From assembly GCA_021648085.1 (NCBI GenBank), contig JAKITS010000001.1, positions 45,434 through 109,433 of the forward strand: a stretch of 64,000 nucleotides of DNA. Direction: 5' to 3'. This DNA comes from Candidatus Magasanikiibacteriota bacterium (GTDB lineage: Bacteria; Patescibacteriota; Patescibacteriia; Magasanikbacterales; UBA922). This document shows, one piece after another, positions 1 through 64,000 of the stretch. The translations under genes were made by a program, and so were the position numbers. The notes under the pieces were generated by a model. It worked only from the letters and a program-made list of their open reading frames with translations. It was not told the DNA's origin and did no database searches. Numbering within the stretch: the first letter of the stretch is position 1; each line of letters begins with the position of its first letter.

Positions 1-985
1 TTATTGGCGTTGGTATACAGAATTAACTTGGAAAAGATTAAACGCTTTACCAGAAGATGCGGTTGTAAATGTGGCAGTTGCTTTGCAAATTCCAATGGCA
101 CTCATGTTAAATTATGATGTTTGGGAAAGATTAATGTGGTATTTAGGATTAAGAACTTATGAAGAAAAAGAATTAGCAAGTCTTTATGTGAAAATTAGGG
201 ACGCTTTTATGAATTCAAGAGCGTTTTTGGGAAAAAGTAATGGAAAAGATTATGTAGTTCGTGATTTTGTGGAAAAAGTAAAAATTTTAGAAAGAAAAGA
301 TGAAGATAGTATCGAAACTGCAGAATTTTATGACAAAATTAGAACTATAATAAAAGAGCAGAGTTGTATTGTAAATAAGTATATAGAAGTTGATATAAAT
401 GATTTTATAAAAAGCTTAAGAAGTTTGGTTGCTTTTTTCCTGGGTGTTAAACCAGAAAATGCACCAAGTGTCGTAGAAATATTTATGTATCCAGAGTTAA
501 TAGAAGCCGCGGAAAAAACTGAAGAGTATCTTAAAAATTTAGAAGAAGAAAAAGAAGAAGTGTTAGAACCTAAAAAAGAAGAGGTTGTAGAAACTCCATT
601 TGTAGAAGAAAAACCAGCAGAAATTATTGAAGAATTAAAAGAGGAATTGGCTGTAGAAGAAAAAGTTGAACTTGAAAAAATAGAAGAAGTTCCTGTAGAA
701 AAAACTGTTGTGGAAGAAGCTTTAGTAGCTCCAGCTGAAGAAAAAGTCATTCCAACAAAAATCACAAAGCCTATTTTAGAAGAAAAGCCAGAAGAAAGTA
801 AAATGTCTTTGGAAGATATAAAAAAAATGATTGAGTCTAGGTTTGCAGATAAAGAGGGAAAAATAGAAAATATAGAAAGTGTGTTTACTTTGTTAAATTC
901 TATTGCAGATGATCAAAAAGATGAAAGTTTGCGAGAGCTGTATTATTTTGATGAAGAAAAAGGTGATTTTACTTGGAATATTTAA
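1..985 (+). CDS. hypothetical protein, 5'-partial (reading frame open to window edge), C-terminal E/K/V-rich low-complexity region
   Basis: ORF track 71..985 starts at GTG, but frame 2 is open back to nt 2 with no stop; acidic/lysine-rich tail; no recognisable domain. Confidence 0.45.
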   Translation, partial: YWRWYTELTWKRLNALPEDAVVNVAVALQIPMALMLNYDVWERLMWYLGLRTYEEKELASLYVKIRDAFMNSRAFLGKSNGKDYVVRDFVEKVKILERKDEDSIETAEFYDKIRTIIKEQSCIVNKYIEVDINDFIKSLRSLVAFFLGVKPENAPSVVEIFMYPELIEAAEKTEEYLKNLEEEKEEVLEPKKEEVVETPFVEEKPAEIIEELKEELAVEEKVELEKIEEVPVEKTVVEEALVAPAEEKVIPTKITKPILEEKPEESKMSLEDIKKMIESRFADKEGKIENIESVFTLLNSIADDQKDESLRELYYFDEEKGDFTWNI

Positions 986-994
986 TTTTTATAT

Positions 995-2686
995 ATGTCA
1001 CAAGGACCTACAATTTTGGTAAAAAAATCAGATGGAACTGCTGTCAAAATGACAATGGCTGAATTTAGGGAATATAAAAATGTTAAAAAAGAGGTAAAAC
1101 TAGAAGAGGTAAAAAATGATGGAATATCATCCCGAAAGATGAAGAAGGATTTTGAAGAAAAATTACCAAAAAAAGATAAGAAACAGTCAAAACCTGTAAA
1201 ACAAAAAAAGGAAGAGAAAAAAGGAAAACGCTATGAAAAAACTGGACTTATAAAACAGACCCCGCATGAATTGATGAAAAAAGAAGAAAATCTTCCTGCT
1301 GTTGTAGAGTTTGCAAAAAAAGAAATGAAAGTTCCAGCCAATTTGCCAATTTCCGAATTGATTAAAAAAGATATTGCAAAAAAAGAGGAGGAGAAAAAGA
1401 GTAAAATTTCAAAAAAAGAAGAAAATAAAGAGGTGAAAAAAATAGCAGATTTAATTGAAGATGAAATAACTGAGAATAAACCAGAACCAAAACCAGAACC
1501 AAAACCAGAACCAAAACCAGAACCAAAACCAGAACCAAAACCAGAACCAAAACCAGAACCAGAACCAAAACCAGAACCAAAACCAGAACCAAAACCAGAG
1601 AAAATAAAAGTGGAAGATGTTAGGGTTAAAAAAGAAGAAAATTATATTGAATTAGAAAAGGAAAAAAAGAAGAGTTTTCTAAAAGAAGATGAGGTTGTTG
1701 CTGAAAAAGTTTTGGAAGCAAAAAAAAGACAAGAAAAAAAACCATTAGCAGAGATTCCAAAAAAGAAATGGAGAGATAGTGACTATAAGTCACCGTTGGA
1801 TGAAGATTTGGGAAATATTTCTAACAATATAAATGATGGTGGTGCAGACAAAGAAGTTGTTGCGAATAGGGTAATTTCTAGTATGAATTTTAAAGTTGCA
1901 GACGATTTGCAAGGAAGACTTAGAACTTTAATACTTTCTAGATTGAAAGATGTAAGAGATGACGATCAGTTGAGAGAATATGCACAAAAAAAAGTTTTAG
2001 ATGGTGGTTTAGGTTTGAACGGTAAAAATACTGATGAATTAGTAAGGTTTGTTTCTGGAACAAAAAGAAGTCAGGAGGGTATTAATGTCGTAGAGTCTGC
2101 AGAAGAAAGTTTTTTGAAATCTGTGGGAAGTATTACAGAAAAACCATCAAAAACAGATGATGTAGTTTCTCAAATTATTGAAAAAGAAAAAACTAGATCT
2201 ACCGGATTACAAAAGCTTACAATCGCACAAATGGTAGGTGAGAAGAAAGAAGAAAAAACATCTGTTCAGGCTCCAGTAATTACAAAAATTTCTTCTATAA
2301 AAACAAACATAAAAAGTGATTTTGCACGCAAAAAACCAATGCACGATATAAAAAAAGTACAAGGTGGTGAAATTAGAATGGGGCCGGTGGACGAGATAAG
2401 AACATTTAAATCAGAAGATTTTCACAGATTGAACAAAGATGCAGGAAAAGCTATAGAAAAATTGTTGAATAAGGTGAGTGTCTTAAAAAGTAGTTCATTT
2501 TTACTTTATATGGATGCTGTAAAAGCTTGGTTGCAAAGTCCTTTTTATAAAAGTTATCAGGAAGTTTTGCTTGATGCGGTGAATAGCAACAGAAAAATAG
2601 AGGATGTTTTGAACGAAGATAGGCACAAGATTTCAGCAGAAGATTTCTATGTAGTTGTAAAAATTAACAAGAAAATAAAAATTTAA
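995..2686 (+). CDS. Lys/Glu-rich protein with central (PEPK)n proline-rich repeat and ordered C-terminal domain
   Basis: 563-aa ORF; 12-bp tandem repeat encodes ~26 PEPK units; TonB/VirB10-like proline-rich spacer but no obvious TM segment. Confidence 0.5.
   Translation: MSQGPTILVKKSDGTAVKMTMAEFREYKNVKKEVKLEEVKNDGISSRKMKKDFEEKLPKKDKKQSKPVKQKKEEKKGKRYEKTGLIKQTPHELMKKEENLPAVVEFAKKEMKVPANLPISELIKKDIAKKEEEKKSKISKKEENKEVKKIADLIEDEITENKPEPKPEPKPEPKPEPKPEPKPEPKPEPEPKPEPKPEPKPEKIKVEDVRVKKEENYIELEKEKKKSFLKEDEVVAEKVLEAKKRQEKKPLAEIPKKKWRDSDYKSPLDEDLGNISNNINDGGADKEVVANRVISSMNFKVADDLQGRLRTLILSRLKDVRDDDQLREYAQKKVLDGGLGLNGKNTDELVRFVSGTKRSQEGINVVESAEESFLKSVGSITEKPSKTDDVVSQIIEKEKTRSTGLQKLTIAQMVGEKKEEKTSVQAPVITKISSIKTNIKSDFARKKPMHDIKKVQGGEIRMGPVDEIRTFKSEDFHRLNKDAGKAIEKLLNKVSVLKSSSFLLYMDAVKAWLQSPFYKSYQEVLLDAVNSNRKIEDVLNEDRHKISAEDFYVVVKINKKIKI
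1481..1599 (+). repeat. perfect 12-bp tandem repeat (ccagaaccaaaa)n, about 10 units, coding for (PEPK)n
   Basis: read directly in sequence; the antisense ORF 1362..1592 (VLVL...) is its mirror artefact. Confidence 0.9.
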
Positions 2687-2742
2687 TAAAATAATATTCT
2701 TAACTTAATTCTTAAATCATAATTCCTAGTCCTAAATATAAT

Positions 2743-3174
2743 ATGCCCCAGCAATTTGTAGTCCCACAATTTATAGATGTAGAAGACAAAATTTTTGGTC
2801 CAGTCACAACTAGACAATTCTTGATTTTGTTGGTGACTGCACTGATACTTTTTATTATTTTTAAACTTGCTGATATTGTTTTATTTGGTTTGCTAACTTT
2901 ACTTTTGGGTGGTTTTTCACTCGTTGTGGCTTTTGTAAAAGTAAATGGTCAGGCTTTTCATTATTTTATATTAAATATTTTTCAAACACTAAAAAAGCCT
3001 GGGTTGCGTGTGTGGAAAAAAGATTATTCAAAAGAAGATTTGGAATATTTGAGAAAATTTGGAATGAAAGAAGAAATAGAAGAAGAGCAGAAAAAAGAAA
3101 TAACAACACATAGAAAAATTAGAGACCTATCCCTAATTGTAAACACGGGTGGGTTTTATAAAGGAGAAGAATAA
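2743..3174 (+). CDS. small two-TM membrane protein, PrgI/VirB3-like T4SS component
   Basis: 143 aa, two adjacent hydrophobic helices, immediately upstream of VirB4-like genes (gene order typical of Gram-positive-type T4SS). Confidence 0.4.
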   Translation: MPQQFVVPQFIDVEDKIFGPVTTRQFLILLVTALILFIIFKLADIVLFGLLTLLLGGFSLVVAFVKVNGQAFHYFILNIFQTLKKPGLRVWKKDYSKEDLEYLRKFGMKEEIEEEQKKEITTHRKIRDLSLIVNTGGFYKGEE

Positions 3175-3176
3175 AT

Positions 3177-3860
3177 ATGGTTAAAAATAAAAAAAGTAAA
3201 AAAAGTAAAAAACCAGCAAGTCAGTCTTATCTTCCTATTGCACAGATAAAAGACGGTGTTGTTGTTTTGAAAGACGGGACAATGCGTTCTGTACTTTTGG
3301 TTTCAAGTATCAATTTTGCGCTTAAATCTGAAGATGAGCAAAATGCACTGATTTCTTCTTATGCTAGTTTTTTGAATTCTTTGGAATATCCTTTGCAGGT
3401 TGTAATTCAGTCTAGAAAATTGCAAATTCAGCCATATATAGAAAATTTGCTAAAAATGCAAAAAGAACAGACAAATGAATTGCTGAAAGCACAGATAGGT
3501 GACTACGGATCTTTTATAAGTGAATTGGTGGATATAGGAGAGATAATGTCCAAGCGTTTTTATGTGGTGGTTCCGTATGATCCGCTATCAAATAAGAAGA
3601 AAAGTTTTTGGTCTAGATTTCAAGAAGCTGTAAAACCGGTAACATCGATAAGGTTGAAAGGTGAGAGATTTGATAAAAGAAAAGAAGACTTGTCATCGCG
3701 CGTTCGGCAGGTAGTTTCTGGACTGGGAAGTATGGGCTTGCAGGTTGCGGAGCTAGATACACAGGCTTTGGTAGAGCTTTATTATTCAACATATAATCCT
3801 GATATAGCTTATGCGCAACAACTTCAGGATATAAATAAGATTCAAGTTGAACAGATTTAA
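3177..3860 (+). CDS. VirB4/TrbE N-terminal-domain-like protein (split from ATPase domain)
   Basis: motif '..LPIAQIKDGVVVLKDGTMRSVLLVSSINFALKSEDEQ..' resembles N-terminus of Gram-positive conjugative VirB4 homologues; stop TAA is 2 nt before next ATG (translational coupling or frameshift). Confidence 0.45.
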   Translation: MVKNKKSKKSKKPASQSYLPIAQIKDGVVVLKDGTMRSVLLVSSINFALKSEDEQNALISSYASFLNSLEYPLQVVIQSRKLQIQPYIENLLKMQKEQTNELLKAQIGDYGSFISELVDIGEIMSKRFYVVVPYDPLSNKKKSFWSRFQEAVKPVTSIRLKGERFDKRKEDLSSRVRQVVSGLGSMGLQVAELDTQALVELYYSTYNPDIAYAQQLQDINKIQVEQI

Positions 3861-3862
3861 CT

Positions 3863-5752
3863 ATGGCATTTAAACCAATTTCTACAAAACAAAAAAATAT
3901 TCCAGGACTCAAGAAAGGGGATAAGAAAACAGAAGAATTAAAAGTCCAAAAAGAGTTAGTTAGTCTGGAAGAAGAAAGAGTTTTTCGTTCTGGGACAGTT
4001 GCAATCAAAGACTTAATTGCACCTTCTGCATTCAAAGTTGATTCTAGTTTTTTGCAGTTGGGCGATGTATTTTTGAGAACTATTTTTGTAATTTCTTATC
4101 CAAGGTATATTGCAGTTGGTTGGAGTTCTCCTATTTTGAATATGAGCATTACCATGGATATCTCAATGTTTTTTTATCCTATAAAAGCGGAGATAATTTT
4201 GAAACAACTAAAGAAAAAAGTGGGAGCATTGCAGGCACAACTTAGCTCTGACAGAGAAAAAGGAGCACCAAGAGATCCACTGCGAGAAACAGCTTTGCGA
4301 GATATAGAAAAACTTAGAGATGATCTTACGCAAGGTGTTGAACATTTTTTCCAATTTGCATTTTATACTACAATTTATGCAAAAAGTAAAAAAGAATTAG
4401 ATAAATTGAGTGAAGATGTAGAAAGTGTTTTTGGTTCTACTTTGATATATAGTAAGCGTGTTTTGTACCAAGCAGAACAGGGATTCAATTCTACTGCACC
4501 ACTTGGAATAGATGAGCTGATGGTTGCATTCAATATGAATTCGTCTCCTATTGCATCATCATTTCCATTTATTTCTGCAGAGCTTACAAGTGATAATGGT
4601 GTACTTTATGGTATAAATAGACATAACAATAGTTTAATTCTTTTTGATAGATTTAGTCTACAAAATGCAAATATGGTTGTATTTGCAACATCTGGAGCTG
4701 GAAAATCATATGCAATTAAACTAGAGATTTTGCGTAGTATGATGTTTGGTACAGATGTGATTGTAATTGATCCGGAAATGGAATATAAACATTTGAATGA
4801 TGCGGTTGGTGGGACTTATATAAATATTTCTCTTTCCTCTGAAAGTAAAGTAAATCCATTTGATTTACCGAGACCTGTTGGGCAAAAGATTTCCACAGAA
4901 GATGTTGTTAGGAATGCAGTTATTACAATGAAAGGTCAGCTTAGAATAATGTTTGGTAAAATATCTCCGCAAGAAGATTCTGTTTTAGATAGAGCATTGA
5001 TAGAAACTTATGCTAAAAAAGACATAACAGCAGATTCAGACTTGGCGACAGTAGAGCCACCAATTATGCAGGATTTATTGGAAATTTTGGAAGGTATGGA
5101 AGGTGGAGAAAATTTGGTTTTGAAACTTCGTAAATACACAGAAGGAACTTTTTCAGGACTTTTCAATTCTCCAACTAATGTAAATGTAAATAACCAGCTT
5201 GTAATTTTTAGTGTGCGTGATTTAGAAGATGAATTAAGGCCGGTTGCTTTATATTCTCTTATAAATTATATTTGGAATGTTGTACGATCAGAAAGAAAGA
5301 AGAGATTGTTGATTATCGACGAGGCTTGGTGGCTTATGATGCACGAAGATAGTGCTAAATTTATCTTTGCACTTGTAAAAAGATGTAGAAAATATTATCT
5401 TGGAATTACTACAATTACACAAGATGTAAACGATTTTTTACGATCACCGTATGGACAATCTATTGTAAACAACTCTTCACTTCAGCTTTTACTCAAACAG
5501 TCTCCATCTGCAGTAAACTTAATACAAAAGACTTTTATGCTTACAGAAGGCGAAAAGTTTTTACTTTTGGAAAGTGCAGTTGGCGAGGGGATATTTTTTG
5601 CAGGTCTAAAGCATGCTGCCATTAAAATCGTAGCATCTTATACAGAAGATCAACTAATTACATCTGATCCAAAACAGCTTTTGGAAATTGAAAAATCCAA
5701 AAAAGAATATGAAGAAAAACTTCTGCAAGATAAAGGTGAAGAAACTAAATAA
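3863..5752 (+). CDS. virB4: VirB4/TrbE/CagE-family type IV secretion ATPase (C-terminal ATPase portion)
   Basis: Walker A 'VVFATSGAGKSYAIK', VirB4-type Walker B 'LLIIDEAWWLM', 629 aa. Confidence 0.75.
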   Translation: MAFKPISTKQKNIPGLKKGDKKTEELKVQKELVSLEEERVFRSGTVAIKDLIAPSAFKVDSSFLQLGDVFLRTIFVISYPRYIAVGWSSPILNMSITMDISMFFYPIKAEIILKQLKKKVGALQAQLSSDREKGAPRDPLRETALRDIEKLRDDLTQGVEHFFQFAFYTTIYAKSKKELDKLSEDVESVFGSTLIYSKRVLYQAEQGFNSTAPLGIDELMVAFNMNSSPIASSFPFISAELTSDNGVLYGINRHNNSLILFDRFSLQNANMVVFATSGAGKSYAIKLEILRSMMFGTDVIVIDPEMEYKHLNDAVGGTYINISLSSESKVNPFDLPRPVGQKISTEDVVRNAVITMKGQLRIMFGKISPQEDSVLDRALIETYAKKDITADSDLATVEPPIMQDLLEILEGMEGGENLVLKLRKYTEGTFSGLFNSPTNVNVNNQLVIFSVRDLEDELRPVALYSLINYIWNVVRSERKKRLLIIDEAWWLMMHEDSAKFIFALVKRCRKYYLGITTITQDVNDFLRSPYGQSIVNNSSLQLLLKQSPSAVNLIQKTFMLTEGEKFLLLESAVGEGIFFAGLKHAAIKIVASYTEDQLITSDPKQLLEIEKSKKEYEEKLLQDKGEETK

Positions 5753-5757
5753 AATAT

Positions 5758-6324
5758 ATGGAAGATATTAGAAAAAGACTTTTAATTATAATAGGATTGG
5801 TTTCATTTACTGTTATTATTGTAGTTGTGATTATATTAGCCGTTACAGGAGGAGAAAACAAAGGCACTCAACAGGTGGAAGATCTGCAACAAGAAAATGT
5901 AGAAGAAATTTTTGAGATAGAAGAAGTGGTCAAACGAGCTCCAACTGTAGAAGATATGCCACCGCAAAATCCAGAAGAGGTGAGTGCAAAACAGACTGCG
6001 CGTCTTTTTGTAGAGAGGTTTCAGACTTATTCAAATCAAAACGATAATAAACATATAGATGATGTGATACATTTGGTCACAGATAGTATGGCTGTGTGGG
6101 TAAGAGCTCAAAAAGTAGACAAAAGTTTGGATTATGAGGGTGTTACAACTCAAATTTTAGCTAGCAATGTATCAAATTTGGAAAGTAGTAGTGTGACCGT
6201 AAATATAGAAGCACGACAGACAGTGGAAAATAGTGAAGGGGAGAATACAGAGCAAAAAAGTGGTAGAATAGAGCTTGTAAAGGTTTCTGGAGAGTGGAAA
6301 GTGAGTGGATTTTTTTGGGATTAA
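5758..6324 (+). CDS. N-terminally membrane-anchored protein with NTF2-like soluble domain; possible VirB8/PrgL-like T4SS component
   Basis: single N-terminal TM helix, ~150-aa extracytoplasmic domain ('ARLFVERFQTYSNQ' NTF2/SnoaL-like), position right after VirB4. Confidence 0.3.
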   Translation: MEDIRKRLLIIIGLVSFTVIIVVVIILAVTGGENKGTQQVEDLQQENVEEIFEIEEVVKRAPTVEDMPPQNPEEVSAKQTARLFVERFQTYSNQNDNKHIDDVIHLVTDSMAVWVRAQKVDKSLDYEGVTTQILASNVSNLESSSVTVNIEARQTVENSEGENTEQKSGRIELVKVSGEWKVSGFFWD

Positions 6325-6457
6325 AAAATCAAATTAAGCAAAACATAAAAAAGAGGGGAATCCTTCTTTTTTATATTTTGGTTTTTTCTAGCTTTTGACT
6401 TAATTTTAAAAATATATTATTTTGAGCAAAAAAAGTAGTCTCTTATTTAACTTGGAC

Positions 6458-6781
6458 CGCGTCATATTGAGCGAAACGAAGTGGAGTCGAAATATCTCAA
6501 AAAAGTATAACCAGAATTATGAATATTTTATGTTCTTATGATTCTGTTTCGAGATCCATTCGACTTCATTCCGCTTTGCTACATTTCGCTCAGGATGACG
6601 TGAATATTTTACGTCATCCTGAGCGGAACGAAGTGGAGTCGAACGGATCCCTGTGCAGTATAACCAGAATATAAATAATTAAAATAAAACGTTAGTCCGT
6701 CTTTCTTTTTGTTCTTTGTTAATTGATAATTGCTAGTTTTGTGAAACTGTTTCGAGATCCTTCGGCTTCGCTCAAAATAAT
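6458..6781. repeat. cluster of 4 copies (mixed orientation) of dispersed intergenic repeat family, core CACGTCAT(C/A)(C/T)TGAGCG-[variable CGAAG-rich]-GGATCTCG(AAAC)
   Basis: copies at ~6458-6498 (+), 6544-6602 (-), 6612-6661 (+), 6749-6780 (-, partial); same family recurs at 15.7, 60.6, 62.7-63.1 and 63.9 kb. Confidence 0.75.
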
Positions 6782-6830
6782 ATCTTAAAAATCGAGTTTT
6801 TTACTTTATGAACTTTCGACTTAAATAAAT

Positions 6831-7532
6831 ATGCAATTTTTAGAGAAAATAAATAATTTTCTAAAGGAAACACTGTTTCCAATTTTTTGTTTGGGTTGTG
6901 ATACAGAAGGTAAGTGGATTTGCGACAATTGTAGATTTAGTTTTGATACAAATGGAATTTTTTTGTGTGCGGTTTGCAAAACACATACAGTTTTTGGAAA
7001 AACTTGCGATAAATGTAAGAAAAAGACAAATTTAGAATCTGTTTGTGCGGTTTTCAATTTCAAGAAAAATTTAAATGCTAGCAATCTGGTAAGTATATGG
7101 AAATATCAATACGCAGAAGAATTGGTAGAAAACATTGATAATTTTGCGCAAGAATTTGCTCGAAGTAATTTTTCTTTATTTTTAGAAATAGATGCGATTG
7201 TTCCAGTTCCACTTCATCCGCGTAGGTTTGCTGAGCGCGGTTTCAATCAGGCTGAAATAATAGCACAAAGTTTGTCAAAAGTTTTGGAAAAACCAGTTGT
7301 GAATTTGTTGAAAAGAAAAAGATATACAAAACAACAAGCAAAATTGAAAAAACACAAAAGAATAAAAAATGTTGTTGGAGCTTTTACCACGCAAAAAGAT
7401 TTTCAAAAATATAATAGAGTTTTGTTGGTGGATGATGTTTACACCACAGGTAGCACAATAAATGAATGCGCAAATGTTTTGCACAGTGGAGGTGTGCAAA
7501 CTGTGGATAGTTTTGTTCTTGTTCGTGGATAA
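6831..7532 (+). CDS. comFC: ComF-family competence protein (phosphoribosyltransferase domain with N-terminal Cys4 zinc finger)
   Basis: N-terminal CxxC..CxxC..CxxC..CxxC; PRTase motif 'VLLVDDVYTTGSTINE'. Confidence 0.8.
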   Translation: MQFLEKINNFLKETLFPIFCLGCDTEGKWICDNCRFSFDTNGIFLCAVCKTHTVFGKTCDKCKKKTNLESVCAVFNFKKNLNASNLVSIWKYQYAEELVENIDNFAQEFARSNFSLFLEIDAIVPVPLHPRRFAERGFNQAEIIAQSLSKVLEKPVVNLLKRKRYTKQQAKLKKHKRIKNVVGAFTTQKDFQKYNRVLLVDDVYTTGSTINECANVLHSGGVQTVDSFVLVRG

Positions 7533-7621
7533 AAAAATACATAAACTATTGACAATTCATAAAATATTTGGTAAATTTATACTTCGTCGATCTTTATATA
7601 AACAAAAAAGGAGGTGTTAAA

Positions 7622-7939
7622 ATGAGTGAGCATTTGTACACAACTCACGAAGGTGATTTTTTGGTAGTTATGCTTGTAGGTGTAATACCTCTTTGTATTG
7701 CAGAGGTTGTAGAGTCTTACCCTTTAAAACTTAAAGTTTGTGAGATTGGACCTTTTGCCAATTTAACAAGATCTGATTTTATTATCCAACCAAAAGACAC
7801 AAAACTACTGCAAGATGATTACTTCAAAGGTACTGATATTTTTTTATCTTCTGTGTATGGTGTTGGCGGTAAGGTTTTGTCTGGTCTAAGATCTCTCGGG
7901 GCAGGAGGTCAAAAACTTTGGGAAATTTTGCCAATTTAA
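7622..7939 (+). CDS. hypothetical protein
   Basis: ORF track starts 7568, but ATG at 7622 follows a strong RBS (aaaGGAGGtgttaaaATG); rho-independent terminator follows. Confidence 0.4.
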   Translation: MSEHLYTTHEGDFLVVMLVGVIPLCIAEVVESYPLKLKVCEIGPFANLTRSDFIIQPKDTKLLQDDYFKGTDIFLSSVYGVGGKVLSGLRSLGAGGQKLWEILPI

Positions 7940-7945
7940 AAATAT

Positions 7946-7978
7946 AAACGATAGTTTTCCAAACTATCGTTTTTTTAC
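7946..7978 (+). terminator. rho-independent terminator (aaacgatagtttt-cc-aaactatcgttt + T-run)
   Basis: perfect 11-bp stem followed by TTTTTT. Confidence 0.7.
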
Positions 7979-8022
7979 TTCAATTAAAAAAACACCAAAT
8001 GAATGATGTTTCAGAGTGTTTA

Positions 8023-8307
8023 TTATTTTTGGTATTTTTTCCAAAAATAAGATCTTTTTATTGTAATTATCGCGAGTATTCCCCAAATTATAGTTATCAT
8101 CAAACGCATTGTTTGTGTTGTATCAAATAGAAATATTATTCCAGAAGATACAAATAATGCAATTAAATTTGTAATATGTATACCTTCAAATTTTGGATTG
8201 CTAGCTAGGTTTGCTTTTACAAAAGATAGTATAATTAGTAAGATTAGCAAAATAACAAGAATAGTATGAGTTAGTATTATTATTTGTTGAAACATGAATT
8301 TCCTCAC
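8023..8307 (-). CDS. small polytopic membrane protein, hypothetical
   Basis: 94 aa, 3 hydrophobic helices. Confidence 0.35.
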   Translation of the reverse strand: MRKFMFQQIIILTHTILVILLILLIILSFVKANLASNPKFEGIHITNLIALFVSSGIIFLFDTTQTMRLMITIIWGILAIITIKRSYFWKKYQK

Positions 8308-8654
8308 TGTCTATTCTTTAATTGAAATGAACCGCTTTTACTTTATATCTTTTTACTATTTTTGTCAATTAATAAGGTATATAAATAAATTATATGTCTT
8401 ATTTTAAATTTCAGTTCCAATAATAGTTTATCCTTCTCCAGTACGGATATTTTTTTTCTAGCCATTTTCTGGTTTTTGCAGTTAATTCTTGTTCTTTTTG
8501 GGGGGTAATCTTTGTGTTCTTTCACTATAATACTTTATGTTCTAAATATTATATTTTTTTAACCTTCTGCGGCAAGTATTATTAGTTTTCCTTTATTTTT
8601 GTAATTATTTTTTTCTCTAAAAAGATCTTTATATGTTCTATCTATTTTTATATT

Positions 8655-8705
8655 TTATAACAAATTTTAAATAAAAACAAAAACCAGCTTTTCAGCTGGT
8701 TTTTG
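8655..8705. repeat. direct repeat copy 1 (ttataacaaattttaaataaaaacaaaaaccagcttttcagctggttttt), includes a terminator hairpin
   Basis: near-identical to 9405..9454; hairpin aaaaccagctttt-c-agctggttttt. Confidence 0.8.
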
Positions 8706-8778
8706 TATTTGCGGAGAAGATTAAATAATATTAAAAAGCTAATTAGCTAAAATATATTATAAAAAATAAATAATTTAT

Positions 8779-9306
8779 TTATTTTTGTTTCAAAACCCGG
8801 TTTATTTCAGATGAAAGTTCTTTCCTTTCTTTTGAAGTTTGTTCGCGTATTTCATTTGCACGAAGTTTACCTGTATTTGGGTTTATTTGCAAGGCTGACG
8901 TAGTAAATGTCAAATCCCCTCCTCCAATATAATTAAAATAAGAATGTGCATTAGTGCTACCAGATTGATATATACCATCTGATATATCCATATAAACATC
9001 TAGATCAATTGTATCTCGTATGTTTTCCAATGCTCGAGATTTTTTTATTTCAGATAGTCTAAATACTGCATGTTCAACAAGTGGATGGTTTTCTTCAAGT
9101 TGAATGCCTGCATTTTTAAGTTTTTCTAAAATTTCTATTTTTAATTGTTCAAAAGAAGGAATATTTTCAAAAGCTTTCTCAATAATATCATTATACTCCT
9201 TTATGTCAATTGATTTATTAGTAAGAATTTCAGCTTCTTGGTCTAACATATCTTTTTTTGCTTCTTTTTGGGAAATAGGTTTTCCCATGCTTTCTTGTGT
9301 TACCAT
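8779..9306 (-). CDS. hypothetical protein (gene flanked by ~50-bp direct repeats)
   Basis: 175-aa ORF, no recognisable motifs; lies between two copies of a terminator-containing direct repeat. Confidence 0.45.
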   Translation of the reverse strand: MVTQESMGKPISQKEAKKDMLDQEAEILTNKSIDIKEYNDIIEKAFENIPSFEQLKIEILEKLKNAGIQLEENHPLVEHAVFRLSEIKKSRALENIRDTIDLDVYMDISDGIYQSGSTNAHSYFNYIGGGDLTFTTSALQINPNTGKLRANEIREQTSKERKELSSEINRVLKQK

Positions 9307-9404
9307 ATGGCAATAAAATTAATTAATTAATAACGAAATTCTATATAAATTTCTACATTTAGTATACTATAATCTTTTTTTTTGCAAGTCTTCTATTTTT
9401 TCTT

Positions 9405-9454
9405 TATAACAAATTTTAAATAAAAACAAAAACCAGCTTTTTAGCTGATTTTTA
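9405..9454. repeat. direct repeat copy 2
   Basis: 47/50 identical to 8655..8705. Confidence 0.8.
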
Positions 9455-9475
9455 TTTTTACAAAAAGGACGGGAT

Positions 9476-9560
9476 TCCTCTCACTCCGATTCGAGCATAA
9501 ATACTGCGCGTACTCGTATCCTTCTCATCCAGACACGAGTAAAGATTTTTACTCGTTCCC
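9476..9560 (-). repeat. tRNA-downstream conserved element (GGATGAGAAGGATACGAGTACGCGCAGTAT..GGAGTGAGAGGAATCC on minus strand), copy downstream of tRNA-Ser(GCT)
   Basis: shares ~55 nt with two tandem copies at 9673-9898. Confidence 0.7.
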
Positions 9561-9568
9561 TTTCTTTG

Positions 9569-9658
9569 CGGAGAGGGCGGGATTCGAACCCGCGGTCCGG
9601 GAAATACCCGGACAACACATTAGCAGTGTGCCGCTTTCGACCACTCAGCCACCTCTCC
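9569..9658 (-). tRNA. tRNA-Ser (anticodon GCT), long variable arm
   Basis: cloverleaf readable: acceptor GGAGAGG/CCTCTCC, D-arm GCTGAGTGGTCGAAAGC, anticodon loop CTGCTAA, T-arm GGGTTCGAATCCC. Confidence 0.85.
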
Positions 9659-9672
9659 AGTATTTTTTGTTT

Positions 9673-9898
9673 TTTAAATTCTTGTGGAGAGAGTGGGATT
9701 CCTCTCGCTCCGACTCGAGCCTGGATACTGCGCGTACTCGTATCCTTCTCATCCCACACACGACACAAGACTTTGTGTCGCTTCTATCCTGCGGAGAGAG
9801 TGGGATTCCTCTCGCTCCGACTCGAGCCTGGATACTGCGCGTACTCGTATCCTTCTCATCCCACACACGACACAAGACTTTGTGTCGCTTCTATCCTG
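9673..9898 (-). repeat. two tandem 108-bp units, each = 18-nt copy of tRNA-Ser(TGA) 3' end (AATCCCACTCTCTCCGCA) + terminator-like hairpin + conserved ~55-nt element
   Basis: units 9673-9790 and 9790-9898 nearly identical; directly abut the 3' end of tRNA-Ser(TGA). Confidence 0.8.
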
Positions 9899-9985
9899 CG
9901 GAGAGAGTGGGATTCGAACCCACGGAGGGCGCAAACCCTCAACGGTTTTCAAGACCGCCGCCTTCGACCACTCAGCCATCTCTCC
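9899..9985 (-). tRNA. tRNA-Ser (anticodon TGA)
   Basis: acceptor GGAGAGA/TCTCTCC, anticodon loop CTTGAAA, long variable arm, T-arm GGGTTCGAATCCC. Confidence 0.85.
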
Positions 9986-10117
9986 AGTTTTATTTTTTAA
10001 AAATATTCAAACAATACGATAATAGTTTATCTTATTTTAAACAATAAGTCAATAGTTTTTATATTTTGTAAAAAACATAAAATATGATATAGTGATTGTA
10101 TATTCTTATATAAATCT

Positions 10118-10531
10118 GTGTTAGAAAACAAAACAGACATTTTTGGGATTATGGTAGGTAGTAAGCCTACCAATCAAGATTGGCAAGAGAGCCGCCAAGA
10201 GGGTGAGCTTGCTGTTGATGTTATTGAAACAGAAAATAAAATTGTAATAATTTCTACAATTGCTGGTACAAAAACAGATAGTGTGGAAATATATGTCCAC
10301 AATGACCTACTAACTGTAAAAGGAAGTAGAGAGATGCCAGTAGAAGAGCTTAGTGATGGAAAAATGCATTTAAATGAGTGTTTTTGGGGAGCTTTTTCCA
10401 GAACAATTGTTTTGCCAGTAGATGTTCAAGGTCATAGAGCACAAGCAGAATATAAAAATGGAATTTTAAAAATAACTATACCAAAACAAATAACAGACAC
10501 AAAAATACCTGTTTTTGTAGTAGAAGAATAA
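10118..10531 (+). CDS. Hsp20/alpha-crystallin family small heat-shock protein
   Basis: alpha-crystallin domain signature '..AVDVIETENKIVI...GAFSRTIVLP..V....A.YKNGILKITIPK'. Confidence 0.8.
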   Translation: MLENKTDIFGIMVGSKPTNQDWQESRQEGELAVDVIETENKIVIISTIAGTKTDSVEIYVHNDLLTVKGSREMPVEELSDGKMHLNECFWGAFSRTIVLPVDVQGHRAQAEYKNGILKITIPKQITDTKIPVFVVEE

Positions 10532-10532
10532 T

Positions 10533-12467
10533 ATGACAGATATTTTGCCAAAATCAAAGAAAAAAAGCCCAGCGCTTGTTGCACTAATTGTTTCTGCAAT
10601 TGTTTTTAGTGTATTTATTGCAATTTTTGCTATTACATCGGTAGTGGTTGGAATTCAATATTCAGAAAGGGTTGCACCAGGGTTAAGGATTGGGAATTAT
10701 GATGTGGGTGGTTTTACAAAAGATGAGTTAAAAGAGTTTTTACAAAACAAAAATGATCAACTTGTTGGCACTGGCATAAACTTATCTTTTAAGGATGGAG
10801 AGGGGAAAAAAGAGATAACACTTTATCCTGTTATACTTTCAGATGATTATGCATATGAACTCATCTATACGGATATACAAGCAGAAGTAGAGCGTATAAT
10901 TCGTTTTGGAAAGAGTGGTGGTGTAATGTTGAAAGGGGTTAGTAATATAATTTCAGCATTAGGAAAGCCAAGTATTTCTTTAAAATATATAGAGATAAGC
11001 GATGAAAAAATAATAGAAGAAATTAAAAGTTTGGTGAGTATGTATGAGTCTGAGGCAGTTGATGCATCTGTAATAGTACTTAAAACAAATCCTTTGGAGT
11101 TTAAAATAACATCATCATCGATTGGTGTAGTATTTGACTATCAAGACACTGTGTTTCAGATTAGGGAGCAATGGTCAAAATTGATTGTTCCAAATGTGGA
11201 AGTCGAAAAAGATGTTATAGATCCAAATTTTGTAGAGGATGATTTCAATGGTGCAGAAGATGCACTTAAAAATATGTTTTTGCATGGTTCACTATTTCTA
11301 ACTTATGATTTTTCAACAGCAGACAACTTTGTTTTTAGAGGTAAAAAAACATGGGAAGTGACACCACAGCAAATAAGTGAATGGATTGAGGCACAAGTAC
11401 AAGACGATGTTGTAGTTTTTGGATTAAACAAAGACAGGACATTCGAATTTATAGATGAAAAAATAGCATCAAAAGTGGACATAGAACCGCGTGATGCAAA
11501 GTTTGAGATAAATGAAAACAGTAAAGTGACAGAATTTCAAGGATCTAGGCTTGGTTTTAAGGTAGATCTAGAGGAGAATTATAAAAGTTTGAACAATTTA
11601 TTTGTAAGTAGAAATTTTTTGGAGGAGGGGGTAGACCTGCAATTGGTTTCAAGTACGGTTGATTTGATAATATCTGAAGCAGTATCAGAGATTTCAACCG
11701 GAGATGTAAATGATTTGGGGATTACAGAAATGTTAGGGACTGGTATTTCTGATTTTTCTGGTAGTCCCTCAAATCGCATCAAAAATATTAAAAATGCAGT
11801 AAATAAATTAAACGGAGTTTTGATAAAACCAGGAGAAGAGTTTTCCACAATTAGACATACAAAACCATATACAATATCTGGCGGATATTTACCAGAGTTG
11901 GTTATAAAAGGTGATCAGATAATTCCAGAAATTGGTGGTGGTTTGTGCCAAATAGGAACAACACTTTTTAGAATGGCTATGAACAGTGGTATGAAGATTA
12001 CCGAGCGTAGAAATCACTCTCTCGCAATTCCTTATTATAATGATCCTGTAAACCATCTCCCTGGAACAGATGCTACAATTTATGACCCAAATCCAGACTT
12101 TAGGTTTCTAAATGATACAGAAAATTATATCTTGCTCGAGGCTGATATAAATTGGAACACAATGGAACTTGTCTTTACTCTTTGGGGTACAAATGATGGT
12201 AGAGAGGCTAGTTTTACACACCCTGTCGTAAAGCGTTGGATTCCTCACGGACCTACAAAAAATATTGAAACTACAAAACTTGCACCAGGAGTAAAAAAAT
12301 GTCAACACTCTTATACTGGTGCAGAATCATATTTTACATACTCTAGACAGCTTCCTGGACAGGAAAAAGAAGAGATTGTCTACGAGAGTTATTATAGACC
12401 TCTGCCACAAATATGTTTGGTTGGTGTAGACCCAGATGCTTCATTAGAAACCCTACCCGTTGAATAA
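10533..12467 (+). CDS. VanW-family membrane-anchored protein (cell-wall associated)
   Basis: N-terminal TM; C-terminal VanW-like motif 'IIPEIGGGLCQIGTTLFRMAMNSG'. Confidence 0.55.
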   Translation: MTDILPKSKKKSPALVALIVSAIVFSVFIAIFAITSVVVGIQYSERVAPGLRIGNYDVGGFTKDELKEFLQNKNDQLVGTGINLSFKDGEGKKEITLYPVILSDDYAYELIYTDIQAEVERIIRFGKSGGVMLKGVSNIISALGKPSISLKYIEISDEKIIEEIKSLVSMYESEAVDASVIVLKTNPLEFKITSSSIGVVFDYQDTVFQIREQWSKLIVPNVEVEKDVIDPNFVEDDFNGAEDALKNMFLHGSLFLTYDFSTADNFVFRGKKTWEVTPQQISEWIEAQVQDDVVVFGLNKDRTFEFIDEKIASKVDIEPRDAKFEINENSKVTEFQGSRLGFKVDLEENYKSLNNLFVSRNFLEEGVDLQLVSSTVDLIISEAVSEISTGDVNDLGITEMLGTGISDFSGSPSNRIKNIKNAVNKLNGVLIKPGEEFSTIRHTKPYTISGGYLPELVIKGDQIIPEIGGGLCQIGTTLFRMAMNSGMKITERRNHSLAIPYYNDPVNHLPGTDATIYDPNPDFRFLNDTENYILLEADINWNTMELVFTLWGTNDGREASFTHPVVKRWIPHGPTKNIETTKLAPGVKKCQHSYTGAESYFTYSRQLPGQEKEEIVYESYYRPLPQICLVGVDPDASLETLPVE

Positions 12468-12507
12468 TAATAAAAATAAAAAGCGGTACATTTTGCACCG
12501 CTTTTGT

Positions 12508-13104
12508 TTAAGGTTTTGGCAGTCCATCTAATATTTTAGCAAGATCTTCTTTTGTTTCTTCTTCTATTTTTAGTATAAAATCTTTGTCTAACTGACTTCT
12601 TGTTATATTTGTTTCTATATTTGTAATAAAAATTTTATCTAACTTTCCTTTTGCGTTAAAAATAAAAATATTATCAGGTATTTTTCCATTTTCAAAATAC
12701 ATTACAGCGTATGTTCCGTCTGGTTCCCACATAGCAGCAAAACCGTCTGCCTCGCTGTTTTCGTTGAACATACCTATAACTAGTAGATTTCCATTTTTAT
12801 CCCACTGTGCCCACTTTCCAAAAGGTTTGTCTTTTAGGAACTCTCCAACAGTAATTATAGAGCCTGTTTCATCGCTATATTTTTGGAAGGGGCCTATTTT
12901 TTTAGAATTTTCATCTAAGCAATAATATTCAGTTGTAAACTCTTCACCAGAAACTTCTGTATAAGTGGTATTTTTGGGACAGTCAAAAATTTGTATTTGT
13001 TCAAAAATTTCTATGTCTGTTTTTTCTTTTGTATCTTCTTTTTTATTGCACCCAACTAAAAATAAACAAAAGATTATTAAAAGAACACTAATTTGTTTTC
13101 CCAT
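12508..13104 (-). CDS. lipoprotein with MORN/YwqK-like repeats (paralog 1 of 3)
   Basis: signal peptide + lipobox LVGC; G-x-W-x-x-W-x-x-NG-type repeats. Confidence 0.5.
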   Translation of the reverse strand: MGKQISVLLIIFCLFLVGCNKKEDTKEKTDIEIFEQIQIFDCPKNTTYTEVSGEEFTTEYYCLDENSKKIGPFQKYSDETGSIITVGEFLKDKPFGKWAQWDKNGNLLVIGMFNENSEADGFAAMWEPDGTYAVMYFENGKIPDNIFIFNAKGKLDKIFITNIETNITRSQLDKDFILKIEEETKEDLAKILDGLPKP

Positions 13105-13194
13105 TTTTTCCTCCTATGTTTGGATGGGTCTATGTATTTTTACATATTAAAGATAAAAAATCAAAAAAGCAGTACAAAATTGTACTGCTTGTTT

Positions 13195-13818
13195 TTATGG
13201 AATAGGAAGATCTTCTGTTTCTTTTGATATTATTTCTTTGTATAGTTCGTTTAGAAAGTCTATTTCATACTCTGTCATATTAGGGGCTTGAATTTCAACT
13301 CCATTTCGTCCTGGACTTTTGACTTTTAGAATTTTTAGAATTCTTTCATTTTTATATTCGTAAGCTAAATTTACAGGAACCCCTTTTGATAATTCAAGTA
13401 TTACACAGTGTTTATCTGCACCAATATTTATCCAAGCGATTGCATATCCGTGAGGTTGTCCTCTGTCATTAAAGTTTTCAATTGAAATGATTTCTCCTGT
13501 TTTACTCCATTTAACCCATTTACCAACTTTAAGATTTTTCCTAAATTCTGCGAGTGCTTTTATTTTCTGTGTATCAGTATAAAAAGCTACAAGCTTACCC
13601 TCAATCCTACCCAGTTCGTTTATACACGAATAAATAGTAGTATTTTCAATAGATGTCTTGTCTACCAAATATACTGTATCTTTTGAGCAGTTTATTTTTT
13701 GTCCGTCTTTTTTATCTGCAATGGTTTGAGTATCATCTTTTATAACTGTTTTATTACACCCAAAAGTAGTGAATATGAAAACTACCAATATAAAAAGAAC
13801 ACTAATTTGTTTTTCCAT
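13195..13818 (-). CDS. lipoprotein, MORN/YwqK-like (paralog 2 of 3)
   Basis: lipobox TFGC; N-terminal 12 codons nearly identical to paralog 1 (MEKQISVLFIL vs MGKQISVLLII). Confidence 0.5.
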   Translation of the reverse strand: MEKQISVLFILVVFIFTTFGCNKTVIKDDTQTIADKKDGQKINCSKDTVYLVDKTSIENTTIYSCINELGRIEGKLVAFYTDTQKIKALAEFRKNLKVGKWVKWSKTGEIISIENFNDRGQPHGYAIAWINIGADKHCVILELSKGVPVNLAYEYKNERILKILKVKSPGRNGVEIQAPNMTEYEIDFLNELYKEIISKETEDLPIP

Positions 13819-13937
13819 TTCCCTTTCCTATGTTTTAGATTGTAATCATAACAATCTTTTTATGGATAAATTTATAGTCCCACATTTTATACAAAAAAGC
13901 AATTTGACAGAAAAAAAAGACAGTATCAAAACCGTCT

Positions 13938-14627
13938 TTATTCAACAAACAGACTTACCTTAACCTCTTTGCCATTTTCAAATATTGTTTGCTCTACCAT
14001 CGTTATTGGAATATCCAAAAAATAATAATAATCTTTTCGGACAAGATACACCATTTGTATTTTGTTTAAATATCGAAATATATTTTCTTGCTTTAATTTT
14101 CCATTATTCCAAAAAGATTGATTTTCCAACCTCCCTTTTGCATCAGTTATTCTAAACTCACCATGTCTTTTCCCGTTTGAGTATTCGCCATAATAAACAA
14201 GAATTTTTGTATTTATATCCCATATTCTTTCAGATCTGGTATGAACTCCATTTATATAAAATGCTTGCCAGTGCAAAAAACCATTTTCTGTATACATCTC
14301 AAATTTGCCATGAAGTTTATCATTTTTGTAGTTTGATAAAGTTCTTATTCTCCCGTTATTATAAACAGACTTATACAACCCCTCTCTTTTGCATGTTGAC
14401 CTAGCTGTATTTATTTCTCCAGCAGAGCATTCTTTTGTTTTTACAACACAAGAATAAATTTTTACATCTTGTAAGCTCGAGTATATTTGTAATACAGTTC
14501 CTGTTTTACATATTTTTTCTATGTCTATGGTTCGCTCCGCAATTGTAATAGAACCAAACTCGGAACACCCTAAAATAAATAGTGAAAATAATAAAGTTAA
14601 AAACATCTTGTAAAGAACTGTTTGCAT
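13938..14627 (-). CDS. lipoprotein with MORN/YwqK-family repeats (paralog 3 of 3)
   Basis: lipobox ILGC; repeats 'YKNDKLHGKFEMYTENG', 'YSNGKRHGEFRITDAKG'. Confidence 0.55.
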   Translation of the reverse strand: MQTVLYKMFLTLLFSLFILGCSEFGSITIAERTIDIEKICKTGTVLQIYSSLQDVKIYSCVVKTKECSAGEINTARSTCKREGLYKSVYNNGRIRTLSNYKNDKLHGKFEMYTENGFLHWQAFYINGVHTRSERIWDINTKILVYYGEYSNGKRHGEFRITDAKGRLENQSFWNNGKLKQENIFRYLNKIQMVYLVRKDYYYFLDIPITMVEQTIFENGKEVKVSLFVE

Positions 14628-14937
14628 TTCCCACTCCTTTTTTGCGAGTTTTTTTATTTTTATACCTATTGTTTTGTATCATATTTCACAAAAAAGTACA
14701 ATTTTACACATTTTTACTTGACAGATTACAATATGTATGCTAATATTCTACTTCGTAAGTATGAGTTGGAGATAGATGGTAAAAAATCTTATCAAAGGTT
14801 TGTTGTCATCTGTATCCACGACAAGCATGAGGATGTGGCACTGGGTTACGCTGGCTCCGGCTCGCGGATTTCACGACTACATCTTCTTGGATACAGCAAT
14901 AAAAAAATCACTTGTTTCAAGTGATTTTTTTATTTTT

Positions 14938-15537
14938 TTATTCAATAATCTTATCAACAATTCCATACGCTACTGCTTCTTTTGCGCTCATAAAGTAGTC
15001 TCGGTCGGTGTCTTTTTCAACTGTTTTCACTACTTTTCCTGTATGTTTTGATAAGATTTCATTTAGTTTATCTTTTATTTTCAAAATTCTTTCGGCATGA
15101 ATTTTAATGTCACTCGCTTGTCCTTCCGTTCCGCCCATTACTTGATGGATCATCACTTCACCGTTTGGTAGACAAAATCTTTTCCCTTTTGCACCAGAAG
15201 CCAAAAGTACAGAAGCCATACTCGCAGCCATTCCAACACAAATTGTAGAAACATCTGACTTTATGTATTGCATTGTGTCATAAATCGCCATTCCAGCTGT
15301 CACAGATCCGCCTGGAGAATTTATATAGATCTTTATATCTTTTTCTGAGTCTTCATTTTCCAAAAACAAAAGTTGAGCAATTATAGAATTTGCCACAACA
15401 TCATTTATTCCAGTCCCAAGGAAAATAATCCTATCTTTTAAAAGACGAGAATAAATATCATAAGATCTTTCACCAAAATTTGTTTTTTCAATAACTGTAG
15501 GTATCAAAATTTGTGAGTTTATATTTTTTACTTCCAT
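14938..15537 (-). CDS. clpP: ATP-dependent Clp protease proteolytic subunit
   Basis: '[18 protein letters not shown]', catalytic Ser/His/Asp context; ORF-track start 15621 over-extends, ATG 15537 (MEVKNINS..) fits ClpP N-terminus. Confidence 0.85.
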
Positions 15538-15674
15538 ATATAAATTAATAATTTTACTATTGCTTAGAGCATAGCAAAGATTTTGTATTTTGTGAAGACA
15601 AGCAAGATAGTAGACTAACAATTAAGTAGATTAAGCAGGTTAAGTACAAAAGGGGTAAAAAAGAAAAACCAATG

Positions 15675-15803
15675 CACGTCATATTGAGCGGAGTGAAACG
15701 AAGTCGAAATATCTCGGGAGAGTATCATTAGAATTGTGAATATTTAATGTTCTGGTTATTTTGTCTCGAGATCCTTCGGCTTTGCTCAGGAAGGTGTGTG
15801 TGG
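15675..15803. repeat. inverted pair of the dispersed repeat family (forward copy 15675-15715, reverse copy 15763-15803)
   Basis: cacgtcatattgagcggagtgaaacgaagtcgaaatatctc ... gtctcgagatccttcggctttgctcagg; can form a long hairpin. Confidence 0.75.
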
Positions 15804-15912
15804 TTTTTTTTCATTTCGAATCCAAGCAAAGTGATTAATCAAAAAAAGCAAAGCTTTTTGATATATCAAATCGAGCGAAGATGATCCATCAAGTGTAAGC
15901 GATACATCGTTT

Positions 15913-16884
15913 TTAATTTTCTTCTTTAAGAAAATTAAAAACTTTCTTCAATACTTCCTCAACAGTCCCTTTTATTTTAAAGCCAGCAGCTTTTTTGTGT
16001 CCGCCGCCACCAAGTTTTTTTGCATATTTTGCAACATCCACATTTTCGTCGTTTGAACCACGAAAACTTCCTTTTACAAAGCCGTCATCAGCTTCTTTCA
16101 ATATTAGGCGAATTTTTGCATCGCTAATTGAATTCATAAAATTTCCTACATTTTCAACATCTTCTGGTGTTGCGCCAGTTTCAACTAAATCTGTTTTTTT
16201 TAGATATGTATAAGCAAAACTATACTCATCTTTTTTTGTAAGGCGTGACAAAATAGTTCCCCAAATTTTCAAGGAATTTATAGTTTTATTTGTGTAAAGA
16301 TTTTTTTTAATTTGTGATAAGTTTGCGCCAAGCTCCAAAAGTTCGCTTGTTATTTTTATAGAATCAGATGTTGTGTTTGAGTTTTGAAATCTATCTGTAT
16401 CTGTAATAATTCCAGCCAGCAAAGACGAAGCCATTTTACAATTTATTTTTATATTATTTACTTTAAAAAAGTTAAAAAGTAATTCAGTGGTTGAACAAGA
16501 CTCTGTGTTTACAAGGTTCAAATCTCCAAAAAAAGTATTGGTTGGGTGGTGGTCTATATTTATTACAAAACTTTCTGTTTCTTTTAAATACTTTTCTAGA
16601 CCTGCATAATCTGGACTGCCAGTATCAAAAATAATTATTAAGTCAAAATTTTCTTTTAGTATTTTTTTATTAAAAGTACACTTTTCAGAGTTTGGAATAA
16701 AAAATAATTTTGGTGGAATTTCTGTAGCAGAAAAACCTCGATATTTTTTATCAAGAGAATCTAAAAATTCCATAAATGCTGTCACAGAACCCAAAGCATC
16801 TGCATCTGGATTTTGGTGGGGAACCAACAAAATATTCTCAGATTGTAAAACTTTTTTATAAATTTGTCTCATTATTCTTTCCAT
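15913..16884 (-). CDS. nrnA: DHH/DHHA1 phosphoesterase (NrnA-like oligoribonuclease / pAp phosphatase)
   Basis: 'HQNPDADALGS', 'DHH', C-terminal 'GGGHKKAAGF'. Confidence 0.8.
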   Translation of the reverse strand: MERIMRQIYKKVLQSENILLVPHQNPDADALGSVTAFMEFLDSLDKKYRGFSATEIPPKLFFIPNSEKCTFNKKILKENFDLIIIFDTGSPDYAGLEKYLKETESFVINIDHHPTNTFFGDLNLVNTESCSTTELLFNFFKVNNIKINCKMASSLLAGIITDTDRFQNSNTTSDSIKITSELLELGANLSQIKKNLYTNKTINSLKIWGTILSRLTKKDEYSFAYTYLKKTDLVETGATPEDVENVGNFMNSISDAKIRLILKEADDGFVKGSFRGSNDENVDVAKYAKKLGGGGHKKAAGFKIKGTVEEVLKKVFNFLKEEN

Positions 16885-16986
16885 CTTTTTATTTACTGTG
16901 GATAACCTTTTTATAAAAGTTAGTAATTCTATAACTAATTTGATAAAATGTCAAGTGTGACATTGTAATAAAACTTTTTAGCATTT

Positions 16987-19965
16987 ATGTATTTAAAACG
17001 AATTGAATTGAATGGATTTAAATCCTTTGCAAAAAAAACAGTTTTTGAATTTCCAGCACCAAAAGACGGGAAGTTTGTAATTACTTCAATTGTTGGACCA
17101 AACGGAAGTGGAAAGAGTAATGTTTCAGATGCTATTCGCTGGGTTTTGGGTGAACAAAGTTTGAAACAACTTCGTGGTAAAAAAAGTCACGACATTATTT
17201 TTTCTGGTTCAAATCTAAGAGGACAGCTTGGAATGGCAAGTGTTAGTTTGGTTTTTGAAAACAAAGATCACAAAATTCCAGTTGATTATGATGAAGTTAT
17301 AATTTCTAGAAAACTTTATAGATCTGGCGAAAATGAATATTTAATAAACGGTAAAAAAGTGCGTCTTATAGATTTTCAAATTTTATTAGCAAAAGCTCAA
17401 TTTGGAAATAATTCTTATGGAATTATAGGACAAGGCGTGATAGATAGGTTTTTGTTTCAAACTCCAGCGGAGCGAAAAATGTTTTTTGACGAAGCGTCTG
17501 GAATAAAAGAATTTCAAATACGACGACATCAGGCAAGTTTAAGACTAAAAAGAACTACAGAAAATATAAATCAAGCAGAACTTTTACTTACAGAAGTTTC
17601 CCCACGCCTTAGAAGTTTGGAGCGACAAGTAAAAAAATTGGAGAAAAGACAAAGTTTAGAGATAAAATTGAAAGAGGCTCAAAATAGTTATTATGGTAGT
17701 CTTTGGGGTAAAAATAAGAAAAAAATAGATGAATTAAGAGTTAGGTTGGACTGTGTAAATAAAGAATATAAAATTTTGGAAAATAGTTTAGTAATGGTTC
17801 AAAATGATTTGGCAGAATTGGCAAGAGAGCAAAGCAGAACAACAAATTTTGATAGTCTACAAAATGAATACCAAAAATTATTTAGAGAAAAAAGTGAGTT
17901 AGAACAAGACAGGTCTGTACTTTCTGGAAGACTTCAGGTTGAGTATGGAAAAGCAGGTGAACAACAGATTGGTTGGTTGAGGACAAAAATTGATCAACTA
18001 AAAATCCAACAAAATGAGTATAAAATATCTGTAGAAAAATTGGAAAATTCAGTGAACAAAACAGTTGCAGACTTCAATGAAAAACAAAAAGATGTAGAAA
18101 AAAAAGAAGAAGAAATAAAATTATTGCAGGAAAAAATTAGTAAGTCTGCCGGAAATCAAAATAATAGTTATGGACATAAGTATGGTTCACCTGCTGTTCT
18201 AAATATTTTGAATAATAAAGATAGCTTTGGAAAGGTTTACGGAGCCGTGTCAAATCTGGCAGAAGCAGATTTGAAATATGCTTTAGCATTGGATATTGCT
18301 GCTGGTGGAAACTTATCTTCTGTGGTTGTAGAAAGTGATATAACTGCAAAAAAATGTATAGAACATCTAAGAAGTGAAAGACTTGGAACAGCAACATTTT
18401 TACCTTTAAACAAAATAAATCCTCGTCGTATTTATGAAGATCAGTACGATTATTTGGATTACGATGGAGTTCATGGTTTTGCTGTTGAGCTTGTTCAATT
18501 TGAAGATAAGTATGAAGATATTTTTTCTTATGTTTTTGGTAGTACTTTGATCGTAGAAGACATTAGTGCAGCTAAAAAAGTTGGAATTGGAAAAATAAGA
18601 ATGGTGACTTTGGAAGGCGATGTTTTGGATAGAGGTGGGAGTATGCGTGGAGGTTATAGAAGTAGAAAAGGAGGTATGTTTAGTTTTTTGAATCAAAATA
18701 GTAATATAACAGAAAGTGGAATAAGTTATGAAAGACTCCATCAATTATTAAACAAAGTACAGTCTAACTATTTAAGAGAAAAAAATACATTGTCAGAATT
18801 AAATACACAAAAACAAATTTCTGAAAACAATTTAGAAAGCCTAAATAAAAATAAAAAAGATAACTCAAGAGAACTGGCTAGTTTGGAGCAGGAACTATTA
18901 ATGAATACTTCCGGATCAAGTGATTATGGAGATATAGTGGAAGGTATTCAATCTCAAAAAGATGAATACGACAGAAAACTAATTGAACTAGAAGAAACTC
19001 TAAGTGTTGCTCGTAATAAAATTGAGCGGTTTAATCAAGATGAAGAAGATAAAAAGAAAAAAATCTTTTATTTGCAAGACGAAATGCAAAAAAAACAGTC
19101 TGAATTAAATACTTTGGCTTCAAATAAAAATAATTTTGATGTAGAAATGGCGAGAAGAGAGACAAAACAAGAAGATTTGGAACATGAGATAAAAGTTGAG
19201 ACAAATGAAGACATACACACTATTTTAAAAAGAGGTGTGGAGTATATTTCTTCTGATGAGTTTGAAGGTTTTCAAGATAAAATACAAAAAATAAAATATA
19301 ATTTAGGGTTAATTGGTGGAATAGACGAATCTGTTATTCAGGAATATGAAGAAGTTTCTGAAAAATATGGACATTTGAGTGGTAAGTTGAAGGATTTAAA
19401 AAATGCTGTAAATGATCTAAATAGATTAATCACAGAATTAGATATTTTGATGAAGCAAAAAAGAAAAAAAGTTTTTACACATATTAAAAAAGAGTTTTCT
19501 AGGTATTTCAAATTACTTTTCAATGGTGGAGGGGCAGAATTAATTGAAATATATGGACGAGAGAAAGATAATGAATTAGACGAAGAGGCTTCTGAAAATA
19601 AAGGAAAAAGGGTTTTACAAGGAATTGAGATTACAGCTTGTCCTCCTGGAAAAAAGATTAAACATATAGAATCTTTGTCTGGCGGAGAGAGAACGATGAC
19701 CTCCATTGCTCTAATTTGTGCAATTTTGCGTGCAAACCCATCACCTTTTGTCGTGTTGGACGAAGTAGAGGCAGCATTAGATGAGTCAAATTCTATACGG
19801 TTTACAGAAATTTTAGAAGACCTTGCATCTCGCGCGCAATGTATACTTATTACTCACAATAGAGCAACAATGAACGCTTCGGACTTACTTTATGGAGTCA
19901 CAATGGGTGGAGATGGTGTAAGTAGTCTAGTATCTGTAAACCTGGAAAATCACGCAAAGACTTGA
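16987..19965 (+). CDS. smc: chromosome segregation protein SMC (compact, 992 aa)
   Basis: N-terminal Walker A 'GPNGSGKSN', hinge '[11 protein letters not shown]', C-terminal '[23 protein letters not shown]'. Confidence 0.85.
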
Positions 19966-20032
19966 CTTTTTGTGTGATTTCGTATACAATAATCGCATAT
20001 TTACCGTCACAATTAAATAGATATATTAAGTT

Positions 20033-20653
20033 ATGTTAGCAATAAGACTACAAAGAAGAGGAAAAAAGAAACAACCGGTTTACCGTGTAATTGTTTCTGA
20101 GAAACACAAAGATACACAAGCTGGAAGTTTGGAAATTTTAGGGCACTACAATCCACTAGTAAAACCAAGTAAAATTGTTTTAAAAGTAGATAGAATAAAA
20201 TATTGGATTTCTGTTGGTGCACAACCTTCAAATACAGTATTCAATCTACTTGTAAAAGAAGGTGTTATAAAAGGTGATAAAAAGAAGTCTGTAACAATTA
20301 CAAATAAAAGACAAGGGAAAATTGATGCTTCAAATACAGAAAAAATTAAAAAAGAAGCTGATGCAAAAGCAAAAGCTTTAGAAGAAAAAGAAGCTAAAAA
20401 AATTGCTGCAGAAACTGAAAAAGCTGAAGCAAAAAAAGTAGAAGCAGAAAAAGCAAAAACTGAGGAAACTCCGAAAGAAGAAGAGATAAAAACAGAAGAA
20501 ATCGAAAAAACTCCTGCTGTTGAGGATAAAGCTGAAACACCTAAAACAGAAGAAGTTATAAAAGAAGAAAAAGTTGAAACTCCAGAAGAAGATGTGAAAA
20601 CAGAAGGAGTTAAAACTGAAACTGTGGATAAAGAAGTCGAAAAGAGTAAGTAA
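20033..20653 (+). CDS. rpsP: 30S ribosomal protein S16 with long K/E/A-rich C-terminal extension
   Basis: 'MLAIRLQRRGKKKQPVYRVIV...GHYNPL' S16 signature. Confidence 0.85.
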   Translation: MLAIRLQRRGKKKQPVYRVIVSEKHKDTQAGSLEILGHYNPLVKPSKIVLKVDRIKYWISVGAQPSNTVFNLLVKEGVIKGDKKKSVTITNKRQGKIDASNTEKIKKEADAKAKALEEKEAKKIAAETEKAEAKKVEAEKAKTEETPKEEEIKTEEIEKTPAVEDKAETPKTEEVIKEEKVETPEEDVKTEGVKTETVDKEVEKSK

Positions 20654-20750
20654 AATTTATAATTGTATTGACCTTCTTTTAAAATAAATGATATAATTTA
20701 GATGTTGTTTAAAAGCATAATCTAATTTAATTAATCCGTAAGTTTAAAAT

Positions 20751-21125
20751 ATGGAAAAAGATCAAGAGTTTGTTGAAATGATTGTAAGAAACATTGTAAA
20801 TAATCCAGAAGATGTTTCTACAACAAGAGAAATTGATGAAAGAGGTGTCCTTATTACACTAACTGTAAATCCTAGTGATATGGGTTATGTGATTGGGCGT
20901 CAAGGAAATACAGCTCGTTCTATTCGTACTTTATTAAAAATTGTTGGAGCAAAAGCAAATGCAATTGTAAACTTAAAGATTAACGAACCAGAAGGCGGTC
21001 GTCCACCAAGAGTTGAGAGGACTAATAGACCCGAAAGAGTCGAATCCCCAAGAGTTGAAGTTCCAAAAGCTCCAGCTGTAGAGGAGGAAATAGATACAAG
21101 TGCTGTAGAAGACTTGAACATCTAA
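20751..21125 (+). CDS. KH-domain RNA-binding protein (YlqC-like, rpsP-linked)
   Basis: 'GYVIGRQGNTARSIRTLLKIVG' KH motif; conserved position after rpsP. Confidence 0.7.
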   Translation: MEKDQEFVEMIVRNIVNNPEDVSTTREIDERGVLITLTVNPSDMGYVIGRQGNTARSIRTLLKIVGAKANAIVNLKINEPEGGRPPRVERTNRPERVESPRVEVPKAPAVEEEIDTSAVEDLNI

Positions 21126-21175
21126 AAAAGAATTAAAAACAAAAACTGCCCAAATTGGCAGTTTTTGTTTTACAC

Positions 21176-21204
21176 TTGACTTTTTTGTATTTTTTATGTA
21201 AAAT
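21176..21204 (+). promoter_or_regulatory. sigma70-like promoter TTGACT-N17-TAAAAT driving tRNA-Val/Ile
   Basis: read in sequence ~20 nt upstream of tRNA-Val. Confidence 0.5.
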
Positions 21205-21223
21205 GTTATAGTATTTGAGTAAA

Positions 21224-21299
21224 GGGTTCGTAGCTCAGTTGGTTAGAGCGCTTGCTCGACATGCAAGAGGTCAGAGGTTCGATTCCTCTCGGACCCACA
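21224..21299 (+). tRNA. tRNA-Val (anticodon GAC)
   Basis: GGGTTCGTAGCTCAGTTGGTTAGAGC...anticodon loop TCGACAT...GGTTCGATTCC. Confidence 0.85.
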
Positions 21300-21324
21300 G
21301 ATATTTTGAAACAGTCCTACAAAA

Positions 21325-21400
21325 GGGCAATTAGCTCAGTTGGTTAGAGCGCAGCACTGATAATGCTGAGGTCCCAGGTTCGATTCCTGGATTGCCCACA
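21325..21400 (+). tRNA. tRNA-Ile (anticodon GAT)
   Basis: GGGCAATTAGCTCAGTTGGTTAGAGC...anticodon loop CTGATAA...GGTTCGATTCC. Confidence 0.85.
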
Positions 21401-21477
21401 AATTTAAAATCATTTTTTATAGATGGTTTTTTTATTTTTTTAATGTATAATATAAAATATTCATTATAATAAAAAAT

Positions 21478-21882
21478 ATGAAAAATAAAAAAATTATTAT
21501 TGCATTTTTTGTAGGTTTGCTAATTGTTTGTGGAGGTATTTATTTGTGGCAAGCACAAAAAAATCCATTAAATTTTAAAAGTGATGATATTGGTAAATAT
21601 GTTTTGGAAATGAATAAATATGAAACAGAAAAGCCTAACAATTTTGAAAGAGCAAAATTTGGCAATGGAAATGATATTGATGTTGGTTCAAGTATAATTT
21701 CTCATAGTGTTTTTGTATTGACTGAGCAAAACTGGGACACTGGAAATATGGAAGATGTAAAAATATTTTATTTGGAAGAACGCGAACCGCCAGCTTGTGC
21801 ACAAGAAGATGTCTGTTTGGACTCAGATAAAACCACTTACTATGGCCCATTCCAAGGGAAAGTATTACAATTACTTCAATAA
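21478..21882 (+). CDS. membrane-anchored hypothetical protein (paralog A; C-terminus YYGPFQGKVLQLLQ)
   Basis: N-terminal TM; shares a ~70-aa domain and identical last 14 aa with 21997..22566. Confidence 0.5.
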   Translation: MKNKKIIIAFFVGLLIVCGGIYLWQAQKNPLNFKSDDIGKYVLEMNKYETEKPNNFERAKFGNGNDIDVGSSIISHSVFVLTEQNWDTGNMEDVKIFYLEEREPPACAQEDVCLDSDKTTYYGPFQGKVLQLLQ

Positions 21883-21996
21883 GATTAATATTTAAATAAA
21901 AAATCGTTTCAAAAAGTGATTTTTTGTGTTATAATAAAAGTATTAATTTACAAAATAATATAATATTCCATATTATATATATAATTATTAAAAAAT

Positions 21997-22566
21997 ATGA
22001 ATGAAGAAATGCAAAATGAAACACATAATATGCAAGATAATTCTAAAAATGTTTGGATTTTAGTGGTATCTATTATATTTACAGCTTTAATTGTTGGGAT
22101 TGGAGTATATTTTTTACAAAGTATAAATATAAAAAATATAGAAAAAAGAATGCAAACACAAAATCAAGAATTACAATCTAAAATAGAGGAAATAAAAGAT
22201 ATATTGGAAACAAAACAGGTTATCATCCAAACAGAAAATAGCGGTGATTTATTACAAAAACAAATAAAAACAACACAGCAAAATTTACCAGAATTTAATA
22301 CTACAGACGAATATGTTCTTATAATGGATGATTATAAAACAAGCAGACCGTCTGGTCTTATTAGGGCAAAATTTGGAAGTGGTGTTGATATTAATATTGG
22401 TTTGGATGGTGTGGCTCATAGCGTTTTTGTTTTGGTCGAACCTGATTGGAATGAAAACGGTAATTTAGATGATACAATGGTGTTTTATTTAGAATTGAAT
22501 GGAGATCCTAACATAGTAAAATATTACGGTCCATTTCAAGGGAAAGTATTGCAACTCCTTCAATAA
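21997..22566 (+). CDS. membrane-anchored hypothetical protein (paralog B)
   Basis: as above; followed by a hairpin + T-run terminator (~22590-22625). Confidence 0.5.
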   Translation: MNEEMQNETHNMQDNSKNVWILVVSIIFTALIVGIGVYFLQSINIKNIEKRMQTQNQELQSKIEEIKDILETKQVIIQTENSGDLLQKQIKTTQQNLPEFNTTDEYVLIMDDYKTSRPSGLIRAKFGSGVDINIGLDGVAHSVFVLVEPDWNENGNLDDTMVFYLELNGDPNIVKYYGPFQGKVLQLLQ

Positions 22567-22709
22567 GATTAATATCTAAACAAAAAAACCACTTTTTAAA
22601 GTGGTTTTTTTGTTTTTTTTAAATCTTCTTTACTTAATTGATTTGTTTTTTTTCTCTTTTTACGCTATAATCCTCTCATAAGTATAAGAAAAAGACTTAA
22701 TTTAAAAAG

Positions 22710-23369
22710 ATGACTAAAAAAAGTGAAAAATTGGAAAAGTCTGAAGTCGAAGAAGACGGTGAAAAAAACGAAGATGAAACCTTAGAAGATGAATTAGATC
22801 TAACACAAGAAAAAAGCATATTTAGGAAAATAGGTAGTTTCTTTTTGGAATTAATAAAAATTGCGCTGTTGGCTGGAATAACTATCGGAGTTGTCCGTTA
22901 TTTCTTGTTTAAACCTTTTTATGTAAAAGGTCAGTCAATGGAGCCAAATTTTCATGAAAGAGATTATCTAATTATAGACGAAATAAGTTATCGTTTTGGG
23001 GAGCCAGAAAGAGGAGAGGTAATAGTTTTTAAAGCTCCGCTAGATAATGAAGATTTTTATCTAAAAAGAATAATTGGTCTTCCTGGAGAGAGGGTAAAAG
23101 TAGAAAATAGTAAAATAATTGTGTATAACAAAGATAATCCTGCCGGCGTTGTAGTAGACGAGAGTTATATAATAGAAGAAACGCCTGGTACATATTCTGT
23201 CACTTTGGCAGAAGATCAGTATTTTGTAATGGGAGACAACAGAGATGAAAGTTTTGACTCAAGGCGTTTTGGACCAATTTCAGAAGATACAATAGTAGGA
23301 AAGGCGTGGGTAAGAGGTTGGCCTTTTAGTAGGGTTTCCTTGTTCAATACCCCAAAATACAATTTTTAA
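22710..23369 (+). CDS. lepB: signal peptidase I
   Basis: 'KGQSMEPNF', 'YFVMGDNRDESFDSRRFGPI'. Confidence 0.85.
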   Translation: MTKKSEKLEKSEVEEDGEKNEDETLEDELDLTQEKSIFRKIGSFFLELIKIALLAGITIGVVRYFLFKPFYVKGQSMEPNFHERDYLIIDEISYRFGEPERGEVIVFKAPLDNEDFYLKRIIGLPGERVKVENSKIIVYNKDNPAGVVVDESYIIEETPGTYSVTLAEDQYFVMGDNRDESFDSRRFGPISEDTIVGKAWVRGWPFSRVSLFNTPKYNF

Positions 23370-23391
23370 AAAAATAATCGAATAAAATAAT

Positions 23392-24786
23392 ATGGTACAG
23401 AAAAGTAAGCAAACAAAAAAACCAGCTCCAAAAAAAGCAGTAAAATCTACAACAAAAAAAGCTGTAGAAGAGATGGAAGTAAAAAAGATTCCCACTTTTT
23501 CTAGGGTAAAAGGAATGAGAGATATTCTACCTCAAGATGATAATATTTGGAAAAAAATGAGAAGTAAGAGGGCGGAAATGGTAAAAGCTTATGGATATTC
23601 TTACATAGAGACACCATTGTTAGAGAGTGCAAATCTTTTTGTTCGTTCTGTGGGAAAAGGAACTGACATTGTAGAAAAGGAAATGTATGTTTTTGATGGT
23701 GTTGATAGTTTTGGTAAGACTGCTTTACGCCCAGAAGCTACAGCCTCTGTAGTGCGTGCGTATATTGAAAATGGACTTCATACACTAACTCAACCTGTGA
23801 AAGTTTGGTACGAGGGACCAATGTTTAGAAGGGAGAAACCTCAAGCGAATAGATATCGTGAATTTCATCAGTTTGGTTGTGAAGTGATAGGAGACAATCA
23901 CAATCCAGCAATGGATGCAGAGATTATCTCTGTTGCTTACAATTTTATAAAAGATTTAGGAATAGATGTAAGTATTCATTTAAATAGTATTGGTACTTTG
24001 AATGACAGAGAGAGATATTTAGTAGAATTGGTTAGTTATTTGCGTTCAAAGCGTAGTTATCTTTGTGTCGATTGTAAACGCAGAATAAATAAAAATCCAC
24101 TTAGAGTTTTGGATTGCAAAATGAAAGGTTGTAAAAGTGTAATAGAAGAAGCACCACATATTGTAGATTGGCTTGGTGATAAGTCAAAAGAGTTTTTTAT
24201 GTCTGTTTTGGAGTATCTAGATGAGCTAGGCTTACCTTACAAGTTAGATTATAAACTTGTTCGTGGACTAGATTATTACACAGATACTGTTTTTGAGCTT
24301 TTTCCTGTTGAAAACGACAAAGAAGACAATGGTTCACAAAGTGCTCTTGCGGCTGGTGGTAGGTATGACAAATTAGTGGAACATTTAGGAGGGCAACCTG
24401 CTACAGCTTGTGGTTTTGGGATAGGGTTGGAAAGAGTTGCAAACAAATTGAAAGAAAAAATAAAAAACGGCGAAGCTGAAGAGGAGAGTGAAATTAAAAT
24501 ATTTTTTGCACAACTTGGAATTCAGGCAAAAAGAAGGGCACTAGGAATTATAAAAGAGTTGAGAAAAGATGGGATTTTTGTTGGGCACAATCTAGCTAAA
24601 TCTGCACTAAAAGCTCAATTAGAAATAGCAGATAAAATGCAAACTCCTTATACTCTTATTTTGGGTCAAAGAGAGGTGCAAGATTCTACTATTATAATTA
24701 GAGATATGGAATCTGGAATTCAAGAAATTATAGATCAGAAAAAGTTAAAAACAAGACTAAAAAGAATACTTAGTCAGTTGGTTTAA
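23392..24786 (+). CDS. hisS: histidine--tRNA ligase with K-rich N-terminal extension and Cys-rich insertion
   Basis: 'RGMRDILPQD', 'LRPEATASVVRAY', 'YYTDTVFE', 'GGRYD'. Confidence 0.85.
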   Translation: MVQKSKQTKKPAPKKAVKSTTKKAVEEMEVKKIPTFSRVKGMRDILPQDDNIWKKMRSKRAEMVKAYGYSYIETPLLESANLFVRSVGKGTDIVEKEMYVFDGVDSFGKTALRPEATASVVRAYIENGLHTLTQPVKVWYEGPMFRREKPQANRYREFHQFGCEVIGDNHNPAMDAEIISVAYNFIKDLGIDVSIHLNSIGTLNDRERYLVELVSYLRSKRSYLCVDCKRRINKNPLRVLDCKMKGCKSVIEEAPHIVDWLGDKSKEFFMSVLEYLDELGLPYKLDYKLVRGLDYYTDTVFELFPVENDKEDNGSQSALAAGGRYDKLVEHLGGQPATACGFGIGLERVANKLKEKIKNGEAEEESEIKIFFAQLGIQAKRRALGIIKELRKDGIFVGHNLAKSALKAQLEIADKMQTPYTLILGQREVQDSTIIIRDMESGIQEIIDQKKLKTRLKRILSQLV

Positions 24787-25001
24787 TTGGTTATTTTATG
24801 TTTTTTTAGTCAACCTGTGGAAAAAGTCTAAAAATAGGTTGACTTATTAGTATTTTTTGTATATAATTTAGATAGGTTAATTCTATAATAAATTGTATTA
24901 TTTTAGAGTTGGTCTAAGGGTGTGTACTGTGTCTGTGAAAAAGATGTTGTATTCATTCTAAAAATAACTTAAATTTAACCCAATACGGGAGGTGAATTAA
25001 T

Positions 25002-25247
25002 CTGTCAGAAATTAAAAGAAGAAAAAGTGAATCATTTGAGGCATTTATGCGTCGTGTGAAGAGAAACTGGAAACAGTCAGGTAAACTTTTGCAGGCGAGG
25101 AAGGTAAAATATTTTGACCCTAAAAAAAGTAAAAATCTTAAGAAAAATCAGGCTGTAAAAAAAGCACACAAAGCAGACAAAATAACCTATTTGCGTAAAA
25201 TAGGTAGAATGCCAGAAGAAGAGAGTTTTAGAAAAAGAAGAAGGTAG
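25002..25247 (+). CDS. rpsU: 30S ribosomal protein S21, probable non-ATG (CTG/ATT) start
   Basis: GGGAGGTGA RBS at ~24987-24995; in-frame upstream extension 'LSEIKRRKSESFEAFMRRVKRNWKQSGKLL..' matches S21 N-terminus; followed by yqeY as in many bacteria. Confidence 0.6.
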   Translation: MSEIKRRKSESFEAFMRRVKRNWKQSGKLLQARKVKYFDPKKSKNLKKNQAVKKAHKADKITYLRKIGRMPEEESFRKRRR

Positions 25248-25254
25248 AATTATT

Positions 25255-25701
25255 ATGTCTTTAAGAGAACAAATAATAGAATCACAAAAAACAGCAATGT
25301 TGGAGCGCAATAAGGTACTACTTAGTACATTGCGTAATTTGTGGTCTGCGATAAAGAATGAAGAAATAGAAAAAAAGCGCAATCTAACTGATGAAGAAGT
25401 CCAAGCTGCTGCAAAGCGTCTTGTAAAACAATCTCAGGATGCATTACAAGATTTCAGAAAAGCTGGTAGGGAAGATCTGTCAGAAAATGCTGAAATAGAA
25501 ATAGAATTACTTAAAAAGTATTTACCAGAACATTTGAGCAAAGAAGAGGTTGAAAAAATAGTAGATAAGGTTGTAAGTGAAAACAGTGATAGTGATCTAA
25601 ACTTCGGAGTTTTGATGGGGGTGGTAATGCAACATGTAAAAGGAAAAGCAGACGGCGCACTTGTGCGTCAGTTGGTTGACAAACGCTTGAAGTCTAAATA
25701 A
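25255..25701 (+). CDS. yqeY: GatB/YqeY-domain protein
   Basis: 148 aa, typical YqeY length and composition; conserved rpsU-yqeY linkage. Confidence 0.75.
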   Translation: MSLREQIIESQKTAMLERNKVLLSTLRNLWSAIKNEEIEKKRNLTDEEVQAAAKRLVKQSQDALQDFRKAGREDLSENAEIEIELLKKYLPEHLSKEEVEKIVDKVVSENSDSDLNFGVLMGVVMQHVKGKADGALVRQLVDKRLKSK

Positions 25702-25707
25702 ATTCAA

Positions 25708-25762
25708 AATGGGGTTGTTTTCAAACATTGTTTCGTTGAAATAGTATTTGAAAACAACCCCA
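25708..25762. terminator. long perfect hairpin (17-bp stem atggggttgttttcaaa / tttgaaaacaaccccat, 21-nt loop)
   Basis: read in sequence between yqeY and the pilin-like surface protein gene. Confidence 0.5.
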
Positions 25763-25787
25763 TAGTAAAAATCTAAAATAATTTCCC

Positions 25788-27791
25788 ATGCTTGTCTGGA
25801 TGAGAAACAAAAAATTAGTCAAAAAAGCTACTGCAGTCTTTTATATTATGATTGCAGTGGTTTTTTTGTTTTCAATTTTTTCTTTTAGTGGTACCACAGA
25901 AGTTTACGCGCAAGGTGATACTTTTGGATTGGAGAGTGTTGACAGTGTCACAGAGCTTGCAACACAAGATATTCGCATAACAATTGCTAAAATAATACGT
26001 GTATTTTTAGGACTTTTGGGTATTATTGCTTTGAGTATTATTATTTACGGGGGTTTTACTATTATGACCTCTGCCGGCAACGAGGAAAAAGTTGCAACTG
26101 GAAAGAAAATACTTGTAAACGCTGTTATTGGGTTGGTTATTATCTTATCTTCGTTTGCTATTACTCAGTTTGTATTATCTTCACTCCAAAAAGCTACAGG
26201 AGGATTGGCAGGGCTTGGTGGAACAGCAAGAGCGCCAGGTATTCAAGTGTTTGCAGGTAGTGGATCTTTTGGAAAAATTATATCAGATCATTTTCCAGAT
26301 AGAGATCAAAGAGATGTAAGTAGAAATACAAAAATTTCTGTCACTTTCAATGAATCTATAGACCCTTCAAGCATTGCGATAGACTCAAATGGAAATGGGG
26401 TTTTTGGAGATTGTGTGACACCAGATTTAGCAGTTTTTGACTGGAATACTCAGTGCGATGTTTTAAATAAAGATGCTGTAAAGATTTATTCTAACGACGA
26501 CGCGGATTCTCTCATAGATTCTGCGGTAATAGTCACAGAAACAGATGGAAATATTCTTACTTTTACAATAAAACCTCTTGAATTATTAGGAAATCCAAAT
26601 GAAAATGTATGGTATACAGTAGATCTTACAGAAAAAATACTTAAAATAGATACAGGAACAAGTGTGTTTGATAATGACAGAGATGGGCATTATTTTTGGG
26701 AGTTTGAGGTGGGGACACTTTTAGATTTTGATCCGCCAAAAGTAACATCTGTTTTTCCTACTATGAATTTGGATGTTTCTAGAAATACAATTTTACAAAT
26801 AAACTTCAACGAGCCAATGGATCCCACATCTTTACAAGGTATTTCAGGTTCTGGTTTTACAAATATTATTTTTGGAGATACTGCTGTTTCTGGAGAATGG
26901 AGAATTACAAATGGTTACAAAACAGTAGAATTTGTGTCAACCGAAGCTTGTGGACAAAATAGCTGTGGAGATGTTATGTACTGTCTTCCTGTAGAATGTC
27001 CTGACACAGATTTAAATTGTACAGTTCCTTATGAAGTTTTGGTTCGAACTGCGGAGTTAATTTCAGAGAAAAATTCCGAGGCTATTCCTTTTACGGGTGT
27101 TATGGATATATCTGGAAATGCATTAGATGGTAATGCTGATGGTGTTTCAGACGGAAAACCAGTAATAGAAAATCCTATAATTTTGGATATTTCAGAAAAA
27201 GTACCCGATAATTATTTTTGGGAATTTGGTGTAATAAATGAAATAGACAGAACATCTCCATATATAGAAAATATTTTTCCAGGAATTGACCAGGAAAATG
27301 TAAGAGGGTCAGAGCCAATTGAAGTTGGTTTCAGTATGATTATGTGGTCATCATCTTTAAAACAGGCTGAAATACAGGAGTATCCAGCAAACGAGGGTGG
27401 AATGGCGGATATTTGGTTTAATATAGGGTCTAAGGTTGTGGCAGATTCAAATGGAATTCAAAAAACAAATATGATTATAAAACATAGAGAGTTTGGACCA
27501 AACGGTTTACCGCTTCATTATTTCTCGTCTGTTTCCAGTGATATTAAAAGTATAAACCAAAATTGTGTTTATCCTGGAAAAGGACCGAGTGGAGATAAAA
27601 ACACCTCACCAACTTGTGTTTACAAAGAAGATAAAGATGGTAATGTGGTAGAAGATTCAAATTGTACACCTGTAAATTTACAAGCTGATACAGACACCGG
27701 ATGTGTGCAAACTGCAGATCCAGAAGGGCTTACACAGCCAAACTTAGATGATTGTATTTCATTTTTAGAAAGTGTTAGTCAAATAGATTAA
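25788..27791 (+). CDS. surface protein with VirB2/TrbC-pilin-like N-terminal membrane domain and Ig-like/Cys-containing extracellular region (667 aa)
   Basis: signal peptide, 'DTFGLE..VTELATQDIRITIAKIIR', two hydrophobic helices separated by 'TSAGNEEK'; first ~125 aa ~60% identical to start of next gene. Confidence 0.5.
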   Translation: MLVWMRNKKLVKKATAVFYIMIAVVFLFSIFSFSGTTEVYAQGDTFGLESVDSVTELATQDIRITIAKIIRVFLGLLGIIALSIIIYGGFTIMTSAGNEEKVATGKKILVNAVIGLVIILSSFAITQFVLSSLQKATGGLAGLGGTARAPGIQVFAGSGSFGKIISDHFPDRDQRDVSRNTKISVTFNESIDPSSIAIDSNGNGVFGDCVTPDLAVFDWNTQCDVLNKDAVKIYSNDDADSLIDSAVIVTETDGNILTFTIKPLELLGNPNENVWYTVDLTEKILKIDTGTSVFDNDRDGHYFWEFEVGTLLDFDPPKVTSVFPTMNLDVSRNTILQINFNEPMDPTSLQGISGSGFTNIIFGDTAVSGEWRITNGYKTVEFVSTEACGQNSCGDVMYCLPVECPDTDLNCTVPYEVLVRTAELISEKNSEAIPFTGVMDISGNALDGNADGVSDGKPVIENPIILDISEKVPDNYFWEFGVINEIDRTSPYIENIFPGIDQENVRGSEPIEVGFSMIMWSSSLKQAEIQEYPANEGGMADIWFNIGSKVVADSNGIQKTNMIIKHREFGPNGLPLHYFSSVSSDIKSINQNCVYPGKGPSGDKNTSPTCVYKEDKDGNVVEDSNCTPVNLQADTDTGCVQTADPEGLTQPNLDDCISFLESVSQID

Positions 27792-27793
27792 TT

Positions 27794-30700
27794 ATGAGAT
27801 TGTTTAAGTCAAAATTTTTCCTATCAATATTTTTTACACTAGTTGTAGTTTCTTTATTTTTTGTTTCGGATATAACTGCTGTTTTTGCACAGCAGGCAGA
27901 TACTTTTGGTTTGGTGGAGGTCGGTCAAGTTACCGAGCTTGGAACGCAAGATATTCGTGTTACAATTGCAAAAATAATAAGAACACTCTTAGGTTTGTTG
28001 GGTGTTTTGGCTGTGTCTATTGTTTTATACGGAGGTTTTGTATATATGACTGCTGGCGGAAGTGAAGATAAACTTGGGCAGGCAAAGAAAATAATTATAA
28101 ATGGGGTTATTGGTTTGGTGATAGTTATGTCTTCTTTTGCAATTACACAGTTTGTCTTGTCGAGCCTTTCAGATGCAACAGGCTCGGGTAGTGTTGGGCT
28201 GTCTTCAAATAATTGTTCAAATACAGAATATGCTATAAACCATCCAAGTGAATGTTTTTCAAATTCAAATTCAGCTTGCACAAAATTTCCATCTTTTTGT
28301 AATTCAGCAGACTTCTTTTTTGTAAAAAGCATAACACCTTCTACACCAAACGGAGCAACAGGAATGAATAATATTGTTATAAGAGCAGTATTTAGTAAAT
28401 CTTTAGCATCAAATACAAATGTAGATTCTATATTTTCAGTTGAAAAAGATGGTATTTCTCAGCCTTTATCTATAAAACTTTCTCAATCTAGACAGGTGGT
28501 GGAGGCAACATTTAGAGCTACCACACCTTTGTGCGATGGGACTGTTCCACCAAATGAAACTTGTTTAGAGTTGGGTGATTTTACTATAAAAATTAATCCA
28601 GATATAAAAGACACAACAGGTAGAGAATTAACAAAAAATATAAATGGGCAGGAGTACCCTGTTTCAGCAGATTTTTCTGTGGATGTTGAGAACATAGACC
28701 ACACAAGACCAACTGTCACAAGTATGACAATAGATGGTTCAAATGCAGAAAATCAAAATATTACAATTGGAGATGCACATTCACTTAGAGTTGCAATGAT
28801 AGATAATACTGGAATTGGTTTTGTAAATATAAACATAAAAAATATAGACACAGGAAAAGTTATAGTAGAGTCTTTTGAGGGTCCAAATCCACTGGACGGA
28901 TCTTCTGGGGAATTTGTTATAGATTATCCTATTATATTGGGGGCTGATATAAATTCACTAGATAGATTTGATGTTTCTGTCACAATTTACGATATAGATC
29001 ATAATAGTAGTGTAAGTATTTTAAGCTTTATAGCTCTAGCAGAGAGCTGTACTAATGGTGTTCAAGATGGAGATGAAACAGGTGTTGATACTGGTGGTTC
29101 TTGCTCACTTTCTTCTGGTAGTTTTTGTGATGAAGATTGGCAGTGTGCCTCTCAAAAATGTGTAAACAACGAGTGTGTTGCTTGGCCAATGATTACAGAT
29201 ATTGATGCTTGGGATGGTGGATCTGGAAACTGGATTACAATTGCAGGACAGTTTTTTGGAGATAAGGAAGGTCTTGTTGAGTTTGGTACAGATTCCAATG
29301 GGGATGGCGAGATAAACGACTTAGATGTGTGGGTTAAAGCCGGTATTGCTATTTGTAGGAGTTTAACTACATGGAAAAACGATTGGATTGTAGTCCAGGT
29401 CCCAGATGATTCAGTTTTGCCAATAGGTTCAGAAAGTGCAATTCGTATTACTCTTGGAGACGGTACAGGGCTTAGTGATTCTACTGTCGATAGTCATGGT
29501 TCCATATCTGGACCAAACAATGGTTTGTTTACAAAAAACGAAATAAAAAGACCTAGTATTTGTGCCGTTGAATCTGTTTTGGGTTCTAATTCAGCAAAAC
29601 CAGATGCTGGTTTTGCTGTAATAGGAAAAAACTTCACAGACGATAAAACTGGAAATAAATTTGAGTTTGGTGGTGTAGAATTACCAACATTAATATGGGG
29701 AGATTTGGAAATTACAAGTAAAATACCGCTAAATACAAATGCTGGTAAGGTCTCTGTTCAGGTTGAGGTTGGTGGAGAAAGAAGTAATACAGTTCCTTTT
29801 ACTGTTTTGCCAATTGATAAAAATTTAATACCTTCAATTTCACTTGTAAACCCAGAAAATATAACAGTAGGAAGTTTTGTTACGCTTTCTGGAACTGGTT
29901 TTGGTGAAACAACAGGAATTGTTTATATATCTCCAAATTCTGGTGCTACTTGTACAGATATTTTGGCAGAAGGTTGTATTCAGGTGGAAGTTTCTTTACC
30001 AAATTTTTGTGGAGATACTTGGAGCTCTAATCAGGTTATTATAAAAATTCCAGATAACACACAATTTGGTGTGTACTATTTGGTTTTACAAAATGATTTT
30101 GGACTTCGTACAGATGGATCAGCTTTTGTTTCTGTTGTTGAGGGAGACCCTAGTCCTAGCATTTGTAAGATGATTCCACAGGCCGGGCCAGCACCACTGC
30201 CTGTTGGACATCAGGGTTTAGAATTTTTTGGGATTAACTTTTCTACAGACCCAACAGTATATTTTTGGTCTAAAACCGCAACAGAAGACGATCTTAATAC
30301 TTGGTTGAACGCAACAGGGAATGATGTAAATCAAATAGATCCGGATACTCATATTGTGAGTTATATCCCGAGTACGATAGAAGGATATTCAATGAAAACA
30401 GGTCCAATTGCCATCAGCTCTATCGATGGTGTTGTTAGTAATGCTGTAAATTACGAGGTTTCAGATTGTCGTGATGTTGGTGCTCCTGTTGGGTATCAGT
30501 GTTGTTCTGTTGGGCCAGACGCTGGAACAATAAAACCAAATGAATTTATTTGTGCAGGAGAGACAAGAGATGCTGGCTATGCTTGGAGATTTACGAGTGG
30601 TCTCCTGCCAAATATACCTTTTGTGGTCGAACAGTGCCCAGAATCAAGCGGTTCCGGAGTACCATCTCCAAGTCCCTGGATAAATAGAAAGCAGGGAGCA

Positions 30701-33700
30701 AATACTTGTTTAAATGCTTTGCCAACAGTTTTGTTTAGTGTGGGAATGAGTGATAGCTCACTTTCAGGAAATATTAGAGTTATTACTTGTGGAGAAGATA
30801 GTTTGCCACAGTGTGAAGATGAGGATATTTTTATTGATGTGTCTGCAGATTTTTCTGCTGGTCTGCGGTCTGAAGGATTTGTTTTAAACTTAACTAATAG
30901 TAATGGGGATTTAACACCAAACACTTGGTATAGGGTTGAACTTGGAAGTGGTTTGCAATCTCAAGAAATTAGGAGTATTTTGGGTATAGATCAGACAGTA
31001 AATGAAAACCTTTTAAAAACAAAATCTTGTGGAGACGGAACTTCTTATTGTTTTGAATTTAAAACAGGAGAAGGTTTATGTACCTTAACTTCTGCAGGTA
31101 TAATGCCAGGTACTCATACAACAAAAATACTAGGTCCTGTTTTGGACAGAAGATTTTCAAAAGAAAGTGAAACTTCACTGTTCTACCATATATTTGGAAA
31201 AGGAGATCAAGAGTGCACGGTTTTAGATGTTGATGGTTTCGGCTGGGACTGGAAGAGTCAAGATGATAATAAGGCAACTGTTGAGATAAGTGTTGGAGAT
31301 GGTTTTGTAGATACTAGAGCAATTGTAAATGCTATAGAAAATACAGCACCAGGAGATGTGAATATTTTTGCAATTTCAAGTAATTCACCTATCTCTCCTG
31401 TAAGTAGTTTAATTATAGATTTAGCAGATCCAAAAGTAGAATCGTATTGGCCAAACTGTGCAGAATCTTGTGTAAATAGTGGTGTTGGTGTCAAATTCAA
31501 CAGAGATATGAATGTTGCTGAATTTGTTTCAAATTTTAGGATAAGTGAGTGTATAGATGAATTTTGTAGTATCACATCAACCATCCCAATACAGTTTGAA
31601 ACTCTGAAAAAAAATAATTTAAATGTATTTCCTGTTGGAAATCTACAGCCAAACACTTGGTATTTTGTAGAGGTTTTTCCAGGAATTCATGCTATAGAAA
31701 AAGAAAATCCTCTTACTTATGGTAAAACAGTGGAAGCTTTTTCTTGGAAGTTTAGAACAAAAAATGACAGTACACTTTGTGGGATTGAGGATGTTTTGGT
31801 TGCCCCAACAAAATATATATCGCGTTTAATAGGAGATAGAAAAGAATATAAAGCAACTCCAATGAGTTTAGCAAATGAGTGTAGTTCTGCTGGACAAAGA
31901 TTAAATCCTTGGAATTTTGCATGGGGTTGGGAGGTCGTGGATACTCAAATAGCTAGTATCTCCTCTTTTGAAACTTTTGGAAAGTCAAAACCATTTTGCA
32001 CAACCTCTTGTTTGTTGGCAGGAAGTGTTGTGAGTTCAGATACTCAAAATGTAACTGCTTTGTGTGGAAATGGGATATTGGAGAGTGGGGAAGACTGTGA
32101 GTTGGATGACCCAGAAGAAGTATTAGGGGTTAGCTGTAGTTTAAGTTGTAAAAGAGTTGGGTCTGTAGCACCAACTTGTGGAGATGGGAGGATAGAATCG
32201 GCAAAAGGTGAGCAATGTGATACAGACGATGCTCTAACAGCCGAGGCTTGTAATGATAATTGTTTGTGGAAAGGTTCTTCAAAAGTAGAGCCAAAATCAA
32301 CAGCGCTAAATATTTCTTGGTGTGGAAGTGGTTCTGTAACATTTGGCGAAAGTTGTGATATTAAAGATCCGCTAACGCAAGATAGATGTTCAAATAAGTG
32401 TTTGAATTTGGGAACGCCTATCTCAAGTTATTGGTGTGAGCAAAATAAAACAAACGAATTACCAGACACAACTTTGGTAGGGCAGTCTGCAGAGTGTTTA
32501 TCTTCTGTAAGTATTTGTGGAAACGGATTATTGGAAAATGGAGAAGCTTGTGAAATCATTGCTAGTACTACTGTTGCGTTTGTGGGTGTTGGAAATGTTA
32601 CAGTTTCAAATGCTTCAGATGTTTGCTCTACTTCTTGTTTAGTTTCAAATGCTTGTGATGAACCAAACATGCCAACCTCAATAAGCTGTGATCCAAAGAT
32701 AGAGGAAGGTTGCACGCCAGAGTGTCTAAATTCTGGCTCATCTCTCGACTATTCAACACCTAGTCTGTGTAACGATGGAATTGTAGGGTTAGGGGAAGAT
32801 AGTTTATGTGAATTATCATCTACCGTACCTTTTGGTCAAAATCCATTGCAAATTGTAACAGCTATTGGAGATGGTGTTGTAAATCCAGATACAAATTCTC
32901 AAGATACACAAATAAGAGCTAGAGCTACAAAAACAAAAGATATAAATGGAAATCCTGTTGATATATCATCAGAATATGGAGAATCTTTATATTCATTACA
33001 GTGCGGATATACAAAATTTGAAGAGCTAATAAATAATAGATTTAACGACTGCCCTAATGCTATTGATGGTGTTGCTACGAACTCTTGTTGTTATACCAGA
33101 CCTCAAAGAGTAAGTGAGTATCCTGTGGATGGTTCTGGGATTGGAAATTCTAGTGCACCAGTTTGTTTGAATTCTTTTATAGAGGTTCATTTTGATGAAG
33201 AGATAAGCAAGTCTTCTGTAAGTGAAAATATATTATTAGCAAAAGGTTATCCGGGTGGATATGATTGTTCTGTAAGTGGAGAGGATAATGTGACAGAACA
33301 GGTGAGAAATTTACTTACTTTGCAAGAAGTAAAAGATGGAATTTGGACAAGGGTTTGGAAGGTTATAAAAAGATTTTTTACAAAAGCTGTTGGTTTGGAA
33401 GTTTTTGCAAGTATGTTTAGTGATTCAGATGTAGAGGTTTGGTGTGTGGGATCTGCAAATTTTAGAACAGATGTCTTGTATGAGGAAGATGTTGATGGAA
33501 ATATACTTTCCACAGATATTTCTATTTCTTTAACAAAGCTTTTGGATGTAGATACTGTTTATGCTGTAGTTTTGAAAAATGAAATTGAAAATTCTGAAGG
33601 TGTTGGAATATCTAGTCCAGATAGTTTAAGTGGTACTTTGGATGATTCATGGATTTTTAAAACTGGAGACGAGGTTTGTAAGATAGACAGCGTTTTTGTA

Positions 33701-36700
33701 AGACCGAGTGCAAAATTATTTGTAAAACCAAACACAACTAGCACTTTTTTTGCATTAGCTCAGAGTACTTCAAAACAAAGAATTGTGCCAATTGAAAATG
33801 TGTATGATTGGGAATGGCATTGGGCACCATTAAATAATGCAATTTTTGATATTTCTGCTTCAACTAGTTCTATAAATATAATAGCTTCTAAAGATTTAGA
33901 AGGAAGTGTTCTTGCAAGTGCAAATGCTGTAATTACTCACGACGCAGATCAAAACAATAGTCAGTTTGGAGAGTATTTTACCGGAATTACAAAATTGTTT
34001 GCTTTATTTTGTGAGAATCCTTGGCCACAATACGAATATTTTCCTTTTGAAGAAGGTATATCTTTTGGATCTTTGGGAAATATAAGTGGTTTTGAGCGGG
34101 GAGTTTTTGATGGCTCTACAATTCCAAAAGTTAGAATAGGTGGAGTATTTGAGTACTTTAATTTCAGTATGTCTTATTGTGCGGATAGTGGATCTTCTGA
34201 TAATAAAGCAGACGATCTTCCGTTCCTAAAACCTATTGTTCTTGTAAATGAATTTGATGTAGTTTCTGGTAATTTAGTTCAAGTTGGTGATAAAAGTTTG
34301 TCTGAGGATACTTTAAAAAAATTCTTCTTTTTCAATGAAAAAAATGATGATGTAATTGGTGTTCAAATTTTTATGAATCCGCTCAGGCTTACTGCCCGTG
34401 AATGGTATATAGAAAAATTTGGATCAGACATTGGAATGGATCAAATAACAGTTGCAGGTTATGATGCGTTGTCAGATAATAATAGTATTTATATAAACGC
34501 ACTAAATCAAGGTTCAAATGGAGATATTTATAATAATATTTACTTATTCAGTTTAAATGGAAGTGCGCAATCAAACACCCGTGAAGTTTTTGATATGTTG
34601 ATGGACTCACTTAAAATGAATATAAATATAAGTGAGTTTAATAGTTGCTCACAAGATGGGGATTTTAACACACCAAATATACAAGAAACAGTAGAGTGTA
34701 GCACAGACTTCGAATGTTTAGATGTTGCAGATTCTGGAGGGGTTTGCGCAAATGCACAGACAAAATTCAAAAGAGATTGGACGCGTCTAACAGACTTAAG
34801 GAATACTCAAGAAAAATTAGATTTTTATAAATTAGAAAATAATTCTTATCCAAAATTAGCTTCTGGATCTTTTATTCCAAACTACACAGTTTCCAAATGG
34901 TCATCTTGGGGAAACTTAAGTAATCTAATTGGTGGAGCGCCGTTAGATCCAGTAAACAAGTGGTCCGATTGTGGTGATTTGGATCCACAGACTTGTTGGG
35001 CTGCAGATGTTTCTGAATATGTTTGTCCAGAAAAAACTAGTGTGTACGAATATTCTTTTGACAGTATAACTAGTGATTACACGCTTCACATCCCTTTTGA
35101 ATATTTTGATTTATCCTCATCTGTAGTTTCAGGATTTTTGGACACTTCAAAAATTAAAATAGACAGGTGGTGTACACCGGGCGACATATATAACCCATCT
35201 TCTGGTGTGTGTGGAGATGGTGTAGTAAATGTTGGTGAACAGTGCGACCCTCCAAATTCTATAAATTACACAAATCAAGGTGTGGTTGGATCACAACAAT
35301 CTGGTTTTTGTGCAGATAGTTATTTGAACCAATCTATTTCTTGTATAAATTCAGCAGATTGTGGTTTATATTTGAATGTTGATGTTGAGCGATCAAAAAA
35401 GAGTATTTTTTCAGATACTGGTTCTGTTTGTTTCGGTGGAGTAGCAAAAGATTTACCATACGACATTTTAGCACATAAAAATGATGAAAGTAAATTATAT
35501 GGAATTAGTTGCCAAACATCTTCTGATTGTAAGTCTAAGGAAAATTATTTTAAAAATTTAACAGCAGGCGGATCTGGTGTACTTGGATTGTACAATGTTC
35601 AAAATGATAGTTTTGCTGAAGAGTCTTTAATTGGTGAATTTATATATAAAAACTTAGATGGAATAAAATGTCTTTCTTTACGGGATTTAGATATAGAATT
35701 TAGAAATGCTGGAAGTGGGACAAGGGGTACAAAACCTGTGGAGTGTAGTATTTCTACAAGTAATCCAATAATTGGATCTTGTAATAATGTAGGAGAATTG
35801 GCGCCAGCTCAGTGTACAGATAAGTGTACAATTAAATATGGAAGTTGTACTTCTTTTACAGACTGTGGAAACGGAAGGGTCGAAATTGGAGAAAATTGTG
35901 ATGATGGTGTAAAAAATGGAGAGTATGGAAGTTGTAATTTAACTTGTGATGGAGTTAGTGATCAGTATTGTGGAAATGGTCAAAAAGATGGTGCAAATGA
36001 AGTTTGTGATATAAATAATTTGGGTTTATCTGGATATTGTAGCAAAGATAAAAACATAAGCTGTTCTGATGATTTGGATTGTGGTGAGGTTAGAAATTTT
36101 GGTAGTTGTGGATATGAATATGTTTCTAATGTTCTAAAGCCTGTGTGTTCCTCAATAGATAGTAATGGTAATGTCCAACTTTCAAATTATCAGAATGGAA
36201 CGCAAGTGTTTTGTTATGACAACAGTTGTGATAAATTCGATAAAATTTATGGAACTTGTATTGCATCAAGTGATCCAACATACAGTTTTAATAAAGATAA
36301 TACTTGCGCTTGGGATTGTCAGGATTTTGGAGATTATTGCGGAGATGGAATTGTGCAAGGTGATTACGAAGCTTGCGATGATGGAAATTCAATAGACGAT
36401 GACAGTTGTGATAATTTTTGTGAAATTAATCTTTTAGCTACCACAAGTCAAGCAAGCTCTGCACCAAGTTGTGGAGATGGTGTGGTAGAAGAAGATGGTA
36501 CAGAAACTTGTGATTTGGGAGAGGATAATGGAATTAAATGTAGTCCATCTTATGGAGAATCTTGTAGTTACTGTTCACTAGATTGTGAAAATATTTTGAC
36601 AGTGGACCCTGTCGCGTATTGTGGAAATGAGACTGTTGATTTTAAATTTAATGATTTTAGTGATTGTTCAGATACTGGGAATATTTGCTTATCCGAACCT

Positions 36701-37981
36701 GTTTATGAGGCTTGTGATTTAAATAATAATAAAGTAGTCAAAAGAACTTCTTCTGGTCAAATATTAACACTTGAATGTGAAGACCAAGGCGCTTATTCGT
36801 GTAATAGTTGTAATGCACTTTCAGACAATTGTGCCAAATGTGTACTAGATACTTCAGGATTACTATCTGTTCCAAAAATCGCAATCCTAAATCCAATGAT
36901 AGGAAATGTGGAGCCTTTGGACAAAAACAGTGTGGATCGTTGGGGTTTTGAAGAGACTTTAGTTTTGGTGAGGCCAGAACCACCTGCAGGTTTTATTCAA
37001 AATCCTTATTTTGGATTTACAAGGCTTACAATGGAAAGTAGTATATATAAAGATCCAACACAGCAAAACTATATGATGGTTGAAAGTGGAACTGGTACTT
37101 ATGCACCTTATAAAGAACACACAATAGAAGGTAATGATTTATGTAGCGGAGAATATGGCGTTTATTTCAGTAATAAAGCTATATTTAATGCTGTAAATGG
37201 TTCAGAAGAAGGTTTTGAGGATAGTTATACAGATTTAACTCGTGGGGATCTTTATGATTATCCAGTAGACGGAACTGCTGAAATAAACAATGAAATAGTA
37301 TATTCTCCAGCTGTGCCACTAGAAGTATTTAGAGTAGTTGTAAAATGGACAGATAAGGAAGCTCGCTCAAATGTTTCGTTTAGTGGAATTGTTCAAAGTA
37401 ATTTTCTAAATCCAGCAGGAGAGTTGAACGGGGCTACTACATTTACAGACGCTGCTGCAGACAGAAAAATATGTAATCAGATAGGTTTAGTGAGTAATTT
37501 TCCAATAGAAGGTAGAAGTTTACCTAACTTTAATGAGTTTAGCAAATATTGGTGGCCAGAAAATACAGCTTGTGCTTACAATAAAAGAATCTATGTACAC
37601 CCAGAAGGAAGTATGGCTAGAACTTATACACAGTCTTTTACTATAGATACTTATAATGATAATGCAGACTATTCTTTTGTTGTGCAAGCTGTAAGTGGTT
37701 CTTTGGAAGGTTCACCAATAGCATCATTTCAGAATAGTAATTTGGAAGTAGAGGTGTACACTCATCACAGTGGACAGGTTCCTAGGGTTTCGGTTTTTAA
37801 ACCTACTCACACTTTCAAAATTAACCAATCACAAAAAAGCAGTAATAATGTGGCAAGATATTGGAGTGTATTTAATATTAAGAGGGTTTCAACCTCAGAA
37901 GGTTCAAAATATGAAATTCAAGCAATAGGAACAAACGGAAGTATAGAATCAACTTGGGATGAGGTTGTTCCTAATTTTTAA
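27794..37981 (+). CDS. giant (3395 aa) secreted/membrane-anchored cysteine-rich protein: VirB2/TrbC-like N-terminal domain + IPT/Ig-like modules + multiple Myxococcus-type cysteine-rich repeats (CG[DN]G...GE.CD)
   Basis: single uninterrupted ORF; >15 'CG(D/N)G..E.GE.CD(D)' repeats between aa ~1380-2600; start ATG 2 nt after previous stop. Confidence 0.6.
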   Translation: MRLFKSKFFLSIFFTLVVVSLFFVSDITAVFAQQADTFGLVEVGQVTELGTQDIRVTIAKIIRTLLGLLGVLAVSIVLYGGFVYMTAGGSEDKLGQAKKIIINGVIGLVIVMSSFAITQFVLSSLSDATGSGSVGLSSNNCSNTEYAINHPSECFSNSNSACTKFPSFCNSADFFFVKSITPSTPNGATGMNNIVIRAVFSKSLASNTNVDSIFSVEKDGISQPLSIKLSQSRQVVEATFRATTPLCDGTVPPNETCLELGDFTIKINPDIKDTTGRELTKNINGQEYPVSADFSVDVENIDHTRPTVTSMTIDGSNAENQNITIGDAHSLRVAMIDNTGIGFVNINIKNIDTGKVIVESFEGPNPLDGSSGEFVIDYPIILGADINSLDRFDVSVTIYDIDHNSSVSILSFIALAESCTNGVQDGDETGVDTGGSCSLSSGSFCDEDWQCASQKCVNNECVAWPMITDIDAWDGGSGNWITIAGQFFGDKEGLVEFGTDSNGDGEINDLDVWVKAGIAICRSLTTWKNDWIVVQVPDDSVLPIGSESAIRITLGDGTGLSDSTVDSHGSISGPNNGLFTKNEIKRPSICAVESVLGSNSAKPDAGFAVIGKNFTDDKTGNKFEFGGVELPTLIWGDLEITSKIPLNTNAGKVSVQVEVGGERSNTVPFTVLPIDKNLIPSISLVNPENITVGSFVTLSGTGFGETTGIVYISPNSGATCTDILAEGCIQVEVSLPNFCGDTWSSNQVIIKIPDNTQFGVYYLVLQNDFGLRTDGSAFVSVVEGDPSPSICKMIPQAGPAPLPVGHQGLEFFGINFSTDPTVYFWSKTATEDDLNTWLNATGNDVNQIDPDTHIVSYIPSTIEGYSMKTGPIAISSIDGVVSNAVNYEVSDCRDVGAPVGYQCCSVGPDAGTIKPNEFICAGETRDAGYAWRFTSGLLPNIPFVVEQCPESSGSGVPSPSPWINRKQGANTCLNALPTVLFSVGMSDSSLSGNIRVITCGEDSLPQCEDEDIFIDVSADFSAGLRSEGFVLNLTNSNGDLTPNTWYRVELGSGLQSQEIRSILGIDQTVNENLLKTKSCGDGTSYCFEFKTGEGLCTLTSAGIMPGTHTTKILGPVLDRRFSKESETSLFYHIFGKGDQECTVLDVDGFGWDWKSQDDNKATVEISVGDGFVDTRAIVNAIENTAPGDVNIFAISSNSPISPVSSLIIDLADPKVESYWPNCAESCVNSGVGVKFNRDMNVAEFVSNFRISECIDEFCSITSTIPIQFETLKKNNLNVFPVGNLQPNTWYFVEVFPGIHAIEKENPLTYGKTVEAFSWKFRTKNDSTLCGIEDVLVAPTKYISRLIGDRKEYKATPMSLANECSSAGQRLNPWNFAWGWEVVDTQIASISSFETFGKSKPFCTTSCLLAGSVVSSDTQNVTALCGNGILESGEDCELDDPEEVLGVSCSLSCKRVGSVAPTCGDGRIESAKGEQCDTDDALTAEACNDNCLWKGSSKVEPKSTALNISWCGSGSVTFGESCDIKDPLTQDRCSNKCLNLGTPISSYWCEQNKTNELPDTTLVGQSAECLSSVSICGNGLLENGEACEIIASTTVAFVGVGNVTVSNASDVCSTSCLVSNACDEPNMPTSISCDPKIEEGCTPECLNSGSSLDYSTPSLCNDGIVGLGEDSLCELSSTVPFGQNPLQIVTAIGDGVVNPDTNSQDTQIRARATKTKDINGNPVDISSEYGESLYSLQCGYTKFEELINNRFNDCPNAIDGVATNSCCYTRPQRVSEYPVDGSGIGNSSAPVCLNSFIEVHFDEEISKSSVSENILLAKGYPGGYDCSVSGEDNVTEQVRNLLTLQEVKDGIWTRVWKVIKRFFTKAVGLEVFASMFSDSDVEVWCVGSANFRTDVLYEEDVDGNILSTDISISLTKLLDVDTVYAVVLKNEIENSEGVGISSPDSLSGTLDDSWIFKTGDEVCKIDSVFVRPSAKLFVKPNTTSTFFALAQSTSKQRIVPIENVYDWEWHWAPLNNAIFDISASTSSINIIASKDLEGSVLASANAVITHDADQNNSQFGEYFTGITKLFALFCENPWPQYEYFPFEEGISFGSLGNISGFERGVFDGSTIPKVRIGGVFEYFNFSMSYCADSGSSDNKADDLPFLKPIVLVNEFDVVSGNLVQVGDKSLSEDTLKKFFFFNEKNDDVIGVQIFMNPLRLTAREWYIEKFGSDIGMDQITVAGYDALSDNNSIYINALNQGSNGDIYNNIYLFSLNGSAQSNTREVFDMLMDSLKMNINISEFNSCSQDGDFNTPNIQETVECSTDFECLDVADSGGVCANAQTKFKRDWTRLTDLRNTQEKLDFYKLENNSYPKLASGSFIPNYTVSKWSSWGNLSNLIGGAPLDPVNKWSDCGDLDPQTCWAADVSEYVCPEKTSVYEYSFDSITSDYTLHIPFEYFDLSSSVVSGFLDTSKIKIDRWCTPGDIYNPSSGVCGDGVVNVGEQCDPPNSINYTNQGVVGSQQSGFCADSYLNQSISCINSADCGLYLNVDVERSKKSIFSDTGSVCFGGVAKDLPYDILAHKNDESKLYGISCQTSSDCKSKENYFKNLTAGGSGVLGLYNVQNDSFAEESLIGEFIYKNLDGIKCLSLRDLDIEFRNAGSGTRGTKPVECSISTSNPIIGSCNNVGELAPAQCTDKCTIKYGSCTSFTDCGNGRVEIGENCDDGVKNGEYGSCNLTCDGVSDQYCGNGQKDGANEVCDINNLGLSGYCSKDKNISCSDDLDCGEVRNFGSCGYEYVSNVLKPVCSSIDSNGNVQLSNYQNGTQVFCYDNSCDKFDKIYGTCIASSDPTYSFNKDNTCAWDCQDFGDYCGDGIVQGDYEACDDGNSIDDDSCDNFCEINLLATTSQASSAPSCGDGVVEEDGTETCDLGEDNGIKCSPSYGESCSYCSLDCENILTVDPVAYCGNETVDFKFNDFSDCSDTGNICLSEPVYEACDLNNNKVVKRTSSGQILTLECEDQGAYSCNSCNALSDNCAKCVLDTSGLLSVPKIAILNPMIGNVEPLDKNSVDRWGFEETLVLVRPEPPAGFIQNPYFGFTRLTMESSIYKDPTQQNYMMVESGTGTYAPYKEHTIEGNDLCSGEYGVYFSNKAIFNAVNGSEEGFEDSYTDLTRGDLYDYPVDGTAEINNEIVYSPAVPLEVFRVVVKWTDKEARSNVSFSGIVQSNFLNPAGELNGATTFTDAAADRKICNQIGLVSNFPIEGRSLPNFNEFSKYWWPENTACAYNKRIYVHPEGSMARTYTQSFTIDTYNDNADYSFVVQAVSGSLEGSPIASFQNSNLEVEVYTHHSGQVPRVSVFKPTHTFKINQSQKSSNNVARYWSVFNIKRVSTSEGSKYEIQAIGTNGSIESTWDEVVPNF

Positions 37982-38028
37982 TAATTTATGTTGAGGTCTA
38001 CATATGGTATAATTAAGTTAATAAAACT

Positions 38029-38403
38029 ATGAAGAGAATTCTGATAGTAGGTTTGGTTATATTTGTAACAGCAGGAATATTGATAACTGCTTTGTTGTTG
38101 TTTTCTAATTCAAAAGAGAAGAATAATTCTCAAAAAAAAATAGATAATACACAAGAACAAATAACAAAAAAAGTAAATCAATTTCCAGATGATTTGGATA
38201 TGGATGGAATTTTAGATGTAGAAGAGGAAAAGCTTGGAACAAGTAATAAGGAGTTTGATACAGATGGGGATGGACTTAGTGATAAAACTGAAATAGAAAT
38301 TCTAGGAACAGATCCGCTAAATCCAGACACAGACGGAGATGGTTTTGCAGATGGTTATGAGGTTATAAAAGGTTTTAACCCAAACGGTGAAGGTACTTTT
38401 TAA
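38029..38403 (+). CDS. N-terminally anchored small protein with thrombospondin-type-3-like Ca-binding repeats (DTDGDG..D)
   Basis: TM helix; 'DTDGDGLSDKTEIEILGTDPLNPDTDGDGFADGYE'. Confidence 0.5.
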   Translation: MKRILIVGLVIFVTAGILITALLLFSNSKEKNNSQKKIDNTQEQITKKVNQFPDDLDMDGILDVEEEKLGTSNKEFDTDGDGLSDKTEIEILGTDPLNPDTDGDGFADGYEVIKGFNPNGEGTF

Positions 38404-38480
38404 ATATAATTATTAAAAATAAGAAATTTAAAAGTTTCGTAATAAAATTAAGCTTACCAAAAAATTCATAATATAAAAAT

Positions 38481-39344
38481 ATGTTTGATGATAAACCAAC
38501 AGACAATAATAATAAATTACCACCAAATTTGCCAACAAGTGAACCAGAAGATATTTTTGCAGGATCAGATGAAGATGTGAAAAGTGAACAAGAAGTATTA
38601 CAAGAACCGGAAAAAATGCCAGAACCAGAGGTTGAAAAAGAAACACAAGAAACAGCATTAAATGTTGGAGTTTTGCGTGCAAAAGCAGAAGGTGTTTCAG
38701 AGGAAAAACCAAAAGAAACTGAAATTAATCCTGTAGAGAATGAATTAAAACCAGATGAAAGTGGATTGCAACCAATTGATCATACAAAAAAAGTAGAAAT
38801 GCAAACACCGCCAACACAAAGTGGTGATCTTAAAAAGGAACTACAAAAATATGAGGTGAAAGAACCAGGTATGGCAAAGGCAATTATGATTGGTTCTATA
38901 GTTGTAGTTGCTTTAATTGTATTGTTAGGTGGTGCGTGGTGGCTTTATGCTACTTTTATGGCGGGTACAGAAGAGAAAAGTCCATTTGTTGATGAAGTTG
39001 TAGAGCCGGAAGTTGTGGAGGAGGTTGTTATTGAAGATGTATTGCCAGAAGATGTTTTAGATGATGAGTTATTGTTTGGCGGCGCAGTAGATTCAGATGG
39101 AGACGGTTTGGATGACATTAGAGAGTCTGATATAGGAACAGACCCAAACAATTGGGATACTGACGGCGATGCTTTAAGTGATTATGATGAAGTAACAATT
39201 TGGAAGACCAATCCACTGGATGCGGATACAGACGGAGATGGTTATTTAGACGGAGCAGAGGTTACAGCTGGTTTTAGCCCTACTGGACCTGGGAAATTAT
39301 TTGATGTGACAAATCTGGATTCTAGTAATACATCAACAAAGTAA
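38481..39344 (+). CDS. acidic membrane protein with C-terminal TSP3-like Ca-binding repeats (paralog of 38029..38403)
   Basis: central TM; 'DSDGDGLDDIRESDIGTDPNNWDTDGDALSDYDEV..DADTDGDGYLDGAEV'. Confidence 0.5.
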   Translation: MFDDKPTDNNNKLPPNLPTSEPEDIFAGSDEDVKSEQEVLQEPEKMPEPEVEKETQETALNVGVLRAKAEGVSEEKPKETEINPVENELKPDESGLQPIDHTKKVEMQTPPTQSGDLKKELQKYEVKEPGMAKAIMIGSIVVVALIVLLGGAWWLYATFMAGTEEKSPFVDEVVEPEVVEEVVIEDVLPEDVLDDELLFGGAVDSDGDGLDDIRESDIGTDPNNWDTDGDALSDYDEVTIWKTNPLDADTDGDGYLDGAEVTAGFSPTGPGKLFDVTNLDSSNTSTK

Positions 39345-39359
39345 GAAATTATTTAAATT

Positions 39360-40550
39360 ATGTTCGACAAAAAAGAACAAAAAAATACAGATAATTTATC
39401 ACAAAAAGATGTTGTAGATAAAAAAGTAGAAATGGATTTTAATACAATTCCAGATGTTTTTTATGGTGGAACAGAGCCAAAAGTAGAATTTAAAAAGACA
39501 CAAATCAAAATGGTAAAAGAAAATAAAACAGAAATGGTAGATAAGCCAAAACAACCAGAGTTGATACAACCAAAAAAAGTAGAAGAACAGAAAAAACAAA
39601 ATAAACCTATCTTGAGATCTATAAAAGTAAAAACACCAAAAAAGAAATTGTCTATTTTATGGATAATTTTGATAGCAGTTGGAACTACTGTCACAATTGT
39701 GCTTATTTCTTGGTATTATTTAAATCAAGCTGGGTATTTCAGTGATGTTCAAGAAGAAGGTATACTACAAGAAAATACGGATATAAAAATTCCTGTACAA
39801 ATTCCTACAGAAACAGTGGTAGATGTTATAGTCTCAACGACTACCATCACTACTACCACTACCACGGAAGAGGTTGTAGAAGAGCCGGCTTCTTTGCAAG
39901 AGCCTGCTTTAGAGTTCCCTTCAATCAACTTTAAAAATACAGAAGATCTGGACCAAGATAATATGACAGATTTAGAAGAAGAGGTTTTCTCTACAGATAG
40001 TAGTATTTGGGATTCGGATCAAGATAGTTATTACGATGGGCAAGAGCTTGTAAATCTATACAATCCAAAAGGGTTTGCGCCTGTTCGAATTATAGATTCT
40101 GGACTTGTCCGTGAATATGTAAATCCAATATGGAAGTATAGAATTTATTATCCAGTTGTTTGGGAGGTTGCAAGTGTGGACATTGATGCAAACCAGATAT
40201 TAATAAGTAGTGCAACTGGTGAATATATAGAAATTAGAGCATTTAAAAAAGATAAAACACAAACATTTTTGAATTGGTTTAGTGAAAAAGCAGTAGATCA
40301 GAAATTTACAGATTTATCAGAATTTATAAATCGTTTTGAACAGGATGGTTATAGAAGAGCGGACAATCTTGTGGCCTATTTTATACAAGACGAGACGGTT
40401 TTTACGGTTGTGTATCATCAAAATACAGAAGGTAATATAAAGTATAGACATATAGTTGAGATGTTGTTGCAAAGTTTTAGATATGGTAATTCTGTAGATA
40501 TAGATATTACAAAACAGCCTTTGGTTGGATTTGGAGAAGGTGAACTATGA
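39360..40550 (+). CDS. membrane protein with degenerate TSP3-like acidic repeat and C-terminal globular domain
   Basis: TM 'ILWIILIAVGTTVTIVLISWYYL'; 'DLDQDNMTDLEEE..DSDQDSYYDGQE'. Confidence 0.45.
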   Translation: MFDKKEQKNTDNLSQKDVVDKKVEMDFNTIPDVFYGGTEPKVEFKKTQIKMVKENKTEMVDKPKQPELIQPKKVEEQKKQNKPILRSIKVKTPKKKLSILWIILIAVGTTVTIVLISWYYLNQAGYFSDVQEEGILQENTDIKIPVQIPTETVVDVIVSTTTITTTTTTEEVVEEPASLQEPALEFPSINFKNTEDLDQDNMTDLEEEVFSTDSSIWDSDQDSYYDGQELVNLYNPKGFAPVRIIDSGLVREYVNPIWKYRIYYPVVWEVASVDIDANQILISSATGEYIEIRAFKKDKTQTFLNWFSEKAVDQKFTDLSEFINRFEQDGYRRADNLVAYFIQDETVFTVVYHQNTEGNIKYRHIVEMLLQSFRYGNSVDIDITKQPLVGFGEGEL

Positions 40551-40975
40551 GTGTGAGTATATATAAAACAGTTAAAAATACTGGAATAAAACAAAAAGTT
40601 GTTTTAAGTGCTGTGAAAAAAACTTTATCAAAAATTGGTGTAAAAAATAAAGACATAAGCATTAGTTTTATAGGGAGAAAAAAGATGAATAGTTTAAATA
40701 AACGATATAGAAAGAAAAATAGACCTACAGATGTTTTATCTTTTTCAGCTCAAGAAGGATTTGGTATTGGTGAAAATAGTGATTTTGGAGATATCTTTAT
40801 TTGTGTACCTTTTGTAGAAAAACAAGCAAAAAAGCAAAATATAAGCTACAAAGAAGAATGCTTGAGAATGGTAATTCATGGTGTATTGCATCTTGCTGGG
40901 TATGACCATATTACAAAAAAAGATGAAAAAATAATGTTTGGTATTCAAGAAAATATTTTAAAGAAAATGGTATGA
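40547..40975 (+). CDS. ybeY: rRNA maturation endoribonuclease YbeY
   Basis: 'HGVLHLAGYDH' metal-binding motif; 4-nt overlap (ATGA) with upstream gene. Confidence 0.85.
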   Translation: MSVSIYKTVKNTGIKQKVVLSAVKKTLSKIGVKNKDISISFIGRKKMNSLNKRYRKKNRPTDVLSFSAQEGFGIGENSDFGDIFICVPFVEKQAKKQNISYKEECLRMVIHGVLHLAGYDHITKKDEKIMFGIQENILKKMV

Positions 40976-41340
40976 GCGTAAAAAAAATTTTTACAAGTTT
41001 TAGAAATGCTGGAAGGGGTATTATTTATGTTTTTAAAAATGAGCAAAATTTTAGAATTCAAATTATAGTATCTATTTTTATTCTAGCTTTACTTTTTATT
41101 TTTAAGATAAAGCGTACAGAGGTTATTGTGATTTTACTTCTGATAACATTAGTTTTAATTTTGGAAATTCTAAATAGTGCTGTAGAGAAGTTTGCAGATA
41201 TTGTAAAACCACGTTTGCACGAGCAGGTAAAAATAGTAAAAGATATATTAGCCGCAATGGTATTATTTTCTGCGGTCAGTTCTGGAATAATTGGGTTTAT
41301 AATTTTTTTACCGTATGTTTTGGATTTCTGGATAAATTAG
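40972..41340 (+). CDS. dgkA: diacylglycerol kinase / undecaprenol kinase family
   Basis: 122 aa, 3 TM, 'EILNSAVE' motif; ybeY-dgkA linkage. Confidence 0.7.
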   Translation: MSVKKIFTSFRNAGRGIIYVFKNEQNFRIQIIVSIFILALLFIFKIKRTEVIVILLLITLVLILEILNSAVEKFADIVKPRLHEQVKIVKDILAAMVLFSAVSSGIIGFIIFLPYVLDFWIN

Positions 41341-41372
41341 TGATATAATAAATTGATTATATTGTCTTATAT

Positions 41373-42632
41373 ATGCGAAAGAATAGAAATAAAATAGAAC
41401 TGATCACAGGGTTGGATATAGGTTCTACAGCTATTAGAATAGCTGTAGCTCAGCAGATGACAAATAAGAATGGTGATCGTGAATTGCAGTTGGTGGGTGT
41501 AGTAGAGATTCCATCAGAAGGTGTACACAAAGGCACTGTCTCAAGTATAGAAGAGACAGTTTCTTCTATTTCAGATGTTTTGGAAAAAATAGAACGCCTT
41601 ATTGGTGTTCCTGTAACACATGCTTGGGTTGGTATGGCTGGATTTGATATTTTATCGCAAGATAGTGCTGGTGTTATAGCTGTTGCAAAGTCAGACGGTG
41701 AAATTTCCAGTGAGGATATTAGGAGAGCAATAGAAGCATCTCAAAACATGGTAATACCTGCAAACTATGAGTTATTACATGTATTACCGCGCAATTTTAC
41801 AGTAGACGGACAAACAGGTATAAAAGATCCTACAGGTATGACTGGAATAAGAATGGAAGTGAGTGCACAAATAATACATGGTGTTACCTCCCACATAAAT
41901 AATCTTAAAAGGGCTGTGTATAGGGCTGGCTTAGACATAGAAGATATTGTGCTTTCTGTTTTGGCAACCGGTGAAGTCGTTACCACGCAAAAACAAAAAG
42001 AACTCGGATCTATTGTTATAAATATAGGCGGAGCAACTACAAGTATAATTGTGTATGAAGGTGGCGACATACTTCATACAGCTGTAATCCCTATAGGTTC
42101 AGAGTATATTACAAATGACCTTGCTTTGGTTCTTAAAACTTCTATAGATGTTGCAGAAAAAGTAAAAATAGAATGGGGTAATTGTGTTCCTGAGTCTATA
42201 TCTGAATATGAAACTATAGATCTATTTAATCTTGGTAGTAAAGAGCACGAGGAGGTAACACTAAGGCTAATAGCAGAGATAGTCGGCACAAGAGTGAGTG
42301 AGATTTTAGAAAAAGTAGATCAGGAGCTTATGAAGATTGACAGGAGTGGACTACTCCCTGCTGGGGCAATTCTAACTGGAGGCGGTGCAAAAATAAACGG
42401 ATTGATAGAGCTCACAAAAGAAGAGCTAAGATTGCCTGCTACTTTGGGGTATCCAATAGGAATTCAAAGCGCACCAGAAGAGGCAAATGATTTGGCTTTT
42501 AGTACGGCGATTGGGTTGGTAAAGTGGGGTTCTGTTATACAGAACTCTGGGCTAAAAAGTAGTAATAAACTTATAGCACCTGTAAAAGTTTGGCAAGTAG
42601 TGAGGAAAATTTTTAATTCATTTATTCCTTAG
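41373..42632 (+). CDS. ftsA: cell division protein FtsA
   Basis: actin-like 'ITGLDIGSTAIRIAVAQ', 419 aa, upstream of ftsZ. Confidence 0.85.
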   Translation: MRKNRNKIELITGLDIGSTAIRIAVAQQMTNKNGDRELQLVGVVEIPSEGVHKGTVSSIEETVSSISDVLEKIERLIGVPVTHAWVGMAGFDILSQDSAGVIAVAKSDGEISSEDIRRAIEASQNMVIPANYELLHVLPRNFTVDGQTGIKDPTGMTGIRMEVSAQIIHGVTSHINNLKRAVYRAGLDIEDIVLSVLATGEVVTTQKQKELGSIVINIGGATTSIIVYEGGDILHTAVIPIGSEYITNDLALVLKTSIDVAEKVKIEWGNCVPESISEYETIDLFNLGSKEHEEVTLRLIAEIVGTRVSEILEKVDQELMKIDRSGLLPAGAILTGGGAKINGLIELTKEELRLPATLGYPIGIQSAPEEANDLAFSTAIGLVKWGSVIQNSGLKSSNKLIAPVKVWQVVRKIFNSFIP

Positions 42633-42791
42633 TTAGTTCACTTAGTAGAAATACTAGTGTTTTTAAGAGTGTGTACTCTTAAAAACACTATTGTTTTTAT
42701 TTTTTAGTTAAAGTACTCTATATACAGAAGATAACATTATTTTGTTAGTGTTATCGTGTTAGGAAGTTTATTTAGAATAAAGAGAAGGATT

Positions 42792-44081
42792 ATGCCTCAA
42801 GTAAAACCAGATGTGGAAACATTCGCAAAAATAAAAGTTATAGGAGTTGGTGGAGCAGGTGGCTCCGCAATAGATAGAATGATAAAAGAGGGTATTCGTG
42901 GAGTTGAATTTATTGCAATGAATACTGATATTCAGGCATTGCATCACAATGGAGCAACTCATAAAATACATATCGGTAAGACTATTACAAGAGGTCTTGG
43001 CGCTGGAATGAATCCAGAAGTTGGGCGAAAAGCTGCTGAAGAATCACAAAAAGAAATTCAAGATCTTTTAAAAGGTTCTGATATGATTTTTGTTACCTGT
43101 GGTTTGGGTGGTGGAACAGGTTCTGGCGCAAGTCCTGTAATAGCAGGTTTGGCTCGTGAAACTGGAGCTTTGGTAGTGGCTGTTGTTACAAAACCTTTTG
43201 CTTTCGAAGGACCACAAAGAAGTGCAATTGCAGAAAAAGCGTATAGAGAGTTATCTGAAAGTGTTGATACAATCATTACAATTCCAAACGAGAGGGTCTT
43301 ACAAATAATTGAAAAAAATACATCTTTAGTGGATTCTTTTAGAAAAATAGACGATGTTTTGCGTCAAGGTGTGCAGGGAATTTCAGAATTAATTACTATT
43401 CCAGGTTTGGTAAATGTTGATTTTGCAGACATAGAATCTATTATGAAAGATCAGGGTTCTGCACTTATGGGTATAGGTGTTGGAAGTGGAGAGACAAGAC
43501 TTCTTGATGCTGCAAACTCTGCTATCTCTAGTCCTTTGTTGGAGTTATCAATTGACGGTGCAAGAGGTGTTTTGTTTACTGTGACAGGAAGTTCAAATCT
43601 TGGAATGCAAGAGGTTTCAGAGGCCGCAAACATAATAACAAACTCTGCTGATGATGGCTGTAAGGTTATTTTTGGAGCAGTAATAGACGAGGAAATGGGA
43701 GATGATGTTCGTGTTACGGTAATAGCTACAGGTTTTGAAGGTCCAAGACGGCGCGGTGAAAAAAAAGAAATTGAAAAACTTACATCTCCTTTAAAATCTG
43801 CAAAAACTTTTTACCCAACATCAATATTTAGAAAAAATAGAGAAGAAGAAAAAAAAGATGAAATTCAGCGTGAAAATTATACAAATAAAAAGGTAGATGA
43901 TAGCGTACTAAACTCTAGTTTTATGAGCAAGAGCCTGGATAAGGTAAGTGTTTTGAACAATTCCCAAAACCCATCTTTAGATGTAGAAGAAGAAAAGGGT
44001 GAAAAAACACCAAAAGTAAATTTTAGTGGTGCGGACGATTTGGAAATTCCCACATTTATTAGAAAAAAAATGGGAATGTAG
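42792..44081 (+). CDS. ftsZ: cell division protein FtsZ
   Basis: 'GVGGAGGSAIDRM', 'GLGGGTGSGASPVIA' tubulin signature; start moved to ATG 42792 after RBS AGAAGGA. Confidence 0.9.
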   Translation: MPQVKPDVETFAKIKVIGVGGAGGSAIDRMIKEGIRGVEFIAMNTDIQALHHNGATHKIHIGKTITRGLGAGMNPEVGRKAAEESQKEIQDLLKGSDMIFVTCGLGGGTGSGASPVIAGLARETGALVVAVVTKPFAFEGPQRSAIAEKAYRELSESVDTIITIPNERVLQIIEKNTSLVDSFRKIDDVLRQGVQGISELITIPGLVNVDFADIESIMKDQGSALMGIGVGSGETRLLDAANSAISSPLLELSIDGARGVLFTVTGSSNLGMQEVSEAANIITNSADDGCKVIFGAVIDEEMGDDVRVTVIATGFEGPRRRGEKKEIEKLTSPLKSAKTFYPTSIFRKNREEEKKDEIQRENYTNKKVDDSVLNSSFMSKSLDKVSVLNNSQNPSLDVEEEKGEKTPKVNFSGADDLEIPTFIRKKMGM

Positions 44082-44108
44082 TTTATTAAAGAGTTTTATA
44101 AATATTTT

Positions 44109-44576
44109 ATGCATTGTCCAGTCTGCTCTTCAAAAGAAACTAGGGTTGTAGATTCTAGAATTATACAAGATGGAATGGCTGTAAAAAGAAGGCGAGAGTG
44201 TGAGAAATGTTCCTATCGTTTTTCCACAAAAGAAGAGACAGAACTTCTAGATCTTGTTGTTATAAAAGGTGATGGAAAGAGAGAGGCATATTTGCGAAAT
44301 AAACTAGAAAAAGGTCTTTTAGTGTCTTTAAGTAAGCGTCCGTACACCCAAGAAAAATTGGATAGAATGGTCCATTCAATAGAAAGGTCAATACAAAAAA
44401 GAAAGAAAAGGGAGATATTAAGCAAAGACATTGGTGAGATTGTAATGAAACATTTGAAAAAATTTGATAAGGTTGCTTATGTTAGGTTTGCGTCTGTTTA
44501 TAGGTCATTTGAGGATGTAGAAGGTTTTCAGGATACTGTAAATGCACTTAGTCCAAAAAAAAGAAAAAGAAAATAA
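44109..44576 (+). CDS. nrdR: transcriptional repressor NrdR
   Basis: 'MHCPVCSSKETRVVDSR...CEKCSYRFST' zinc ribbon + ATP-cone. Confidence 0.85.
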   Translation: MHCPVCSSKETRVVDSRIIQDGMAVKRRRECEKCSYRFSTKEETELLDLVVIKGDGKREAYLRNKLEKGLLVSLSKRPYTQEKLDRMVHSIERSIQKRKKREILSKDIGEIVMKHLKKFDKVAYVRFASVYRSFEDVEGFQDTVNALSPKKRKRK

Positions 44577-44585
44577 TTTAAAACT

Positions 44586-44888
44586 ATGTCAAAGGAGAAG
44601 AAAAATATAAAAGGATTGTCTGTAAATTCAGACACAAAAAAACTTTTGGAAGCAAATTTGGAAATTTCCAAAAGAATTGAGATTCAAAATAAAAAACTTC
44701 TAAAAAAGTTTAAATGGATGTTAATAAGTAATTACATCCGCTTAGCGTTAATCGTAGTTCCTTTTATTTTGGCAGCAATTTTCCTTCCGGCGTATATAGC
44801 CAAATTTTTAGAAGATTACAATGCTATTATTTCTCAAACTTCTAATTTTCCAGATGTTTCCGAATTGTTAAAATATCTGAAACAGTAA
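44586..44888 (+). CDS. small membrane protein, hypothetical
   Basis: 100 aa, one TM. Confidence 0.35.
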   Translation: MSKEKKNIKGLSVNSDTKKLLEANLEISKRIEIQNKKLLKKFKWMLISNYIRLALIVVPFILAAIFLPAYIAKFLEDYNAIISQTSNFPDVSELLKYLKQ

Positions 44889-44893
44889 TTTTT

Positions 44894-46336
44894 ATGAACA
44901 AAAGAACGAAAATAGTTTGCACAATAGGTCCGGCATGTGAAAAGAAAAGTATTTTAAAAAAAATGGTAAAAGTTGGAATGAATGTTGCTAGATTAAATTT
45001 TTCTCACGGCACACACGAAAACCACAAGCAACTTATAAAAAATATAAGAGAAGTGGCTAAAAAAACTGGTGAGCCTATTGCTATTATACAAGATCTGCAA
45101 GGACCAAAGATAAGACTCGGTATTTTACCAAAAGAAGGTGTTGAAATTAAAAAAGGTCAAGAGGTTATTTTTGATACATCTATAAAAGAGTATAAAAATA
45201 AAGTAGTACCAATTACTTATAAAGATTTGCACAAACATTTAAAAAAAGGTGAAAGAATTTTACTAGCAGATGGTAAGATAGAGGTAAAAATAATGCAGGT
45301 TGTTAAAACAAAAATAAAGACTAAAGTTGTAGTAAGTGGTATAATAAGTTCAAACAAAGGTTTGAATGTTCCAGACTCAAAATTAAAAATTTCTGCACTT
45401 ACAAAAAAAGATAAAGAGGATGCTTTGTTTGGAGTGGAGAATAATGTAGATTATATAGCACTTTCTTTTGTGACAGAGGCAAAAGACATAATAGATTTAA
45501 GATTTTTAATTAAAGAATACGAAAAAAAATTAAAAATTAAAAATGATAATGATATTCGTATTATTGCAAAAATAGAAAGACATGAGGCTGTTGATAATAT
45601 AGAAGAGATAATGGAGGTTGTGGATGGTATTATGGTTGCAAGAGGAGATCTTGGAATGGAAATTCCAGCGGAGCGAGTACCTCTGGTACAAAAAAAATTG
45701 ATAGACATTTCACTTAAATACTCTAAGCCTGTTATCGTTGCAACTCAGATGCTGGATTCTATGCAGGATAATCCAAGACCAACAAGAGCAGAGGTTTCAG
45801 ATGTGGCAAATGCTGTAATAGATCACACAGACGCTGTAATGCTTTCAAATGAAACAGCAACGGGAAAATACCCAGTCCACACTGTAAGGGTTATGTCTAA
45901 AATAATAAGCGAAACAGAAGCTTCAGATTATGATACTTTGGGTATGGCGATGCGTTCAATAAAAAAACATGGAAATGTGGATGAGATTATAACAAAACTT
46001 TCTAGGGTTATAGCAGAAGATACAGACAGTAAGTTAATTTTGGCGGCTTCAATTTCTGGTGATACAGGTAGGCTTATAAGTAAGTATAGGCCAGAATTAC
46101 CAATAGCTGTAGGATCAAGCTCTAAAAGAGTGAGGCGTCAGTTAAATTTGTCGTGGGGTGTTTTACCTTTTATTTTGTTAGAATGTTCTTCTATAGAAGA
46201 GTTGGTAGAGCGCTCAGTATCCTATCTAAAGAAAAATAAAATAATCAAAAAAAGAGATAAAATTGTTGTTGTAGCAGGAGAACCTGTAGGGAAGGCTGGA
46301 AACATAAATTTATTAGAATTAAAAGAAATTAAATAA
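44894..46336 (+). CDS. pyk: pyruvate kinase
   Basis: 'RTKIVCTIGPA', 'ARLNFSHG', 'MVARGDLGMEIP'. Confidence 0.9.
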   Translation: MNKRTKIVCTIGPACEKKSILKKMVKVGMNVARLNFSHGTHENHKQLIKNIREVAKKTGEPIAIIQDLQGPKIRLGILPKEGVEIKKGQEVIFDTSIKEYKNKVVPITYKDLHKHLKKGERILLADGKIEVKIMQVVKTKIKTKVVVSGIISSNKGLNVPDSKLKISALTKKDKEDALFGVENNVDYIALSFVTEAKDIIDLRFLIKEYEKKLKIKNDNDIRIIAKIERHEAVDNIEEIMEVVDGIMVARGDLGMEIPAERVPLVQKKLIDISLKYSKPVIVATQMLDSMQDNPRPTRAEVSDVANAVIDHTDAVMLSNETATGKYPVHTVRVMSKIISETEASDYDTLGMAMRSIKKHGNVDEIITKLSRVIAEDTDSKLILAASISGDTGRLISKYRPELPIAVGSSSKRVRRQLNLSWGVLPFILLECSSIEELVERSVSYLKKNKIIKKRDKIVVVAGEPVGKAGNINLLELKEIK

Positions 46337-46342
46337 TTTTGT

Positions 46343-49300
46343 ATGACACCTAAACTAGGTAAAAAACAAAAAAACATACTTTGGTTCAATGAGATTCGTA
46401 TAGGCGATATCCCTTTGGTTGGTGGAAAAAACGCATCACTAGGGGAGATGTATAATAGTTTAGAAAAAAAAGGTGTGAGTATTCCTTATGGTTTTGCCTT
46501 AACATCAAAAGCTTACAGAACAATTTTAAAAGAAAACAATTTAGATAAAGAATTTAAAAATATTTTTAAAACTTTAAACATAAAAGATGTAAAAAAATTG
46601 AATGAAACAGGTAGAAAGGTGCGATCAATGTTAATGAAGGCAAAAATTCCAAAAGATATTAAGCAGGAGATTTTACTGGCTTACAAAAAATTGAATAAAT
46701 ATGCAAAAAGTAAGAATGTAGCTGTAGCTGTAAGGTCTAGTGCCACTGCAGAAGATTTGCCAGATGCAAGTTTTGCTGGTCAGCAAGAAACCTATTTAAA
46801 CATAAGAGGTGAAAAAGATGTTTTGAATGCTGTGAGAAAGTGTATAACTTCTTTGTTTACAAATAGGGCTATTTCTTATCGTGAGACAAAAGGTTTCGAT
46901 CATTTAAGTATTTCTTTGTCTGTCTCAATACAAATAATGGTAAATTCTTCAGATGGTGCAAGTGGAGTTATGTTTACTTTGGATACAGAATCTGGTTTTG
47001 ACAAGGTTGTGCTGTTAAATGCATCTTATGGTTTGGGTGAGTATATTGTAAAAGGTAGGGTAAATCCAGACAGGTATTATATTTTTAAAGATGGTATAAA
47101 AAAAGGTAAAAAATCAATAATAGAGCGAAATTTGGGGAGTAAAGAGGTTCGTTTGGTTTATAAGAATGGTTCTGGCACAAAACAAAAAAAGGTTTCAAAA
47201 ACACAAAAATCTAAATATGCAATTTCAGATGAAGATGTTGTAAAGCTTACAAAATGGGCAATGATTATAGAGGATTTTTATAAAAAACCTCAAGACATAG
47301 AGTGGGCAAAAGATGGTAATACCGGAGAATTATATATAGTTCAAGCTAGGCCAGAGACTGTAAAAACAAGAGAAAATAAAAATGTTGTTGAAGATTATAA
47401 GTTAAAAAATAAAGGTAATGTAATTTTGACTGGTGTTGCGATTGGTCAAAAAATAGGTGTTGGAAAGGTTCGAGTAATAAGCAGTCCAAAAGAAATCCAC
47501 AAATTCAAAGAAGGTGAGGTTTTAGTTACAAGAATTACAGATCCAGATTGGGAGCCTATTATGAGAATTGCGTCTGCAATTATTACAGAGCAAGGAGGAA
47601 AGACAAGTCATGCAGCTATAGTGTCAAGAGAAATGGGTGTGCCATGTATTGTGGGCGCTACAAATGCGAGAAAAAAATTAAAAACCGGAAGTAAAGTGAC
47701 TGTTAGTTGTGTGGATGGAGATAAAGGACAAATATACAAAGGTATTCTTTCTTTTGAGGTAAAAAAGACAAAAATAGATAAAATTCCAAAAACAAAAACA
47801 AAAGTAATGTTGAATGTGGGAGATCCTACCAATGCATTTGCTTTATCTTTTTTACCAAACGATGGTGTTGGGCTTGCTCGCGAAGAGTTTATTATAGCGA
47901 GTACTATTAAAATCCACCCACTTGCACTACTAAATTTCAATAAATTAAAAGATAAAAAAGCAAAAAAGATAATAGAAGATATAACTGTTGGATATAAAAA
48001 TAAAGCAGATTATTTTGTGGATAAACTTGCAGAAGGTGTCGCAAAAATTGCTGTCTCTAGTTATGACAACGATGTAATACTCAGACTTAGTGATTTCAAA
48101 AGTAATGAATATTCTTCTTTAATAGGTGGTGCAGAATTTGAGCCAGAAGAAGAAAACCCAATGATTGGTTGGCGTGGTGCTAGTAGGTATTACTCCAAAG
48201 AATATAAAAAAGCTTTTCGTTTGGAATGTGAAGCTATAAAAAGAGTTAGAAATGAGTGGGGGCTTACAAATGTGATAGTTATGGTTCCTTTTTGTAGAAC
48301 CCCAGAAGAAGGTGAGAAAGTTATAAAAACAATGGCAGAATTTGGCTTGAAACAAGGGGAAAATGGTTTGCAGGTTTATGTAATGTGCGAAATTCCATCA
48401 AATGTAATTTTAGCGGAAGAGTTCGCTAAAATTTTCGACGGATTTAGTATTGGAACAAACGATCTTACACAGCTTACACTTGGTGTGAGTAGAGATTCAG
48501 CACTTTTGAGTGATATTTACGATGAAAATAATAAGGCTGTAAAATCTCTAATTCGTTCAGTAATAAAAATTGCACATAAAAATAAAAAGAAAATAGGAAT
48601 TTGTGGTCAAGCTCCTAGTGATTATCCAAAATTCGCAGATTTTCTTGTTAGAGAAGGGGTAGATAGTATTTCACTAAACCCAGATACTGTTTTGCAAACA
48701 AAAAAGAGAATTGCAAGTTTGGAAAGGACACTTGGAAAAACAGGAAAGAAAACAAATAAAAAATATCTAAGTTTTATAGGAATGTTTGGTTTGGTTGCAA
48801 GTTTGCTTGTTGGGGTAGGTGCTGGGTGTGATAGTATTAGAAATACAGATGGTTTTACTTTTGAGACCAGTAATAATGATATTACTCCAGCTCAAATTCG
48901 TGAAAAAACAGAAGAGCAACTTACAAAAAGATTTGAAGAGGAAAATTCTGCAAAACGAGTGGTTTTGGAAGAGGGTGGTTTTGCTAATTTTACACTTTCT
49001 TATCCTGTAGGTTGGAAGGTGGAACACTGGAGTGGTGGTTTGACTATAAAAGATATAGAAAATGATGAGTATATAAGTATTTTTACTCAGCTTGTGTCTC
49101 ACCCGGTGGAAGATCTAAAAAAGGAGGATATAAAAGTTGGAAAGTTGGATGCTAAAAAATACCAAGAGGTTTTTTACAATACTACAAACACACTTTTTAT
49201 AGTTGAAGTGGAGACTGCAGATGGGGATATTTTGGAGATAAACGGAACTACAAAACTTTTTGATGAAATCTTAAAATCTATGTCTTTTGTGAGTGAAAGT

Positions 49301-49465
49301 ACTCTGCCAGACAACGACACAAGTCATTGGGATGTGCGTGAGAAGCGAATTTGTATACAAATGGTTACATACGCAAGAGAAAGTGGCGGGGATAGTTGTG
49401 AATTTTTTCCAACGCCCTGTAGTGTTCCGGGCGACTGGGAAGTCTGCGATGCAGGAGACTTATAG
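46343..49465 (+). CDS. ppsA: phosphoenolpyruvate synthase (pyruvate, water dikinase) with in-frame ~240-aa C-terminal lipoprotein-like extension
   Basis: 'GGKNASLGEM', 'VRSSATAEDLPDASFAGQQET', 'GGKTSHAAIVSREMGVPC', 'IGTNDLTQLTLG' match E. coli PpsA; extension begins ~48740 with signal-peptide/lipobox-like 'FGLVASLLVGVGAGC'. Confidence 0.85.
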   Translation: MTPKLGKKQKNILWFNEIRIGDIPLVGGKNASLGEMYNSLEKKGVSIPYGFALTSKAYRTILKENNLDKEFKNIFKTLNIKDVKKLNETGRKVRSMLMKAKIPKDIKQEILLAYKKLNKYAKSKNVAVAVRSSATAEDLPDASFAGQQETYLNIRGEKDVLNAVRKCITSLFTNRAISYRETKGFDHLSISLSVSIQIMVNSSDGASGVMFTLDTESGFDKVVLLNASYGLGEYIVKGRVNPDRYYIFKDGIKKGKKSIIERNLGSKEVRLVYKNGSGTKQKKVSKTQKSKYAISDEDVVKLTKWAMIIEDFYKKPQDIEWAKDGNTGELYIVQARPETVKTRENKNVVEDYKLKNKGNVILTGVAIGQKIGVGKVRVISSPKEIHKFKEGEVLVTRITDPDWEPIMRIASAIITEQGGKTSHAAIVSREMGVPCIVGATNARKKLKTGSKVTVSCVDGDKGQIYKGILSFEVKKTKIDKIPKTKTKVMLNVGDPTNAFALSFLPNDGVGLAREEFIIASTIKIHPLALLNFNKLKDKKAKKIIEDITVGYKNKADYFVDKLAEGVAKIAVSSYDNDVILRLSDFKSNEYSSLIGGAEFEPEEENPMIGWRGASRYYSKEYKKAFRLECEAIKRVRNEWGLTNVIVMVPFCRTPEEGEKVIKTMAEFGLKQGENGLQVYVMCEIPSNVILAEEFAKIFDGFSIGTNDLTQLTLGVSRDSALLSDIYDENNKAVKSLIRSVIKIAHKNKKKIGICGQAPSDYPKFADFLVREGVDSISLNPDTVLQTKKRIASLERTLGKTGKKTNKKYLSFIGMFGLVASLLVGVGAGCDSIRNTDGFTFETSNNDITPAQIREKTEEQLTKRFEEENSAKRVVLEEGGFANFTLSYPVGWKVEHWSGGLTIKDIENDEYISIFTQLVSHPVEDLKKEDIKVGKLDAKKYQEVFYNTTNTLFIVEVETADGDILEINGTTKLFDEILKSMSFVSESTLPDNDTSHWDVREKRICIQMVTYARESGGDSCEFFPTPCSVPGDWEVCDAGDL

Positions 49466-49485
49466 TAAAAATAAAAACCACCAGT

Positions 49486-50412
49486 CTATTGGTGGTTTTT
49501 GGTTCTAACAATTCGTAAAACTGGGGTTAAAACTATTCTGCAGTTTGGAAGTTTTTGTTTTAATTCTAGAATACCATTTCTACTAAGTGGGTTTTCAGAA
49601 ACATCTAAACATTCAAGATATTTCATTTTTGAAATAGTATCTATAATCGCATCACTAAATTTATTTTTTCTAATGCCTAACTGTTTAAGTTTTGACAAAG
49701 ATAGTAAACTAATTAAACCTCTAAAAGTAATTTGATTTTCTGACAAATCCAAGAAAAATAATTCTGATAACTCTCTAATTTTTTCTAAAGCTTTGTCGTT
49801 TATTAAATTATTTCTCAAATCCAAATTATTTAAAGAAGTTTGTCTTAAAATGCACTTAATTCCATAGATGCTTAAATCACAGTTTGGCGCAGAAAGCTCT
49901 CTTAAATTTGGTAAAGGAATATTACTATTTAACATTAAAAAGAAGCTTTTTGTCTTTCCATTTTGATTTACAAAAAACAGCTTGCTAATTCTATGGAATA
50001 ATTGTTCTTTTAGTGATCTAATAATATAAGATGCACCTTCAGATCTTAGTCGAATCCAAATTTTGTAAGAATCTTTTGTGTATGTGGAAGAATTTGGACA
50101 TACTACCAATTCACCTGTTTTAATCATTTCTTCAAGGTCTTCTATTATTTTTTCATCTAAAAACAAATAAGAAAACAAATACTGTGTCATTTCTTTTGGA
50201 TAGTGGAAACCTAAAACTTCACACAAATGCATAGATTCTTTAGTCATTCCTCTTTTTTGGAGAAAATTTAAGAAAAAATTTAAAACTTTATGGTCAAATC
50301 TATGATGAAAAGTCCTAAATAAATTTTTGTGAGATAATAGTAATATGGGATTTGGATATTTTTTGGCCAATTCTTTTGAAAATAAACTAAGCATTTTTTC
50401 TATATTCTTCAC
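49486..50412 (-). CDS. leucine-rich-repeat (LRR) protein
   Basis: C-terminal half has consecutive LxxLxLxxN LRR units ('LNNLDLRNNLIND', 'LFFLDLSENQIT', 'LKQLGIRKNKFS', 'LECLDVSENPLS'). Confidence 0.6.
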   Translation of the reverse strand: MKNIEKMLSLFSKELAKKYPNPILLLSHKNLFRTFHHRFDHKVLNFFLNFLQKRGMTKESMHLCEVLGFHYPKEMTQYLFSYLFLDEKIIEDLEEMIKTGELVVCPNSSTYTKDSYKIWIRLRSEGASYIIRSLKEQLFHRISKLFFVNQNGKTKSFFLMLNSNIPLPNLRELSAPNCDLSIYGIKCILRQTSLNNLDLRNNLINDKALEKIRELSELFFLDLSENQITFRGLISLLSLSKLKQLGIRKNKFSDAIIDTISKMKYLECLDVSENPLSRNGILELKQKLPNCRIVLTPVLRIVRTKNHQ

Positions 50413-50594
50413 TTTTTTCTCCTATTTTTTTATACTATTTTTGAGTTTGGTTCAAAAGTAGTATTATTGTAAAGAACTTACCTATTCATAATAGCAGAGA
50501 AAATGATCATATTACAATAAAATATGTATCTTAACTTGAAAATGAAAGAAAAGTATGGTTTAATGCGTATTAATAAGTGTAAAAATAACTGTTT

Positions 50595-51167
50595 ATGCAG
50601 GATTTTTGTAAAAATAAAACAGACGAAGAATTGGTAAAATTATCCCTGCAAAAACAGGACTATTTTTTGTGTCTAATGGAAAAGTACGAGGGCAGGTTGA
50701 TTTCTTATGTTATGCGTATTTCTAGTTTTAACAGAGAGGATGCTGAAGATGTTTTACAAGAAGTTTTTGTAAAAGCTTATTTTAATTTGAATAATTTTGA
50801 TACAAAACTAAAATTTTCATCTTGGATTTATAGAATTACCCACAATCAAACTATTAGTCAGTTTAGAAAAAACAAGGTGCGTCCTTTATTTTATTTTGAA
50901 GAAAATGATCTAATTTTACTTATTGATAAATTTAATTTATCAAAAGAAGTGGACGATGGTTTTTTGAAGGAAAAAGTTTTAGAAGTTTTACAAAAAATGG
51001 ATAAGAAGTATAGTGAAGTTTTGGTTCTTAAATTTTTAGAGGATAAAGATTATAAGGAAATTTCAGATATTTTGAAAAAACCAACAGGAACTGTTGGAAC
51101 TTTAATAAATAGGGCAAAAACTAAATTTAAAAATGAATTTTTAAAATATGAAGGAAAATCTCAGTAA
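50595..51167 (+). CDS. ECF-family RNA polymerase sigma factor
   Basis: sigma-70 region 2 ('DVLQEVFVKAY..WIYRITHN') and region 4 HTH ('YKEISDILKKPTGTVGTLINRAK'). Confidence 0.8.
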   Translation: MQDFCKNKTDEELVKLSLQKQDYFLCLMEKYEGRLISYVMRISSFNREDAEDVLQEVFVKAYFNLNNFDTKLKFSSWIYRITHNQTISQFRKNKVRPLFYFEENDLILLIDKFNLSKEVDDGFLKEKVLEVLQKMDKKYSEVLVLKFLEDKDYKEISDILKKPTGTVGTLINRAKTKFKNEFLKYEGKSQ

Positions 51168-51876
51168 AAAAGTTTTAGATAAAATTAAAGAAGAAGACTT
51201 AAAACCTATTTCAAAGTCTAGTTTTCTGCTTAAAAATTCTATTTTGTGGATTTTTGGTGGACTTACGATGATTCTTGGAGCAGTTGCTGTTTCTGTGATT
51301 ATTTTCATACTCACAACTCAGGAGTGGAGTATTTACAAACAAATTGGCGACGGGTTTTTTAAGTTTTTCTTTTTGGTAGTTCCATACTTTTGGTTTGTTA
51401 TTTTTACTTTGTTTATTTTTATTACATATTTAAATTACAAACATACAAAGTTTGGCTATCGTCATAGTTTTGGAATGGTTGTGTTGGTATATTTTTTAGC
51501 AACTTTAGTTTTGGGTGGAGTATTTTATTTTGCAAAAGTTGGTGGCAAAATGGAAAATTTATTTAGTCAAAAAGTTCCTTTTTATGAGGTGATGGTGCAA
51601 CACAGGCAAAAAGTCTGGCAGTATCCAGAGCGTGGGCTACTTGGTGGTCGTATAGAAAAAATACTTCCAAATGGTTTTTTACTTTTGGATATTAACAAGG
51701 AAAAATGGATTGTAGATACAAAAGACGCTAAAATTTACAGTATTCAAGAGTTGAAGACTGGAAATGTGGTAGGGATTGTTGGCAAAGAATTATCTAAAAG
51801 TTTATTTAAGGCGGATTCTGTGAGAATAAGAGGTCTAAGAAGGTCAACACTAATTCAACAAAGTGAAAGAAAATAG
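51148..51876 (+). CDS. polytopic membrane protein, putative anti-sigma factor (overlaps sigma gene by 20 nt)
   Basis: position and overlap typical of sigma/anti-sigma pairs; several TM helices. Confidence 0.45.
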   Translation: MKENLSKKVLDKIKEEDLKPISKSSFLLKNSILWIFGGLTMILGAVAVSVIIFILTTQEWSIYKQIGDGFFKFFFLVVPYFWFVIFTLFIFITYLNYKHTKFGYRHSFGMVVLVYFLATLVLGGVFYFAKVGGKMENLFSQKVPFYEVMVQHRQKVWQYPERGLLGGRIEKILPNGFLLLDINKEKWIVDTKDAKIYSIQELKTGNVVGIVGKELSKSLFKADSVRIRGLRRSTLIQQSERK

Positions 51877-51953
51877 TTTTTTTCTGCGTATTAGTAAGTA
51901 GAAAGGCTAAAATGTGCGTACAAATTGGCTGTATAATTTACTAAATAATAAAT

Positions 51954-52559
51954 ATGAATAGAAAAACTATTGTTTTGGGAGGTGTTGTTGCTGGAATTAT
52001 TACAATTTTAGGTGTATCTACTGCGAGTGCTCATTTTGGCGGAAACAACCAATCAAATATTTTTCCAGAAAATCGTGAGGAAATTAAGCAAATAATCGAA
52101 TCAAAAGATTATGACGCTTTTAAAACTCATCTAGAAGAAAATGACAGAACTCAAATGCTAGAAAAAATCACAGAAGAAAAATTCAATAAATTCTTGGAAA
52201 TGAGAGAACTTGCGGAATCTGGTGATAAGGATGGCGCTAGAGAAATTAGAGAAGAGTTGAAATTGAAAAAGTTTAGAAAAAATTTCAATAAAGCAAAAAG
52301 ATTTGGATTGCAACACGAAGAAATGAGACAAATAATCGAATCAAGAGATTATGACGCTTTAAAAACTCATCTAGAAGAAAATGACAGAACTCAAATGCTA
52401 GAAAAAATCACAGAAGAAAAATTTGATAAGTTTCTAGAAATGAAAGAGCTTGCTATTTCTGGAGATAGAGAAGGAGCTAAAAAGATTGCAGATGAATTAG
52501 GTTTGGAAAGAGGAATAAGAAATCTTCACAAATCTATGCATAGACAAGTTCAAAAATAA
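51954..52559 (+). CDS. secreted helical protein with internal ~80-aa tandem duplication
   Basis: signal peptide; DNA 52086-52200 and 52326-52440 almost identical; terminator hairpin at ~52584-52603. Confidence 0.45.
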   Translation: MNRKTIVLGGVVAGIITILGVSTASAHFGGNNQSNIFPENREEIKQIIESKDYDAFKTHLEENDRTQMLEKITEEKFNKFLEMRELAESGDKDGAREIREELKLKKFRKNFNKAKRFGLQHEEMRQIIESRDYDALKTHLEENDRTQMLEKITEEKFDKFLEMKELAISGDREGAKKIADELGLERGIRNLHKSMHRQVQK

Positions 52560-52960
52560 AACAATTTAATACAAAAAAAAGACCTAATTATAGGTCTTTT
52601 TTTTGTATTAAATTGTTTTATTTTAAAAAGAAAAAAACTAATCATAAAAACAAAATTCTGCAAAGTTCATTAAATAAAAATATGCACAGATATTTGACAC
52701 TTTTTAGTAAGTGTGATAGTGTAAAAATATAATTAAAATTATATGAATTTAGAAAAAAGATATTATATGACAATGCAGTATGCAATTGTATGTAGGTTTA
52801 TGCCTGCTATTTTTGGCTTGCCTTGTTATAATGCTTTGGAATTTCTAGATTAATTAATTTACACAATTCTTCAAGAAAAAGCGTTATGACAAGACAAGTC
52901 ATAACGCTTTTTGATTTGTCTTGGTTCTTTATGAAATAGTCCAACAAAAAGGAGTGGAAA

Positions 52961-54142
52961 ATGAAACGAATTATAAGAGTTTATCTATTTTTATTATTTA
53001 TTTCACATTTTGGAATTGCAATAGTTTTCAGTACCTATGTTATCTTTTTGCAAAGGCATGGTTTAAGTTTATTTGAGGTAAATATAGTAAATATTGTATA
53101 CGCAATCAGTGTATTTTTATTCGAAGTGCCAACTGGAGCAGTTGCAGATTTATATGGTAGAAAAAATTCATTTCTTGTTTCATCTGTATTTATGTTTCTT
53201 GGGTGTTTACTCTATGGGCTTTTTGATTCGATGACTGGATTTATAATTGCAGAGATATTGTTGGCAATTGGATCTACTTGTGCGAGTGGGTCTTTTGAGG
53301 CTTGGGTTGTGGATGAGTTAGAAAAACTTGGATATGGTAATGATTTAAAATCGTTAATGTCTAAATCTGCATCAACAATACATATTGCAATTATTTCTGG
53401 TGTACTATTTGGAGGTTTGCTAGCGGATATTTTGGGGTTAAATATACTTTGGTTTTTGTCTGCTTTGTTCAATCTTATTACATTACTTTTATCTTACTTT
53501 CTAATGAAAGAAACTGTAATGTATAAAAGTGAAACAAAGAATACTTGCTTGCAAATAACAAAAAAAGGTTACAAACAAATAAAAGCAAGTAAATTATTGA
53601 AAGCTGTAATTATTTTAGATTTAATTTTAGTTTTTATAATTCAAGCTCCAAATATGCAATGGCAACCGCTATTTTCTCCTTTACTCGGTGATAGTATGTT
53701 TAGTTTAAGTTTACTATTTATAGCACTTATGGTTAGCGCACTTATTGGGTCAACATTGGTTGGTTTAAGTAAAAAACTTGGCGGAAAGATTAGATTACTC
53801 AAAATGGTTATATTATATGGCTCTTTACTTGTTATTTTTACTGCTCTTTTTCAAGATCTTTATATTATGATAATTGTTTTTTTAGCACATGAATTGTGTA
53901 GGGGTTTGTTTGTGCCTATTAAGTTTGCTCTAATTCATGAAAATGCAGAATCTAAACAGCGTGCAACTGTAGTATCATTGTTTAATATGATAAGAAGTTT
54001 GGGTGGTGCTGTTGGTTTGTTTGTATTTGGTTATCTGACAGTATTTTTCTCTATTCGCACAGTTTGGGTTATTGCAGGATTAAGTGCGTTCATTTTATTG
54101 TTCTTTTATTACCTTTGGGATAAAAATAAAAACACCGTTTAA
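52961..54142 (+). CDS. MFS-family transporter
   Basis: 12 predicted TM, 'VADLYGRKNSF' MFS motif A. Confidence 0.8.
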   Translation: MKRIIRVYLFLLFISHFGIAIVFSTYVIFLQRHGLSLFEVNIVNIVYAISVFLFEVPTGAVADLYGRKNSFLVSSVFMFLGCLLYGLFDSMTGFIIAEILLAIGSTCASGSFEAWVVDELEKLGYGNDLKSLMSKSASTIHIAIISGVLFGGLLADILGLNILWFLSALFNLITLLLSYFLMKETVMYKSETKNTCLQITKKGYKQIKASKLLKAVIILDLILVFIIQAPNMQWQPLFSPLLGDSMFSLSLLFIALMVSALIGSTLVGLSKKLGGKIRLLKMVILYGSLLVIFTALFQDLYIMIIVFLAHELCRGLFVPIKFALIHENAESKQRATVVSLFNMIRSLGGAVGLFVFGYLTVFFSIRTVWVIAGLSAFILLFFYYLWDKNKNTV

Positions 54143-54233
54143 TTATGGTGTTTTTTTTGTTTTATATTTGGTGTTATTCTCTTGTAATGATATATTAAAA
54201 TAAGTTCTACCTAACTTTGCAAAGTGGTGAAAA

Positions 54234-54551
54234 ATGAGTAGATTAAGAAAGGGAATTGTAAAAGTCAGTACATCTTGGAAAGGTGAGGTTAAGGAAAAGT
54301 ATGGTAAAAGATGTGTAGTCTGTGGTTCTTTAAAGAATATAGAAATTCATCATGTTATAACAAGACGAAATTATCTTGTTAAACGATATATACCAAACGG
54401 AGTTCCTCTTTGTCGTGACCATCATTCTAAAAATTGTAAATCAGCTCACAAAAACCCAAGTTGGTTCAAAGAATTTATAATTGAACGAAGAGGACAGGAA
54501 TGGTGGGATGATTTACATGAAAAGAGTAAAAAACCCAAAGAAGGTGGATAG
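54234..54551 (+). CDS. small HNH-like nuclease-motif protein
   Basis: 'CVVCGS..IEIHHV.....N...LC..HH..NC' Cys/His arrangement typical of HNH; adjacent to tRNA-Asp integration-scar-like repeats. Confidence 0.4.
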   Translation: MSRLRKGIVKVSTSWKGEVKEKYGKRCVVCGSLKNIEIHHVITRRNYLVKRYIPNGVPLCRDHHSKNCKSAHKNPSWFKEFIIERRGQEWWDDLHEKSKKPKEGG

Positions 54552-54613
54552 TTTTTTTAAGAGGTGTAATTTTATACATCTCTTTTTAAATTTATTTAAT
54601 AAAGAAGTCTAAA

Positions 54614-54785
54614 ATTTAGACTATTTTTTATTTCGCGGACCGGACGCTCAGGCTCTCCCTGTGATATTTTACTATCGTAAAATATCCCTTCTCGTCCCAA
54701 CACGAGCAAAGACTTTTGCTCGCTTCCGTCCCACAAAACAAAAAATAGTCATTTAGACTATTTTTTATTTCGCGGACCGGACGGG
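54614..54785. repeat. 34-bp direct repeat (tttagactattttttatttcgcggaccggacg) = tRNA-Asp 3' end + flank, bracketing a 105-bp insert related to the tRNA-Ser-linked elements
   Basis: copies at 54614-54646 and 54753-54785; insert contains 'cccttctcgtcccaacacgagcaaagacttttgctcg' similar to 9476-9898 elements. Confidence 0.75.
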
Positions 54786-54846
54786 ACTCGAACCCGCAAC
54801 TTCCGCCGTGACAGGGCGGTGCTCTAACCAATTGAACTACCGATCC
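54773..54846 (-). tRNA. tRNA-Asp (anticodon GTC)
   Basis: reverse complement GGATCGGTAGTTCAATTGGTTAGAGC..CCTGTCACGG..GGGTTCGAGTCCCGTCCGGTCCG. Confidence 0.85.
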
Positions 54847-55182
54847 ATATGGGTACAGTTCATAATTCATTTTAGCCCATAATTTATAAAATTTAGCTGC
54901 AAACTATTTTTTCTTAAACACCTTATAAATATAAAGTTTATTAATAAAAAATTGTTTTCGCTTAAATTTTATTGAATTCTAACTAAAAGCAATTGTGAAC
55001 TGTACCTATTACTATTAACAAGATAATTTTATCAAATTAACAATCTATTGTCAACATATCTCAATAAAAAAGACCTTCGAAGTGTTCGACAACAAACAAG
55101 GGAATGAAGGAGGGGGTATCCCTGCCATTACCGAACACTGCAAAGGTCTTTTTCAAGATGCTAAATAAACTTTTAATAGAGA

Positions 55183-55527
55183 TTACTTTGTAGCTTCCAC
55201 AATGCTTTTGAACACTTCTGGTTTTTTGTCTGCTATTTCAGAAAGCACTTTTCTATCTATCAAGATATTTTTAGTCTTCATTGCTCCAATGAATTTGCTA
55301 TAACTCATATCAAACTCTTTTAAAGCTGCGTTTATACGAATTGTCCACAATCTACGCATTTCTCTTTTTTTGTTTCTTCTGTCGCGGTAAGCATAAGCTC
55401 CAGCTTTTGTATCAGCTGTTTTTGCAAGTTTCAGTAACTTTTTTCTTCCGTATTTAAAACCTTTCACTCTTTTTAGAATGCTTTTTCTTCTTTTTACATG
55501 TTGTGTTCCTCTTTTTACTCTTGACAT
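55183..55527 (-). CDS. rplT: 50S ribosomal protein L20
   Basis: 'MSRVKRGTQHVKRRK...RINAAL' L20 signature. Confidence 0.9.
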   Translation of the reverse strand: MSRVKRGTQHVKRRKSILKRVKGFKYGRKKLLKLAKTADTKAGAYAYRDRRNKKREMRRLWTIRINAALKEFDMSYSKFIGAMKTKNILIDRKVLSEIADKKPEVFKSIVEATK

Positions 55528-55533
55528 ATTAGT

Positions 55534-55746
55534 TTATTTCTTATATGGTACTGCATTCAAAATTGTTTTATGCACTGTACCACTAGAGATAGAATTATCT
55601 TTTCTCTTATTTCTTTTTGTATTTCCACGCTCGCGAGCGTTAAAATGATCTTGTCCGCCAGTACGGCTTATGATCTTTGTTCCTTTTTTAGATTTTTTGA
55701 TTACAAAGCGTTTTGCTGTTGCTTTGTGTGTTTTTAATTTTCCCAT
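55534..55746 (-). CDS. rpmI: 50S ribosomal protein L35
   Basis: 'MGKLKTHKATAKRF' ; start trimmed to MGKL. Confidence 0.85.
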   Translation of the reverse strand: MGKLKTHKATAKRFVIKKSKKGTKIISRTGGQDHFNARERGNTKRNKRKDNSISSGTVHKTILNAVPYKK

Positions 55747-55792
55747 ATGCACAAGTTATATCAGATTATTCTTATTAAGTCAAGTTTAGGCT

Positions 55793-56341
55793 TTATTTTT
55801 TATTGATTATTGCACTTACAACATGTCTTTGTTTTTGTGGTTGCTGTTCAAACTTTATATCAACAGTCTCAGATAGTTCTGCAAAAAACTTTTTCAATAT
55901 TTCAAAGGCTAAATGGGCCTTCCCTTTTTCAGCACCTTTTAGTATCACATCAACTTTTACCTTATCACCACGATCTAGAAATTTTTGTGCCTGTTTCTTG
56001 CGAATTTCCATATCGTGTTTACCAATTCTAATAGATAGGCGTATCCCTTTTAGTTCACCAGCACGAGATCTTATTTTTTGTTTTCGTGCTTCTTTTTCTT
56101 TTTGATATTTAAAATGTTTAAAGTCCATCAACTGTGCAACAGGCGGATCTGATTTTGGATTTACCTCTACCAAATCTACATCTGCTTCTCTTGCTTTTTC
56201 CAAAGCTTCACTTAATTTTAAAATGCCAATATATTTTTTGTCTTCATCAAGAAGACGCACTTCTGGTGCGGTGATAAAACTATTTATTTTAAAATGTGGT
56301 AAGACTGGTTTATCCGGTCTTTTTTTTCTAGAAATTCTCAT
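55793..56341 (-). CDS. infC: translation initiation factor IF-3
   Basis: 'APEVRLLDEDKKYIGI', 'VDLVEVNP...PVAQLMDF', infC-rpmI-rplT operon. Confidence 0.85.
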   Translation of the reverse strand: MRISRKKRPDKPVLPHFKINSFITAPEVRLLDEDKKYIGILKLSEALEKAREADVDLVEVNPKSDPPVAQLMDFKHFKYQKEKEARKQKIRSRAGELKGIRLSIRIGKHDMEIRKKQAQKFLDRGDKVKVDVILKGAEKGKAHLAFEILKKFFAELSETVDIKFEQQPQKQRHVVSAIINKK

Positions 56342-56451
56342 CCTGTTTTTATAATACGTTTCTTAATTTTTTAAAAGTATTTAGTAGGTAGCCTATGTTT
56401 CCTTTTTTACTTAATCGGCATTACTTACTTTGTCTAGTTTGCTTTCTTTTG

Positions 56452-56847
56452 TGGAGATGCTGGGAGTCGAACCCAGGTCTAGAGCGGGTTGCATAAGCGT
56501 TCTACATGTTTAGTTATTTTTGTTTTGAACTATAATTTAATAGAATAACAAAAGCAATTATAGCGTGCTTGTATGCAATTTCAAAACATATCTACAAGTA
56601 AAATATGTTTCTACACTCGATTAAGTTTACACCGCATGATTGCTATCGAGAATCACAGTTGCGATGGTTTCGGCAATTAAGCCAAAACAGATGCGAATGA
56701 AGGAGTAGTAAATGCGTTAGCAAATACATTCTTCACTCTTGATACTACTTTTGCGTTTGTAGATTGTTTTATGGATTTATGAGGTATAAAACACCCTCAA
56801 CATGCCCGTATATACAACTTGGCCGTCTATCGAAGCCTGTCACCCCC
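56452..56847 (-). ncRNA. ssrA: tmRNA (SsrA), predicted tag peptide ~ANAFTTPSFASVLA*
   Basis: 5' end GGGGGTGACAGGCTTCGATAGACGG (cf. E. coli GGGGCTGATTCTGGATTCGACGGG); 3' tRNA-like end GCATGTAGAACGC...CCTGGGTTCGACTCCCAGCATCTCCA; immediately downstream of smpB. Confidence 0.75.
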
Positions 56848-56852
56848 TTAAA

Positions 56853-57302
56853 TTAAAGACTATTTTTTATTATCCTACCCATCTCTCGATCAGCATCTCT
56901 TTTTTTAATAGTCTCTCGTTTATCATAATTTTTCTTTCCTTTGGCTAAGCCTAGTTTAATTTTAATGAAACGACCCTTATTATACAATGAAATGGGCACT
57001 ATTGTCAAGCCTTTTTCCTGTGATTTTCCTCTTAAGTATTCAATTTCTTTTTTTGATAGCAATAGCTTTCTTTGTTGGTTTGGGTCATACTCATCTAATT
57101 TGCCAGCAAATTTGTATGGAGAAATACGCATACTAGAAACAAAAGCATCAGTTTTGATAAAAGATAAGTGAGAACCTTGAAGTTTTGCGCCACCATTTCT
57201 GATAGATTTTACTTCTTGTCCAGACAATACTAAACCAGCCTCGATTTCTTCTAGGATTTCAAAATTAAACCTTGCTTTTTTGTTTGTTGCGTATGTTGGC
57301 AT
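56853..57302 (-). CDS. smpB: SsrA-binding protein SmpB
   Basis: 'ATNKKARFNFEILE..EAG..L.G.EVKS' SmpB signature. Confidence 0.9.
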   Translation of the reverse strand: MPTYATNKKARFNFEILEEIEAGLVLSGQEVKSIRNGGAKLQGSHLSFIKTDAFVSSMRISPYKFAGKLDEYDPNQQRKLLLSKKEIEYLRGKSQEKGLTIVPISLYNKGRFIKIKLGLAKGKKNYDKRETIKKRDADREMGRIIKNSL

Positions 57303-57404
57303 ATTTCTTTATTTACAGTATAGTCTGTTTGATTCTATTTTACCATAGTTAAATTATAGTCTATAATAGAATAGTTTACTTTATAATTTTTTTCAACTTA
57401 TTTT

Positions 57405-57842
57405 ATGTTTTGGAGAGACAAGGAAAAAGAAACAATTAAATGGTCTGTGTTAGTTTTGGCTGTATTTATTCTAGCTATAGTTTGTGCTGTGGCTTCCCTT
57501 GTATTTTTTTGGATTTATACCTCTACAGAAAGAGAAAATAATATAGAAAATACAATCACTACAATTCCAGAGAAAGTCGTAAATATGCTTAGTGAAAGAG
57601 AGATTAAGGATAATTATATAAAAGAAATTAATAATCTAAAAGTAAGAATTCAAGAGCTAAGTAAAAATAAAGAAGAATTAATGGTAGATGCAGAGTATAT
57701 ATTTCTGAGTGTTTCGGTACCAAACGAGCTAAGAGATTTACACTTAAAGAGGTTTTTAGAATTTAAAGCTTTGGAAGAAGAGAAGGTTGAGGTAAATGAA
57801 TTACGAATAAGATTGAAAGAAATTTTAAATATGGAGTTATGA
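57405..57842 (+). CDS. membrane-anchored coiled-coil protein, hypothetical
   Basis: N-terminal TM, charged helical remainder. Confidence 0.35.
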   Translation: MFWRDKEKETIKWSVLVLAVFILAIVCAVASLVFFWIYTSTERENNIENTITTIPEKVVNMLSEREIKDNYIKEINNLKVRIQELSKNKEELMVDAEYIFLSVSVPNELRDLHLKRFLEFKALEEEKVEVNELRIRLKEILNMEL

Positions 57843-58600
57843 TAAGAAAAATATTGCCATTTTTTATGGGAATTTGGAGTAGTTTGAGTATGTATGCAAT
57901 CCAAGTCTATCCAAATGTTTGGTTTGTTTTATTTGTTTTTATTGTTTGGAATACGATTTTGATTTTTGTGTATAAACAGATAAGAAAAAATATAGAAAAT
58001 TCATTTCATTATTCTTTTTTATCTATTACTACTTTTTTCGCATCGTTTAGTTTTATAAGTCTTATGGAGGTAGATTCTATTAGATTGTTCCTTGTCTTTT
58101 TTATAGGTTTTGTAATGTTTATTCTTACACATGCTTTTACATCCAAAAAAGTTTTTTCAACTGTCTCTCAAAAATCACTCCGCAGAGTTATGGTTATGAT
58201 TTGGGTTTTCAATGCTTATTCATTTTTAGCATTATCTTTTGCTTTAAGTATGTTTTTCCCAGGTTTGCCATTTTGGGCAATTACTATTTTTATTGGTTTG
58301 GTTTTTGGTGGTATTTCTACGATAGTTTGGTATCTTTATTATCCAATTCACCCAAAACACTTGATACTTTGGGCTTTAATTATTGTTTTGTTAATTATCG
58401 AACTAGTTTGGGTTTTTCATCTTCTACCTTTTGGTTTTTTTGTATCAGCTTTTTTTGTATCTTGGATTTGGTATATTATCCAGCTTCTTGTTCGTTTTCA
58501 TCTTTCGGCACAGGGAGTGCTTTGGAATAAACAAGTAGTATTTCTTTCTGTAAATGGAGTGTTATTTTTAATTCTACTATTTATAACCCGCTGGGTTTAG
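57839..58600 (+). CDS. polytopic membrane protein, hypothetical (4-nt overlap with upstream gene)
   Basis: about 8 hydrophobic helices. Confidence 0.4.
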   Translation: MIRKILPFFMGIWSSLSMYAIQVYPNVWFVLFVFIVWNTILIFVYKQIRKNIENSFHYSFLSITTFFASFSFISLMEVDSIRLFLVFFIGFVMFILTHAFTSKKVFSTVSQKSLRRVMVMIWVFNAYSFLALSFALSMFFPGLPFWAITIFIGLVFGGISTIVWYLYYPIHPKHLILWALIIVLLIIELVWVFHLLPFGFFVSAFFVSWIWYIIQLLVRFHLSAQGVLWNKQVVFLSVNGVLFLILLFITRWV

Positions 58601-58628
58601 AAAAAAATATTTTTAAATTTAAAATAAA

Positions 58629-59690
58629 ATGAATAATAATTCAAAATATAAACCACCTCACCTACCGCAAGACCTTCAAATACCTATGAAAACTCACAAT
58701 AGAGTAGGTTTCTTCCTAATGCTTTTCGTGATTTTATTGTTGTCAGGTCTTAGCGCTGTTGCGACATCTCTTTCTGTTATTGCGTGGCTTTCTCCTCCTA
58801 TTATTTTAGATAAGGTTTTGTTTGTGGATAGTTTGGGCAAAGATATGCAAAACATCAACCCGAATATGTTGCAACAAACCAAACAGAGAACTGTATCTAT
58901 TTATGACTCTAGACAAATGATCGGAATGGAATTTTACAAAGAAGATGCTTTTATTGCAGACAGTATTATAATTAGCTCAGATGGCTGGAGTGCTATATAT
59001 AAGCCAGATTATGTCTCTGGAGAGGAGATTTTTTGGGATGCTATAGATTACCAAGGAGAAAGTCATAAAATAGAAAATTCAGTTTTTGATAAAAATACAG
59101 GAATTCTCTATTTAAATTACGAAGGAAATGGTTTTAGAGTTGTTTCTTTTATGAATTTGGCAGATTTGGATCACATAAAATCTGCTGTTTTGTACAAAAG
59201 AGATGGTTCAAAAAAAATACTTTTAGGAGATAAGTATAAAATAATAGAAAATAAAAACTTTTCTATTTTGGAGTTGCAGTATAGATTCTTAAAAGATTCA
59301 GATTTTTCTGTTAATTCTGTTTTGTTTACAGATGGTGGTGAGTTTTTAGGGTTTGTAGGTTTAGCCGGATTGGTAGAAGGTTGGCAGGTTGAAGTTCAGT
59401 TGTTGAGCTTACTTTCCAAAGGAAGTCTTAGGGAAAATAATTTAGATATCTCTGGATTTATTGTGGAAGAGGTTTTTGATAAGACAAAATGGAAAAAAAT
59501 AGATAGTTTTTATGTTTCAGATATTGGAATCGTATCTAATCAAAATTTTAAAGTTGGGGACTTAATTACAAAAGTTTCTGGTCAACCTGTGGATAAGTTT
59601 AATTTAGCAAGACAAGTTTTACAGACTAGTGTTGGAAGCTCTTTTACTATTTTGAGAAATGGAGGTGAAATTGAAGTGCTATTAAAATAG
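58629..59690 (+). CDS. membrane-anchored protein with C-terminal PDZ domain (possible degenerate HtrA-like protease)
   Basis: 'KVGDLITKVSGQPVDKFNLARQVLQTSVGSSFTILRNGGEIEV' PDZ-like; no GNSGGPL catalytic motif seen. Confidence 0.4.
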   Translation: MNNNSKYKPPHLPQDLQIPMKTHNRVGFFLMLFVILLLSGLSAVATSLSVIAWLSPPIILDKVLFVDSLGKDMQNINPNMLQQTKQRTVSIYDSRQMIGMEFYKEDAFIADSIIISSDGWSAIYKPDYVSGEEIFWDAIDYQGESHKIENSVFDKNTGILYLNYEGNGFRVVSFMNLADLDHIKSAVLYKRDGSKKILLGDKYKIIENKNFSILELQYRFLKDSDFSVNSVLFTDGGEFLGFVGLAGLVEGWQVEVQLLSLLSKGSLRENNLDISGFIVEEVFDKTKWKKIDSFYVSDIGIVSNQNFKVGDLITKVSGQPVDKFNLARQVLQTSVGSSFTILRNGGEIEVLLK

Positions 59691-59715
59691 AAGACAAATT
59701 GTTCGAGATGACAGA

Positions 59716-60360
59716 ATGGGAATCGGAATTCTTTTATGGTATAATATTTTTATGTATTCAAGACCTGTCAAAATTTTAATAAAAAGATATAAACTGCTTT
59801 TAACAGCGGGTATTATTGGTACTGCAATTGTTCTTACTATTAGTCTGCTTGTTTCTCCGTTAGAATATCGCGCAGACGCTCAAGTTCTTATTATTTCTCA
59901 GTCCAGACTTGGTGTGGATCCTTATACTGTGGTAAAGTCTGCAGAGCGAATAGGGGAGAATTTAATTCAAATCATGAAGACAGAAGATTTTTTGAACAAG
60001 GTTATAGAGCAAGATATTGAAGTTTTCAATGAGTTGAACCTTCAGGAATTGGACACAAGGGAAAAAAGAAAGTTATGGAATAAATCCACTTCAGCTTCTG
60101 TAGTTTATGGCACTGGTGTTTTGAATGTTTCTGCGTTCCATCAAAATTCAGAAATAGCAGAAAAATTATCAAAAGCAGTTGTAGATACTTTAGTTTTTAA
60201 AGGTTGGGAATATGTTGGTGGAGATGTGGTTATAAAGGTTATCAACAATCCAGTGGCTACAAAATTTCCCGTTAGGCCAAATTTACCATTGAATGCTTTT
60301 GCAGGTTTTGTATTCGGAACTATATTTATGGGGTTAATTCTTGTTAGAAAGTTTAGATAA
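59716..60360 (+). CDS. membrane protein with N- and C-terminal TM helices (Wzz/CpsC-like topology)
   Basis: TM at both ends, ~150-aa periplasmic-like middle; TATAAT at 59738-59743 is 8 nt before ATG 59752 (possible leaderless start). Confidence 0.3.
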   Translation: MGIGILLWYNIFMYSRPVKILIKRYKLLLTAGIIGTAIVLTISLLVSPLEYRADAQVLIISQSRLGVDPYTVVKSAERIGENLIQIMKTEDFLNKVIEQDIEVFNELNLQELDTREKRKLWNKSTSASVVYGTGVLNVSAFHQNSEIAEKLSKAVVDTLVFKGWEYVGGDVVIKVINNPVATKFPVRPNLPLNAFAGFVFGTIFMGLILVRKFR

Positions 60361-60632
60361 AAAATAAATTTAATAAAAATTCTGTGCTAAAATAAGCCAA
60401 AAAATTGGCTTATTTTTTATTTTTAGCTAAAATTAGCTAAATAAACTTGACAAAACTATATTTTTATGGTATTTTTATCTATCGTCTTTAAAACTTATAA
60501 GTTTGTGAAGTAAAAAGTTAAAAGTTCTTTTTTGTCATTTCTGGCTTGACTAGGAATCTAGGAGTCTTTATTAAATGAACAACGAAAGAAAGGTGTGGAT
60601 TTTTGGTCAAACTAAAAATAACAGAAAATATT

Positions 60633-60737
60633 CACGTCATCCTGAGCGAAGCCGAAGGATCTCGAGAAAGTATCACCTTTCCTTCACGTCATCCTGAGCG
60701 GAATGAAGCAGGGCGGAATGAAGTCGAATGGATCTCG
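60633..60737 (+). repeat. two tandem copies of dispersed repeat family (second with expanded variable segment)
   Basis: cacgtcatcctgagcgaagccgaaggatctcg... and cacgtcatcctgagcggaatgaagcagggcggaatgaagtcgaatggatctcg. Confidence 0.8.
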
Positions 60738-60842
60738 TAATAAAATCACAATACTTTAAATATTCATAATTCTGGTAATATAATCTCAAGATATTTCGGT
60801 TATGTTCAATATGACTTGTAATGTTTTATTAAAAATAAGGTG

Positions 60843-60915
60843 AGAATAATTTAGAAAATATAAAAATATTTTTTAAATCATCTTCATCAATTCTGATGAA
60901 GAACTGCTTTGGGTG
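60843..60915 (+). promoter_or_regulatory. conserved upstream module with perfect palindrome tcttcatca-attc-tgatgaaga (60881-60902); paralogous copy at 63090-63160
   Basis: ~70 nt shared with 63090-63160; the palindrome shows a compensatory T:A->C:G change between copies. Confidence 0.55.
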
Positions 60916-60983
60916 AAAGCTCAAAATAGTGTTCGTGTTTTTTACAAACCATAATAATACTCACAATTCCTGAGGAGGAAAAA

Positions 60984-62504
60984 ATGAGCAAGGACAATGA
61001 CAATAATCACGGTTCGGAAATTTTGGAACTTGAAGTTGGTGGGGCTGACCTCCTTTTCAATGAAGGGGAGGCAGAAGATGTTGTCGACGCTTTGGCGGAG
61101 ACGACACTTGTAAATGCAGTTGTGGAAGAAGATGTTTCTTTCACAGTCATTCCCAGCCGAGACCAAGAAGAGGAGATTCAAAACCTCCTCGGAGCTCTAG
61201 GGAAAACAGGTGAGGAGTCTCCAGAAGACTCACTTCAAGCTTTCTCCAAAAGTGGGGATGACGAGGAGTGGAAACCTGCAGTAGTGGTGGAGGCTGAGAA
61301 GTCTACCACCAAAAAACAGGCAGCTGGAGCTCACCAAAAAGTAGAGGTTTTTTCCTCCAAAAAAATCCCGATAGGAACTCCAATTGGACTTCCTCATGGG
61401 AATACTCCCAGAATCCGAAAGGATTTGGGTGGGGTGCAGGAGATCTTGAGGGAGGATGGAACATCCAAACTCAAGGCTGTTCCTATGGATGGGAATACTT
61501 TAACAGCTCCTGTCACGGAGTTGTCGGAGTCTGCACAAGAGGAAGAGTTTTTCAAAGGTGGTGACACTCCACCAAAAGGCTTCAAAGCTGTTCAAAAAGA
61601 TGGTGAAAATCGTCTTGGAGATACATGGGTCGATGAAGATCCATCGTGGTTCGACCGAAACAGCTCAAGCATTTTGGGGTTTGGGATTATCGCTATTGTG
61701 GCGGTAATTCTTTCACTGGTGTTTTTGACTTTGGACATAGCCAAAGCTCCAAACCTCTCGACAGAGGAGCAGACCGCCGAAAAGTCGATAAGTTCCGAAA
61801 AACTCTTTCCTCCCACTTCAGATTCTTCTTCGGAAGAGGAGAAATGGACAGAGGAGGAAAAGAGAAACTTGGAGTCGGAAAAGGCTTTGTCACTTGCTGA
61901 GGAGAATCGCGAAAAGGCAGAAGATCTAGCAGAAGAGTTAGTTTCTTCCGCTACGAGCGCATCTCCAACTACCTCTCCTATTGGATTGGGAAGTACTACA
62001 GGAGCTCTTGATGTGGTGACAACAACAATCGGTGATGATTCTTCGAAAGAGGAAGTCGTTGTTGAAGTCAAAGAAGAAGTTGACTATTCCGAAGCATATG
62101 AAAATATACAAGGAGAAGTTGGTGGACTCGCCGAAGATGTTGAACTGTTCGCAGTCGATGTTCTCGGTGCGATTTCTGAAACTACTTGGCTTACTGTACG
62201 CACTCAACTTGCTAAAGAGGGTTCCGTCGCCGAAACCGAGGAAACAGATTCAGATGATGATTTGGACATTGAGTTCGAAGTCTCTGATGAACCTTCGGGT
62301 GGTGGATATTTTGATATGTCCACAGACGAAATTCTCGCACTAGACTACACAAATCCTCGCGGTGAGGATGATTGTGTGGCTATTATGAGTAGAGCTGGAT
62401 CGGACGAAGTTGGTGAGTTCGAAGGTATGCTCTGTTGCAGAAATCTCCAGATTCTTTCTGGAAAAGATGTGACAGATTGTCAAATTAGAGTGGAAAACTT
62501 TTAG
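60984..62504 (+). CDS. acidic single-pass membrane protein with novel C-terminal Cys domain (..DYTNP.GEDDC...GMLCCRNLQI...DCQIRV); visibly higher G+C than surroundings
   Basis: 506 aa; central TM 'ILGFGIIAIVAVILSLVFLTL'; C-terminal ~55 aa shared with 63209..63739. Confidence 0.5.
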   Translation: MSKDNDNNHGSEILELEVGGADLLFNEGEAEDVVDALAETTLVNAVVEEDVSFTVIPSRDQEEEIQNLLGALGKTGEESPEDSLQAFSKSGDDEEWKPAVVVEAEKSTTKKQAAGAHQKVEVFSSKKIPIGTPIGLPHGNTPRIRKDLGGVQEILREDGTSKLKAVPMDGNTLTAPVTELSESAQEEEFFKGGDTPPKGFKAVQKDGENRLGDTWVDEDPSWFDRNSSSILGFGIIAIVAVILSLVFLTLDIAKAPNLSTEEQTAEKSISSEKLFPPTSDSSSEEEKWTEEEKRNLESEKALSLAEENREKAEDLAEELVSSATSASPTTSPIGLGSTTGALDVVTTTIGDDSSKEEVVVEVKEEVDYSEAYENIQGEVGGLAEDVELFAVDVLGAISETTWLTVRTQLAKEGSVAETEETDSDDDLDIEFEVSDEPSGGGYFDMSTDEILALDYTNPRGEDDCVAIMSRAGSDEVGEFEGMLCCRNLQILSGKDVTDCQIRVENF

Positions 62505-62518
62505 GAGGTGAGTAAAAT

Positions 62519-62558
62519 CGACCGATTGTGAATATAGAAATATATCCACAATCGGTCG
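62519..62558 (+). terminator. terminator hairpin (12-bp stem cgaccgattgtg / cacaatcggtcg)
   Basis: read in sequence right after stop codon. Confidence 0.6.
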
Positions 62559-62575
62559 TAAACTACATTTTAGAC

Positions 62576-62604
62576 TTGACAAAAGTATAAAAATGTGGTA
62601 TAGT
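62576..62604 (+). promoter_or_regulatory. consensus sigma70 promoter TTGACA-N17-TATAGT reading into the repeat array
   Basis: exact -35 hexamer, 17-bp spacer, near-consensus -10. Confidence 0.6.
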
Positions 62605-62642
62605 TATATATTGATTTTTAAATAGAAAAGTGAAACATTTGC

Positions 62643-63080
62643 GAGATATTTCGACTCCGTTTCACTGCGCTCAATATGACGTAAAATAGTCATGTCATCC
62701 TGAGCGGAACAAAGTAAAGTCGAATGGATCTCGAGACAATATCACTTTTTCACACGTCATCCTGAGCGAAGCCGAAGGATCTCGAAACAGAATCACAGAG
62801 TATAAACATTAAAAATCACACACGTCATCCTGAGCGAAGTCGAAGGATCTCGAAACAGAATCACAGAGTACAAACATTAAAAACCACACACGTCATCCTG
62901 AGCGAAGTCGAAGGATCTCGAAACAGAATCACAGAGTACAAACATTAAAAACCACACACGTCATCCTGAGCGAAGTCGAAGGATCTCGAAACAGAATCAC
63001 AAAGTACAAACATTAAAAACCACACACGTCATCCTGAGCGAAGTCGAAGGATCTCGAAACAGAATCACAGAGTATAAAAG
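62643..63080 (+). repeat. repeat-family array: reverse copy (62643-62681), variant forward copy (62694-62752), then 5 tandem 68-bp units (62753-63080)
   Basis: period 68 bp (not a multiple of 3); units differ by only 1-3 SNPs, i.e. the inter-repeat segments are identical rather than spacer-like. Confidence 0.85.
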
Positions 63081-63127
63081 AAAAAAGTGAGAATTGTTTA
63101 GAAAATATAAAAATATTTTTTAAACAA

Positions 63128-63149
63128 TCTTCACTAATTCTGGTGAAGA
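63128..63149 (+). promoter_or_regulatory. palindrome tcttcacta-attc-tggtgaaga (paralogous operator-like site)
   Basis: see 60881-60902. Confidence 0.5.
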
Positions 63150-63208
63150 AGTTCATTCCATATTATTTCATTCCTTTCCTTTCCTTCTTTTTTTCACGTT
63201 TTTAAAGC

Positions 63209-63739
63209 GTGAAGGAGAAAACAATGTCCGAAGAAAAAAAAGAAAAAAAAGAACAAGAAGAACAAGAAGAACAAGAACAAAAAGAACAAGAAGAACAAGA
63301 AGAACAAGAAGAAGAGAGGGAGGTGGAGACACCTCTCAAGGAGAAAAAGACAATAAATTGGATTTGGGGAGCGCTTGCCATTTGGGCAAGTGTTCTCGTG
63401 ATTTGGGGATTGGCGAGTATTTTCTCCTCGGACGATGAGTTCGTAGAGAAAGAGTCGTCACCGCCGCCACCAGTGGTAGTGGCAACAACTTCAATCCCAA
63501 CTCCAATTTTATTACCTCCAACACCTATTGTGGTGAACGGGGTATGCTCATATCTTCCGGATTATACAAATCCCGGAGATGAGGACTGGTGCGTGAAAGT
63601 CGCACAGGAGGCAAAGAGACTTTGTTCTGGCGAAGATGCAGAATTCTACGGCATGCTTTGCTGTAGGAATTTGCAGATTAAAATCGACGACGATGTCGTC
63701 GATTGTCAGATTCGAGTCTCTAGTGTTTTTTATAGATAA
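63209..63739 (+). CDS. acidic (EEQ-repeat) single-pass membrane protein with the same C-terminal Cys domain (paralog of 60984..62504)
   Basis: 'DYTNPGDEDWC...YGMLCCRNLQIKIDDDVVDCQIRV'; TM 'WIWGALAIWASVLVIWGLASIF'; Pro-rich linker. Confidence 0.5.
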   Translation: MKEKTMSEEKKEKKEQEEQEEQEQKEQEEQEEQEEEREVETPLKEKKTINWIWGALAIWASVLVIWGLASIFSSDDEFVEKESSPPPPVVVATTSIPTPILLPPTPIVVNGVCSYLPDYTNPGDEDWCVKVAQEAKRLCSGEDAEFYGMLCCRNLQIKIDDDVVDCQIRVSSVFYR

Positions 63740-63753
63740 GGAGGAATGAAAAC

Positions 63754-63786
63754 AGCCAGATTTGTGATTTCTCACAAATCTGGCTG
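63754..63786 (+). terminator. terminator hairpin cagccagatttgtga-tttc-tcacaaatctggctg
   Basis: read in sequence after stop. Confidence 0.6.
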
Positions 63787-63803
63787 TAAAATACTTTTTA
63801 CAC

Positions 63804-63832
63804 TTGACAAAAGTTAGAAAGTATGCTATTAT
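63804..63832 (+). promoter_or_regulatory. sigma70 promoter TTGACA-N17-TATTAT reading into next repeat copies
   Basis: same CACTTGACAAAAGT context as 62573-62586. Confidence 0.55.
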
Positions 63833-63892
63833 CTTATATTATTTAAAAAGTGAAAATTATTATTAAAATTTTGAGTTAAAGTGAATTGGTTG

Positions 63893-64000
63893 CGAGATAT
63901 TTCGACTCCGTTTCACTCCGCTCAATATGACGTAAAATAGTTGCATCATCCAAAAAAATAGAAATTATCTTAAAGAAATATTTTGCAACACGTCATCCTG
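63893..64000. repeat. repeat-family copies (reverse copy 63893-63932; forward copy begins 63989, truncated by window end)
   Basis: gagatatttcgactccgtttcactccgctcaatatgacgt ... cacgtcatcctg. Confidence 0.75.

Follow-up and report, generated by a model that had tools for sequence, protein, structure and literature searches.

The window, a stretch of 64,000 nt from a Candidatus Magasanikiibacteriota bacterium, carries a tRNA-Asp(GTC) gene on the minus strand at positions 54772–54846 (ARAGORN; Rfam tRNA, 66 bits), in which the CCA is not encoded. A repeat search revealed an exact 33-nt direct repeat, ATTTAGACTATTTTTTATTTCGCGGACCGGACG, at 54614–54646 and 54751–54783; the starts of its copies are spaced by 137 nt, so that 104 bp separate them. 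With the tRNA gene placed as above, the proximal copy consists of the true 3' end of tRNA-Asp (12 nt, 54772–54783) and 21 nt of flank. In the distal copy, the last 12 nt of the tRNA are repeated along with the same 21 nt that flank the tRNA downstream. Such an exact 33-mer repeat in 64 kb is far beyond what chance could readily give. An earlier note on this DNA had reported the repeat, and an exact direct repeat does exist, but the length (34 bp), the enclosed segment (105 bp) and the proximal coordinates (54753–54785) that it gave were off by 1–2. No credible coding ORF is present in the 104 bp between the copies, and the overlapping frames in the ORF list are short and spurious. Beyond the repeats, an HNH-like ORF of 105 aa runs on the opposite strand (54234–54551, plus), convergent with the tRNA, and ends 62 nt from the distal copy.

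The tRNA gene is followed on the minus strand by an A-rich and U-rich spacer (54735–54771), in which the sequence and an inverted repeat, I2 (31 nt, 77% complementary), point to a weak terminator-like hairpin, AAAAAAUAGUC-UAAAU-GACUAUUUUUU. This hairpin was not called by the terminator scan, which demands at least three G-C pairs. Its stem could continue into a helix formed by the tRNA 3' end with the 5' arm of the element described below, and a long hairpin is predicted here in the fold of the whole precursor.

The element itself occupies positions 54635–54734 on the minus strand. It is matched by R1, a covariance model that was built without any window sequence (54629–54733, 45.6 bits, E = 1e-9), its single-sequence fold has a z of -4.0, and orthologs with compensatory changes are found at three metagenome loci (L015, L054, and L021). 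The copy begins with a 5' arm, P1a (54723–54734), and a hairpin, HP1, with the loop AAAGUCUU (54703–54722). A linker (54699–54702) leads to the stretch GGGACGAGAAGG (54687–54698) and a second hairpin, HP2 (54663–54686). A small CAGG..CCUG hairpin with a linker (54647–54662) then precedes the terminal copy of the tRNA 3' end, CGUCCGGUCCGC (54635–54646), all on the minus strand.

The window holds four copies of this ~105-nt element: one behind tRNA-Asp, two in tandem behind tRNA-Ser(TGA), and one behind tRNA-Ser(GCT). Each immediately follows the 3' end of a co-oriented tRNA gene. In the window, GGAYGAGAAGG and AAARTCTTnnnTCGTGT are found four times, at the element sites only. R1 matches three of the copies with 45.6–51.4 bits (E from ~1e-9 to 1e-11). 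The second Ser(TGA) copy has no separate entry among the R1 matches in the window and was assigned by its near-identity to the first copy and by the motif matches. These shared motifs and model matches bear out the suggestion, made earlier, that the DNA bracketed at tRNA-Asp is related to the elements behind the tRNA-Ser genes.

The serine cluster also lies on the minus strand. Behind tRNA-Ser(TGA) (9898–9985; ARAGORN and Rfam), copy 1 (9790–9897) begins 2–3 nt past the discriminator and ends in GAAUCCCACUCUCUCCGC, the same as the tRNA; it is identified by R1 (9790–9899, 46.5 bits), by the 18-nt repeat, and by its predicted fold. Copy 2 follows in tandem (9683–9789), with one mismatch within its terminal tRNA copy, and is identified by sequence, alignment, and motifs and by a weak match to the Rfam family RtT (9682–9773, 22.9 bits). 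The gene for tRNA-Ser(GCT) (9568–9658; ARAGORN) starts 24 nt further downstream, and behind it lies the last copy (9459–9567; R1 9459–9566, 51.4 bits), in which the terminal tRNA copy is partly decayed (GAAUCCCGUCCUUUUUG) and after which a terminator-like hairpin follows. No promoter-like site was found between copy 2 and tRNA-Ser(GCT), and the sole promoter-like site of the cluster is upstream of tRNA-Ser(TGA).

The same core is present at ~24 metagenome loci behind tRNA-Leu, -Val, -Gln, -Gly, -Glu, -Ser, and -Asp, on contigs with a GC content of 31–52%. Each copy consists of tRNA-complementary 5' arms, a conserved hairpin, GGGAYGAGAAGG, two more hairpins, and a copy of the tRNA tail. In the family this terminal copy spans the tRNA from T loop to discriminator. 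Where the upstream tRNA is present, the intact repeat opens at the T-loop sequence (C)GA(A/G)UCCC and runs 17–19 nt to the discriminator, as for Ser(TGA), L025, L028, L032, L036, L049, and L062. The copy is only 12 nt long in the Asp lineage, and several others are decayed (8–15 nt) or mismatched (L027). Nearly all metagenome copies stand behind a tRNA; one orphan, in L025, does not, and this locus also has a variant with a contiguous 16-nt arm. Units are arrayed in tandem in the window (two units) and in L054 (three units). Partial units occur at the window Asp copy and in L049 and L036, and in the same three places the repeats run past the tRNA end to a length of 33–55 nt.

At the tRNA-Asp locus, the element is found beside the tRNA in every relative recovered (L013, L015, and L054), and L014 and L021, in which the tRNA has been lost or lies beyond the contig, have it as well. 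No tRNA-Asp without an element was found in this small sample of relatives (the window, L013, L014, L015, L021, and L054), so that the insertion polymorphism envisaged in the earlier note is not seen among them. Variation in the Asp relatives is limited to the 3' third of the element and to copy number. Between the window and L015, the element is ~81% identical (counted by eye), with paired substitutions in HP1 and HP2, and by blastn the tRNA plus element are 86% identical versus 67% for the flanking HNH region. The presence in every Asp relative together with the compensatory substitutions indicates that the element is old and inherited and not a recent insertion. The 33-nt repeat of the window must have been homogenized recently, because L013, which is 96% identical to the window over 2.25 kb, differs in the 3' third of the element, and 2 of the 21 positions of its tRNA flank do not agree with either repeat copy of the window.

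No recurrent neighboring protein family was found at the element loci. A strict core pattern gave 0 matches in genome contigs, and a second genome-contig scan, with IF3, gave two loci, both without tRNA-Asp. Two scans of viral contigs returned only chance matches in coding DNA, with no nearby tRNA and no R1 match. Exact matches to the neighboring proteins recovered no tRNA-Ser locus in other strains. As to taxonomy, a cluster named Patescibacteria was met only for a neighbor of the element in L041. At the gathering score, Rfam reports only tRNA and tmRNA in the window and 16 loci; at E values up to 10 it adds miRNA-type noise, sX4 matches that come mostly from the tRNA-Ser part, and the sub-threshold RtT. 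A literature search did not find the family described.

Individual minimum-energy folds of the copies agree on one predicted architecture. With RNAalifold, compensatory pairs were seen at 17 of 31 pairs in seven copies. Among 23 model hits, in an alignment fitted to the model, 88.9% of the cells are paired versus 66.6% in shuffles and 30–47% with slid partners, and 23 of 31 pairs are changed on both sides. The alignment was model-based since MAFFT misaligned the Asp-type 3' ends, and some long-form hits in it are truncated or misaligned. Covariation also links the Y of GGGAY to the R in the T-loop copy: GAGUCCC occurs with GGGAC and GAAUCCC with GGGAU. With segments defined by hand, the arms pair with their own tRNA copy at -10.3 kcal/mol versus -5.9 kcal/mol with other copies, and none of 20,000 permutations was as good. 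G-U pairs exceed A-C pairs modestly (27 versus 18), and the strand of the structure is therefore assigned mainly from the co-orientation with the tRNAs.

RtT has been known from the tyrT operon of E. coli since the late 1970s, and to our knowledge it has no accepted function. Judged by layout, it is what the element most resembles among known RNAs (Rfam RF00391). RtT forms 178-bp repeats in the tyrT operon (gene rttR, overlapping tpr), and the order in strain K-12 is tyrT, one RtT unit, tyrV, and three RtT units. A unit consists of a 5' strand, GGGGAAGGAU, that is complementary to the tail, then GAGAAG, two hairpins, and a tRNA-Tyr tail, and the annotated RttR RNA ends exactly at the tRNA-like CCA. 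Both RtT and the element are located directly 3' of a co-oriented tRNA, also between two tRNA genes of one operon, and both end in a copy of the last ~19 nt of the tRNA, starting from AAUCC in the T loop. They share the tail-complementary 5' strand directly followed by GAGAAG, with an identical 10-mer, GGAUGAGAAG, as well as the two hairpins ahead of the tail copy and the tandem units of which the last is partial.

The two differ in that a conserved 20-nt hairpin, CGAGCnAACUGCUUnGCUCG (the one with loop AAAGUCUU in the window), splits the 5' strand of the element into two arms, whereas RtT has one continuous arm, which the contiguous 16-nt arm in L025 resembles. The element measures 100–160 nt versus 178 nt for RtT. 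Unlike RtT, it does not encode the CCA, it is tuned to many tRNA identities, and it resides in Patescibacteria-type genomes. The Rfam RtT model aligns over its full length with the second Ser(TGA) copy, where it matches GGAUGAGAA as well as AAUCC and the tail, with 22.9 bits (E = 0.01 in 126 nt) versus a gathering score of 45. It scores 13.7 bits on the L025 variant and has no match in a 57-kb scan of other loci. Model R1 gives at most 4.7 bits on the E. coli tyrT locus and leaves RtT undetected. The element thus has the tRNA linkage, the tail copy, the complementary strand with GAGAA(G), and the tandem and partial units of RtT but not its score, and homology of the two is not demonstrated.

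We favor, by a modest degree of confidence, the interpretation that the 104 bp at tRNA-Asp are the body of a conserved structured RNA that trails the tRNA in the layout of RtT and is processed by tRNA enzymes, with the HNH-like gene as an unrelated neighbor. The data show family membership, anatomy, covariation, linkage to tRNAs, and conservation at orthologous loci; co-transcription with the tRNA, processing by tRNA enzymes, and any cellular role are what we infer. Each copy would be transcribed together with its tRNA; given the terminator-like hairpin between tRNA-Asp and the element, this copy would be present only in read-through transcripts. The two 5' arms, split by the conserved hairpin, pair with the copy of the last 12–20 nt of the tRNA at the 3' end of the element and thus build a coaxial helix mimicking the acceptor and T stems of the tRNA. 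This helix closes a second three-way junction that bears the invariant GAGAA(GG). The tRNA-like end may then allow tRNA end-processing enzymes to excise the element from the tRNA precursor, with RNase P cutting 5' of the element and either RNase Z or exonucleases plus the CCA-adding enzyme acting 3' of it. The products would be a stable small RNA and a defined tRNA 3' end. Because the built-in tail copy is a direct repeat of the end of the tRNA gene, the locus would be prone to unequal crossing-over and gene conversion, and these events could produce the tandem arrays, the partial units, and the young, perfect 33-nt repeat. A simple tandem duplication present in all relatives, the outcome that the earlier note had set against its own model, applies in part, in that the repeat is a built-in tRNA-tail copy to which local duplication or conversion has been added.

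An alternative, which we regard as possible but rather unlikely, is that the element is a cis-acting switch on tRNA maturation, in which the intended partner of the arms is the genuine 3' end of the upstream tRNA, a pairing that extends the spacer hairpin, and the tail copy of the element competes. Identity of the two partner strands would make the precursor bistable, and the balance of the two conformers would set the amount of tRNA that folds and matures. Seven tail copies no longer match the real tRNA tail, and for every one of them the arms pair with the tRNA as well as with their own copy or better. Examples are -12.5 versus -7.1 kcal/mol in L055, -12.3 versus -6.6 kcal/mol in L060, and -8.8 versus -4.1 kcal/mol for P2a of the window Asp copy. 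The diverged copies may nevertheless be mere decaying pseudo-elements, and complementarity of the arms to the tRNA is automatic given their complementarity to a copy of it. The stem of the spacer hairpin continues into the pairing of tail and arm in the window, L015, L028, L049, and L062. In the minimum-energy fold predicted for tRNA-Asp plus element (-96.6 kcal/mol, z = -7.8), the arms engage the tRNA tail and the distal copy engages the tRNA 5' strand; the Ser precursor is predicted to fold likewise. Such thermodynamic folds leave out co-transcriptional folding and the tertiary stability of the tRNA, and no ligand or signal for a switch is apparent. Taken together, the fit of the arms to the real tRNA and the strand-swapped conformers predicted for whole precursors suggest, against the interpretation favored above, that the biologically relevant partner of the arms may be the tRNA itself.

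It is improbable, in our view, that the locus is a relic or a miniature form of an integrative element, in which the repeats are the att cores of a tyrosine-integrase-type insertion and the ~100-nt body is non-autonomous and mobilized in trans. Direct repeats that begin in the T loop and reach or pass the 3' end of the tRNA are the classic signature of tRNA-targeted integration. Such events do take place at tRNA loci with the element: L055 has an integrase gene adjoining a tRNA fragment and an element, Phage_CRI, HTH, and M78 genes form a block at the tRNA-Asp end in L014, and in L028 a third copy of the tRNA tail comes after a GIY-YIG ORF. However, the integrase is found in L055 only; neither in the window nor at most loci is there one between or beside the repeats, and no neighbor family recurs. 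Unlike tRNA-targeting integrative elements, the element has only ~100 nt between the repeats, without a recombinase, and this DNA encodes a conserved folded RNA whose arms are complementary to the repeat. An att scar would need neither a conserved, covarying body nor arms retuned for each tRNA. Inheritance at orthologous tRNA-Asp loci, where an empty site was not found, argues in the same direction, and repeat lengths from 12 to 55 nt with partial units are typical of tandem duplication.

In the earlier note, the HNH-motif gene adjacent to a tRNA-targeting miniature element was taken to fit homing or integration. That the ORF is HNH-like is plausible. It has the pattern CxxC...HH...CxxHH, and it matches PHROG HNH families with E values from 3e-10 (best) to 1e-3. 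The match to Pfam HNH_2 (14.6 bits) is below the cut-off of 21, and those to the HNH domain of IscB and to a nicking endonuclease in the PDB are weak (E = 0.02–0.04). A role in cutting tRNA genes and driving the insertion of the element is nevertheless very unlikely. In the window, 62 nt separate the ORF from the distal repeat, and a homolog is ~0.6 kb from the triple array of L054, but in L014–L016 the distance is ~3.9 kb, with four to five genes in between. The ORF lies outside the repeats and is convergent with the tRNA, and the element is old. By tblastn, homologs are confined to the tRNA-Asp synteny block of Magasanikbacteria relatives; none was found near the Ser copies, elsewhere in the window, or at ~15 other element loci, including those at tRNAs other than Asp. 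Only three homolog clusters were found among 5.8 billion proteins, which makes the ORF a narrow lineage gene, in contrast to the widespread element. The lack of co-occurrence largely refutes the homing model, and neither a homing nor an integration role of the gene is supported; we judge it to be a syntenic neighbor in one lineage only and no part of the element.

Equally remote is the idea that the copies are functionless, decaying tRNA duplicates whose repeat is left over from tandem tRNA duplication: the 5' arm resembles the 5' acceptor strand of the tRNA and keeps its register (GGAUAGA/GGAGAGA, GGAUUGG/GGAUCGG), and the 3' end equals the tRNA tail, but the middle is not tRNA-like, and independent decay would not converge on one core conserved behind at least seven tRNA identities, at 31–52% GC and with compensatory substitutions.

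Several other known systems were compared with the element. HDV-like theta ribozymes sit 3' of phage tRNAs (PMC10879173), and like them the element is a structured RNA immediately downstream of a tRNA that could define the tRNA 3' end; unlike for them, no copies were found in viral contigs. Searches of the element regions with Rfam ribozyme families (HDV-like/theta, hammerhead, twister, pistol, and hatchet) gave no match at E values up to 10. Checked by hand, the helix order is unlike the nested double pseudoknot of HDV. GGGAYGAG is not the CUGANGA core of a hammerhead, because its Y is base-paired and covaries. Readings as an HDV-like, theta, hammerhead, or hairpin ribozyme were rejected by hand on the helix order and on core positions that pair and covary. 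With the tRNA-like domain of tmRNA, mascRNA, and viral tRNA-like structures the element shares a coaxial helix resembling an acceptor/T arm and a tRNA-type 3' end, but it has no analogue of the T loop or D loop, its helix uses a literal copy of the neighboring tRNA tail, and the Rfam models of these mimic families found nothing above noise. A MITE or transposon was rejected, since helix P1 accounts for the terminal inverted repeat (I3, 29 nt), whose sequence differs from one tRNA to the next, and the repeats vary from 12 to 55 nt. A T-loop intron or split tRNA was also considered; the group I introns of Patescibacteria tRNAs are at position 35/36 (PMC13011429) and are unrelated.

The covariation-supported family shares with RtT the logic of tail-complementary arms, a GAGAA junction, and a literal tail copy. 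Its occurrence behind many tRNAs in uncultured bacteria with reduced genomes argues that this design is selected and is not the accident of one operon. We put forward, as a speculative and rather unlikely extension, that the element and RtT belong to one ancient, widespread class of "tRNA-tail-addressed" RNAs, with arms retuned to the tail of the tRNA ahead of them, of which at least eight identities were seen. They would be no passive by-product and would act on their own tRNA, either by regulating its folding or 3' maturation as bistable cis elements or by serving as decoys or sensors of factors that recognize the acceptor end. In that case, the identical tail copy would act as the competing strand in a natural switch that works by strand exchange. 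Dozens of natural variants can now be used for working out what an RtT-like design does. The family is missing from Rfam, and annotation would overlook the element. Its built-in repeat of the tRNA tail breaks short-read assemblies at tRNA loci, and because it resembles an integration scar, the element can be mistaken for mobile-element activity, as happened at the tRNA-Asp gene studied here.

A repeat search of the window, which derives from a metagenome-assembled Candidatus Magasanikbacteria (Patescibacteria/CPR) genome, reveals an exact 33-nt direct repeat at tRNA-Asp, with copies at 54614–54646 and 54751–54783 and 104 bp in between. The direct repeat claimed in the earlier note is therefore real, although the figures given for it (34 bp, an insert of 105 bp and a copy at 54753–54785) were each off by one or two. 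The tRNA-Asp(GTC) gene occupies 54772–54846 on the minus strand, so that the proximal copy of the repeat consists of the final 12 nt of the tRNA and 21 nt of flank. Read 5' to 3' on the tRNA strand, tRNA-Asp is followed by a weak A/U-rich hairpin, GUGGGACGGAAG, a 20-nt hairpin with the loop AAAGUCUU, UGUU, GGGACGAGAAGG, a 24-nt hairpin, CAGGGAGAGCCUGAG, and finally CGUCCGGUCCGC, which is the repeated tRNA tail.

Both tRNA-Ser genes in the window are trailed by elements of the same plan. Two tandem copies follow tRNA-Ser(TGA), starting 2–3 nt past the discriminator and each terminating in GAAUCCCACUCUCUCCGC, identical to the tRNA; tRNA-Ser(GCT) has a single copy, the tail of which has partly decayed. 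Two diagnostic element motifs have four occurrences in the window, confined to the Asp and Ser element sites. The shared plan and motifs confirm the suggested kinship of the tRNA-Asp insert with the elements downstream of the tRNA-Ser genes. No such element is present at the tRNA-Val and tRNA-Ile genes of the window.

When metagenomes were scanned with a degenerate pattern of the core, 42 loci were returned. About 24 of them are genuine copies and the others chance matches in coding DNA; two scans of viral contigs gave chance matches only. The true copies are situated directly 3' of tRNA-Leu(CAA, TAA), Val, Gln, Gly, Glu, several Ser and Asp, and the GC content of their contigs is 31–52%. At one scanned locus, L041, the neighbouring protein belongs to a cluster named Patescibacteria group bacterium, the sole such case among those scanned. 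The shared plan begins with the tRNA, a spacer hairpin, the arm P1a, hairpin HP1 (CGAGCnAACUGCUUnGCUCG) and CGUn, continues with GGGAY, GAGAAGG and hairpin HP2, often with a GCGAUG/CCGCGA internal loop, and ends with CnGG, the small hairpin HP3 and a copy of the tRNA from the T-loop (C)GA(A/G)UCCC to the discriminator. This tail copy is 17–19 nt long if intact, and shorter or decayed at other loci; in the window and at the metagenome loci L049 and L036, the repeat extends 14–36 nt beyond the tRNA end.

Three forms of the family are found on one metagenome contig, L025 (sites 4350–4508 and 3982–4160), among them an HP1-type copy after tRNA-Val and an orphan HP1-type copy with no tRNA preceding, whose arm prolongs a terminator hairpin. 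At three further loci (L027, L031 and L061; about 690–840 in L027), the element follows tRNA-Gln and its arm is still similar to the tRNA-Gln complement, but the tail is a tRNA-Leu-type end (CCCGGGCA). The mismatch suggests that copies located at different tRNAs have recombined. The entire 2762-nt contig of L036 has the same tRNA-Gly, spacer and HP1 at both ends, which suggests a circle of about 2.65 kb, a tandem unit or an assembly loop; its interior contains a 55-nt direct repeat with tRNA tail, spacer, arm and HP1.

Single-sequence folds of the element show one recurring architecture. In these predicted folds, the 5' arm is paired with the acceptor-side portion of the tail copy (P1), and HP1 branches off. 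GGGAY is paired with RUCCC (P2), which is stacked on P1 along an unbroken 3' strand and closes a second three-way junction containing GAGAA, HP2 and HP3. RNAalifold detected compensatory changes in 17 of the 31 pairs among seven metagenome copies. A covariance model made from those seven copies without any window sequence (model R1) recovers three of the four window copies at 45.6–51.4 bits and scores the Asp orthologs at 28.8–40.4 bits; the fourth window copy, the second of the Ser tandem, has no separate listing, and there are no further matches anywhere in the window. In an alignment of 23 hits, which was fitted to the model and so favours structure, 88.9% of cells are paired, compared with 66.6% after shuffling and 30–47% with slid partners, and both-side changes occur in 23 of the 31 pairs. 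The arms pair with their own tail copy at −10.3 kcal/mol and with other copies at −5.9 kcal/mol, and none of 20,000 permutations was as good. The structural support for the element is good. The excess of G-U pairs over A-C pairs is modest (27 versus 18), so the strand assignment rests mainly on the constant co-orientation with the tRNAs.

When the window and 16 loci were searched against Rfam, no family matched the element at threshold. The best sub-threshold match, on a window Ser copy, is RtT (RF00391), with 22.9 bits where the gathering score is 45 (E 0.01); it spans the full model, with GGAUGAGAA, the AGCGA-GAG block and AAUCC plus the tail aligned. In E. coli K-12, the tyrT locus consists of tyrT, a single RtT unit, tyrV and three RtT units, in that order. 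Each unit has a complementary strand GGGGAAGGAU, then GAGAAG, then two hairpins, and terminates in AAUCCUUCCCCCACCACCA, the tRNA-Tyr tail; the 3' limit of the annotated RttR RNA is exactly at the tail copy. The E. coli units and the element thus have a common layout, including an intercistronic position as at the two tRNA-Ser genes of the window, and a variant after tRNA-Ser on L025 is RtT-like in having a contiguous 16-nt arm and GAAAGG without HP1. Model R1 scores 4.7 bits or less on the tyrT locus, and the RtT model scores 13.7 bits on the L025 variant and surfaced nothing across a 57-kb scan of other loci. Because of these low scores both ways and the empty 57-kb scan, the element is classed as RtT-like by architecture, outside RF00391, statistical homology to which is not established. 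It represents a form of the RtT kind that had not been annotated before. The tyrT repeats are reportedly co-transcribed with the tRNAs, and the RtT RNA is said to be freed by processing, its function being unsettled. A preprint restates this view.

The Rfam model of sX4, a Xanthomonas sRNA, gives sub-threshold matches of 27–41 bits at window positions 9856–9989 and at the comparison loci L032 and L062. These cover tRNA-Ser and the start of the element, and the sX4 consensus terminates in ...GGGGGGUGAGA. Possibly sX4, too, consists of a tRNA-Ser followed by a trailer of RtT type. In the paper that first described sX4, a band of 280–300 nt was detected where 156 nt was expected.

Relatives of the tRNA-Asp locus were reached through homologs of the adjoining HNH-like protein and DNA scans, and no empty site was seen among those recovered. 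L013, which is 96% identical to the window across 2.25 kb, retains tRNA, spacer and the initial two thirds of the element; the remaining 3' third is different and has no tail copy. In the tRNA flank of L013, 2 of 21 positions depart from the sequence found in both copies of the window repeat. In L015, where the HNH protein is 59% identical to that of the window, tRNA-Asp, terminator hairpin and element are all present, and the tail copy CGUCCGAUCCGC tracks its own tRNA (CCGAUCC, versus CCGGUCC in the window). L054 has three 136-nt units in tandem, and L021 has the element on a contig that stops short of the tRNA. The tRNA-Asp gene is missing from L014, where a block at 10700–14041 with HTH_3, M78 peptidase and a Phage_CRI replication protein extends from the 3' end of the tRNA; the block probably stems from the integration of a small phage or plasmid, and the element downstream of it is intact. 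The elements of the window and L015 are about 81% identical (counted by eye) with paired substitutions in both hairpins, whereas the adjoining HNH coding region is only 67% identical. On these sequence comparisons, the tRNA-Asp element is old and inherited, and the perfect 33-nt repeat young.

The element and its tRNA would be made as one transcript. In the Ser cluster, the sole promoter-like site is upstream of tRNA-Ser(TGA), with none before tRNA-Ser(GCT), which lies behind two copies; at tRNA-Asp, the weak hairpin before the element would require read-through. P1 and P2 may mimic an acceptor/T-stem stack, and tRNA end-processing enzymes could cut out a stable small RNA and set the tRNA 3' end, a possibility to which the ends of RttR point in E. 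coli. Because the tail copy repeats the gene end, unequal crossing-over and conversion could account for the arrays of two units (window) or three (L054), for partial units and for the homogenised form of the 33-nt repeat. The leading alternative explanation is a switch acting on the tRNA itself, in which the arms would pair with the real tRNA tail. In seven cases of diverged tail copies, the arms fit the real tRNA tail equally well or better, and strand-swapped conformers are predicted in whole-precursor folds.

Homing or integration by the adjoining HNH nuclease, as proposed earlier, is unsupported, since homologs of this gene are confined to the tRNA-Asp/rplT synteny block and do not co-localise with the other tRNA-linked elements. 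The HNH-like ORF (54234–54551, plus strand) is identical to NCBI protein L3J07_00445 (100%). It has an HNH-type Cys/His pattern and matches PHROG HNH families at 3e-10; Pfam HNH_2 stays under the cut-off and PDB matches are weak. Among 5.8 billion proteins, only three clusters of homologs were found, and their distances to the element are 62 nt, about 0.6 kb or about 3.9 kb. No paralogs occur in the remainder of the window, beside the Ser copies or at the other loci of the element, and no recurrent protein family of another kind adjoins the element loci. The ORF is a lineage-specific neighbour, outside the system.

At L028, an 84-aa GIY-YIG nuclease ORF (about 930–1190, minus strand; Pfam 5e-13) lies between the element tail copy and a third tRNA-Ser 3'-end copy, which points to reuse of the tail repeat by another small cassette at this same tRNA. 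In L055 (538–1599 and 230–470), a tyrosine integrase gene (Pfam 4e-21) immediately precedes a 3' fragment of a tRNA. The element copy that comes after this fragment has a diverged tail of its own, and its arms still match the fragment.

An imperfect palindrome of 161 nt (54849–55009; arms of 76 nt, about 72–76% complementary) separates tRNA-Asp from a strong promoter-like site (55054–55026, minus strand; 11/12 with TG). It has no second copy in the window or fetched loci, and it is missing from L015, where the corresponding promoter lies right against the tRNA. Directly 3' of rplT is a long hairpin (55060–55160, minus strand) with a G/C-rich central part. It is 87–92% identical in the relatives L015, L011 and L054 and hence better conserved than the intergenic sequence around it; a role beyond that of a terminator is possible. 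A 201-aa ORF (51954–52559), in which about 75 residues are internally duplicated (ESKDYDAFKTHLEENDRTQMLEKITEEKF... twice), has no credible Pfam match. The tmRNA (56451–56847, minus strand) encodes an unusually long tag peptide of 25 residues, AKVVSRVKNVFANAFTTPSFASVLA, which is almost identical in L011 and L054.

Follow-up and report, generated by a model that had tools for sequence, protein, structure and literature searches.

The closest described counterparts of the locus analysed here are surface proteins of other members of the Candidate Phyla Radiation (CPR). Peribacteria encode cysteine-rich, strain-variable extracellular proteins (PMC4736985), and a Gracilibacterium carries a hypervariable gene for a surface protein with a single transmembrane (TM) segment (PMC6851277). 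As described in the consulted portions of these reports, the proteins average ~1,650 aa, possess signal peptides or an N-terminal TM segment, and vary in repeats. The genes studied here, A and B, lie in a 64-kb stretch of DNA (the window) from a metagenome-assembled genome (MAG) of Candidatus Magasanikbacteria, an uncultured, ultra-small bacterium of the CPR/Patescibacteria, and adjoin an envelope-polysaccharide locus. By comparison with the same portions of the two reports, they share with the described genes the superphylum, an extracellular or membrane-anchored product with Cys content or local hypervariation, a presumed role in cell attachment, and the vicinity of heavy investment in envelope sugars. 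In contrast to the proteins portrayed there, A and B are small to medium-sized, are predicted to be anchored with the N-terminus in and the C-terminus out (N-in/C-out), and share one defined 50-aa domain, and their variation concerns whole open reading frames (ORFs) set between conserved regulatory scaffolds; the consulted portions of neither paper report an AT-rich genome harbouring a G+C-rich ORF. We consider it fairly probable, if far from certain, that A and B are autonomous expression cassettes for fast-evolving proteins displayed at the cell surface.

Gene A (60984..62504, + strand; NCBI MCF6276306.1) encodes an acidic protein of 506 aa with a predicted cytoplasmic N-region (aa 1-229, net charge -25), a TM segment (aa 230-250; 61671-61733), an acidic linker (net charge -40) and a Cys domain (aa 452-506; 62337..62501, + strand) with Cys 464, 484, 485 and 499. 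Gene B (63224..63739, + strand; NCBI MCF6276307.1) encodes 171 aa, made up of an N-terminal tail of E/Q/K repeats, a TM segment (aa 44-67; 63353-63424), a Pro-rich linker and a Cys domain (aa 108-171; 63545..63736, + strand) with Cys 108, 123, 134, 146, 147 and 161. Its start had first been placed at GTG 63209; the ATG at 63224, which matches the NCBI annotation, is the most likely start. A BLASTP comparison of A and B aligned only the C-terminal domain of ~55 aa (32/55 identical, 58%; E 2e-16) and gave no further similarity, in accordance with the preliminary description, which had seen unrelated N-terminal and linker regions joined to a common C-terminal domain. The similarity is not confined to low-complexity sequence. 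All Cys residues of both proteins lie within the domain; it had been credited with five to six conserved Cys, of which A and B have four in common (B has six), and these four are invariant in the domain.

An exhaustive HMMER search of 1.84e9 representatives (1.84 billion proteins) yielded a family of five members, namely A, B, their counterparts A' (P0006/P0007) and B' (L010 5035-5526) in related organisms, and P0003. The domain had no match in Pfam, NCBIfam, PHROGs, PADLOC or the PDB. Judged by these comparisons, it is a new, previously undescribed domain, carried, as had been proposed, by otherwise unrelated acidic single-pass proteins. AlphaFold confidently predicted a three-helix bundle for it (pLDDT 86, pTM 0.73; model built on only 4 sequences), and fold searches returned generic helical matches only. 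The full-length model contained the same three helices and one TM helix (229-250) and was otherwise of low confidence. Because A and B have one TM segment and no signal peptide, and because K/R residues precede the TM segment in B and the relatives, the topology is probably N-in/C-out with the domain outside the cytoplasm, as had been anticipated; for A, whose TM segment is flanked by a single K/R on either side, the positive-inside rule is undecided.

The left edge of the cassette array is marked by a hairpin with a T-run (60389..60416, + strand), identified by a terminator scan as the terminator of the upstream Wzz-like gene (59716-60360; Wzz Pfam match, E 5.5e-6). From there a unit is repeated in which a hairpin and a TTGACA promoter precede dispersed repeats, a leader of 75-80 nt and a gene. 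Most of the elements named in the preliminary description were present where it had placed them, more than chance would lead one to expect. Three predicted promoters on the + strand each combine TTGACA, a 17-nt spacer and a TG before the -10 hexamer: P1 (60447..60475, TATTTT, 10/12 consensus positions), P2 (62576..62604, TATAGT, 11/12) and P3 (63804..63832, TATTAT), which opens a third cassette running off the window. The P1 region falls inside an alignment with the relative L010 that is 78% identical and reaches 60500, and the segment 62557-62619, which covers P2, is 90% identical to L010 4449-4511. Gene A is followed by a hairpin with 18-bp arms (62519..62558, + strand; -23.4 kcal/mol, z -8) and gene B by one with 16-bp perfect arms (63752..63787, + strand; -26.6 kcal/mol, z -9). 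Of the terminator and TTGACA promoter previously assigned to the downstream regions, the promoters and very stable hairpins were thus found, but no U-tract follows either hairpin on the + strand, which makes the label terminator uncertain.

The leaders of A (60838..60912, + strand) and B (63085..63159, + strand) are 84% identical over 80 nt and are the only two copies in the 64 kb; together with a context that is kept in related organisms, they bear out the shared modular arrangement described earlier. Leader A forms a 21-bp hairpin and scores 91.7 bits on the + strand and 22 bits on the - strand; leader B has the same hairpin element in the 'AAGUGAG...UUCACU' subtype (90.1 bits). Across seven copies the 21 pairs of the fold are formed in 100% of cells, several G-U pairs are compatible with the + strand only, and stability z-scores range from -2.6 to -5.5. 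Compensatory changes were found at four pairs, in a set of seven copies comprising two subtypes from three closely related sources, for which the shuffle control is optimistic. On this sequence evidence, the leader is a predicted strand-specific hairpin backed by covariation. In leader A, the outer stem (GGUGAGA/UCUUCAUC) and another hairpin (UCUUCAUCA/UGAUGAAGA) are in competition, and the minimum-energy fold switches between two conformations from copy to copy. A short hairpin (63193..63213, + strand; -11.3 kcal/mol, z -3.2) adjoins the Shine-Dalgarno sequence of gene B and is kept in the B-type cassettes of relatives.

Between P1 and leader A lie two dispersed-repeat units (CACGTCATCCTGAGCG...GGATCTCG; 60633..60740, + strand). 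The second cassette contains one inverted unit of family D6 (the GTCATATTGAGCG...ATATCTCG variant; 62641..62682, - strand) and forward units (62690..63078, + strand), among them a tandem array of 68-bp units (62751-63078; 4.8 copies, 97% matches), and the third has an inverted unit at 63892-63933 and a forward unit beginning at ~63990 (repeat region 63892..64000). A CRISPR array was ruled out, as the 'spacers' of the 68-bp tandem units are identical. The repeats also occur at 6460-6640 and 15677-15800, so that an exclusive association of these genes with the repeat family does not hold.

On related metagenome contigs, the locus keeps its gene order: PDZ-like gene, Wzz-like gene, A', B', a gene for a 340-aa secreted protein and one for a 461-aa Cys-rich TSP3 protein, and continues with an O-antigen-ligase-like protein and glycosyltransferases. 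Between species, the promoter/hairpin region is 90% identical at the DNA level, the leaders 71-76% and the PDZ-like and Wzz-like genes 71-78%, whereas the coding DNA of A and B is unalignable; the control sequences are thus better kept than the G+C-rich genes they would drive. The corresponding amino acid identities are 61% (PDZ-like), 82% (Wzz-like), 43% (A) and 25% (B). In one strain, L001, whose flanks are 85-90% identical to those of L010, the B allele and the next gene differ, and similarity stops at the start and stop codons. Within the two genomes compared, the C-terminal half of the Cys domain is more alike between paralogues (18/23 and 16/23 identical) than between orthologues (8/23), and over half of the identical residues are encoded by different codons. 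This likeness suggests that A and B work jointly or touch one fast-evolving partner; it could also reflect old gene conversion and not joint function.

As noted before, A and B are richer in G+C than their surroundings. In 300-nt windows, G+C reaches 0.43-0.49 across 60900-62550 and 0.46-0.48 across 63300-63750, compared to 0.25-0.35 around them. Both genes have a GC3 of 0.39 (46 other ORFs of the window: mean 0.21, sd 0.03, maximum 0.29), and four-fold degenerate sites contain 34% G+C in A and 42% in B against a background of 15%. The deviation is carried by synonymous sites and is therefore no amino acid effect, and since the S16 ribosomal protein gene has a GC3 of 0.12 and another TSP3 surface protein 0.20, it marks neither high expression nor surface proteins generally. 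Such a codon-level deviation would be expected if A, B and the other G+C-rich cassette genes came from a G+C-richer donor whose composition they kept, the horizontal origin that had been proposed; neighbouring cassette genes of relatives reach 57-60% G+C, and one encodes TSP3 repeats, which are also common in Myxococcota proteins. However, synteny of the genes is preserved in a species with only 61-82% identity in the flanking proteins, so any acquisition is older than the species split, and since then GC3 has not decayed towards ~0.2; in the equally AT-rich relative (background ~31% G+C) cassette genes even show values of 0.51-0.66. A recent transfer is therefore unsupported. Moreover, the compositional edges coincide with start and stop codons between native-looking, conserved AT-rich flanks, no mobility genes were present in the 6 kb upstream, and outside the lineage no homologue was found among the 1.84e9 representatives, GTDB genomes, JGI metagenomes, viral contigs and phages. 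We regard a foreign origin as unlikely. Candidate processes that would keep G+C high are recurrent allele exchange with GC-biased conversion and selection at the mRNA level.

Another possibility is that A and B are bitopic sensors, anti-sigma-like or receptor-like, instead of adhesins, with an ectodomain sensing a ligand and the cytoplasmic blocks of A passing on the signal. Anti-sigma factors are single-pass N-in/C-out proteins with a small ectodomain, which A and B may resemble by analogy, and the cytoplasmic region of A shares the blocks NLLGALG, W.PAVVVEAEK, RIR.DLGGV.E.LR.DGTSKLKAVP and PSWF.RN with its 43%-identical orthologue P0006/P0007. However, anti-sigma, kinase or other signalling domains were not detected, the adjacent genes include neither a sigma factor nor a regulator, the cytoplasmic part of B is a 43-aa low-complexity tail, AlphaFold gave no folded cytoplasmic domain, and the products of the neighbouring cassettes, secreted Cys-rich and TSP3 proteins, point to the surface. 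A regulatory role thus appears quite improbable. Still less credible is the toxin-like domain suggested earlier, that is, a small toxin or bacteriocin-like effector, secreted or displayed, that is directed at neighbouring cells. Small size, Cys stabilisation and C-terminal position of the domain would suit such a role, as would fast evolution and strain-specific alleles, but wholly different N-regions with a shared C-terminal domain are the opposite of polymorphic toxins, a paralogue with a separate promoter, and not an immunity gene, lies downstream, signal peptides, known delivery domains and PADLOC, PHROGs or Pfam toxin matches were absent, and the fold-search matches offer no enzymatic precedent for a three-helix bundle of ~50 aa. 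That the G+C-rich segments are chimeric assembly or MAG contamination, or that the ORFs are not genes, is extremely improbable: although the sequence derives from a MAG and related contigs are often short and end at repeats, independent assemblies of at least five samples (JGI Ga0119967 and Ga0210044; ENA ERZ27293362, ERZ27293342 and ERZ17912254) contain the same AT-rich/G+C-rich junctions, and the ORFs are intact, with strong ribosome-binding sites upstream and protein-level conservation including the invariant Cys.

In the favoured reading, self-contained surface-protein expression cassettes would stand in a tandem array, with A and B as its first two units. Each cassette would open with a near-consensus sigma-70 promoter with a TG before the -10 hexamer, followed by a long 5' region into which dispersed MITE-like repeats have spread. 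Next would come a conserved 75-nt RNA leader, which may fold into either of two competing hairpins, then a small hairpin and strong ribosome-binding site, the G+C-rich ORF and a very stable 3' hairpin. The products would be largely disordered, acidic single-pass proteins, N-terminus inside and C-terminus outside, presenting a three-helix bundle of ~50 aa at their outer ends. The four invariant Cys may staple this bundle, with the central CC of helix 2 forming putative disulfides to helix 1 and helix 3 and one additional Cys pair in B-type proteins. Compared with the regulatory scaffold, the coding parts would evolve, or be swapped between strains, at a much higher pace, and A and B may contact a partner at the cell surface, for instance in adhesion or recognition; an adhesion or recognition module on variable stalks would be the most plausible function.

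The A/B array resembles integrons and CRISPR-like arrays in its tandem units, its repeated, partly palindromic non-coding separators, and its differing cargo between conserved junctions. Unlike in those arrays, each unit has its own promoter and 3' hairpin, and the flanking PDZ-like and Wzz-like genes of the window showed no integrase and no attC-type site. Protein binding is a typical task of small helical bundles; protein A domains and the GA module are three-helix-bundle binding modules, and ciliate pheromones are disulfide-stapled three-helix proteins. With these the Cys domain would share a ~50-aa three-helix bundle at the end of a flexible stalk, a fold resemblance that is generic only. 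Myxococcus TraA/TraB and Dictyostelium tgrB1/tgrC1 are adjacent recognition genes that are polymorphic and co-evolve; A and B are likewise adjacent, presumed surface genes with strong strain differences and variation matched between partners within a genome, although there is no homology and the co-variation concerns half of a small domain in two genomes. Genes for S-layer and other major surface proteins are driven by strong promoters, and their mRNAs are stabilised by long 5' untranslated leaders with secondary structure. The cassettes are similar in their near-consensus promoter, their long 5' region containing a stable, conserved hairpin, their strong ribosome-binding site and their stable 3' hairpin, features that would fit an abundant envelope protein. 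In contrast to S-layer-type genes, to which they have no sequence relation, the cassettes described here have a leader that is common to several unrelated tandem genes and can apparently adopt two conformations.

The final 3.6 kb of the window consist of a repeated unit that occurs in two complete copies and the beginning of a third. Each of these cassettes is composed, in this order, of a very stable hairpin, a promoter, a variable number of repeat units, a leader, ~70 to 90 nt of less conserved sequence with a strong ribosome-binding site at its end, and a G+C-rich gene. Gene A (60984-62504) encodes a protein of 506 aa and gene B, whose start is best placed at the ATG at 63224 and not at 63209 as given in the preliminary description, one of 171 aa. 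The two proteins are identical to MCF6276306.1 and MCF6276307.1, annotated as 'hypothetical protein' on a 984,181-bp contig of a Candidatus Magasanikbacteria MAG. At 60447, 62576, and 63804 all sequence features of a sigma-70 promoter with a TG before the -10 hexamer were present (TTGACA, a 17-nt spacer, TG, and a TATAAT-like hexamer). The three sites agree with the consensus at 10 to 11 of 12 positions in addition to the TG, are 78% to 90% conserved in relatives, and are predicted to be near-consensus promoters of the sigma-70 type. An alternative promoter within the leader (TAGAAA, 18 nt, AATCAT) was judged improbable because of its weakness, as it matches at 8 of 12 positions and lacks a conserved -35 region. 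The elements following the genes had been described as terminators. Very stable hairpins, as required for an intrinsic terminator, are indeed predicted there (-23.4 and -26.6 kcal/mol, z-scores of -8.0 and -8.8), but on the plus strand, which is the gene strand, the sequences directly 3' of the stems, TAAACTAC... and AAAATACT..., are no U-tracts, and a terminator scan scored these hairpins solely on the minus strand.

The syntenic locus of a related species was found on the 9.5-kb JGI contig L010. There, genes for a PDZ-like protein (61% amino acid identity to the window) and a Wzz-like protein (82%), which are also the upstream neighbours of gene A, are followed by ~900 bp of repeats, the orthologues A' (43%) and B' (25%), a gene for a 340-aa secreted protein, and then one for a secreted protein of 461 aa that is rich in Cys and contains TSP3 repeats. 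On the related contig L006 the locus continues with genes for a TSP3/collagen-like lipoprotein, an O-antigen-ligase-like protein, and glycosyltransferases. Cassette genes occupy the same site in L010, L006, and a further contig, L007. The 461-aa protein gave weak, repeat-driven NCBIfam matches to MtsC of Myxococcus, a protein of cell-cell cohesion.

At the nucleotide level the window and L010 are 71% identical in the PDZ-like gene, 78% in the Wzz-like gene, 90% in the hairpin and promoter region 62557-62619, and 71% to 76% in the leaders, whereas the coding sequences of A and B could not be aligned except for one stretch of 77 nt. In L001, a contig from another sample, the flanks are 85% to 90% identical to those of the B' cassette of L010, but they enclose a very different allele, encoding the B-type protein P0003, and the next gene is a different one; the similarity ends and restarts a few bases from the start and stop codons. 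Such a pattern would be expected if coding alleles were exchanged whole, through recombination in flanks common to all of them; alternatively, the alleles may have diverged in place at an extremely high rate. When A' was compared between two strains that are 98% identical (L003 and L010), the differences were found mainly in a cluster of 26 codons just before the membrane segment (aa 196-221), with 7 non-synonymous and 6 synonymous changes, besides four in-frame 3-nt indels. By this comparison, the cluster is a local hot spot of change.

The dispersed repeats, with the core GTCATCCTGAGCG...GGATCTCG, were matched 15 times in the window against 0.28 matches expected and consist of units of 30 to 45 nt with the pattern CGTCAT[CC/AT]TGAGCG...CGAA..ATCTCG. 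They are located at 60633-60740, 62641-63078, and 63892-64000, and in relatives at 940-1150 of L001 and 2200-2830 of L010. As they also occur at 6460-6640 and 15677-15800, the family is not specific to the module. The units often form inverted pairs ~125 bp apart, resembling a miniature transposable element; their own RNA fold is insignificant (z-score of about -0.3), and spurious ORFs arise from them, for example at 60575-60697 and 60603-60740. A literature search with the core gave an unrelated primer as the sole match. A second repeat family, GTCATTCCCGCGCTAGTCGGGAATCC, is present in the relatives. Between the second promoter and the leader of gene B, a 68-bp unit composed of the repeat core and 36 nt is present in 4.8 tandem copies of 97% identity (62751-63078). 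This amplification is probably recent, since the syntenic cassette of L010 has no such array. A CRISPR array was rejected, as the 68-bp units are 97% identical over their whole length, would-be spacers included. Short hairpins adjoin the ribosome-binding site in several cassettes (window, 63193-63213; L010, about 5000-5025 and 5975-6000; L001, about 140-165), with a CACGTG-type stem in B-type cassettes and a GCAGGC...GCCTGC stem in the 340-aa and 461-aa cassettes of the relatives. They may tune translation or stabilise the mRNA.

The leader comprises 80 nt, and its two copies (60831-60910 and 63078-63157), which are 84% identical, are the only ones in the 64 kb. Seven leader copies from three related sources, located upstream of A-type, B-type, and unrelated 340-aa-type genes, were analyzed with RNAalifold, which predicted a 21-bp hairpin with 147 of 147 cells paired. 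Compensatory changes were found in 4 pairs among these seven few and related copies, and several positions form G-U pairs, at which the opposite strand would have mismatches. Single-sequence folds gave z-scores between -2.6 and -5.5, and a covariance model scored 82 to 94 bits on the plus strand and 21 to 28 bits on the minus strand. We take the leader to be a strand-specific RNA element located in the 5' untranslated region. The minimum-energy fold alternates among the copies between an outer stem GGUGAGA/UCUUCAUC and a pairing of UCUUCAUC with the downstream sequence GAUGAAGA, so that the modelled leader possibly has two states. It could stabilise the mRNA, be processed by a double-strand-specific RNase, or bind a regulator. 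The covariance model detected no additional copies in the window or the related loci. Scans with the leader pattern gave one chance match in genome contigs (Fusobacterium, L004) and three in metagenomes (L005, L008, L009) beside two real ones. In Rfam searches of the whole window only tRNAs and the tmRNA reached the gathering score, without a match for the leader, and between 60300 and 64000 only chance-level matches were found (E values up to 5).

The deviating composition reported for genes A and B was confirmed. GC3 is 0.39 in both genes, compared to 0.21 ± 0.03 (maximum, 0.29) in 46 other ORFs of the window, and the G+C content of four-fold degenerate sites is 34% in A and 42% in B versus 15%, which excludes an effect of the amino acid composition. 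The gene for ribosomal protein S16 has a GC3 of only 0.12, and translational selection was dismissed on this ground; a gene for a 287-aa TSP3-repeat surface protein (38481-39344), which served as an internal control, has a GC3 of 0.20. Thus, neither high expression nor surface location explains the G+C excess. The rest of the window carries ordinary CPR housekeeping genes (SMC, ribosomal protein S16, KhpA, signal peptidase, HisRS, FtsA, tmRNA). Genes resembling those of type IV secretion are located at 2743-5752 and 25788-37981. They code for a PrgI-family protein and a TraG/VirB4-like ATPase and, separately, for a protein of 667 aa in which T4SS-pilin and Big_5 domains were recognized, with a 3395-aa ORF directly after it; all are of normal composition.

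A horizontal origin, as initially suggested for A and B, would be in line with their deviating composition. Other marks of an acquired island were not found: relatives carry the genes at the corresponding site, neither mobility genes nor a tRNA were seen at the border, and homologues outside this lineage, as expected in a donor, were absent from the searched protein, genome, metagenome, viral, and phage sets. In the related species, whose background of ~31% GC is as AT-rich as the window, the cassette genes are syntenic and show GC3 values between 0.51 and 0.66. Recent acquisition is thus unsupported, and we consider an ancient foreign origin of the cassette genes unlikely. The 461-aa gene (L010, 7196-8581; L006, 7022-8407, minus strand) is the most extreme cassette, with 57% GC and a GC3 of 0.66. 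The synteny indicates that the G+C-rich genes are ancestral at this site, and as their synonymous sites have not returned to the level of the genome after the divergence of the two species, something maintains the high G+C content. Candidate causes are GC-biased conversion linked to frequent recombination of cassettes, selection acting on the mRNA, and recurrent import from an unseen G+C-richer pool of alleles.

The similarity between the A and B proteins is confined to the C-terminal domain, whose reality was corroborated (32 of 55 residues identical, E value 2e-16); the remaining parts are unalignable. When 1.84 billion cluster representatives were searched exhaustively by HMMER with a two-sequence domain profile, only A, B, P0003 (216 aa, E value 1.6e-11), and P0006 (466 aa, E value 8e-4), an A' protein, were recovered. 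Two additional matches, a protein of 2016 aa with TxxD repeats and an ORF of tandem 'SLCC' repeats (P0004, P0005), were artefacts caused by repeats. The contigs bearing P0003 and P0006, together with the leader-pattern scan of JGI metagenomes, yielded B' as a fifth member (163 aa; L010, 5035-5526). Relatives of the domain were not detected in GTDB genomes, viral contigs, or phage records, tblastn included, and word-indexed searches with the B domain, an alignment of five domain sequences, and the A/A' alignment returned only the queries themselves. The best Pfam-A matches (E values of 0.3 and 0.002) lie in low-complexity regions and fall far short of the cut-offs; NCBIfam likewise gave only weak low-complexity matches for A and B. 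PHROGs and PADLOC gave none for A, B, or the shared domain, and among PDB sequences the domain profile had no match and the A profile one with an E value of 0.43. The proposed novelty of the domain thus agrees with the profile searches, in which no curated family or solved structure was matched, and judged by these sequences the family is so far limited to a few related uncultured organisms.

All cysteines of A and B lie within the domain. Of the five to six conserved cysteines initially counted, four are common to both proteins, and B carries two more. Invariant in all five members are four cysteines, a single one in helix 1, an adjacent pair midway along helix 2, and another in helix 3. AlphaFold modelled the domain alone (73-aa query, four sequences) with a pLDDT of 86.2 and a pTM of 0.73, with helices at residues 22-35, 38-56, and 61-72; in this model the domain is a confident bundle of three packed helices. 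The same helices were obtained for full-length A, with low confidence (pLDDT 34) outside the transmembrane helix and the domain. We infer that the cysteine pair would staple helix 2 to helices 1 and 3 by predicted disulfides. Each protein has one hydrophobic segment (aa 230-250 in A, aa 44-67 in B), and a signal peptide is lacking in both. K/R residues precede this segment and acidic residues follow it in B, P0003, and P0006; the charge rule is indecisive for A itself. A is strongly acidic, with net charges of -25 before and -40 after the segment. The predicted topology is likely N-in/C-out. The 5' end of gene B (63231-63315) contains two A8 runs (63234-63241, 63243-63250) and a 9-nt periodic repeat of ~9.6 copies encoding E/Q/K repeats. 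Slippage there could cause length variation or on/off switching; neither feature is conserved in P0003 or B'.

Within the 23 aligned residues from GxxCC to the end of helix 3, A and B share 18 and A' and B' share 16, whereas A/A' and B/B' share 8 each. Different codons are used at 10 of 18 and 13 of 19 residues identical within a genome; recent gene conversion between A and B was dismissed, as more than half of these residues differ in codon. As a lead from two genomes only, the match might reflect old conversion kept by selection or a joint constraint, such as binding of the two proteins to each other or to a common partner.

A signalling role for A and B appears decidedly unlikely to us. A surface role fits, since Wzz, ligase, and glycosyltransferase genes are adjacent, and since the neighbours in relatives include TSP3 and Cys-rich secreted proteins, of which the 461-aa protein has a weak likeness to a cell-cohesion protein of Myxococcus. 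The toxin-like role considered in the preliminary description is very improbable for the Cys domain. The layout is the reverse of that of polymorphic toxins or contact-dependent inhibition proteins, in that the N-terminal regions are unrelated and the C-terminal domain is shared; downstream lies a paralogue that has a promoter of its own, rather than an immunity gene, and no toxin family was matched. That the array is an artefact of assembly or annotation can practically be dismissed. Two known types of variable locus were rejected as well. An integron cassette array does not agree with a near-consensus promoter and a 3' hairpin for every ORF and with flanking genes that are not integrases. 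In the case of a diversity-generating retroelement, no nucleotide repeat of 62337-62501 or 63545-63736 that could serve as template was found within 60300-64000, and between A and B the domain shows numerous synonymous differences, which involve all base types.

On balance, we lean towards the view that the array consists of autonomous cassettes, probably expressed at a high level, that encode envelope proteins. A and B would be membrane-anchored stalks displaying a small disulfide-stapled helical binding module, and the cargo genes would be under diversifying pressure or subject to frequent exchange of alleles. A more far-reaching proposal, which we regard as doubtful in its entirety, joins these features. 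Promoter, two-state RNA leader, and 3' hairpin would provide fixed docking sites between which strains and species swap whole G+C-rich coding alleles by recombination. With their three-helix Cys domains, A and B would form a matched pair that determines the specificity with which cells recognize host or kin, and the persistently high GC3 would be a trace left by GC-biased conversion taking place very often at these loci. Such a system would be specific to CPR bacteria.

The CPR (Patescibacteria) make up a large share of bacterial diversity and are thought to live attached to other cells. To our knowledge, the molecules at the interface of this attachment are almost entirely unknown. The locus provides a testable candidate, as the presumably Cys-stapled domain is small and foldable, could be expressed and serve as a probe for partners, and sits in an array of fast-changing surface genes near envelope-sugar genes. 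Unusual for a bacterial locus are control sequences that have changed less than the proteins under their control, a G+C excess that is limited to the ORFs, affects synonymous sites, and is older than the split of two species, and a shared leader RNA with covariation support. Should the G+C excess stem from biased conversion in the course of frequent allele exchange, the locus would naturally mark hot spots of recombination in organisms that so far resist cultivation; should it stem from selection on the mRNA, this would hint at an additional, so far unrecognized level at which expression is controlled in reduced, AT-rich genomes. Extracellular proteins that are rich in Cys and vary between strains, as well as hypervariable surface genes, have already been described for CPR bacteria (PMC4736985, PMC6851277). 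The general kind of locus is thus known, while the domain, the shared regulatory scaffold, the persistent ORF-limited G+C excess, and the matching of A and B within a genome appear to be new.

Follow-up and report, generated by a model that had tools for sequence, protein, structure and literature searches.

Palindromes upstream of two Cys-domain genes of a Magasanikiibacteriota bacterium probably mark an RNA hairpin in a covarying leader element

Within a 64,000-nt stretch of DNA from a Candidatus Magasanikiibacteriota bacterium (referred to here as the window), two genes encoding proteins with a Cys-rich C-terminal domain are each preceded by a short palindrome, which raises the question of whether this palindrome is recognized as DNA, folds as RNA, or has no function of its own. 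An earlier note on the sequence had attributed it to selection rather than chance, acting on either a dimeric-regulator operator or an RNA hairpin. The palindrome, termed here HP2, is located among the following features (L3J07_00495 and L3J07_00500 are ids on the source contig):

59716-60360: Wzz-like protein, the neighbor used to reach related genomes
60881-60902, + strand: HP2 copy 1, TCTTCATCA-ATTC-TGATGAAGA, a perfect 9-bp inverted repeat with a 4-nt spacer
60984-62504, + strand: gene 1, encoding 506 aa with a single TM helix and a Cys-rich domain at the C terminus (NCBI L3J07_00500)
63128-63149, + strand: HP2 copy 2, TCTTCACTA-ATTC-TGGTGAAGA
63224-63739, + strand: gene 2, encoding a 171-aa paralogue that shares the Cys-rich domain at the C terminus

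Read directly from the sequence, the perfect inverted repeat at 60881-60902 is present as the earlier note had described it, as is the compensatory change in the second copy (stem position 7, T-A to C-G). A second change had been overlooked: at stem position 8 of copy 2, C-G is replaced by T·G, which is a mismatch in duplex DNA and a wobble pair in + strand RNA. Copy 2 thus scores 8/9 as a DNA palindrome and 9/9 as a + strand RNA stem. From the hairpin ends to the ATG codons at 60984 and 63224 there are 82 and 75 nt, respectively, in line with the ~80 nt originally given, and the distance from HP2 to ATG is 68 to 82 nt in the six leaders measured. The conserved block said to surround both copies also proved real, as an element of ~65 nt (60839-60904 and 63086-63151) that is 87.5% identical between the copies, with flanks at 46 to 50%. 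No further copy was retrieved within the 64-kb window, including by covariance-model searches with filters off. The window holds ~27 distinct perfect 9-bp inverted repeats, mostly terminators, and first-order Markov simulations predict ~5 per 64 kb by chance. Since such repeats are common, the case for function rests on conservation and covariation across genomes rather than on the palindrome alone.

Related genomes were reached primarily through the Wzz-like protein; an identical protein is encoded by a Candidatus Magasanikbacteria MAG (Patescibacteria/CPR). In total, eight copies of the element were collected from four related genomes: the two in the window and six more in syntenic contigs of the relatives L004, L007, and L013. 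L004 (Wzz 82% identical, syntenic) carries three leader copies (L4A, L4B, and L4C), and L007 (Wzz 62% identical) carries one clear copy (L7A) and one sequence-divergent analogue (L7B), in which the second hairpin has almost no sequence identity to the others yet folds into the same topology. L013, with two leader copies, was reached via P0123, the only other detectable Cys-domain protein. The Wzz relatives L005, L006, and L009 to L012 (56 to 59% identity) have neither Cys-domain genes nor the element. An exact search with the 25-mer TTTAGAAAATATAAAAATATTTTTT, in hindsight too window specific for finding diverged copies, gave chance AT-rich matches in genome and metagenome contigs and none in viral contigs. 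The genes downstream of the element belong to two unrelated families, namely, the Cys-domain single-TM proteins and a signal-peptide protein (L4C and L13C; L7B for the analogue); the element is therefore a shared leader and not merely a by-product of the duplication of one gene. Its orientation and its distance to the ATG are constant among the copies. Identity within the element is 84 to 88% among paralogues and orthologues, compared to 46 to 69% for the flanking leader and ~50% for the first 300 nt of the coding sequence, making the element the best-conserved part of the locus.

The element consists, in order, of a purine-rich 5' segment (GGUGAGAAU), a first hairpin (HP1), and HP2, which forms the 3' half and starts three nucleotides downstream of HP1. 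The earlier note had treated the AT-rich block before the palindrome as plain conserved sequence; it is instead HP1, a second covarying hairpin. Likewise overlooked was the upstream GTGAGAAT, an alternative partner of the left arm of the palindrome: the conserved GGTGAGAAT (60839-60849), upstream of HP1, is complementary to the linker plus the HP2 5' arm. The parts upstream of HP2 are as follows:

60839-60849, + strand: 5' partner segment of copy 1, GGTGAGAATAA, able to form the RNAalifold-predicted alternative helix (85% paired)
60850-60877, + strand: HP1 copy 1, TTTAGAAAATAT-AAAA-ATATTTTTTAAA, a 12-bp A/U stem with one G.U
63086-63096, + strand: 5' partner segment of copy 2, AGTGAGAATTG, in which A4-U53 and G14-C43 replace the G-C and A-U of copy 1
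63097-63124, + strand: HP1 copy 2, with the same sequence as copy 1 and flanking pairs that lengthen the stem to 15 to 16 bp

The HP2 5' arm is pyrimidine rich (AUCUUCAY) and has two mutually exclusive partners. In state A, it would pair with its own 3' arm, giving HP1 plus HP2; in state B, it would pair with the upstream GGUGAGAAU, stacked on HP1, giving a single irregular hairpin that, for the window, L004, and L013 copies, has 23 to 26 bp interrupted by 1 to 3 internal mismatches. Constrained folding predicts the two states to lie 1 to 4 kcal/mol apart in every copy tested. In L004 and L013, HP1 is TTTAGAAATTCT-AAAA-AGGATTTTTGAA and keeps 12/12 pairs: relative to the window, two pairs have changed on both sides (one from A-U to U-A, the other from A-U to C-G), and two U-A pairs have become U·G; in L007, 11 of the 12 pairs are kept, with additional double changes. 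The single-stranded parts vary among copies: the HP2 loop is AUUC, CUUU, CUUG, CUUA, or 7 to 13 nt, the HP1 loop is AAAA, AAUAA, or 12 nt, and the HP1-HP2 linker is UCA, CAA, UAA, or UUU. As separate observations, an additional hairpin is often found directly 5' of the Shine-Dalgarno (SD) sequence (e.g., 63197-63213), and a GUUC(A/G)U motif recurs in all leaders 2 to 30 nt downstream of HP2, in the following regions:

60903-60940 and 63150-63165: GUUC(A/G)U motif regions of the window
2930-2965, 4958-4975, and 5938-5950: GUUC(A/G)U motif regions of L004

Covariation was assessed on the collected copies, as the earlier note had proposed; across the eight copies and four genomes, compensatory and wobble changes maintain both helices. 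For HP1 and HP2 together, 95.8% of cells are paired in the eight copies of alignment A9, and sliding the partner by 1 to 3 columns reduces this value to 46 to 62%; registration of both alignments used (A8 and A9) was manual and loop insertions were trimmed, such that these figures lean towards structure. Double compensatory changes occur at 7/21 pairs, and 0/500 shuffles reached the observed values, a control that ignores relatedness; the eight copies come from four close genomes, represent approximately three sequence types, and contain few independent substitution events. Taken separately, HP1 is 99% paired (double compensatory changes at 4/12 pairs) and HP2 is 92% paired (3/9). The alternative helix is 85.2% paired in the eight copies (33 to 55% with the partner slid), and both sides have changed at 4 of its 11 pairs; its G-C to A-U change in copy 2 faces the same C-to-T change that weakens HP2. 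The long helix was recovered independently when RNAalifold was applied to an untrimmed MAFFT alignment, with 21 pairs, 6 of which carry double changes. Single-sequence minimum free energy folds are either HP1 plus HP2 or the long helix, with z-scores of -2 to -7.5, and the L13A fold is nonsignificant. Noncompensatory substitutions, named in advance as evidence against selection on the arms, are found in part (L4B and L7A have U x U at position 7, and L13A has two broken pairs), with HP2 remaining largely paired as given above. The HP2 5' arm has two covarying, mutually exclusive partners, and both pairings look selected. Of the original contrast between selection and chance, selection on pairing is thus supported across genomes, while a 9-bp palindrome by itself is not rare.

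The least probable of the explanations considered is that the element has no dedicated function, i.e., that paralogue identity stems from recent duplication or gene conversion and that the hairpins are incidental AT-rich palindromes, parts of MITE-like repeats, or a recombination site. The abundance of chance palindromes would fit this explanation, as would the behavior of the downstream genes. Paralogues show concerted evolution, and gene conversion could explain some of the sequence identity. The Cys-rich domain, for which no Pfam match was found, is encoded in the following regions:

62343-62501 and 63560-63736: Cys-rich domain coding regions of the window
4205-4405 and 5323-5523: Cys-rich domain coding regions of L004

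Orthologues of gene 1 share 42% amino acid identity. In the Cys-rich domain, paralogues of the same genome resemble each other more than syntenic orthologues do: identity is 58% for the window pair, and the domain of the second window copy versus that of L4B is undetectable by tblastn, a pattern that suggests concerted evolution of the C-terminal domains within genomes. The family itself is extremely rare, given that exhaustive HMMER searches found only the two window proteins and P0123 significant among 1.84 billion proteins, that word-indexed protein searches with the Cys domain returned nothing or the query itself, and that a scan of genome-contig proteins returned nothing.

The intergenic regions are, moreover, full of repeat elements, another point in favor of a nonfunctional origin. 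A 68-nt tandem repeat (4.8 copies, 97% identical; units GTCATCCTGAGCGAAG(T/C)CGAAGGATCTCG) occupies 62751-63078 of the window, further units lie at 60633-60745, 62640-62750, and 63890-64000, and a diverged reverse-complement form (CGAGATATTTCGACTCC...GCTCAATATGACG) is also present. These units fill the space from promoter to element and, in L004 and L013, sometimes form inverted MITE-like pairs. Against a nonfunctional origin, L007 carries the element but none of the repeats, the element is kept in four genomes while flanking leader and coding sequence drop to ~50% identity, its changes are concentrated in paired positions with pairing kept, and its placement relative to the ATG does not vary.

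Whether the element is transcribed was considered in light of the promoters around it, which include two sigma-70-like promoters in the window:

60447-60475, + strand: TTGACA-17-TATTTT with TG, ~360 nt upstream of element copy 1
62576-62604, + strand: TTGACA-17-TATAGT with TG, ~480 nt upstream of element copy 2

The promoter at 60447-60475 is the likely source of the leader transcript for copy 1. Repeat elements occupy the 360 to 480 nt between the window promoters and the element copies, and in the window, L004, and L013, the nearest consensus promoter lies 350 to 800 nt from the element. In L007, a predicted TTGACA-17-TGnTATATT promoter, homologous to the window promoter, lies only ~16 to 22 nt before the element. 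The helix of L7A starts at ~+16 from the predicted start of this consensus promoter; for L7B, the long helix starts at ~+2 from the predicted start and is accompanied by an overlapping second hairpin. This position of the L007 element, downstream of a consensus promoter, would place the element in the transcript.

The promoters belong to terminator-promoter modules (60389-60475, 62519-62604, and 63752-63832) that are conserved in L004, L007, and L013. Each module comprises a 16- to 18-bp perfect hairpin with a GAAA loop and no + strand U-tract, followed within ~17 nt by an extended -10 promoter close to consensus (TTGACA-17-TGnTATAGT); this promoter module recurs after every terminator in the window. 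A third unit of terminator, promoter, and repeat elements begins at 63752 and runs off the window end (63752-64000), and another leader element with its gene probably follows shortly after position 64000.

The predicted transcription of the element bears directly on the choice between operator and RNA hairpin, as does the strand on which pairing is kept. HP1 and HP2 contain 25 G·U cells in eight pair columns versus one A·C cell. They are consequently ~96% paired as + strand RNA and ~81% paired as Watson-Crick DNA or as - strand RNA, and minus-strand folds are weaker in the three copies tested. We regard as very unlikely the alternative in which a dimeric transcription factor binds the palindrome as DNA, perhaps together with the adjoining AT-rich palindrome, and controls the downstream gene as a repressor or an activator. 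Operators of dimeric HTH repressors are indeed short perfect dyads that may stand upstream of paralogous genes, the dyad symmetry of copy 1 is perfect, one change is symmetric at the DNA level, and the outer hexamers of HP2 (TCTTCA/TGAAGA) are kept as sequence in most copies. However, the spacing between these hexamers is 10 nt in five copies but widens to 13 nt in L7A and to 19 nt in L4B and L13A, a variability that a rigid dimeric DNA-binding protein would not tolerate. The 25 G.T-type cells are mismatches in a DNA palindrome and reflect drift on one strand only, and the L007 site lies at ~+66 to +90 from the predicted start, ~70 to 95 nt after the -10 box and thus downstream of the promoter. 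An operator would also leave the covarying alternative helix unexplained.

A nearby HTH regulator, which the earlier note had suggested looking for, was absent from the Pfam-scanned ORFs over ~11 kb upstream. The only regulator candidate is an ECF-type sigma factor (Sigma70_r2 plus r4_2; 50595-51873), ~10 kb upstream; it is overlapped by a 242-aa ORF that is possibly an anti-sigma factor, and no link to the leader was found. Between the two options first offered, the RNA hairpin is favored by the + strand wobbles, the spacing, and the L007 promoter, and the operator is disfavored. We consider it likely that the palindrome is the DNA image of the RNA stem-loop HP2, located in a structured, probably bistable, two-hairpin 5' untranslated leader of ~65 nt ahead of the downstream genes.

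Several known leader types were then weighed as functions for this RNA. Neither the loops nor the linker are conserved, which argues against a metabolite riboswitch, and Rfam gave no match at the gathering score near the element, with only noise at E values of up to 10 over 60380-61000. The A/U-rich composition of HP2 and the lack of a U-tract after it argue against a classical terminator. The same features weaken a transcription attenuator, in which HP2 would be the terminator and the long helix (GGUGAGAAU plus the HP2 5' arm) the antiterminator, perhaps stabilized by an RNA-binding protein as in the BglG/SacY RAT systems. In BglG/SacY/LicT antitermination and in attenuators, an upstream hairpin likewise overlaps the 5' arm of a downstream hairpin such that only one forms at a time; this 1:2 versus 2:3 topology of alternative pairing matches that of the element, and the two states here are nearly isoenergetic. 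We nevertheless consider an attenuator unlikely: the HP2 stem has 3 to 4 G-C pairs of 9 and a stability of ~-8 kcal/mol rather than a G+C-rich stem, no copy has a U-tract after HP2 (flanks ACUGCUUUGG, AGUUCAUUCC, and GUGUUCAUUU), and a promoter/terminator scan gave no + strand call at HP2. Nor is there a RAT consensus or a nearby gene for a PRD-type antiterminator.

Control of the SD sequence was likewise not supported. Predicted SD accessibility did not differ between states A and B, and the HP2 5' arm as an anti-SD sequence gave duplex energies no better than those of other SD regions in the window (background fractions of 0.06 to 0.94). With riboswitch, terminator, and SD control unsupported, what remains by elimination is a posttranscriptional role for helices that are recognized as helices.

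Other candidate signals were tried and rejected. A leader peptide starting in the HP2 3' arm (ATG, GTG, or TTG at the covarying position) would have no SD sequence and only 6 to 25 codons, and the syntenic orthologues, window copy 1 and L4A, differ in its length (6 versus 24 codons); the corresponding mini-ORFs in the window (60896-60916 and 63143-63205) are probably not real. As a -35/-10 promoter, the AT-rich block would offer a -10 candidate (TTAAAT or TTGAAT) without the conserved A2; it also bears a 1-nt insertion in L4C and an ~8-nt insertion in L7A, and it covaries as a hairpin. By eye, a CsrA-type GGA occurs in L004-type copies only and a LexA/Cheo-like GAAC-N4-GTTC in L4B only, neither being conserved, and the ECF-type GAAC..CGTC motif is absent.

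Taken together, the element looks like a lineage-specific regulatory or stabilizing mRNA element and not a repressor site on DNA. It would act in cis after transcription has started and may coregulate a small tandem group of genes for secreted or membrane proteins. Our preferred output is control of mRNA fate, with the long helix serving as a putative 5'-proximal protective structure or RNase III-type processing structure and HP2 presumably forming the 5' stem-loop of the mature message. For the window copies, a 5'-terminal role of the hairpin would require processing of the 360- to 480-nt upstream leader.

Two groups of known systems resemble such a role. The 5' hairpins of Escherichia coli ompA (hp1/hp2) and of Bacillus subtilis aprE and ermC similarly place one or two simple hairpins close to the start of the leader. 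As here, 5'-untranslated-region stabilizers of this kind can precede an envelope-protein message, lie tens of nucleotides upstream of the SD sequence, and have neither a conserved loop nor a U-tract; the L007 structure would similarly begin a few to ~16 nt from the predicted start. In contrast to these stabilizers, to which the element has no sequence relationship, selection also seems to act here on a second, mutually exclusive helix, and the window, L004, and L013 elements are distant from their nearest consensus promoters. The second group comprises RNase III processing hairpins of leaders and intercistronic regions, such as the phage T7 R1.1-type sites and those in the E. coli pnp and rnc leaders. 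State B, with its 23 to 26 bp and conserved internal mismatches, falls in the same size class, and in the window, L004, and L013 it reaches the ~20 bp or more of near-continuous double-stranded RNA typical of RNase III substrates, a likeness in size only; the stem here, unlike those sites, is almost pure A/U. By analogy, cleavage of state B by RNase III would free HP2 at a new 5' end.

About equally defensible as this mRNA-fate model is a protein- or temperature-driven switch. A broader version, which we put forward only tentatively, is a bistable leader RNA in which the ~65-nt element toggles between its two covarying folds and, via a trans-acting protein, RNase III, or temperature, coordinately sets the expression of a tandem, rapidly diversifying, and concertedly evolving surface-protein family; such a device may tie to an episymbiotic lifestyle. 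The vsp and vsa loci of Mycoplasma are comparable in that a reduced genome encodes tandem, fast-evolving surface proteins sharing a highly conserved upstream cassette. The units described here differ in that they have the same orientation and each its own promoter, with neither a recombinase nor evidence of inversion sites, and in that base pairing is what is conserved.

To our knowledge, gene regulation in CPR/Patescibacteria is almost unexplored, and no CPR/Patescibacteria-specific cis-regulatory RNA in Rfam matches the element. A covariation-supported leader RNA ahead of fast-evolving surface proteins thus provides a testable handle on posttranscriptional control in uncultured symbionts, and the regulon of the element could be traced with the covariance model obtained here. 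Its general significance is modest, as its hairpins are of an ordinary kind and only four closely related genomes are known to carry it to date; this would rise if a trans-acting partner or a clear switch function were found.

Two further observations concern the wider locus. A perfect 107-nt tandem duplication (9686-9915; 2.1 copies, 100% identical) is relatively G+C rich and is flanked by two tRNA-Ser genes (9568-9658 and 9898-9985). In addition, a single ORF of 3395 aa spans 27794-37981 of the window, and giant proteins are also encoded after the Wzz gene in the distant relatives L009 to L012.

Follow-up and report, generated by a model that had tools for sequence, protein, structure and literature searches.

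The CGTC-tagged REP superfamily is defined by an unpaired tetranucleotide, CGTC or its variants TGTC and CCTC, at one end of a palindrome (PMC3733652). The first two stem positions are A-T and T-A, the stem spans 8-9 bp, the loop has 4-5 nt and is variable in a few families, and an unpaired 3-nt tail with the consensus CCA follows. These repeats are extragenic and multi-copy and occur mainly as dimers with the tags outside ('HH'), head-to-tail arrangements being rare (PMC3733652).

A second described system is formed by the Ssn proteins, single-domain GIY-YIG ssDNA nucleases (SsnA, cd10448), and the NTS/SRM hairpins that are their recognition elements (Chenal 2025, PMC11893778). Ssn binds these hairpins in ssDNA only and cuts a few nucleotides 5' of the tag, on the tag strand only; it is inactive on RNA or dsDNA. 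According to mutagenesis, the NTS positions critical for cleavage and binding are the GTC just 5' of the palindrome and the C immediately 3' of it. The association of hairpins with ssn genes has already been published (Chenal et al., Nat Commun 2025, PMC11893778).

Here, these systems are compared with a locus in a 64,000-nucleotide stretch of DNA (the window) from a Candidatus Magasanikbacteria genome, where a promoter reads into five 68-bp repeats that the original prediction took for a candidate repetitive sRNA. The five repeats go back to a known DNA hairpin repeat of pan-bacterial occurrence, amplified locally, which removes a false lead. The full reading, in which the unit core is a CGTC-tagged REP-type DNA hairpin of the NTS/SRM class and the array is a recent local amplification and not a CsrB-like sRNA, is in our judgement likely.

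The hairpin, its array and its dispersed copies

The features of the array and of the dispersed loci A and B are the following:

62641..62681, minus strand: copy D1, a CGTC-tagged hairpin with an ATATT/AATAT stem and a 23-nt inner segment
62693..62733, plus strand: copy D2, a TGTC-tagged variant hairpin, right member of a dimer
62751..63078, plus strand: head-to-tail array of 4.8 x 68 bp, each unit made of a 30-nt hairpin core and a 38-nt flank
62755, 62823, 62891, 62959 and 63027, plus strand: starts of the array hairpin cores, CGTCATCCTGAGCGAAGTCGAAGGATCTCG
6460..6780, both strands: locus A, with copies at 6460-6499 (+), 6550-6600 (-) and 6612-6652 (+) and a partial one at ~6749-6780 (-)
15677..15795, both strands: locus B, a tags-outside dimer of copies at 15677-15716 (+) and ~15763-15795 (-)

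Tandem Repeats Finder places the array at 62751-63078 (period 68, 4.8 copies, 97% matches, score 621), with the same consensus unit as originally quoted. Units 2 and 3 are identical, unit 1 differs by 3 bases and unit 4 by 1, while unit 5 has a complete hairpin and diverges beyond ~56 nt. As had also been pointed out, this is not a CRISPR array, since the segments between hairpins are identical among units and there are no unique spacers. The reverse copy and the variant copy predicted downstream of the promoter correspond to D1 and D2, which form a tags-inside dimer with an 11-nt spacer and D1 as its left member. D1 lies 37 nt past the promoter -10, and the 25-nt flank of D2 resembles the flank of the array units.

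The unit hairpin, of 30 nt, consists of an unpaired CGTC tag, the palindrome AT-CCT-GAGCGAAGTCGA-AGG-AT and the final CTCG. Its 5-bp stem (AT-CCT/AGG-AT), which always opens with A-T and T-A, encloses a constant, G/A-rich inner part (GAGCG...AGUCGA) with tandem G.A mismatches and a 2-bp GC helix, sometimes accompanied by a nested variable stem; a C directly follows the palindrome and precedes a short tail (TCG). In the short form there are nine stem positions, seven of them standard pairs (5 + 2) split by the tandem G.A, and a loop of 3-4 nt; many copies have inner segments of 23-33 nt.

Within the window, the 17-nt repeat head (at most 3 mismatches) occurs 14 times, against 0.03 expected, at five intergenic loci (6.4, 15.7, 60.6, 62.6-63.1 and 63.9 kb), and the hairpin is dispersed in the intergenic DNA of this genome, over the 64 kb covered. 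A loose detector with 4-bp stems gave 7 false positives per shuffled window and was excluded from the counts. The copies are arranged as three tags-outside dimers, three tags-inside dimers and one head-to-tail array. Locus A occupies a 507-nt spacer between two plus-strand genes, and its pair at 6460-6600 forms one long hairpin (fold z = -7.4); locus B lies between a DHH-family gene and clpP (fold z = -4.2).

All 14 well-preserved window copies open with CGTC, or with TGTC at 62693. The AT...AT stem ends are invariant in 33/33 and 19/19 aligned copies, as is the whole frame of CGTC, AT...AT and C in the alignments. Among the matches listed, both free stem pairs are kept in 167 of 176 copies, and the CTC(G) tail is conserved, with TCG after ATC in 166 of 184; CCA-tailed copies are seen in other lineages. 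Covariation across copies had been proposed as a check: the stems do covary, with 96.7% and 97.4% of cells paired versus 16-50% with a slid partner, one stem pair showing all four Watson-Crick types and the nested stem switching from GGC/GCC to GCC/GGC, and no G.U intermediates were found at the variable pairs of the aligned copies.

Beyond the window, the core is present at more than 120 genome loci, which among the matches listed belong to Bacteroidota, Clostridia, Chloroflexota, Planctomycetota, Verrucomicrobiota, Proteobacteria and Actinomycetota, and in 19 contigs of a viral collection (33-69% GC), where the ATATT-stem subtype gave 0 matches. The source lineage is not among the genome matches listed. 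Neighbouring hairpin pairs in other genomes have their tags outside in 38 of 47 cases among the matches listed, and unrelated taxa also have clusters in which 3-5 copies run head to tail. The hairpin is, in short, spread over many bacterial phyla with covarying stems, and its sequence agrees with membership of the CGTC-tagged REP superfamily (Di Nocera 2013, PMC3733652). Neither the literal repeat sequence nor peptide strings had a match in the literature searched.

The promoter-proximal leader and RNA-level readings

The array belongs to the second of three gene cassettes, whose features are listed here with those of its neighbours:

60447..60815, plus strand: cassette 1 leader, with a promoter box at 60447-60475 and three repeat copies, at 60635-60664 (+), 60687-60737 (+, 33-nt inner segment) and ~60777-60815 (-, degenerate)
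62519..62558, plus strand: terminator-like hairpin with an 18-bp stem, ending the upstream 506-aa gene
62576..62604, plus strand: sigma-70-type promoter box of cassette 2, TTGACAAAAGT-N-TGgTATAGT, 11/12 matches, TG extended -10
63088..63147, plus strand: two-hairpin leader block common to the cassettes, GTGAGAATTGTTTAGAAAATAT-AAAA-ATATTTTTTAAACAATCTTCAC and then CTTCAC..GTGAAG, from alignment and folding
63183..63221, plus strand: hairpin sequestering the Shine-Dalgarno GGAG (63214-63217) of the downstream gene, a 14-bp helix at the 3' end of the fold
63224..63739, plus strand: downstream gene L3J07_00505, 171 aa (N-terminus acidic, a single TM segment, C-terminus rich in Cys)
63804..64000, plus strand: cassette 3 leader, interrupted by the window end, with a promoter box at 63804-63832 and repeat copies at 63893-63932 (-), from ~63944 (+, degenerate) and from 63990 (+, a new one)

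The consensus promoter claimed ahead of the repeats, TTGACA-N17-TATAGT, is present at 62576-62604, and the second one, at 63804-63832, is likewise followed by repeat copies. Matches to the box TTGACAAAA..TAnnnT number 4 in the window, versus 0.39 expected; three of them are at cassettes, and the box is also found at positions 2132, 4468 and 5587 of L140, a sequence from a relative. Terminator-like hairpins equivalent to that at 62519-62558 precede the box in cassettes 1 and 3 and in L140, so that its position after a terminator hairpin is kept in three cassettes here and three in the relative. The promoter at 62576-62604 is, on this pattern, probably real, and its conserved position implies probable transcription of the array within a long leader. 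No plus-strand terminator was found between 62604 and the gene at 63224; the array is not separated from that gene.

Blocks equivalent to the two-hairpin block lie at 60841-60905 and, in L140, at ~2867-2935, 4886-4960 and 5885-5945, with compensatory changes among them as judged by eye, and the SD-sequestering hairpin has a counterpart in L140 at ~5000-5034. A weak Rfam match to COG2827-RNA (E = 0.15) is the terminator hairpin at 63752-63787, and not the repeat. The 171-aa gene is a paralogue of the 506-aa gene at 60984-62504; its product is only 27% identical to its L140 counterpart and, in a homologue search, matched itself alone. The hairpins are concentrated in the promoter-proximal leaders of this paralogous, fast-diverging family of membrane-protein genes.

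Two readings place the role of the array in RNA. In the original one, it would act in trans, as a CsrB/RsmZ-type sRNA that carries repeated GGA motifs and titrates a protein. The strong promoter directly upstream and the five-fold repetition of the unit speak for it, and the region is, like those RNAs, promoter-proximal, internally repetitive and non-coding. However, the GGA of the supposedly exposed CGAAGGAUC is the 3' arm of the conserved AUCCU/AGGAU stem, a pairing backed by covariation, and it is not conserved, as the ATATT/AATAT stem of four window copies has AAUAU in its place. Again unlike CsrB/RsmZ RNAs, the repeat is a dispersed DNA element without an Rfam match (at the gathering threshold and at E<10), no terminator follows the array, and the relative has not kept it. 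No CsrA homologue was found in the window, which is 6.5% of the genome (tblastn best E = 3.6). The proposed folding of one 68-nt unit gave a result like that of shuffled sequence (z = -0.01), strong folding being limited to inverted pairs. A titrating sRNA is accordingly very improbable. In by-eye comparisons, the invariant positions are out of register with the hammerhead core (CUGANGA...GAAA, with its GUC cleavage triplet) and with the k-turn and sarcin-ricin motifs.

Alternatively, the hairpins and the array could act in cis, within a 5' leader of ~620 nt, on their own mRNA, where they might, for instance, keep RNases off, attract them or make RNA polymerase pause, with the copy number tuning membrane-protein expression. 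This is consistent with a promoter position conserved in six cassettes of two species, which makes transcription of the array very likely, and with the lack of a plus-strand terminator before the gene, as well as with the other conserved RNA-like structures of the leader, the two-hairpin block and the SD-sequestering hairpin. REPs elsewhere affect mRNA stability (discussed in PMC3733652). Moreover, hairpin copies persist in the matching leaders of both species, which could reflect selection and not just tolerance. Against a cis-acting element, copies occur within leaders in both orientations and in numbers and orders that differ between the species, the array is absent from L140, its unit folds no better than shuffles and the variable pairs lack G.U intermediates. 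The hairpin also turns up in many phyla and in many settings that have nothing to do with this gene family, and the protein known to recognise its class does not bind RNA (PMC11893778). Such a cis-acting role is distinctly unlikely.

The relative's locus and the origin of the array

The L140 locus is syntenic with the one studied here, with neighbouring proteins 61% and 82% identical, and it keeps the promoter boxes, hairpin copies, leader block and paralogous gene cassette. An orthologue of the D1/D2 dimer is found at 4770-4850, but the 68-bp array is absent. As the relative keeps the promoter, hairpins and cassette without the array, the latter is probably a recent expansion of one hairpin and its flank. 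Of the 25 loci that a metagenome scan found for the cassette promoter box, only L154 is a related cassette; it belongs to the species of L140, which leaves a single relative for the comparison. Between the two species, the hairpin copies of matching leaders, present in both orientations, differ in number and order.

An origin by misassembly of a dispersed repeat, which would make the copy number or the array itself an artefact, has to be weighed in a MAG with several copies of the repeat and no difference between units 2 and 3. However, the array lies inside a 984-kb contig, the units at its edges have substitutions of their own and pass gradually into unique flanks, these flanks are collinear with the L140 locus, and comparable head-to-tail clusters exist in isolate genomes. 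An artefact is extremely improbable.

A further alternative is a MITE- or REPIN-like non-autonomous transposon, served by a RAYT-like or other transposase and unrelated to Ssn, with the array as a by-product of repeated insertion. The tags-outside dimers with their conserved palindromic spacer of ~50 nt form composites of 120-150 bp, a REPIN architecture, and those at 6460-6600, 15677-15795 and 60687-60815 fold as single long hairpins with TIR-like ends; the flank of the array unit resembles half of the dimer spacer. Yet none of the window ORFs tested was recognised as a transposase or Y1-type gene, for CGTC repeats Di Nocera et al. likewise report no linked transposase (PMC3733652), no target-site duplications were seen on reading the dimer flanks in the window, and the genes bracketed by hairpins are GIY-YIG nucleases. 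In addition, the identical 68-bp periodicity, flank included, argues for amplification in place and not for repeated insertion. This alternative is quite improbable. Identity with a known selfish or repetitive DNA element had been named in advance as evidence against the sRNA, and it is essentially what was found.

Under the preferred reading of a locally amplified DNA hairpin, the array would have arisen recently in the Magasanikbacteria lineage via slipped-strand or unequal-recombination amplification. What was amplified may have been a single pre-existing hairpin, the right member of the conserved dimer, plus the 38 nt of flank that lie downstream of it. The array is probably passive cargo of a long 5' leader made from the conserved promoter, and any effect it has is likelier to be exerted at the DNA than via a trans-acting RNA. 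Such a DNA-level effect would consist of five same-strand sites for nuclease binding or cleavage, and of recombination substrates, beside a variable gene.

Ssn nucleases and comparison with known systems

The hairpin carries both the GTC and the 3' C that are critical in NTS, which gives it an orientation, and like the SRM it is an inverted-repeat hairpin of 20-50 nt that co-varies among lineages. Its GAGCG subfamily brackets single-domain PF01541 genes of 87-96 aa, of the ssn type, in L029, L106, L080, L190, L191 and L208, a set with Hymenobacter, two other Bacteroidota-like MAGs and Planktothrix, and lineage-specific CGTC hairpins bracket such genes in Azospirillum, Sinorhizobium, Rhizobium, Shinella, Aeromonas, Neisseria and Spirosoma. 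Overall, 29 of 79 hairpins lie at most 150 nt from a GIY-YIG gene, a zone that makes up 6.3% of the sequence (p = 2e-15). A scan for genes bracketed by inverted copies in the RAYT style returned mostly housekeeping genes and one GIY-YIG gene. The association is not universal, since GIY-YIG genes of the gut-Firmicutes dnaN-recF-ssn-gyrB subgroup lack hairpins in their vicinity. By tblastn and profile search, no ssn gene was found in the 64-kb window, L140, L154 or L141 (~27 kb of the relative).

A cognate Ssn nuclease is assumed in the Candidatus Magasanikbacteria host, and the array hairpins, assigned to the class by likeness, are candidate sites of Ssn binding and cleavage. The fallback offered in the original prediction, a protein-binding DNA array, comes close to this, as the core would belong to a class bound and cut as ssDNA by GIY-YIG Ssn (PMC11893778), while the sRNA put forward as the lead does not stand. 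The window contains no match to the published SRM string, HGTCWYN(0-2)YYVSBRHN(0-5)WNVSBRGN(0-2)RNCYNB. Neither the unit core nor five other sequences of the subfamily conform to it, while the Neisseria and Azospirillum types do; as it also misses rhizobial hairpins that bracket ssn genes, the string is narrower than the class. Since it misses the GAGCG subfamily, current motif censuses are underestimates.

An extension of this reading is that ssDNA cleavage and recombination at Ssn-type hairpins drive cassette duplication, changes in repeat number and diversification of the surface-protein gene family. The repeats are grouped next to those genes of the region that diverge fastest, a parallel with Neisseria that is of interest in organisms thought to depend on DNA uptake, and the plus-strand hairpins are on the non-template strand of a strong promoter, so that transcription may expose them. 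We consider the extension unlikely. If true, it would provide a Patescibacteria counterpart of the NTS clustering around variable genes in pathogenic Neisseria, and the array copy number would be a contingency switch on leader length or expression.

The comparison extends the CGTC-REP/Ssn-motif class to a CPR genome of ~1 Mb, for which hairpin-filled leaders of 500-900 nt are a conspicuous investment, and describes a widespread subfamily whose internal loop is G/A-rich and constant, whose nested stem is optional and which brackets ssn genes. Recognising this hairpin would help automated pipelines, in which it is a source of spurious ORFs and 'novel ncRNA' calls in many phyla.

With the GTAG REPs, REPINs and BIMEs, the hairpins share the format of short extragenic palindromes with an unpaired tetranucleotide tag, found in clusters and as spaced inverted dimers, and also the bracketing of a small enzyme gene present in single copy. 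In contrast to them, the tag is CGTC and not GTAG, and the enzyme is a GIY-YIG nuclease and not an HUH Y1 transposase. The likeness to CGTC REPs is closer and comprises the CGTC/TGTC tag, the A-T and T-A stem opening, the short unpaired tail, the extragenic location between unidirectional genes, the predominance of tags-outside dimers, and clusters of units reiterated in tandem with flanking DNA. The differences are a CTC(G) tail instead of CCA, a stem of 5 Watson-Crick pairs, G.A mismatches and 2 GC pairs where CGTC REPs have 8-9 pairs without a break, inner segments of up to 33 nt versus the 4-5-nt loops described, an occurrence in phyla beyond the five listed in PMC3733652, and the head-to-tail array. 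Finally, the hairpins resemble NTS/SRM elements (CGTCATTCCCGCG..GCGGGAATC versus CGTCATCCTGAGCG..CGAAGGATC) in being oriented hairpins of 28-40 nt with a 5' CGTC/TGTC tag, an AT stem start and a C after the palindrome, in their hundreds of intergenic copies clustered around particular variable genes, and in the bracketing of ssn-type genes by the GAGCG subfamily in Bacteroidota, Cyanobacteriota and other lineages. NTS/SRM elements have a simple GC-rich stem and a 3-5-nt loop, whereas in the hairpins described here the internal loop is constant and G/A-rich and may contain a nested stem, their host belongs to the CPR/Patescibacteria, and their five-unit head-to-tail array with a 68-bp period is an undescribed arrangement.

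Position and composition of the array

The array lies on a 984-kb contig of a Candidatus Magasanikbacteria MAG (CPR/Patescibacteria), within the second cassette of a tandem series of three or more, each built from the elements listed here, in the order given.

Elements of the cassettes (window positions)
Terminator hairpin
60447, 62576 and 63804: promoter box CTTGACAAAAGT...TG.TA...T
Several repeat copies
60841-60905 and 63088-63147: conserved two-hairpin block
63183-63221: Shine-Dalgarno-sequestering hairpin
60984-62504 and 63224-63739: membrane-protein gene, with a Cys-rich C-terminus common to the cassettes

The promoter box has four matches in the window, where 0.39 are expected. The layout given in the original prediction is borne out: a TTGACA-N17-TATAGT promoter is present at 62576-62604 (11 of 12 consensus positions, TG extended -10), followed by a reverse repeat copy (62641-62681), a TGTC-tagged variant copy (62693-62733) and the tandem array (62751-63078; period 68, 4.8 copies, 97% matches, TRF score 621), and the second promoter, at 63804-63832, is equally real, with repeat copies behind it. 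Each unit comprises a 30-nt core, CGTC-AT-CCT-GAGCGAAGTCGA-AGG-AT-CTCG, and an AT-rich 38-nt flank. Units 2 and 3 are identical in sequence and units 1 and 4 show a few base differences; unit 5 retains an intact hairpin before running into unique sequence. With at most 3 mismatches allowed, the window contains 14 occurrences of the repeat's 17-nt head (0.03 expected), and the repeat copies occupy five loci, all intergenic. In other window copies CGTCAT...GAGCG...TCGAA...ATCTCG is constant, the stem is ATATT/AATAT and the inner segment measures 13, 23 or 33 nt.

Since no + strand terminator was found between the cassette 2 promoter and its gene, the array is most simply read as part of a ~620-nt leader, probably transcribed ahead of a rapidly evolving membrane-protein gene that belongs to a set of paralogues in this CPR bacterium, rather than as a separate RNA gene. 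Two further structures are common to the leaders of the Cys-rich paralogues, in the window and in L140, a contig of a syntenic Magasanikbacteria relative: the two-hairpin block (L140 about 2867-2935, 4886-4960 and 5885-5945), whose CUUCAC can pair upstream (GUGAGAAU...AUCUUCAC) or downstream (CUUCAC...GUGAAG), and the Shine-Dalgarno-sequestering hairpin (L140 about 5000-5034). Compensatory changes between cassettes and species seem to preserve the pairing in both. Together they resemble a cis-regulatory leader that can adopt alternative structures, unrelated to the repeat.

Elsewhere in the window, a perfect 107-bp tandem duplication (9686-9915, 2.1 copies, 100% identity) spans the gap between, and overlaps, two - strand tRNA genes (9569-9658 and 9899-9985). 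A single ORF of 3395 aa, of the kind typical of CPR giant surface proteins, occupies 27794-37981. A 26-bp x 2 tandem repeat, CTAGAAGAAAATCACAGAACAAAAATG, appears twice, 240 bp apart (52131-52182 and 52371-52422), within or beside the ORF at 51954-52559.

RNA or DNA hairpin

The array had been proposed to encode a CsrB-like small RNA with an exposed GGA in each unit. The GGA is in fact the 3' arm of the stem, hence paired, and is unconserved, as other window copies swap the stem to ATATT/AATAT. When folded, one unit (z = -0.01) or two (z = 0.12) do no better than dinucleotide shuffles, and strong folding against shuffles is confined to inverted pairs of copies (z = -3.8 to -7.4). The repeat has no Rfam match, whether gathering thresholds are applied or the cut-off is relaxed to E<10. 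These results, together with the lack of a terminator before the gene, make a CsrB-like RNA very unlikely, and that reading is rejected. A cis effect of the array on the leader RNA is possible, although nothing specific speaks in its favour.

The hairpin occurs across the bacteria, and its structure is under constraint. Its core pattern is found on 19 contigs of a viral collection (33-69% GC) and at more than 120 genomic loci among the matches listed, which include Bacteroidota, Clostridia, Chloroflexota, Planctomycetota, Verrucomicrobiota, Proteobacteria, Actinomycetota and others. Both of the stem pairs that are free to vary are complementary in 167 of 176 copies, in five combinations. Covariation was checked across the dispersed copies: 96.7% and 97.4% of cells are paired, against 16-50% with slid partners, all four Watson-Crick types occur at one stem pair, and none of 500 shuffles reached the observed score. 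Consensus folds agree across length classes. The longer inner segments consist either of nested palindromes whose changes are compensatory or of repeated NAGCG pentamers. No G.U intermediates were seen at the variable pairs, so a DNA palindrome fits better than an RNA helix. Of the options in the original prediction, the fallback, a protein-binding DNA array, came nearest; the element is probably an amplified DNA hairpin of the type recognised by Ssn nucleases.

Neighbouring copies mostly form tags-outside dimers (38 of 47 pairs), and head-to-tail clusters of 3-5 copies recur in unrelated taxa. Truncated 5' halves (TGTCATTCTGAGT plus about 10 nt) also form head-to-tail mini-arrays of 23-50-nt period with one complete hairpin at the end (L208, a Planktothrix plasmid, 2685-2755 and 3326-3396; L106 about 4426-4663; L080 6257-6396), which suggests a recurrent duplication process starting at or near the tag.

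Comparison with a syntenic relative

The relative (L140 and L154; 43% GC) is another species, syntenic with the window, with neighbouring proteins 61% and 82% identical. It shares the promoter boxes (L140 2132, 4468 and 5587) and the leader block, and carries many repeat copies in mixed orientation; the 68-bp array was not found at its syntenic locus. The two species share an orthologous tags-inside dimer, placed directly before the leader block (window 62641-62733, L140 4770-4850), and the window has multiplied its right-hand copy with ~38 nt of flank. Judged by sequence comparison, the array is thus probably a recent, local and lineage-specific expansion of a single CGTC-tagged DNA hairpin of the Ssn type together with its flank.

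The cassette genes at 60984-62504 and 63224-63739 are 35% and 27% identical to those at L140 2975-4408 and 5035-5526, against 61% and 82% for the genes immediately upstream in these two species; faster divergence of dRS3/NTS-adjacent genes is likewise reported in Neisseria. L140 also contains Neisseria-NTS-like hairpins, TGTCATTCCCGGCTCGATCGGGAATCCAG (2618-2646 and 5771-5799), beside the GAGCG type, and a third type, GTCATTTCGAATTTGAGGATACAAATGAGAAATCTCGTC, on the reverse strand (about 2420-2462); one small Magasanikbacteria genome carries several subfamilies side by side.

Ssn nucleases and CGTC-tagged repeats

A search for genes between inverted hairpin copies led to GIY-YIG proteins, with a 96-aa gene so bracketed in Hymenobacter, and hairpins bracket all three single-domain GIY-YIG genes in the 1.26 Mb of DNA examined. 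Further loci were chosen by the GIY-YIG protein and then checked for adjacent hairpins. Among these, GAGCG-subfamily hairpins adjoin the gene in L190, L191 and Planktothrix, and lineage-specific CGTC hairpins do so in Azospirillum, Sinorhizobium, Rhizobium, Shinella, Aeromonas, Neisseria, Spirosoma and two GC-rich contigs; none was found near the gene in a gut-Firmicutes dnaN-recF-ssn-gyrB subgroup and three other loci. Hairpins flank the gene at ten of 20 loci, at eight of them on both sides, and 29 of 79 hairpins are no more than 150 nt away from it, a zone of 6.3% of the sequence (p = 2e-15). Neither tblastn nor a profile search detected an ssn gene in the window or in the ~27 kb covered for the relative.

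On the Azospirillum lipoferum 4B plasmid AZO_p3 (L206 2876-3384), ssn and its flanking hairpins lie between sufB and sufC, within the suf operon, where a mobile unit appears to have inserted. The gut Firmicutes-like contigs (L170-L189, L192-L193) hold an ssn-like gene fixed in an origin-region cluster, dnaN-recF-(86 aa)-ssn-gyrB; the preceding gene overlaps its start, CGTC hairpins are absent nearby and a gap of ~640 nt precedes gyrB. This subgroup may be a domesticated resident copy.

The hairpin-gene association has already been published (Chenal et al. 2025, PMC11893778). In that work, single-domain GIY-YIG Ssn proteins (cd10448) typically show the order NTS-ssnA-NTS, and Ssn binding to the hairpin (CGTCATTCCCGCGMAVGCGGGAATCYRG for the Neisseria NTS) is confined to ssDNA; the enzyme cuts that strand alone, a few nt to the 5' side of the tag, lacks activity on dsDNA or RNA and modulates natural transformation in N. 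meningitidis. The window repeat shows no variation at the nucleotides that the study found critical, GTC before the palindrome and C following it. The degenerate SRM search string of the same study matches neither the GAGCG subfamily (L029, L208) nor the rhizobial 9-bp-stem type, CGTCATCCTCGGGCTTGACCCGAGGATCCA (L207, L210, L211), yet both bracket ssn genes, so the published SRM counts are likely underestimates.

The repeat also resembles the CGTC-tagged REP superfamily, for which no dedicated transposase is described (Di Nocera et al. 2013, PMC3733652), in its unpaired CGTC/TGTC tag, the A-T and T-A pairs that nearly always open the stem, its short tail, its extragenic position between unidirectional genes, the predominance of tags-outside dimers and the clusters in which units recur in tandem together with adjoining DNA. 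It differs in its tail, CTC(G) instead of CCA, in the G.A mismatches of its stem and in its long inner segments. In Neisseria, NTS/dRS3 elements have been proposed to promote diversification of adjacent genes and, by analogy, the hairpin clusters described here may promote that of the adjacent surface-protein cassettes.
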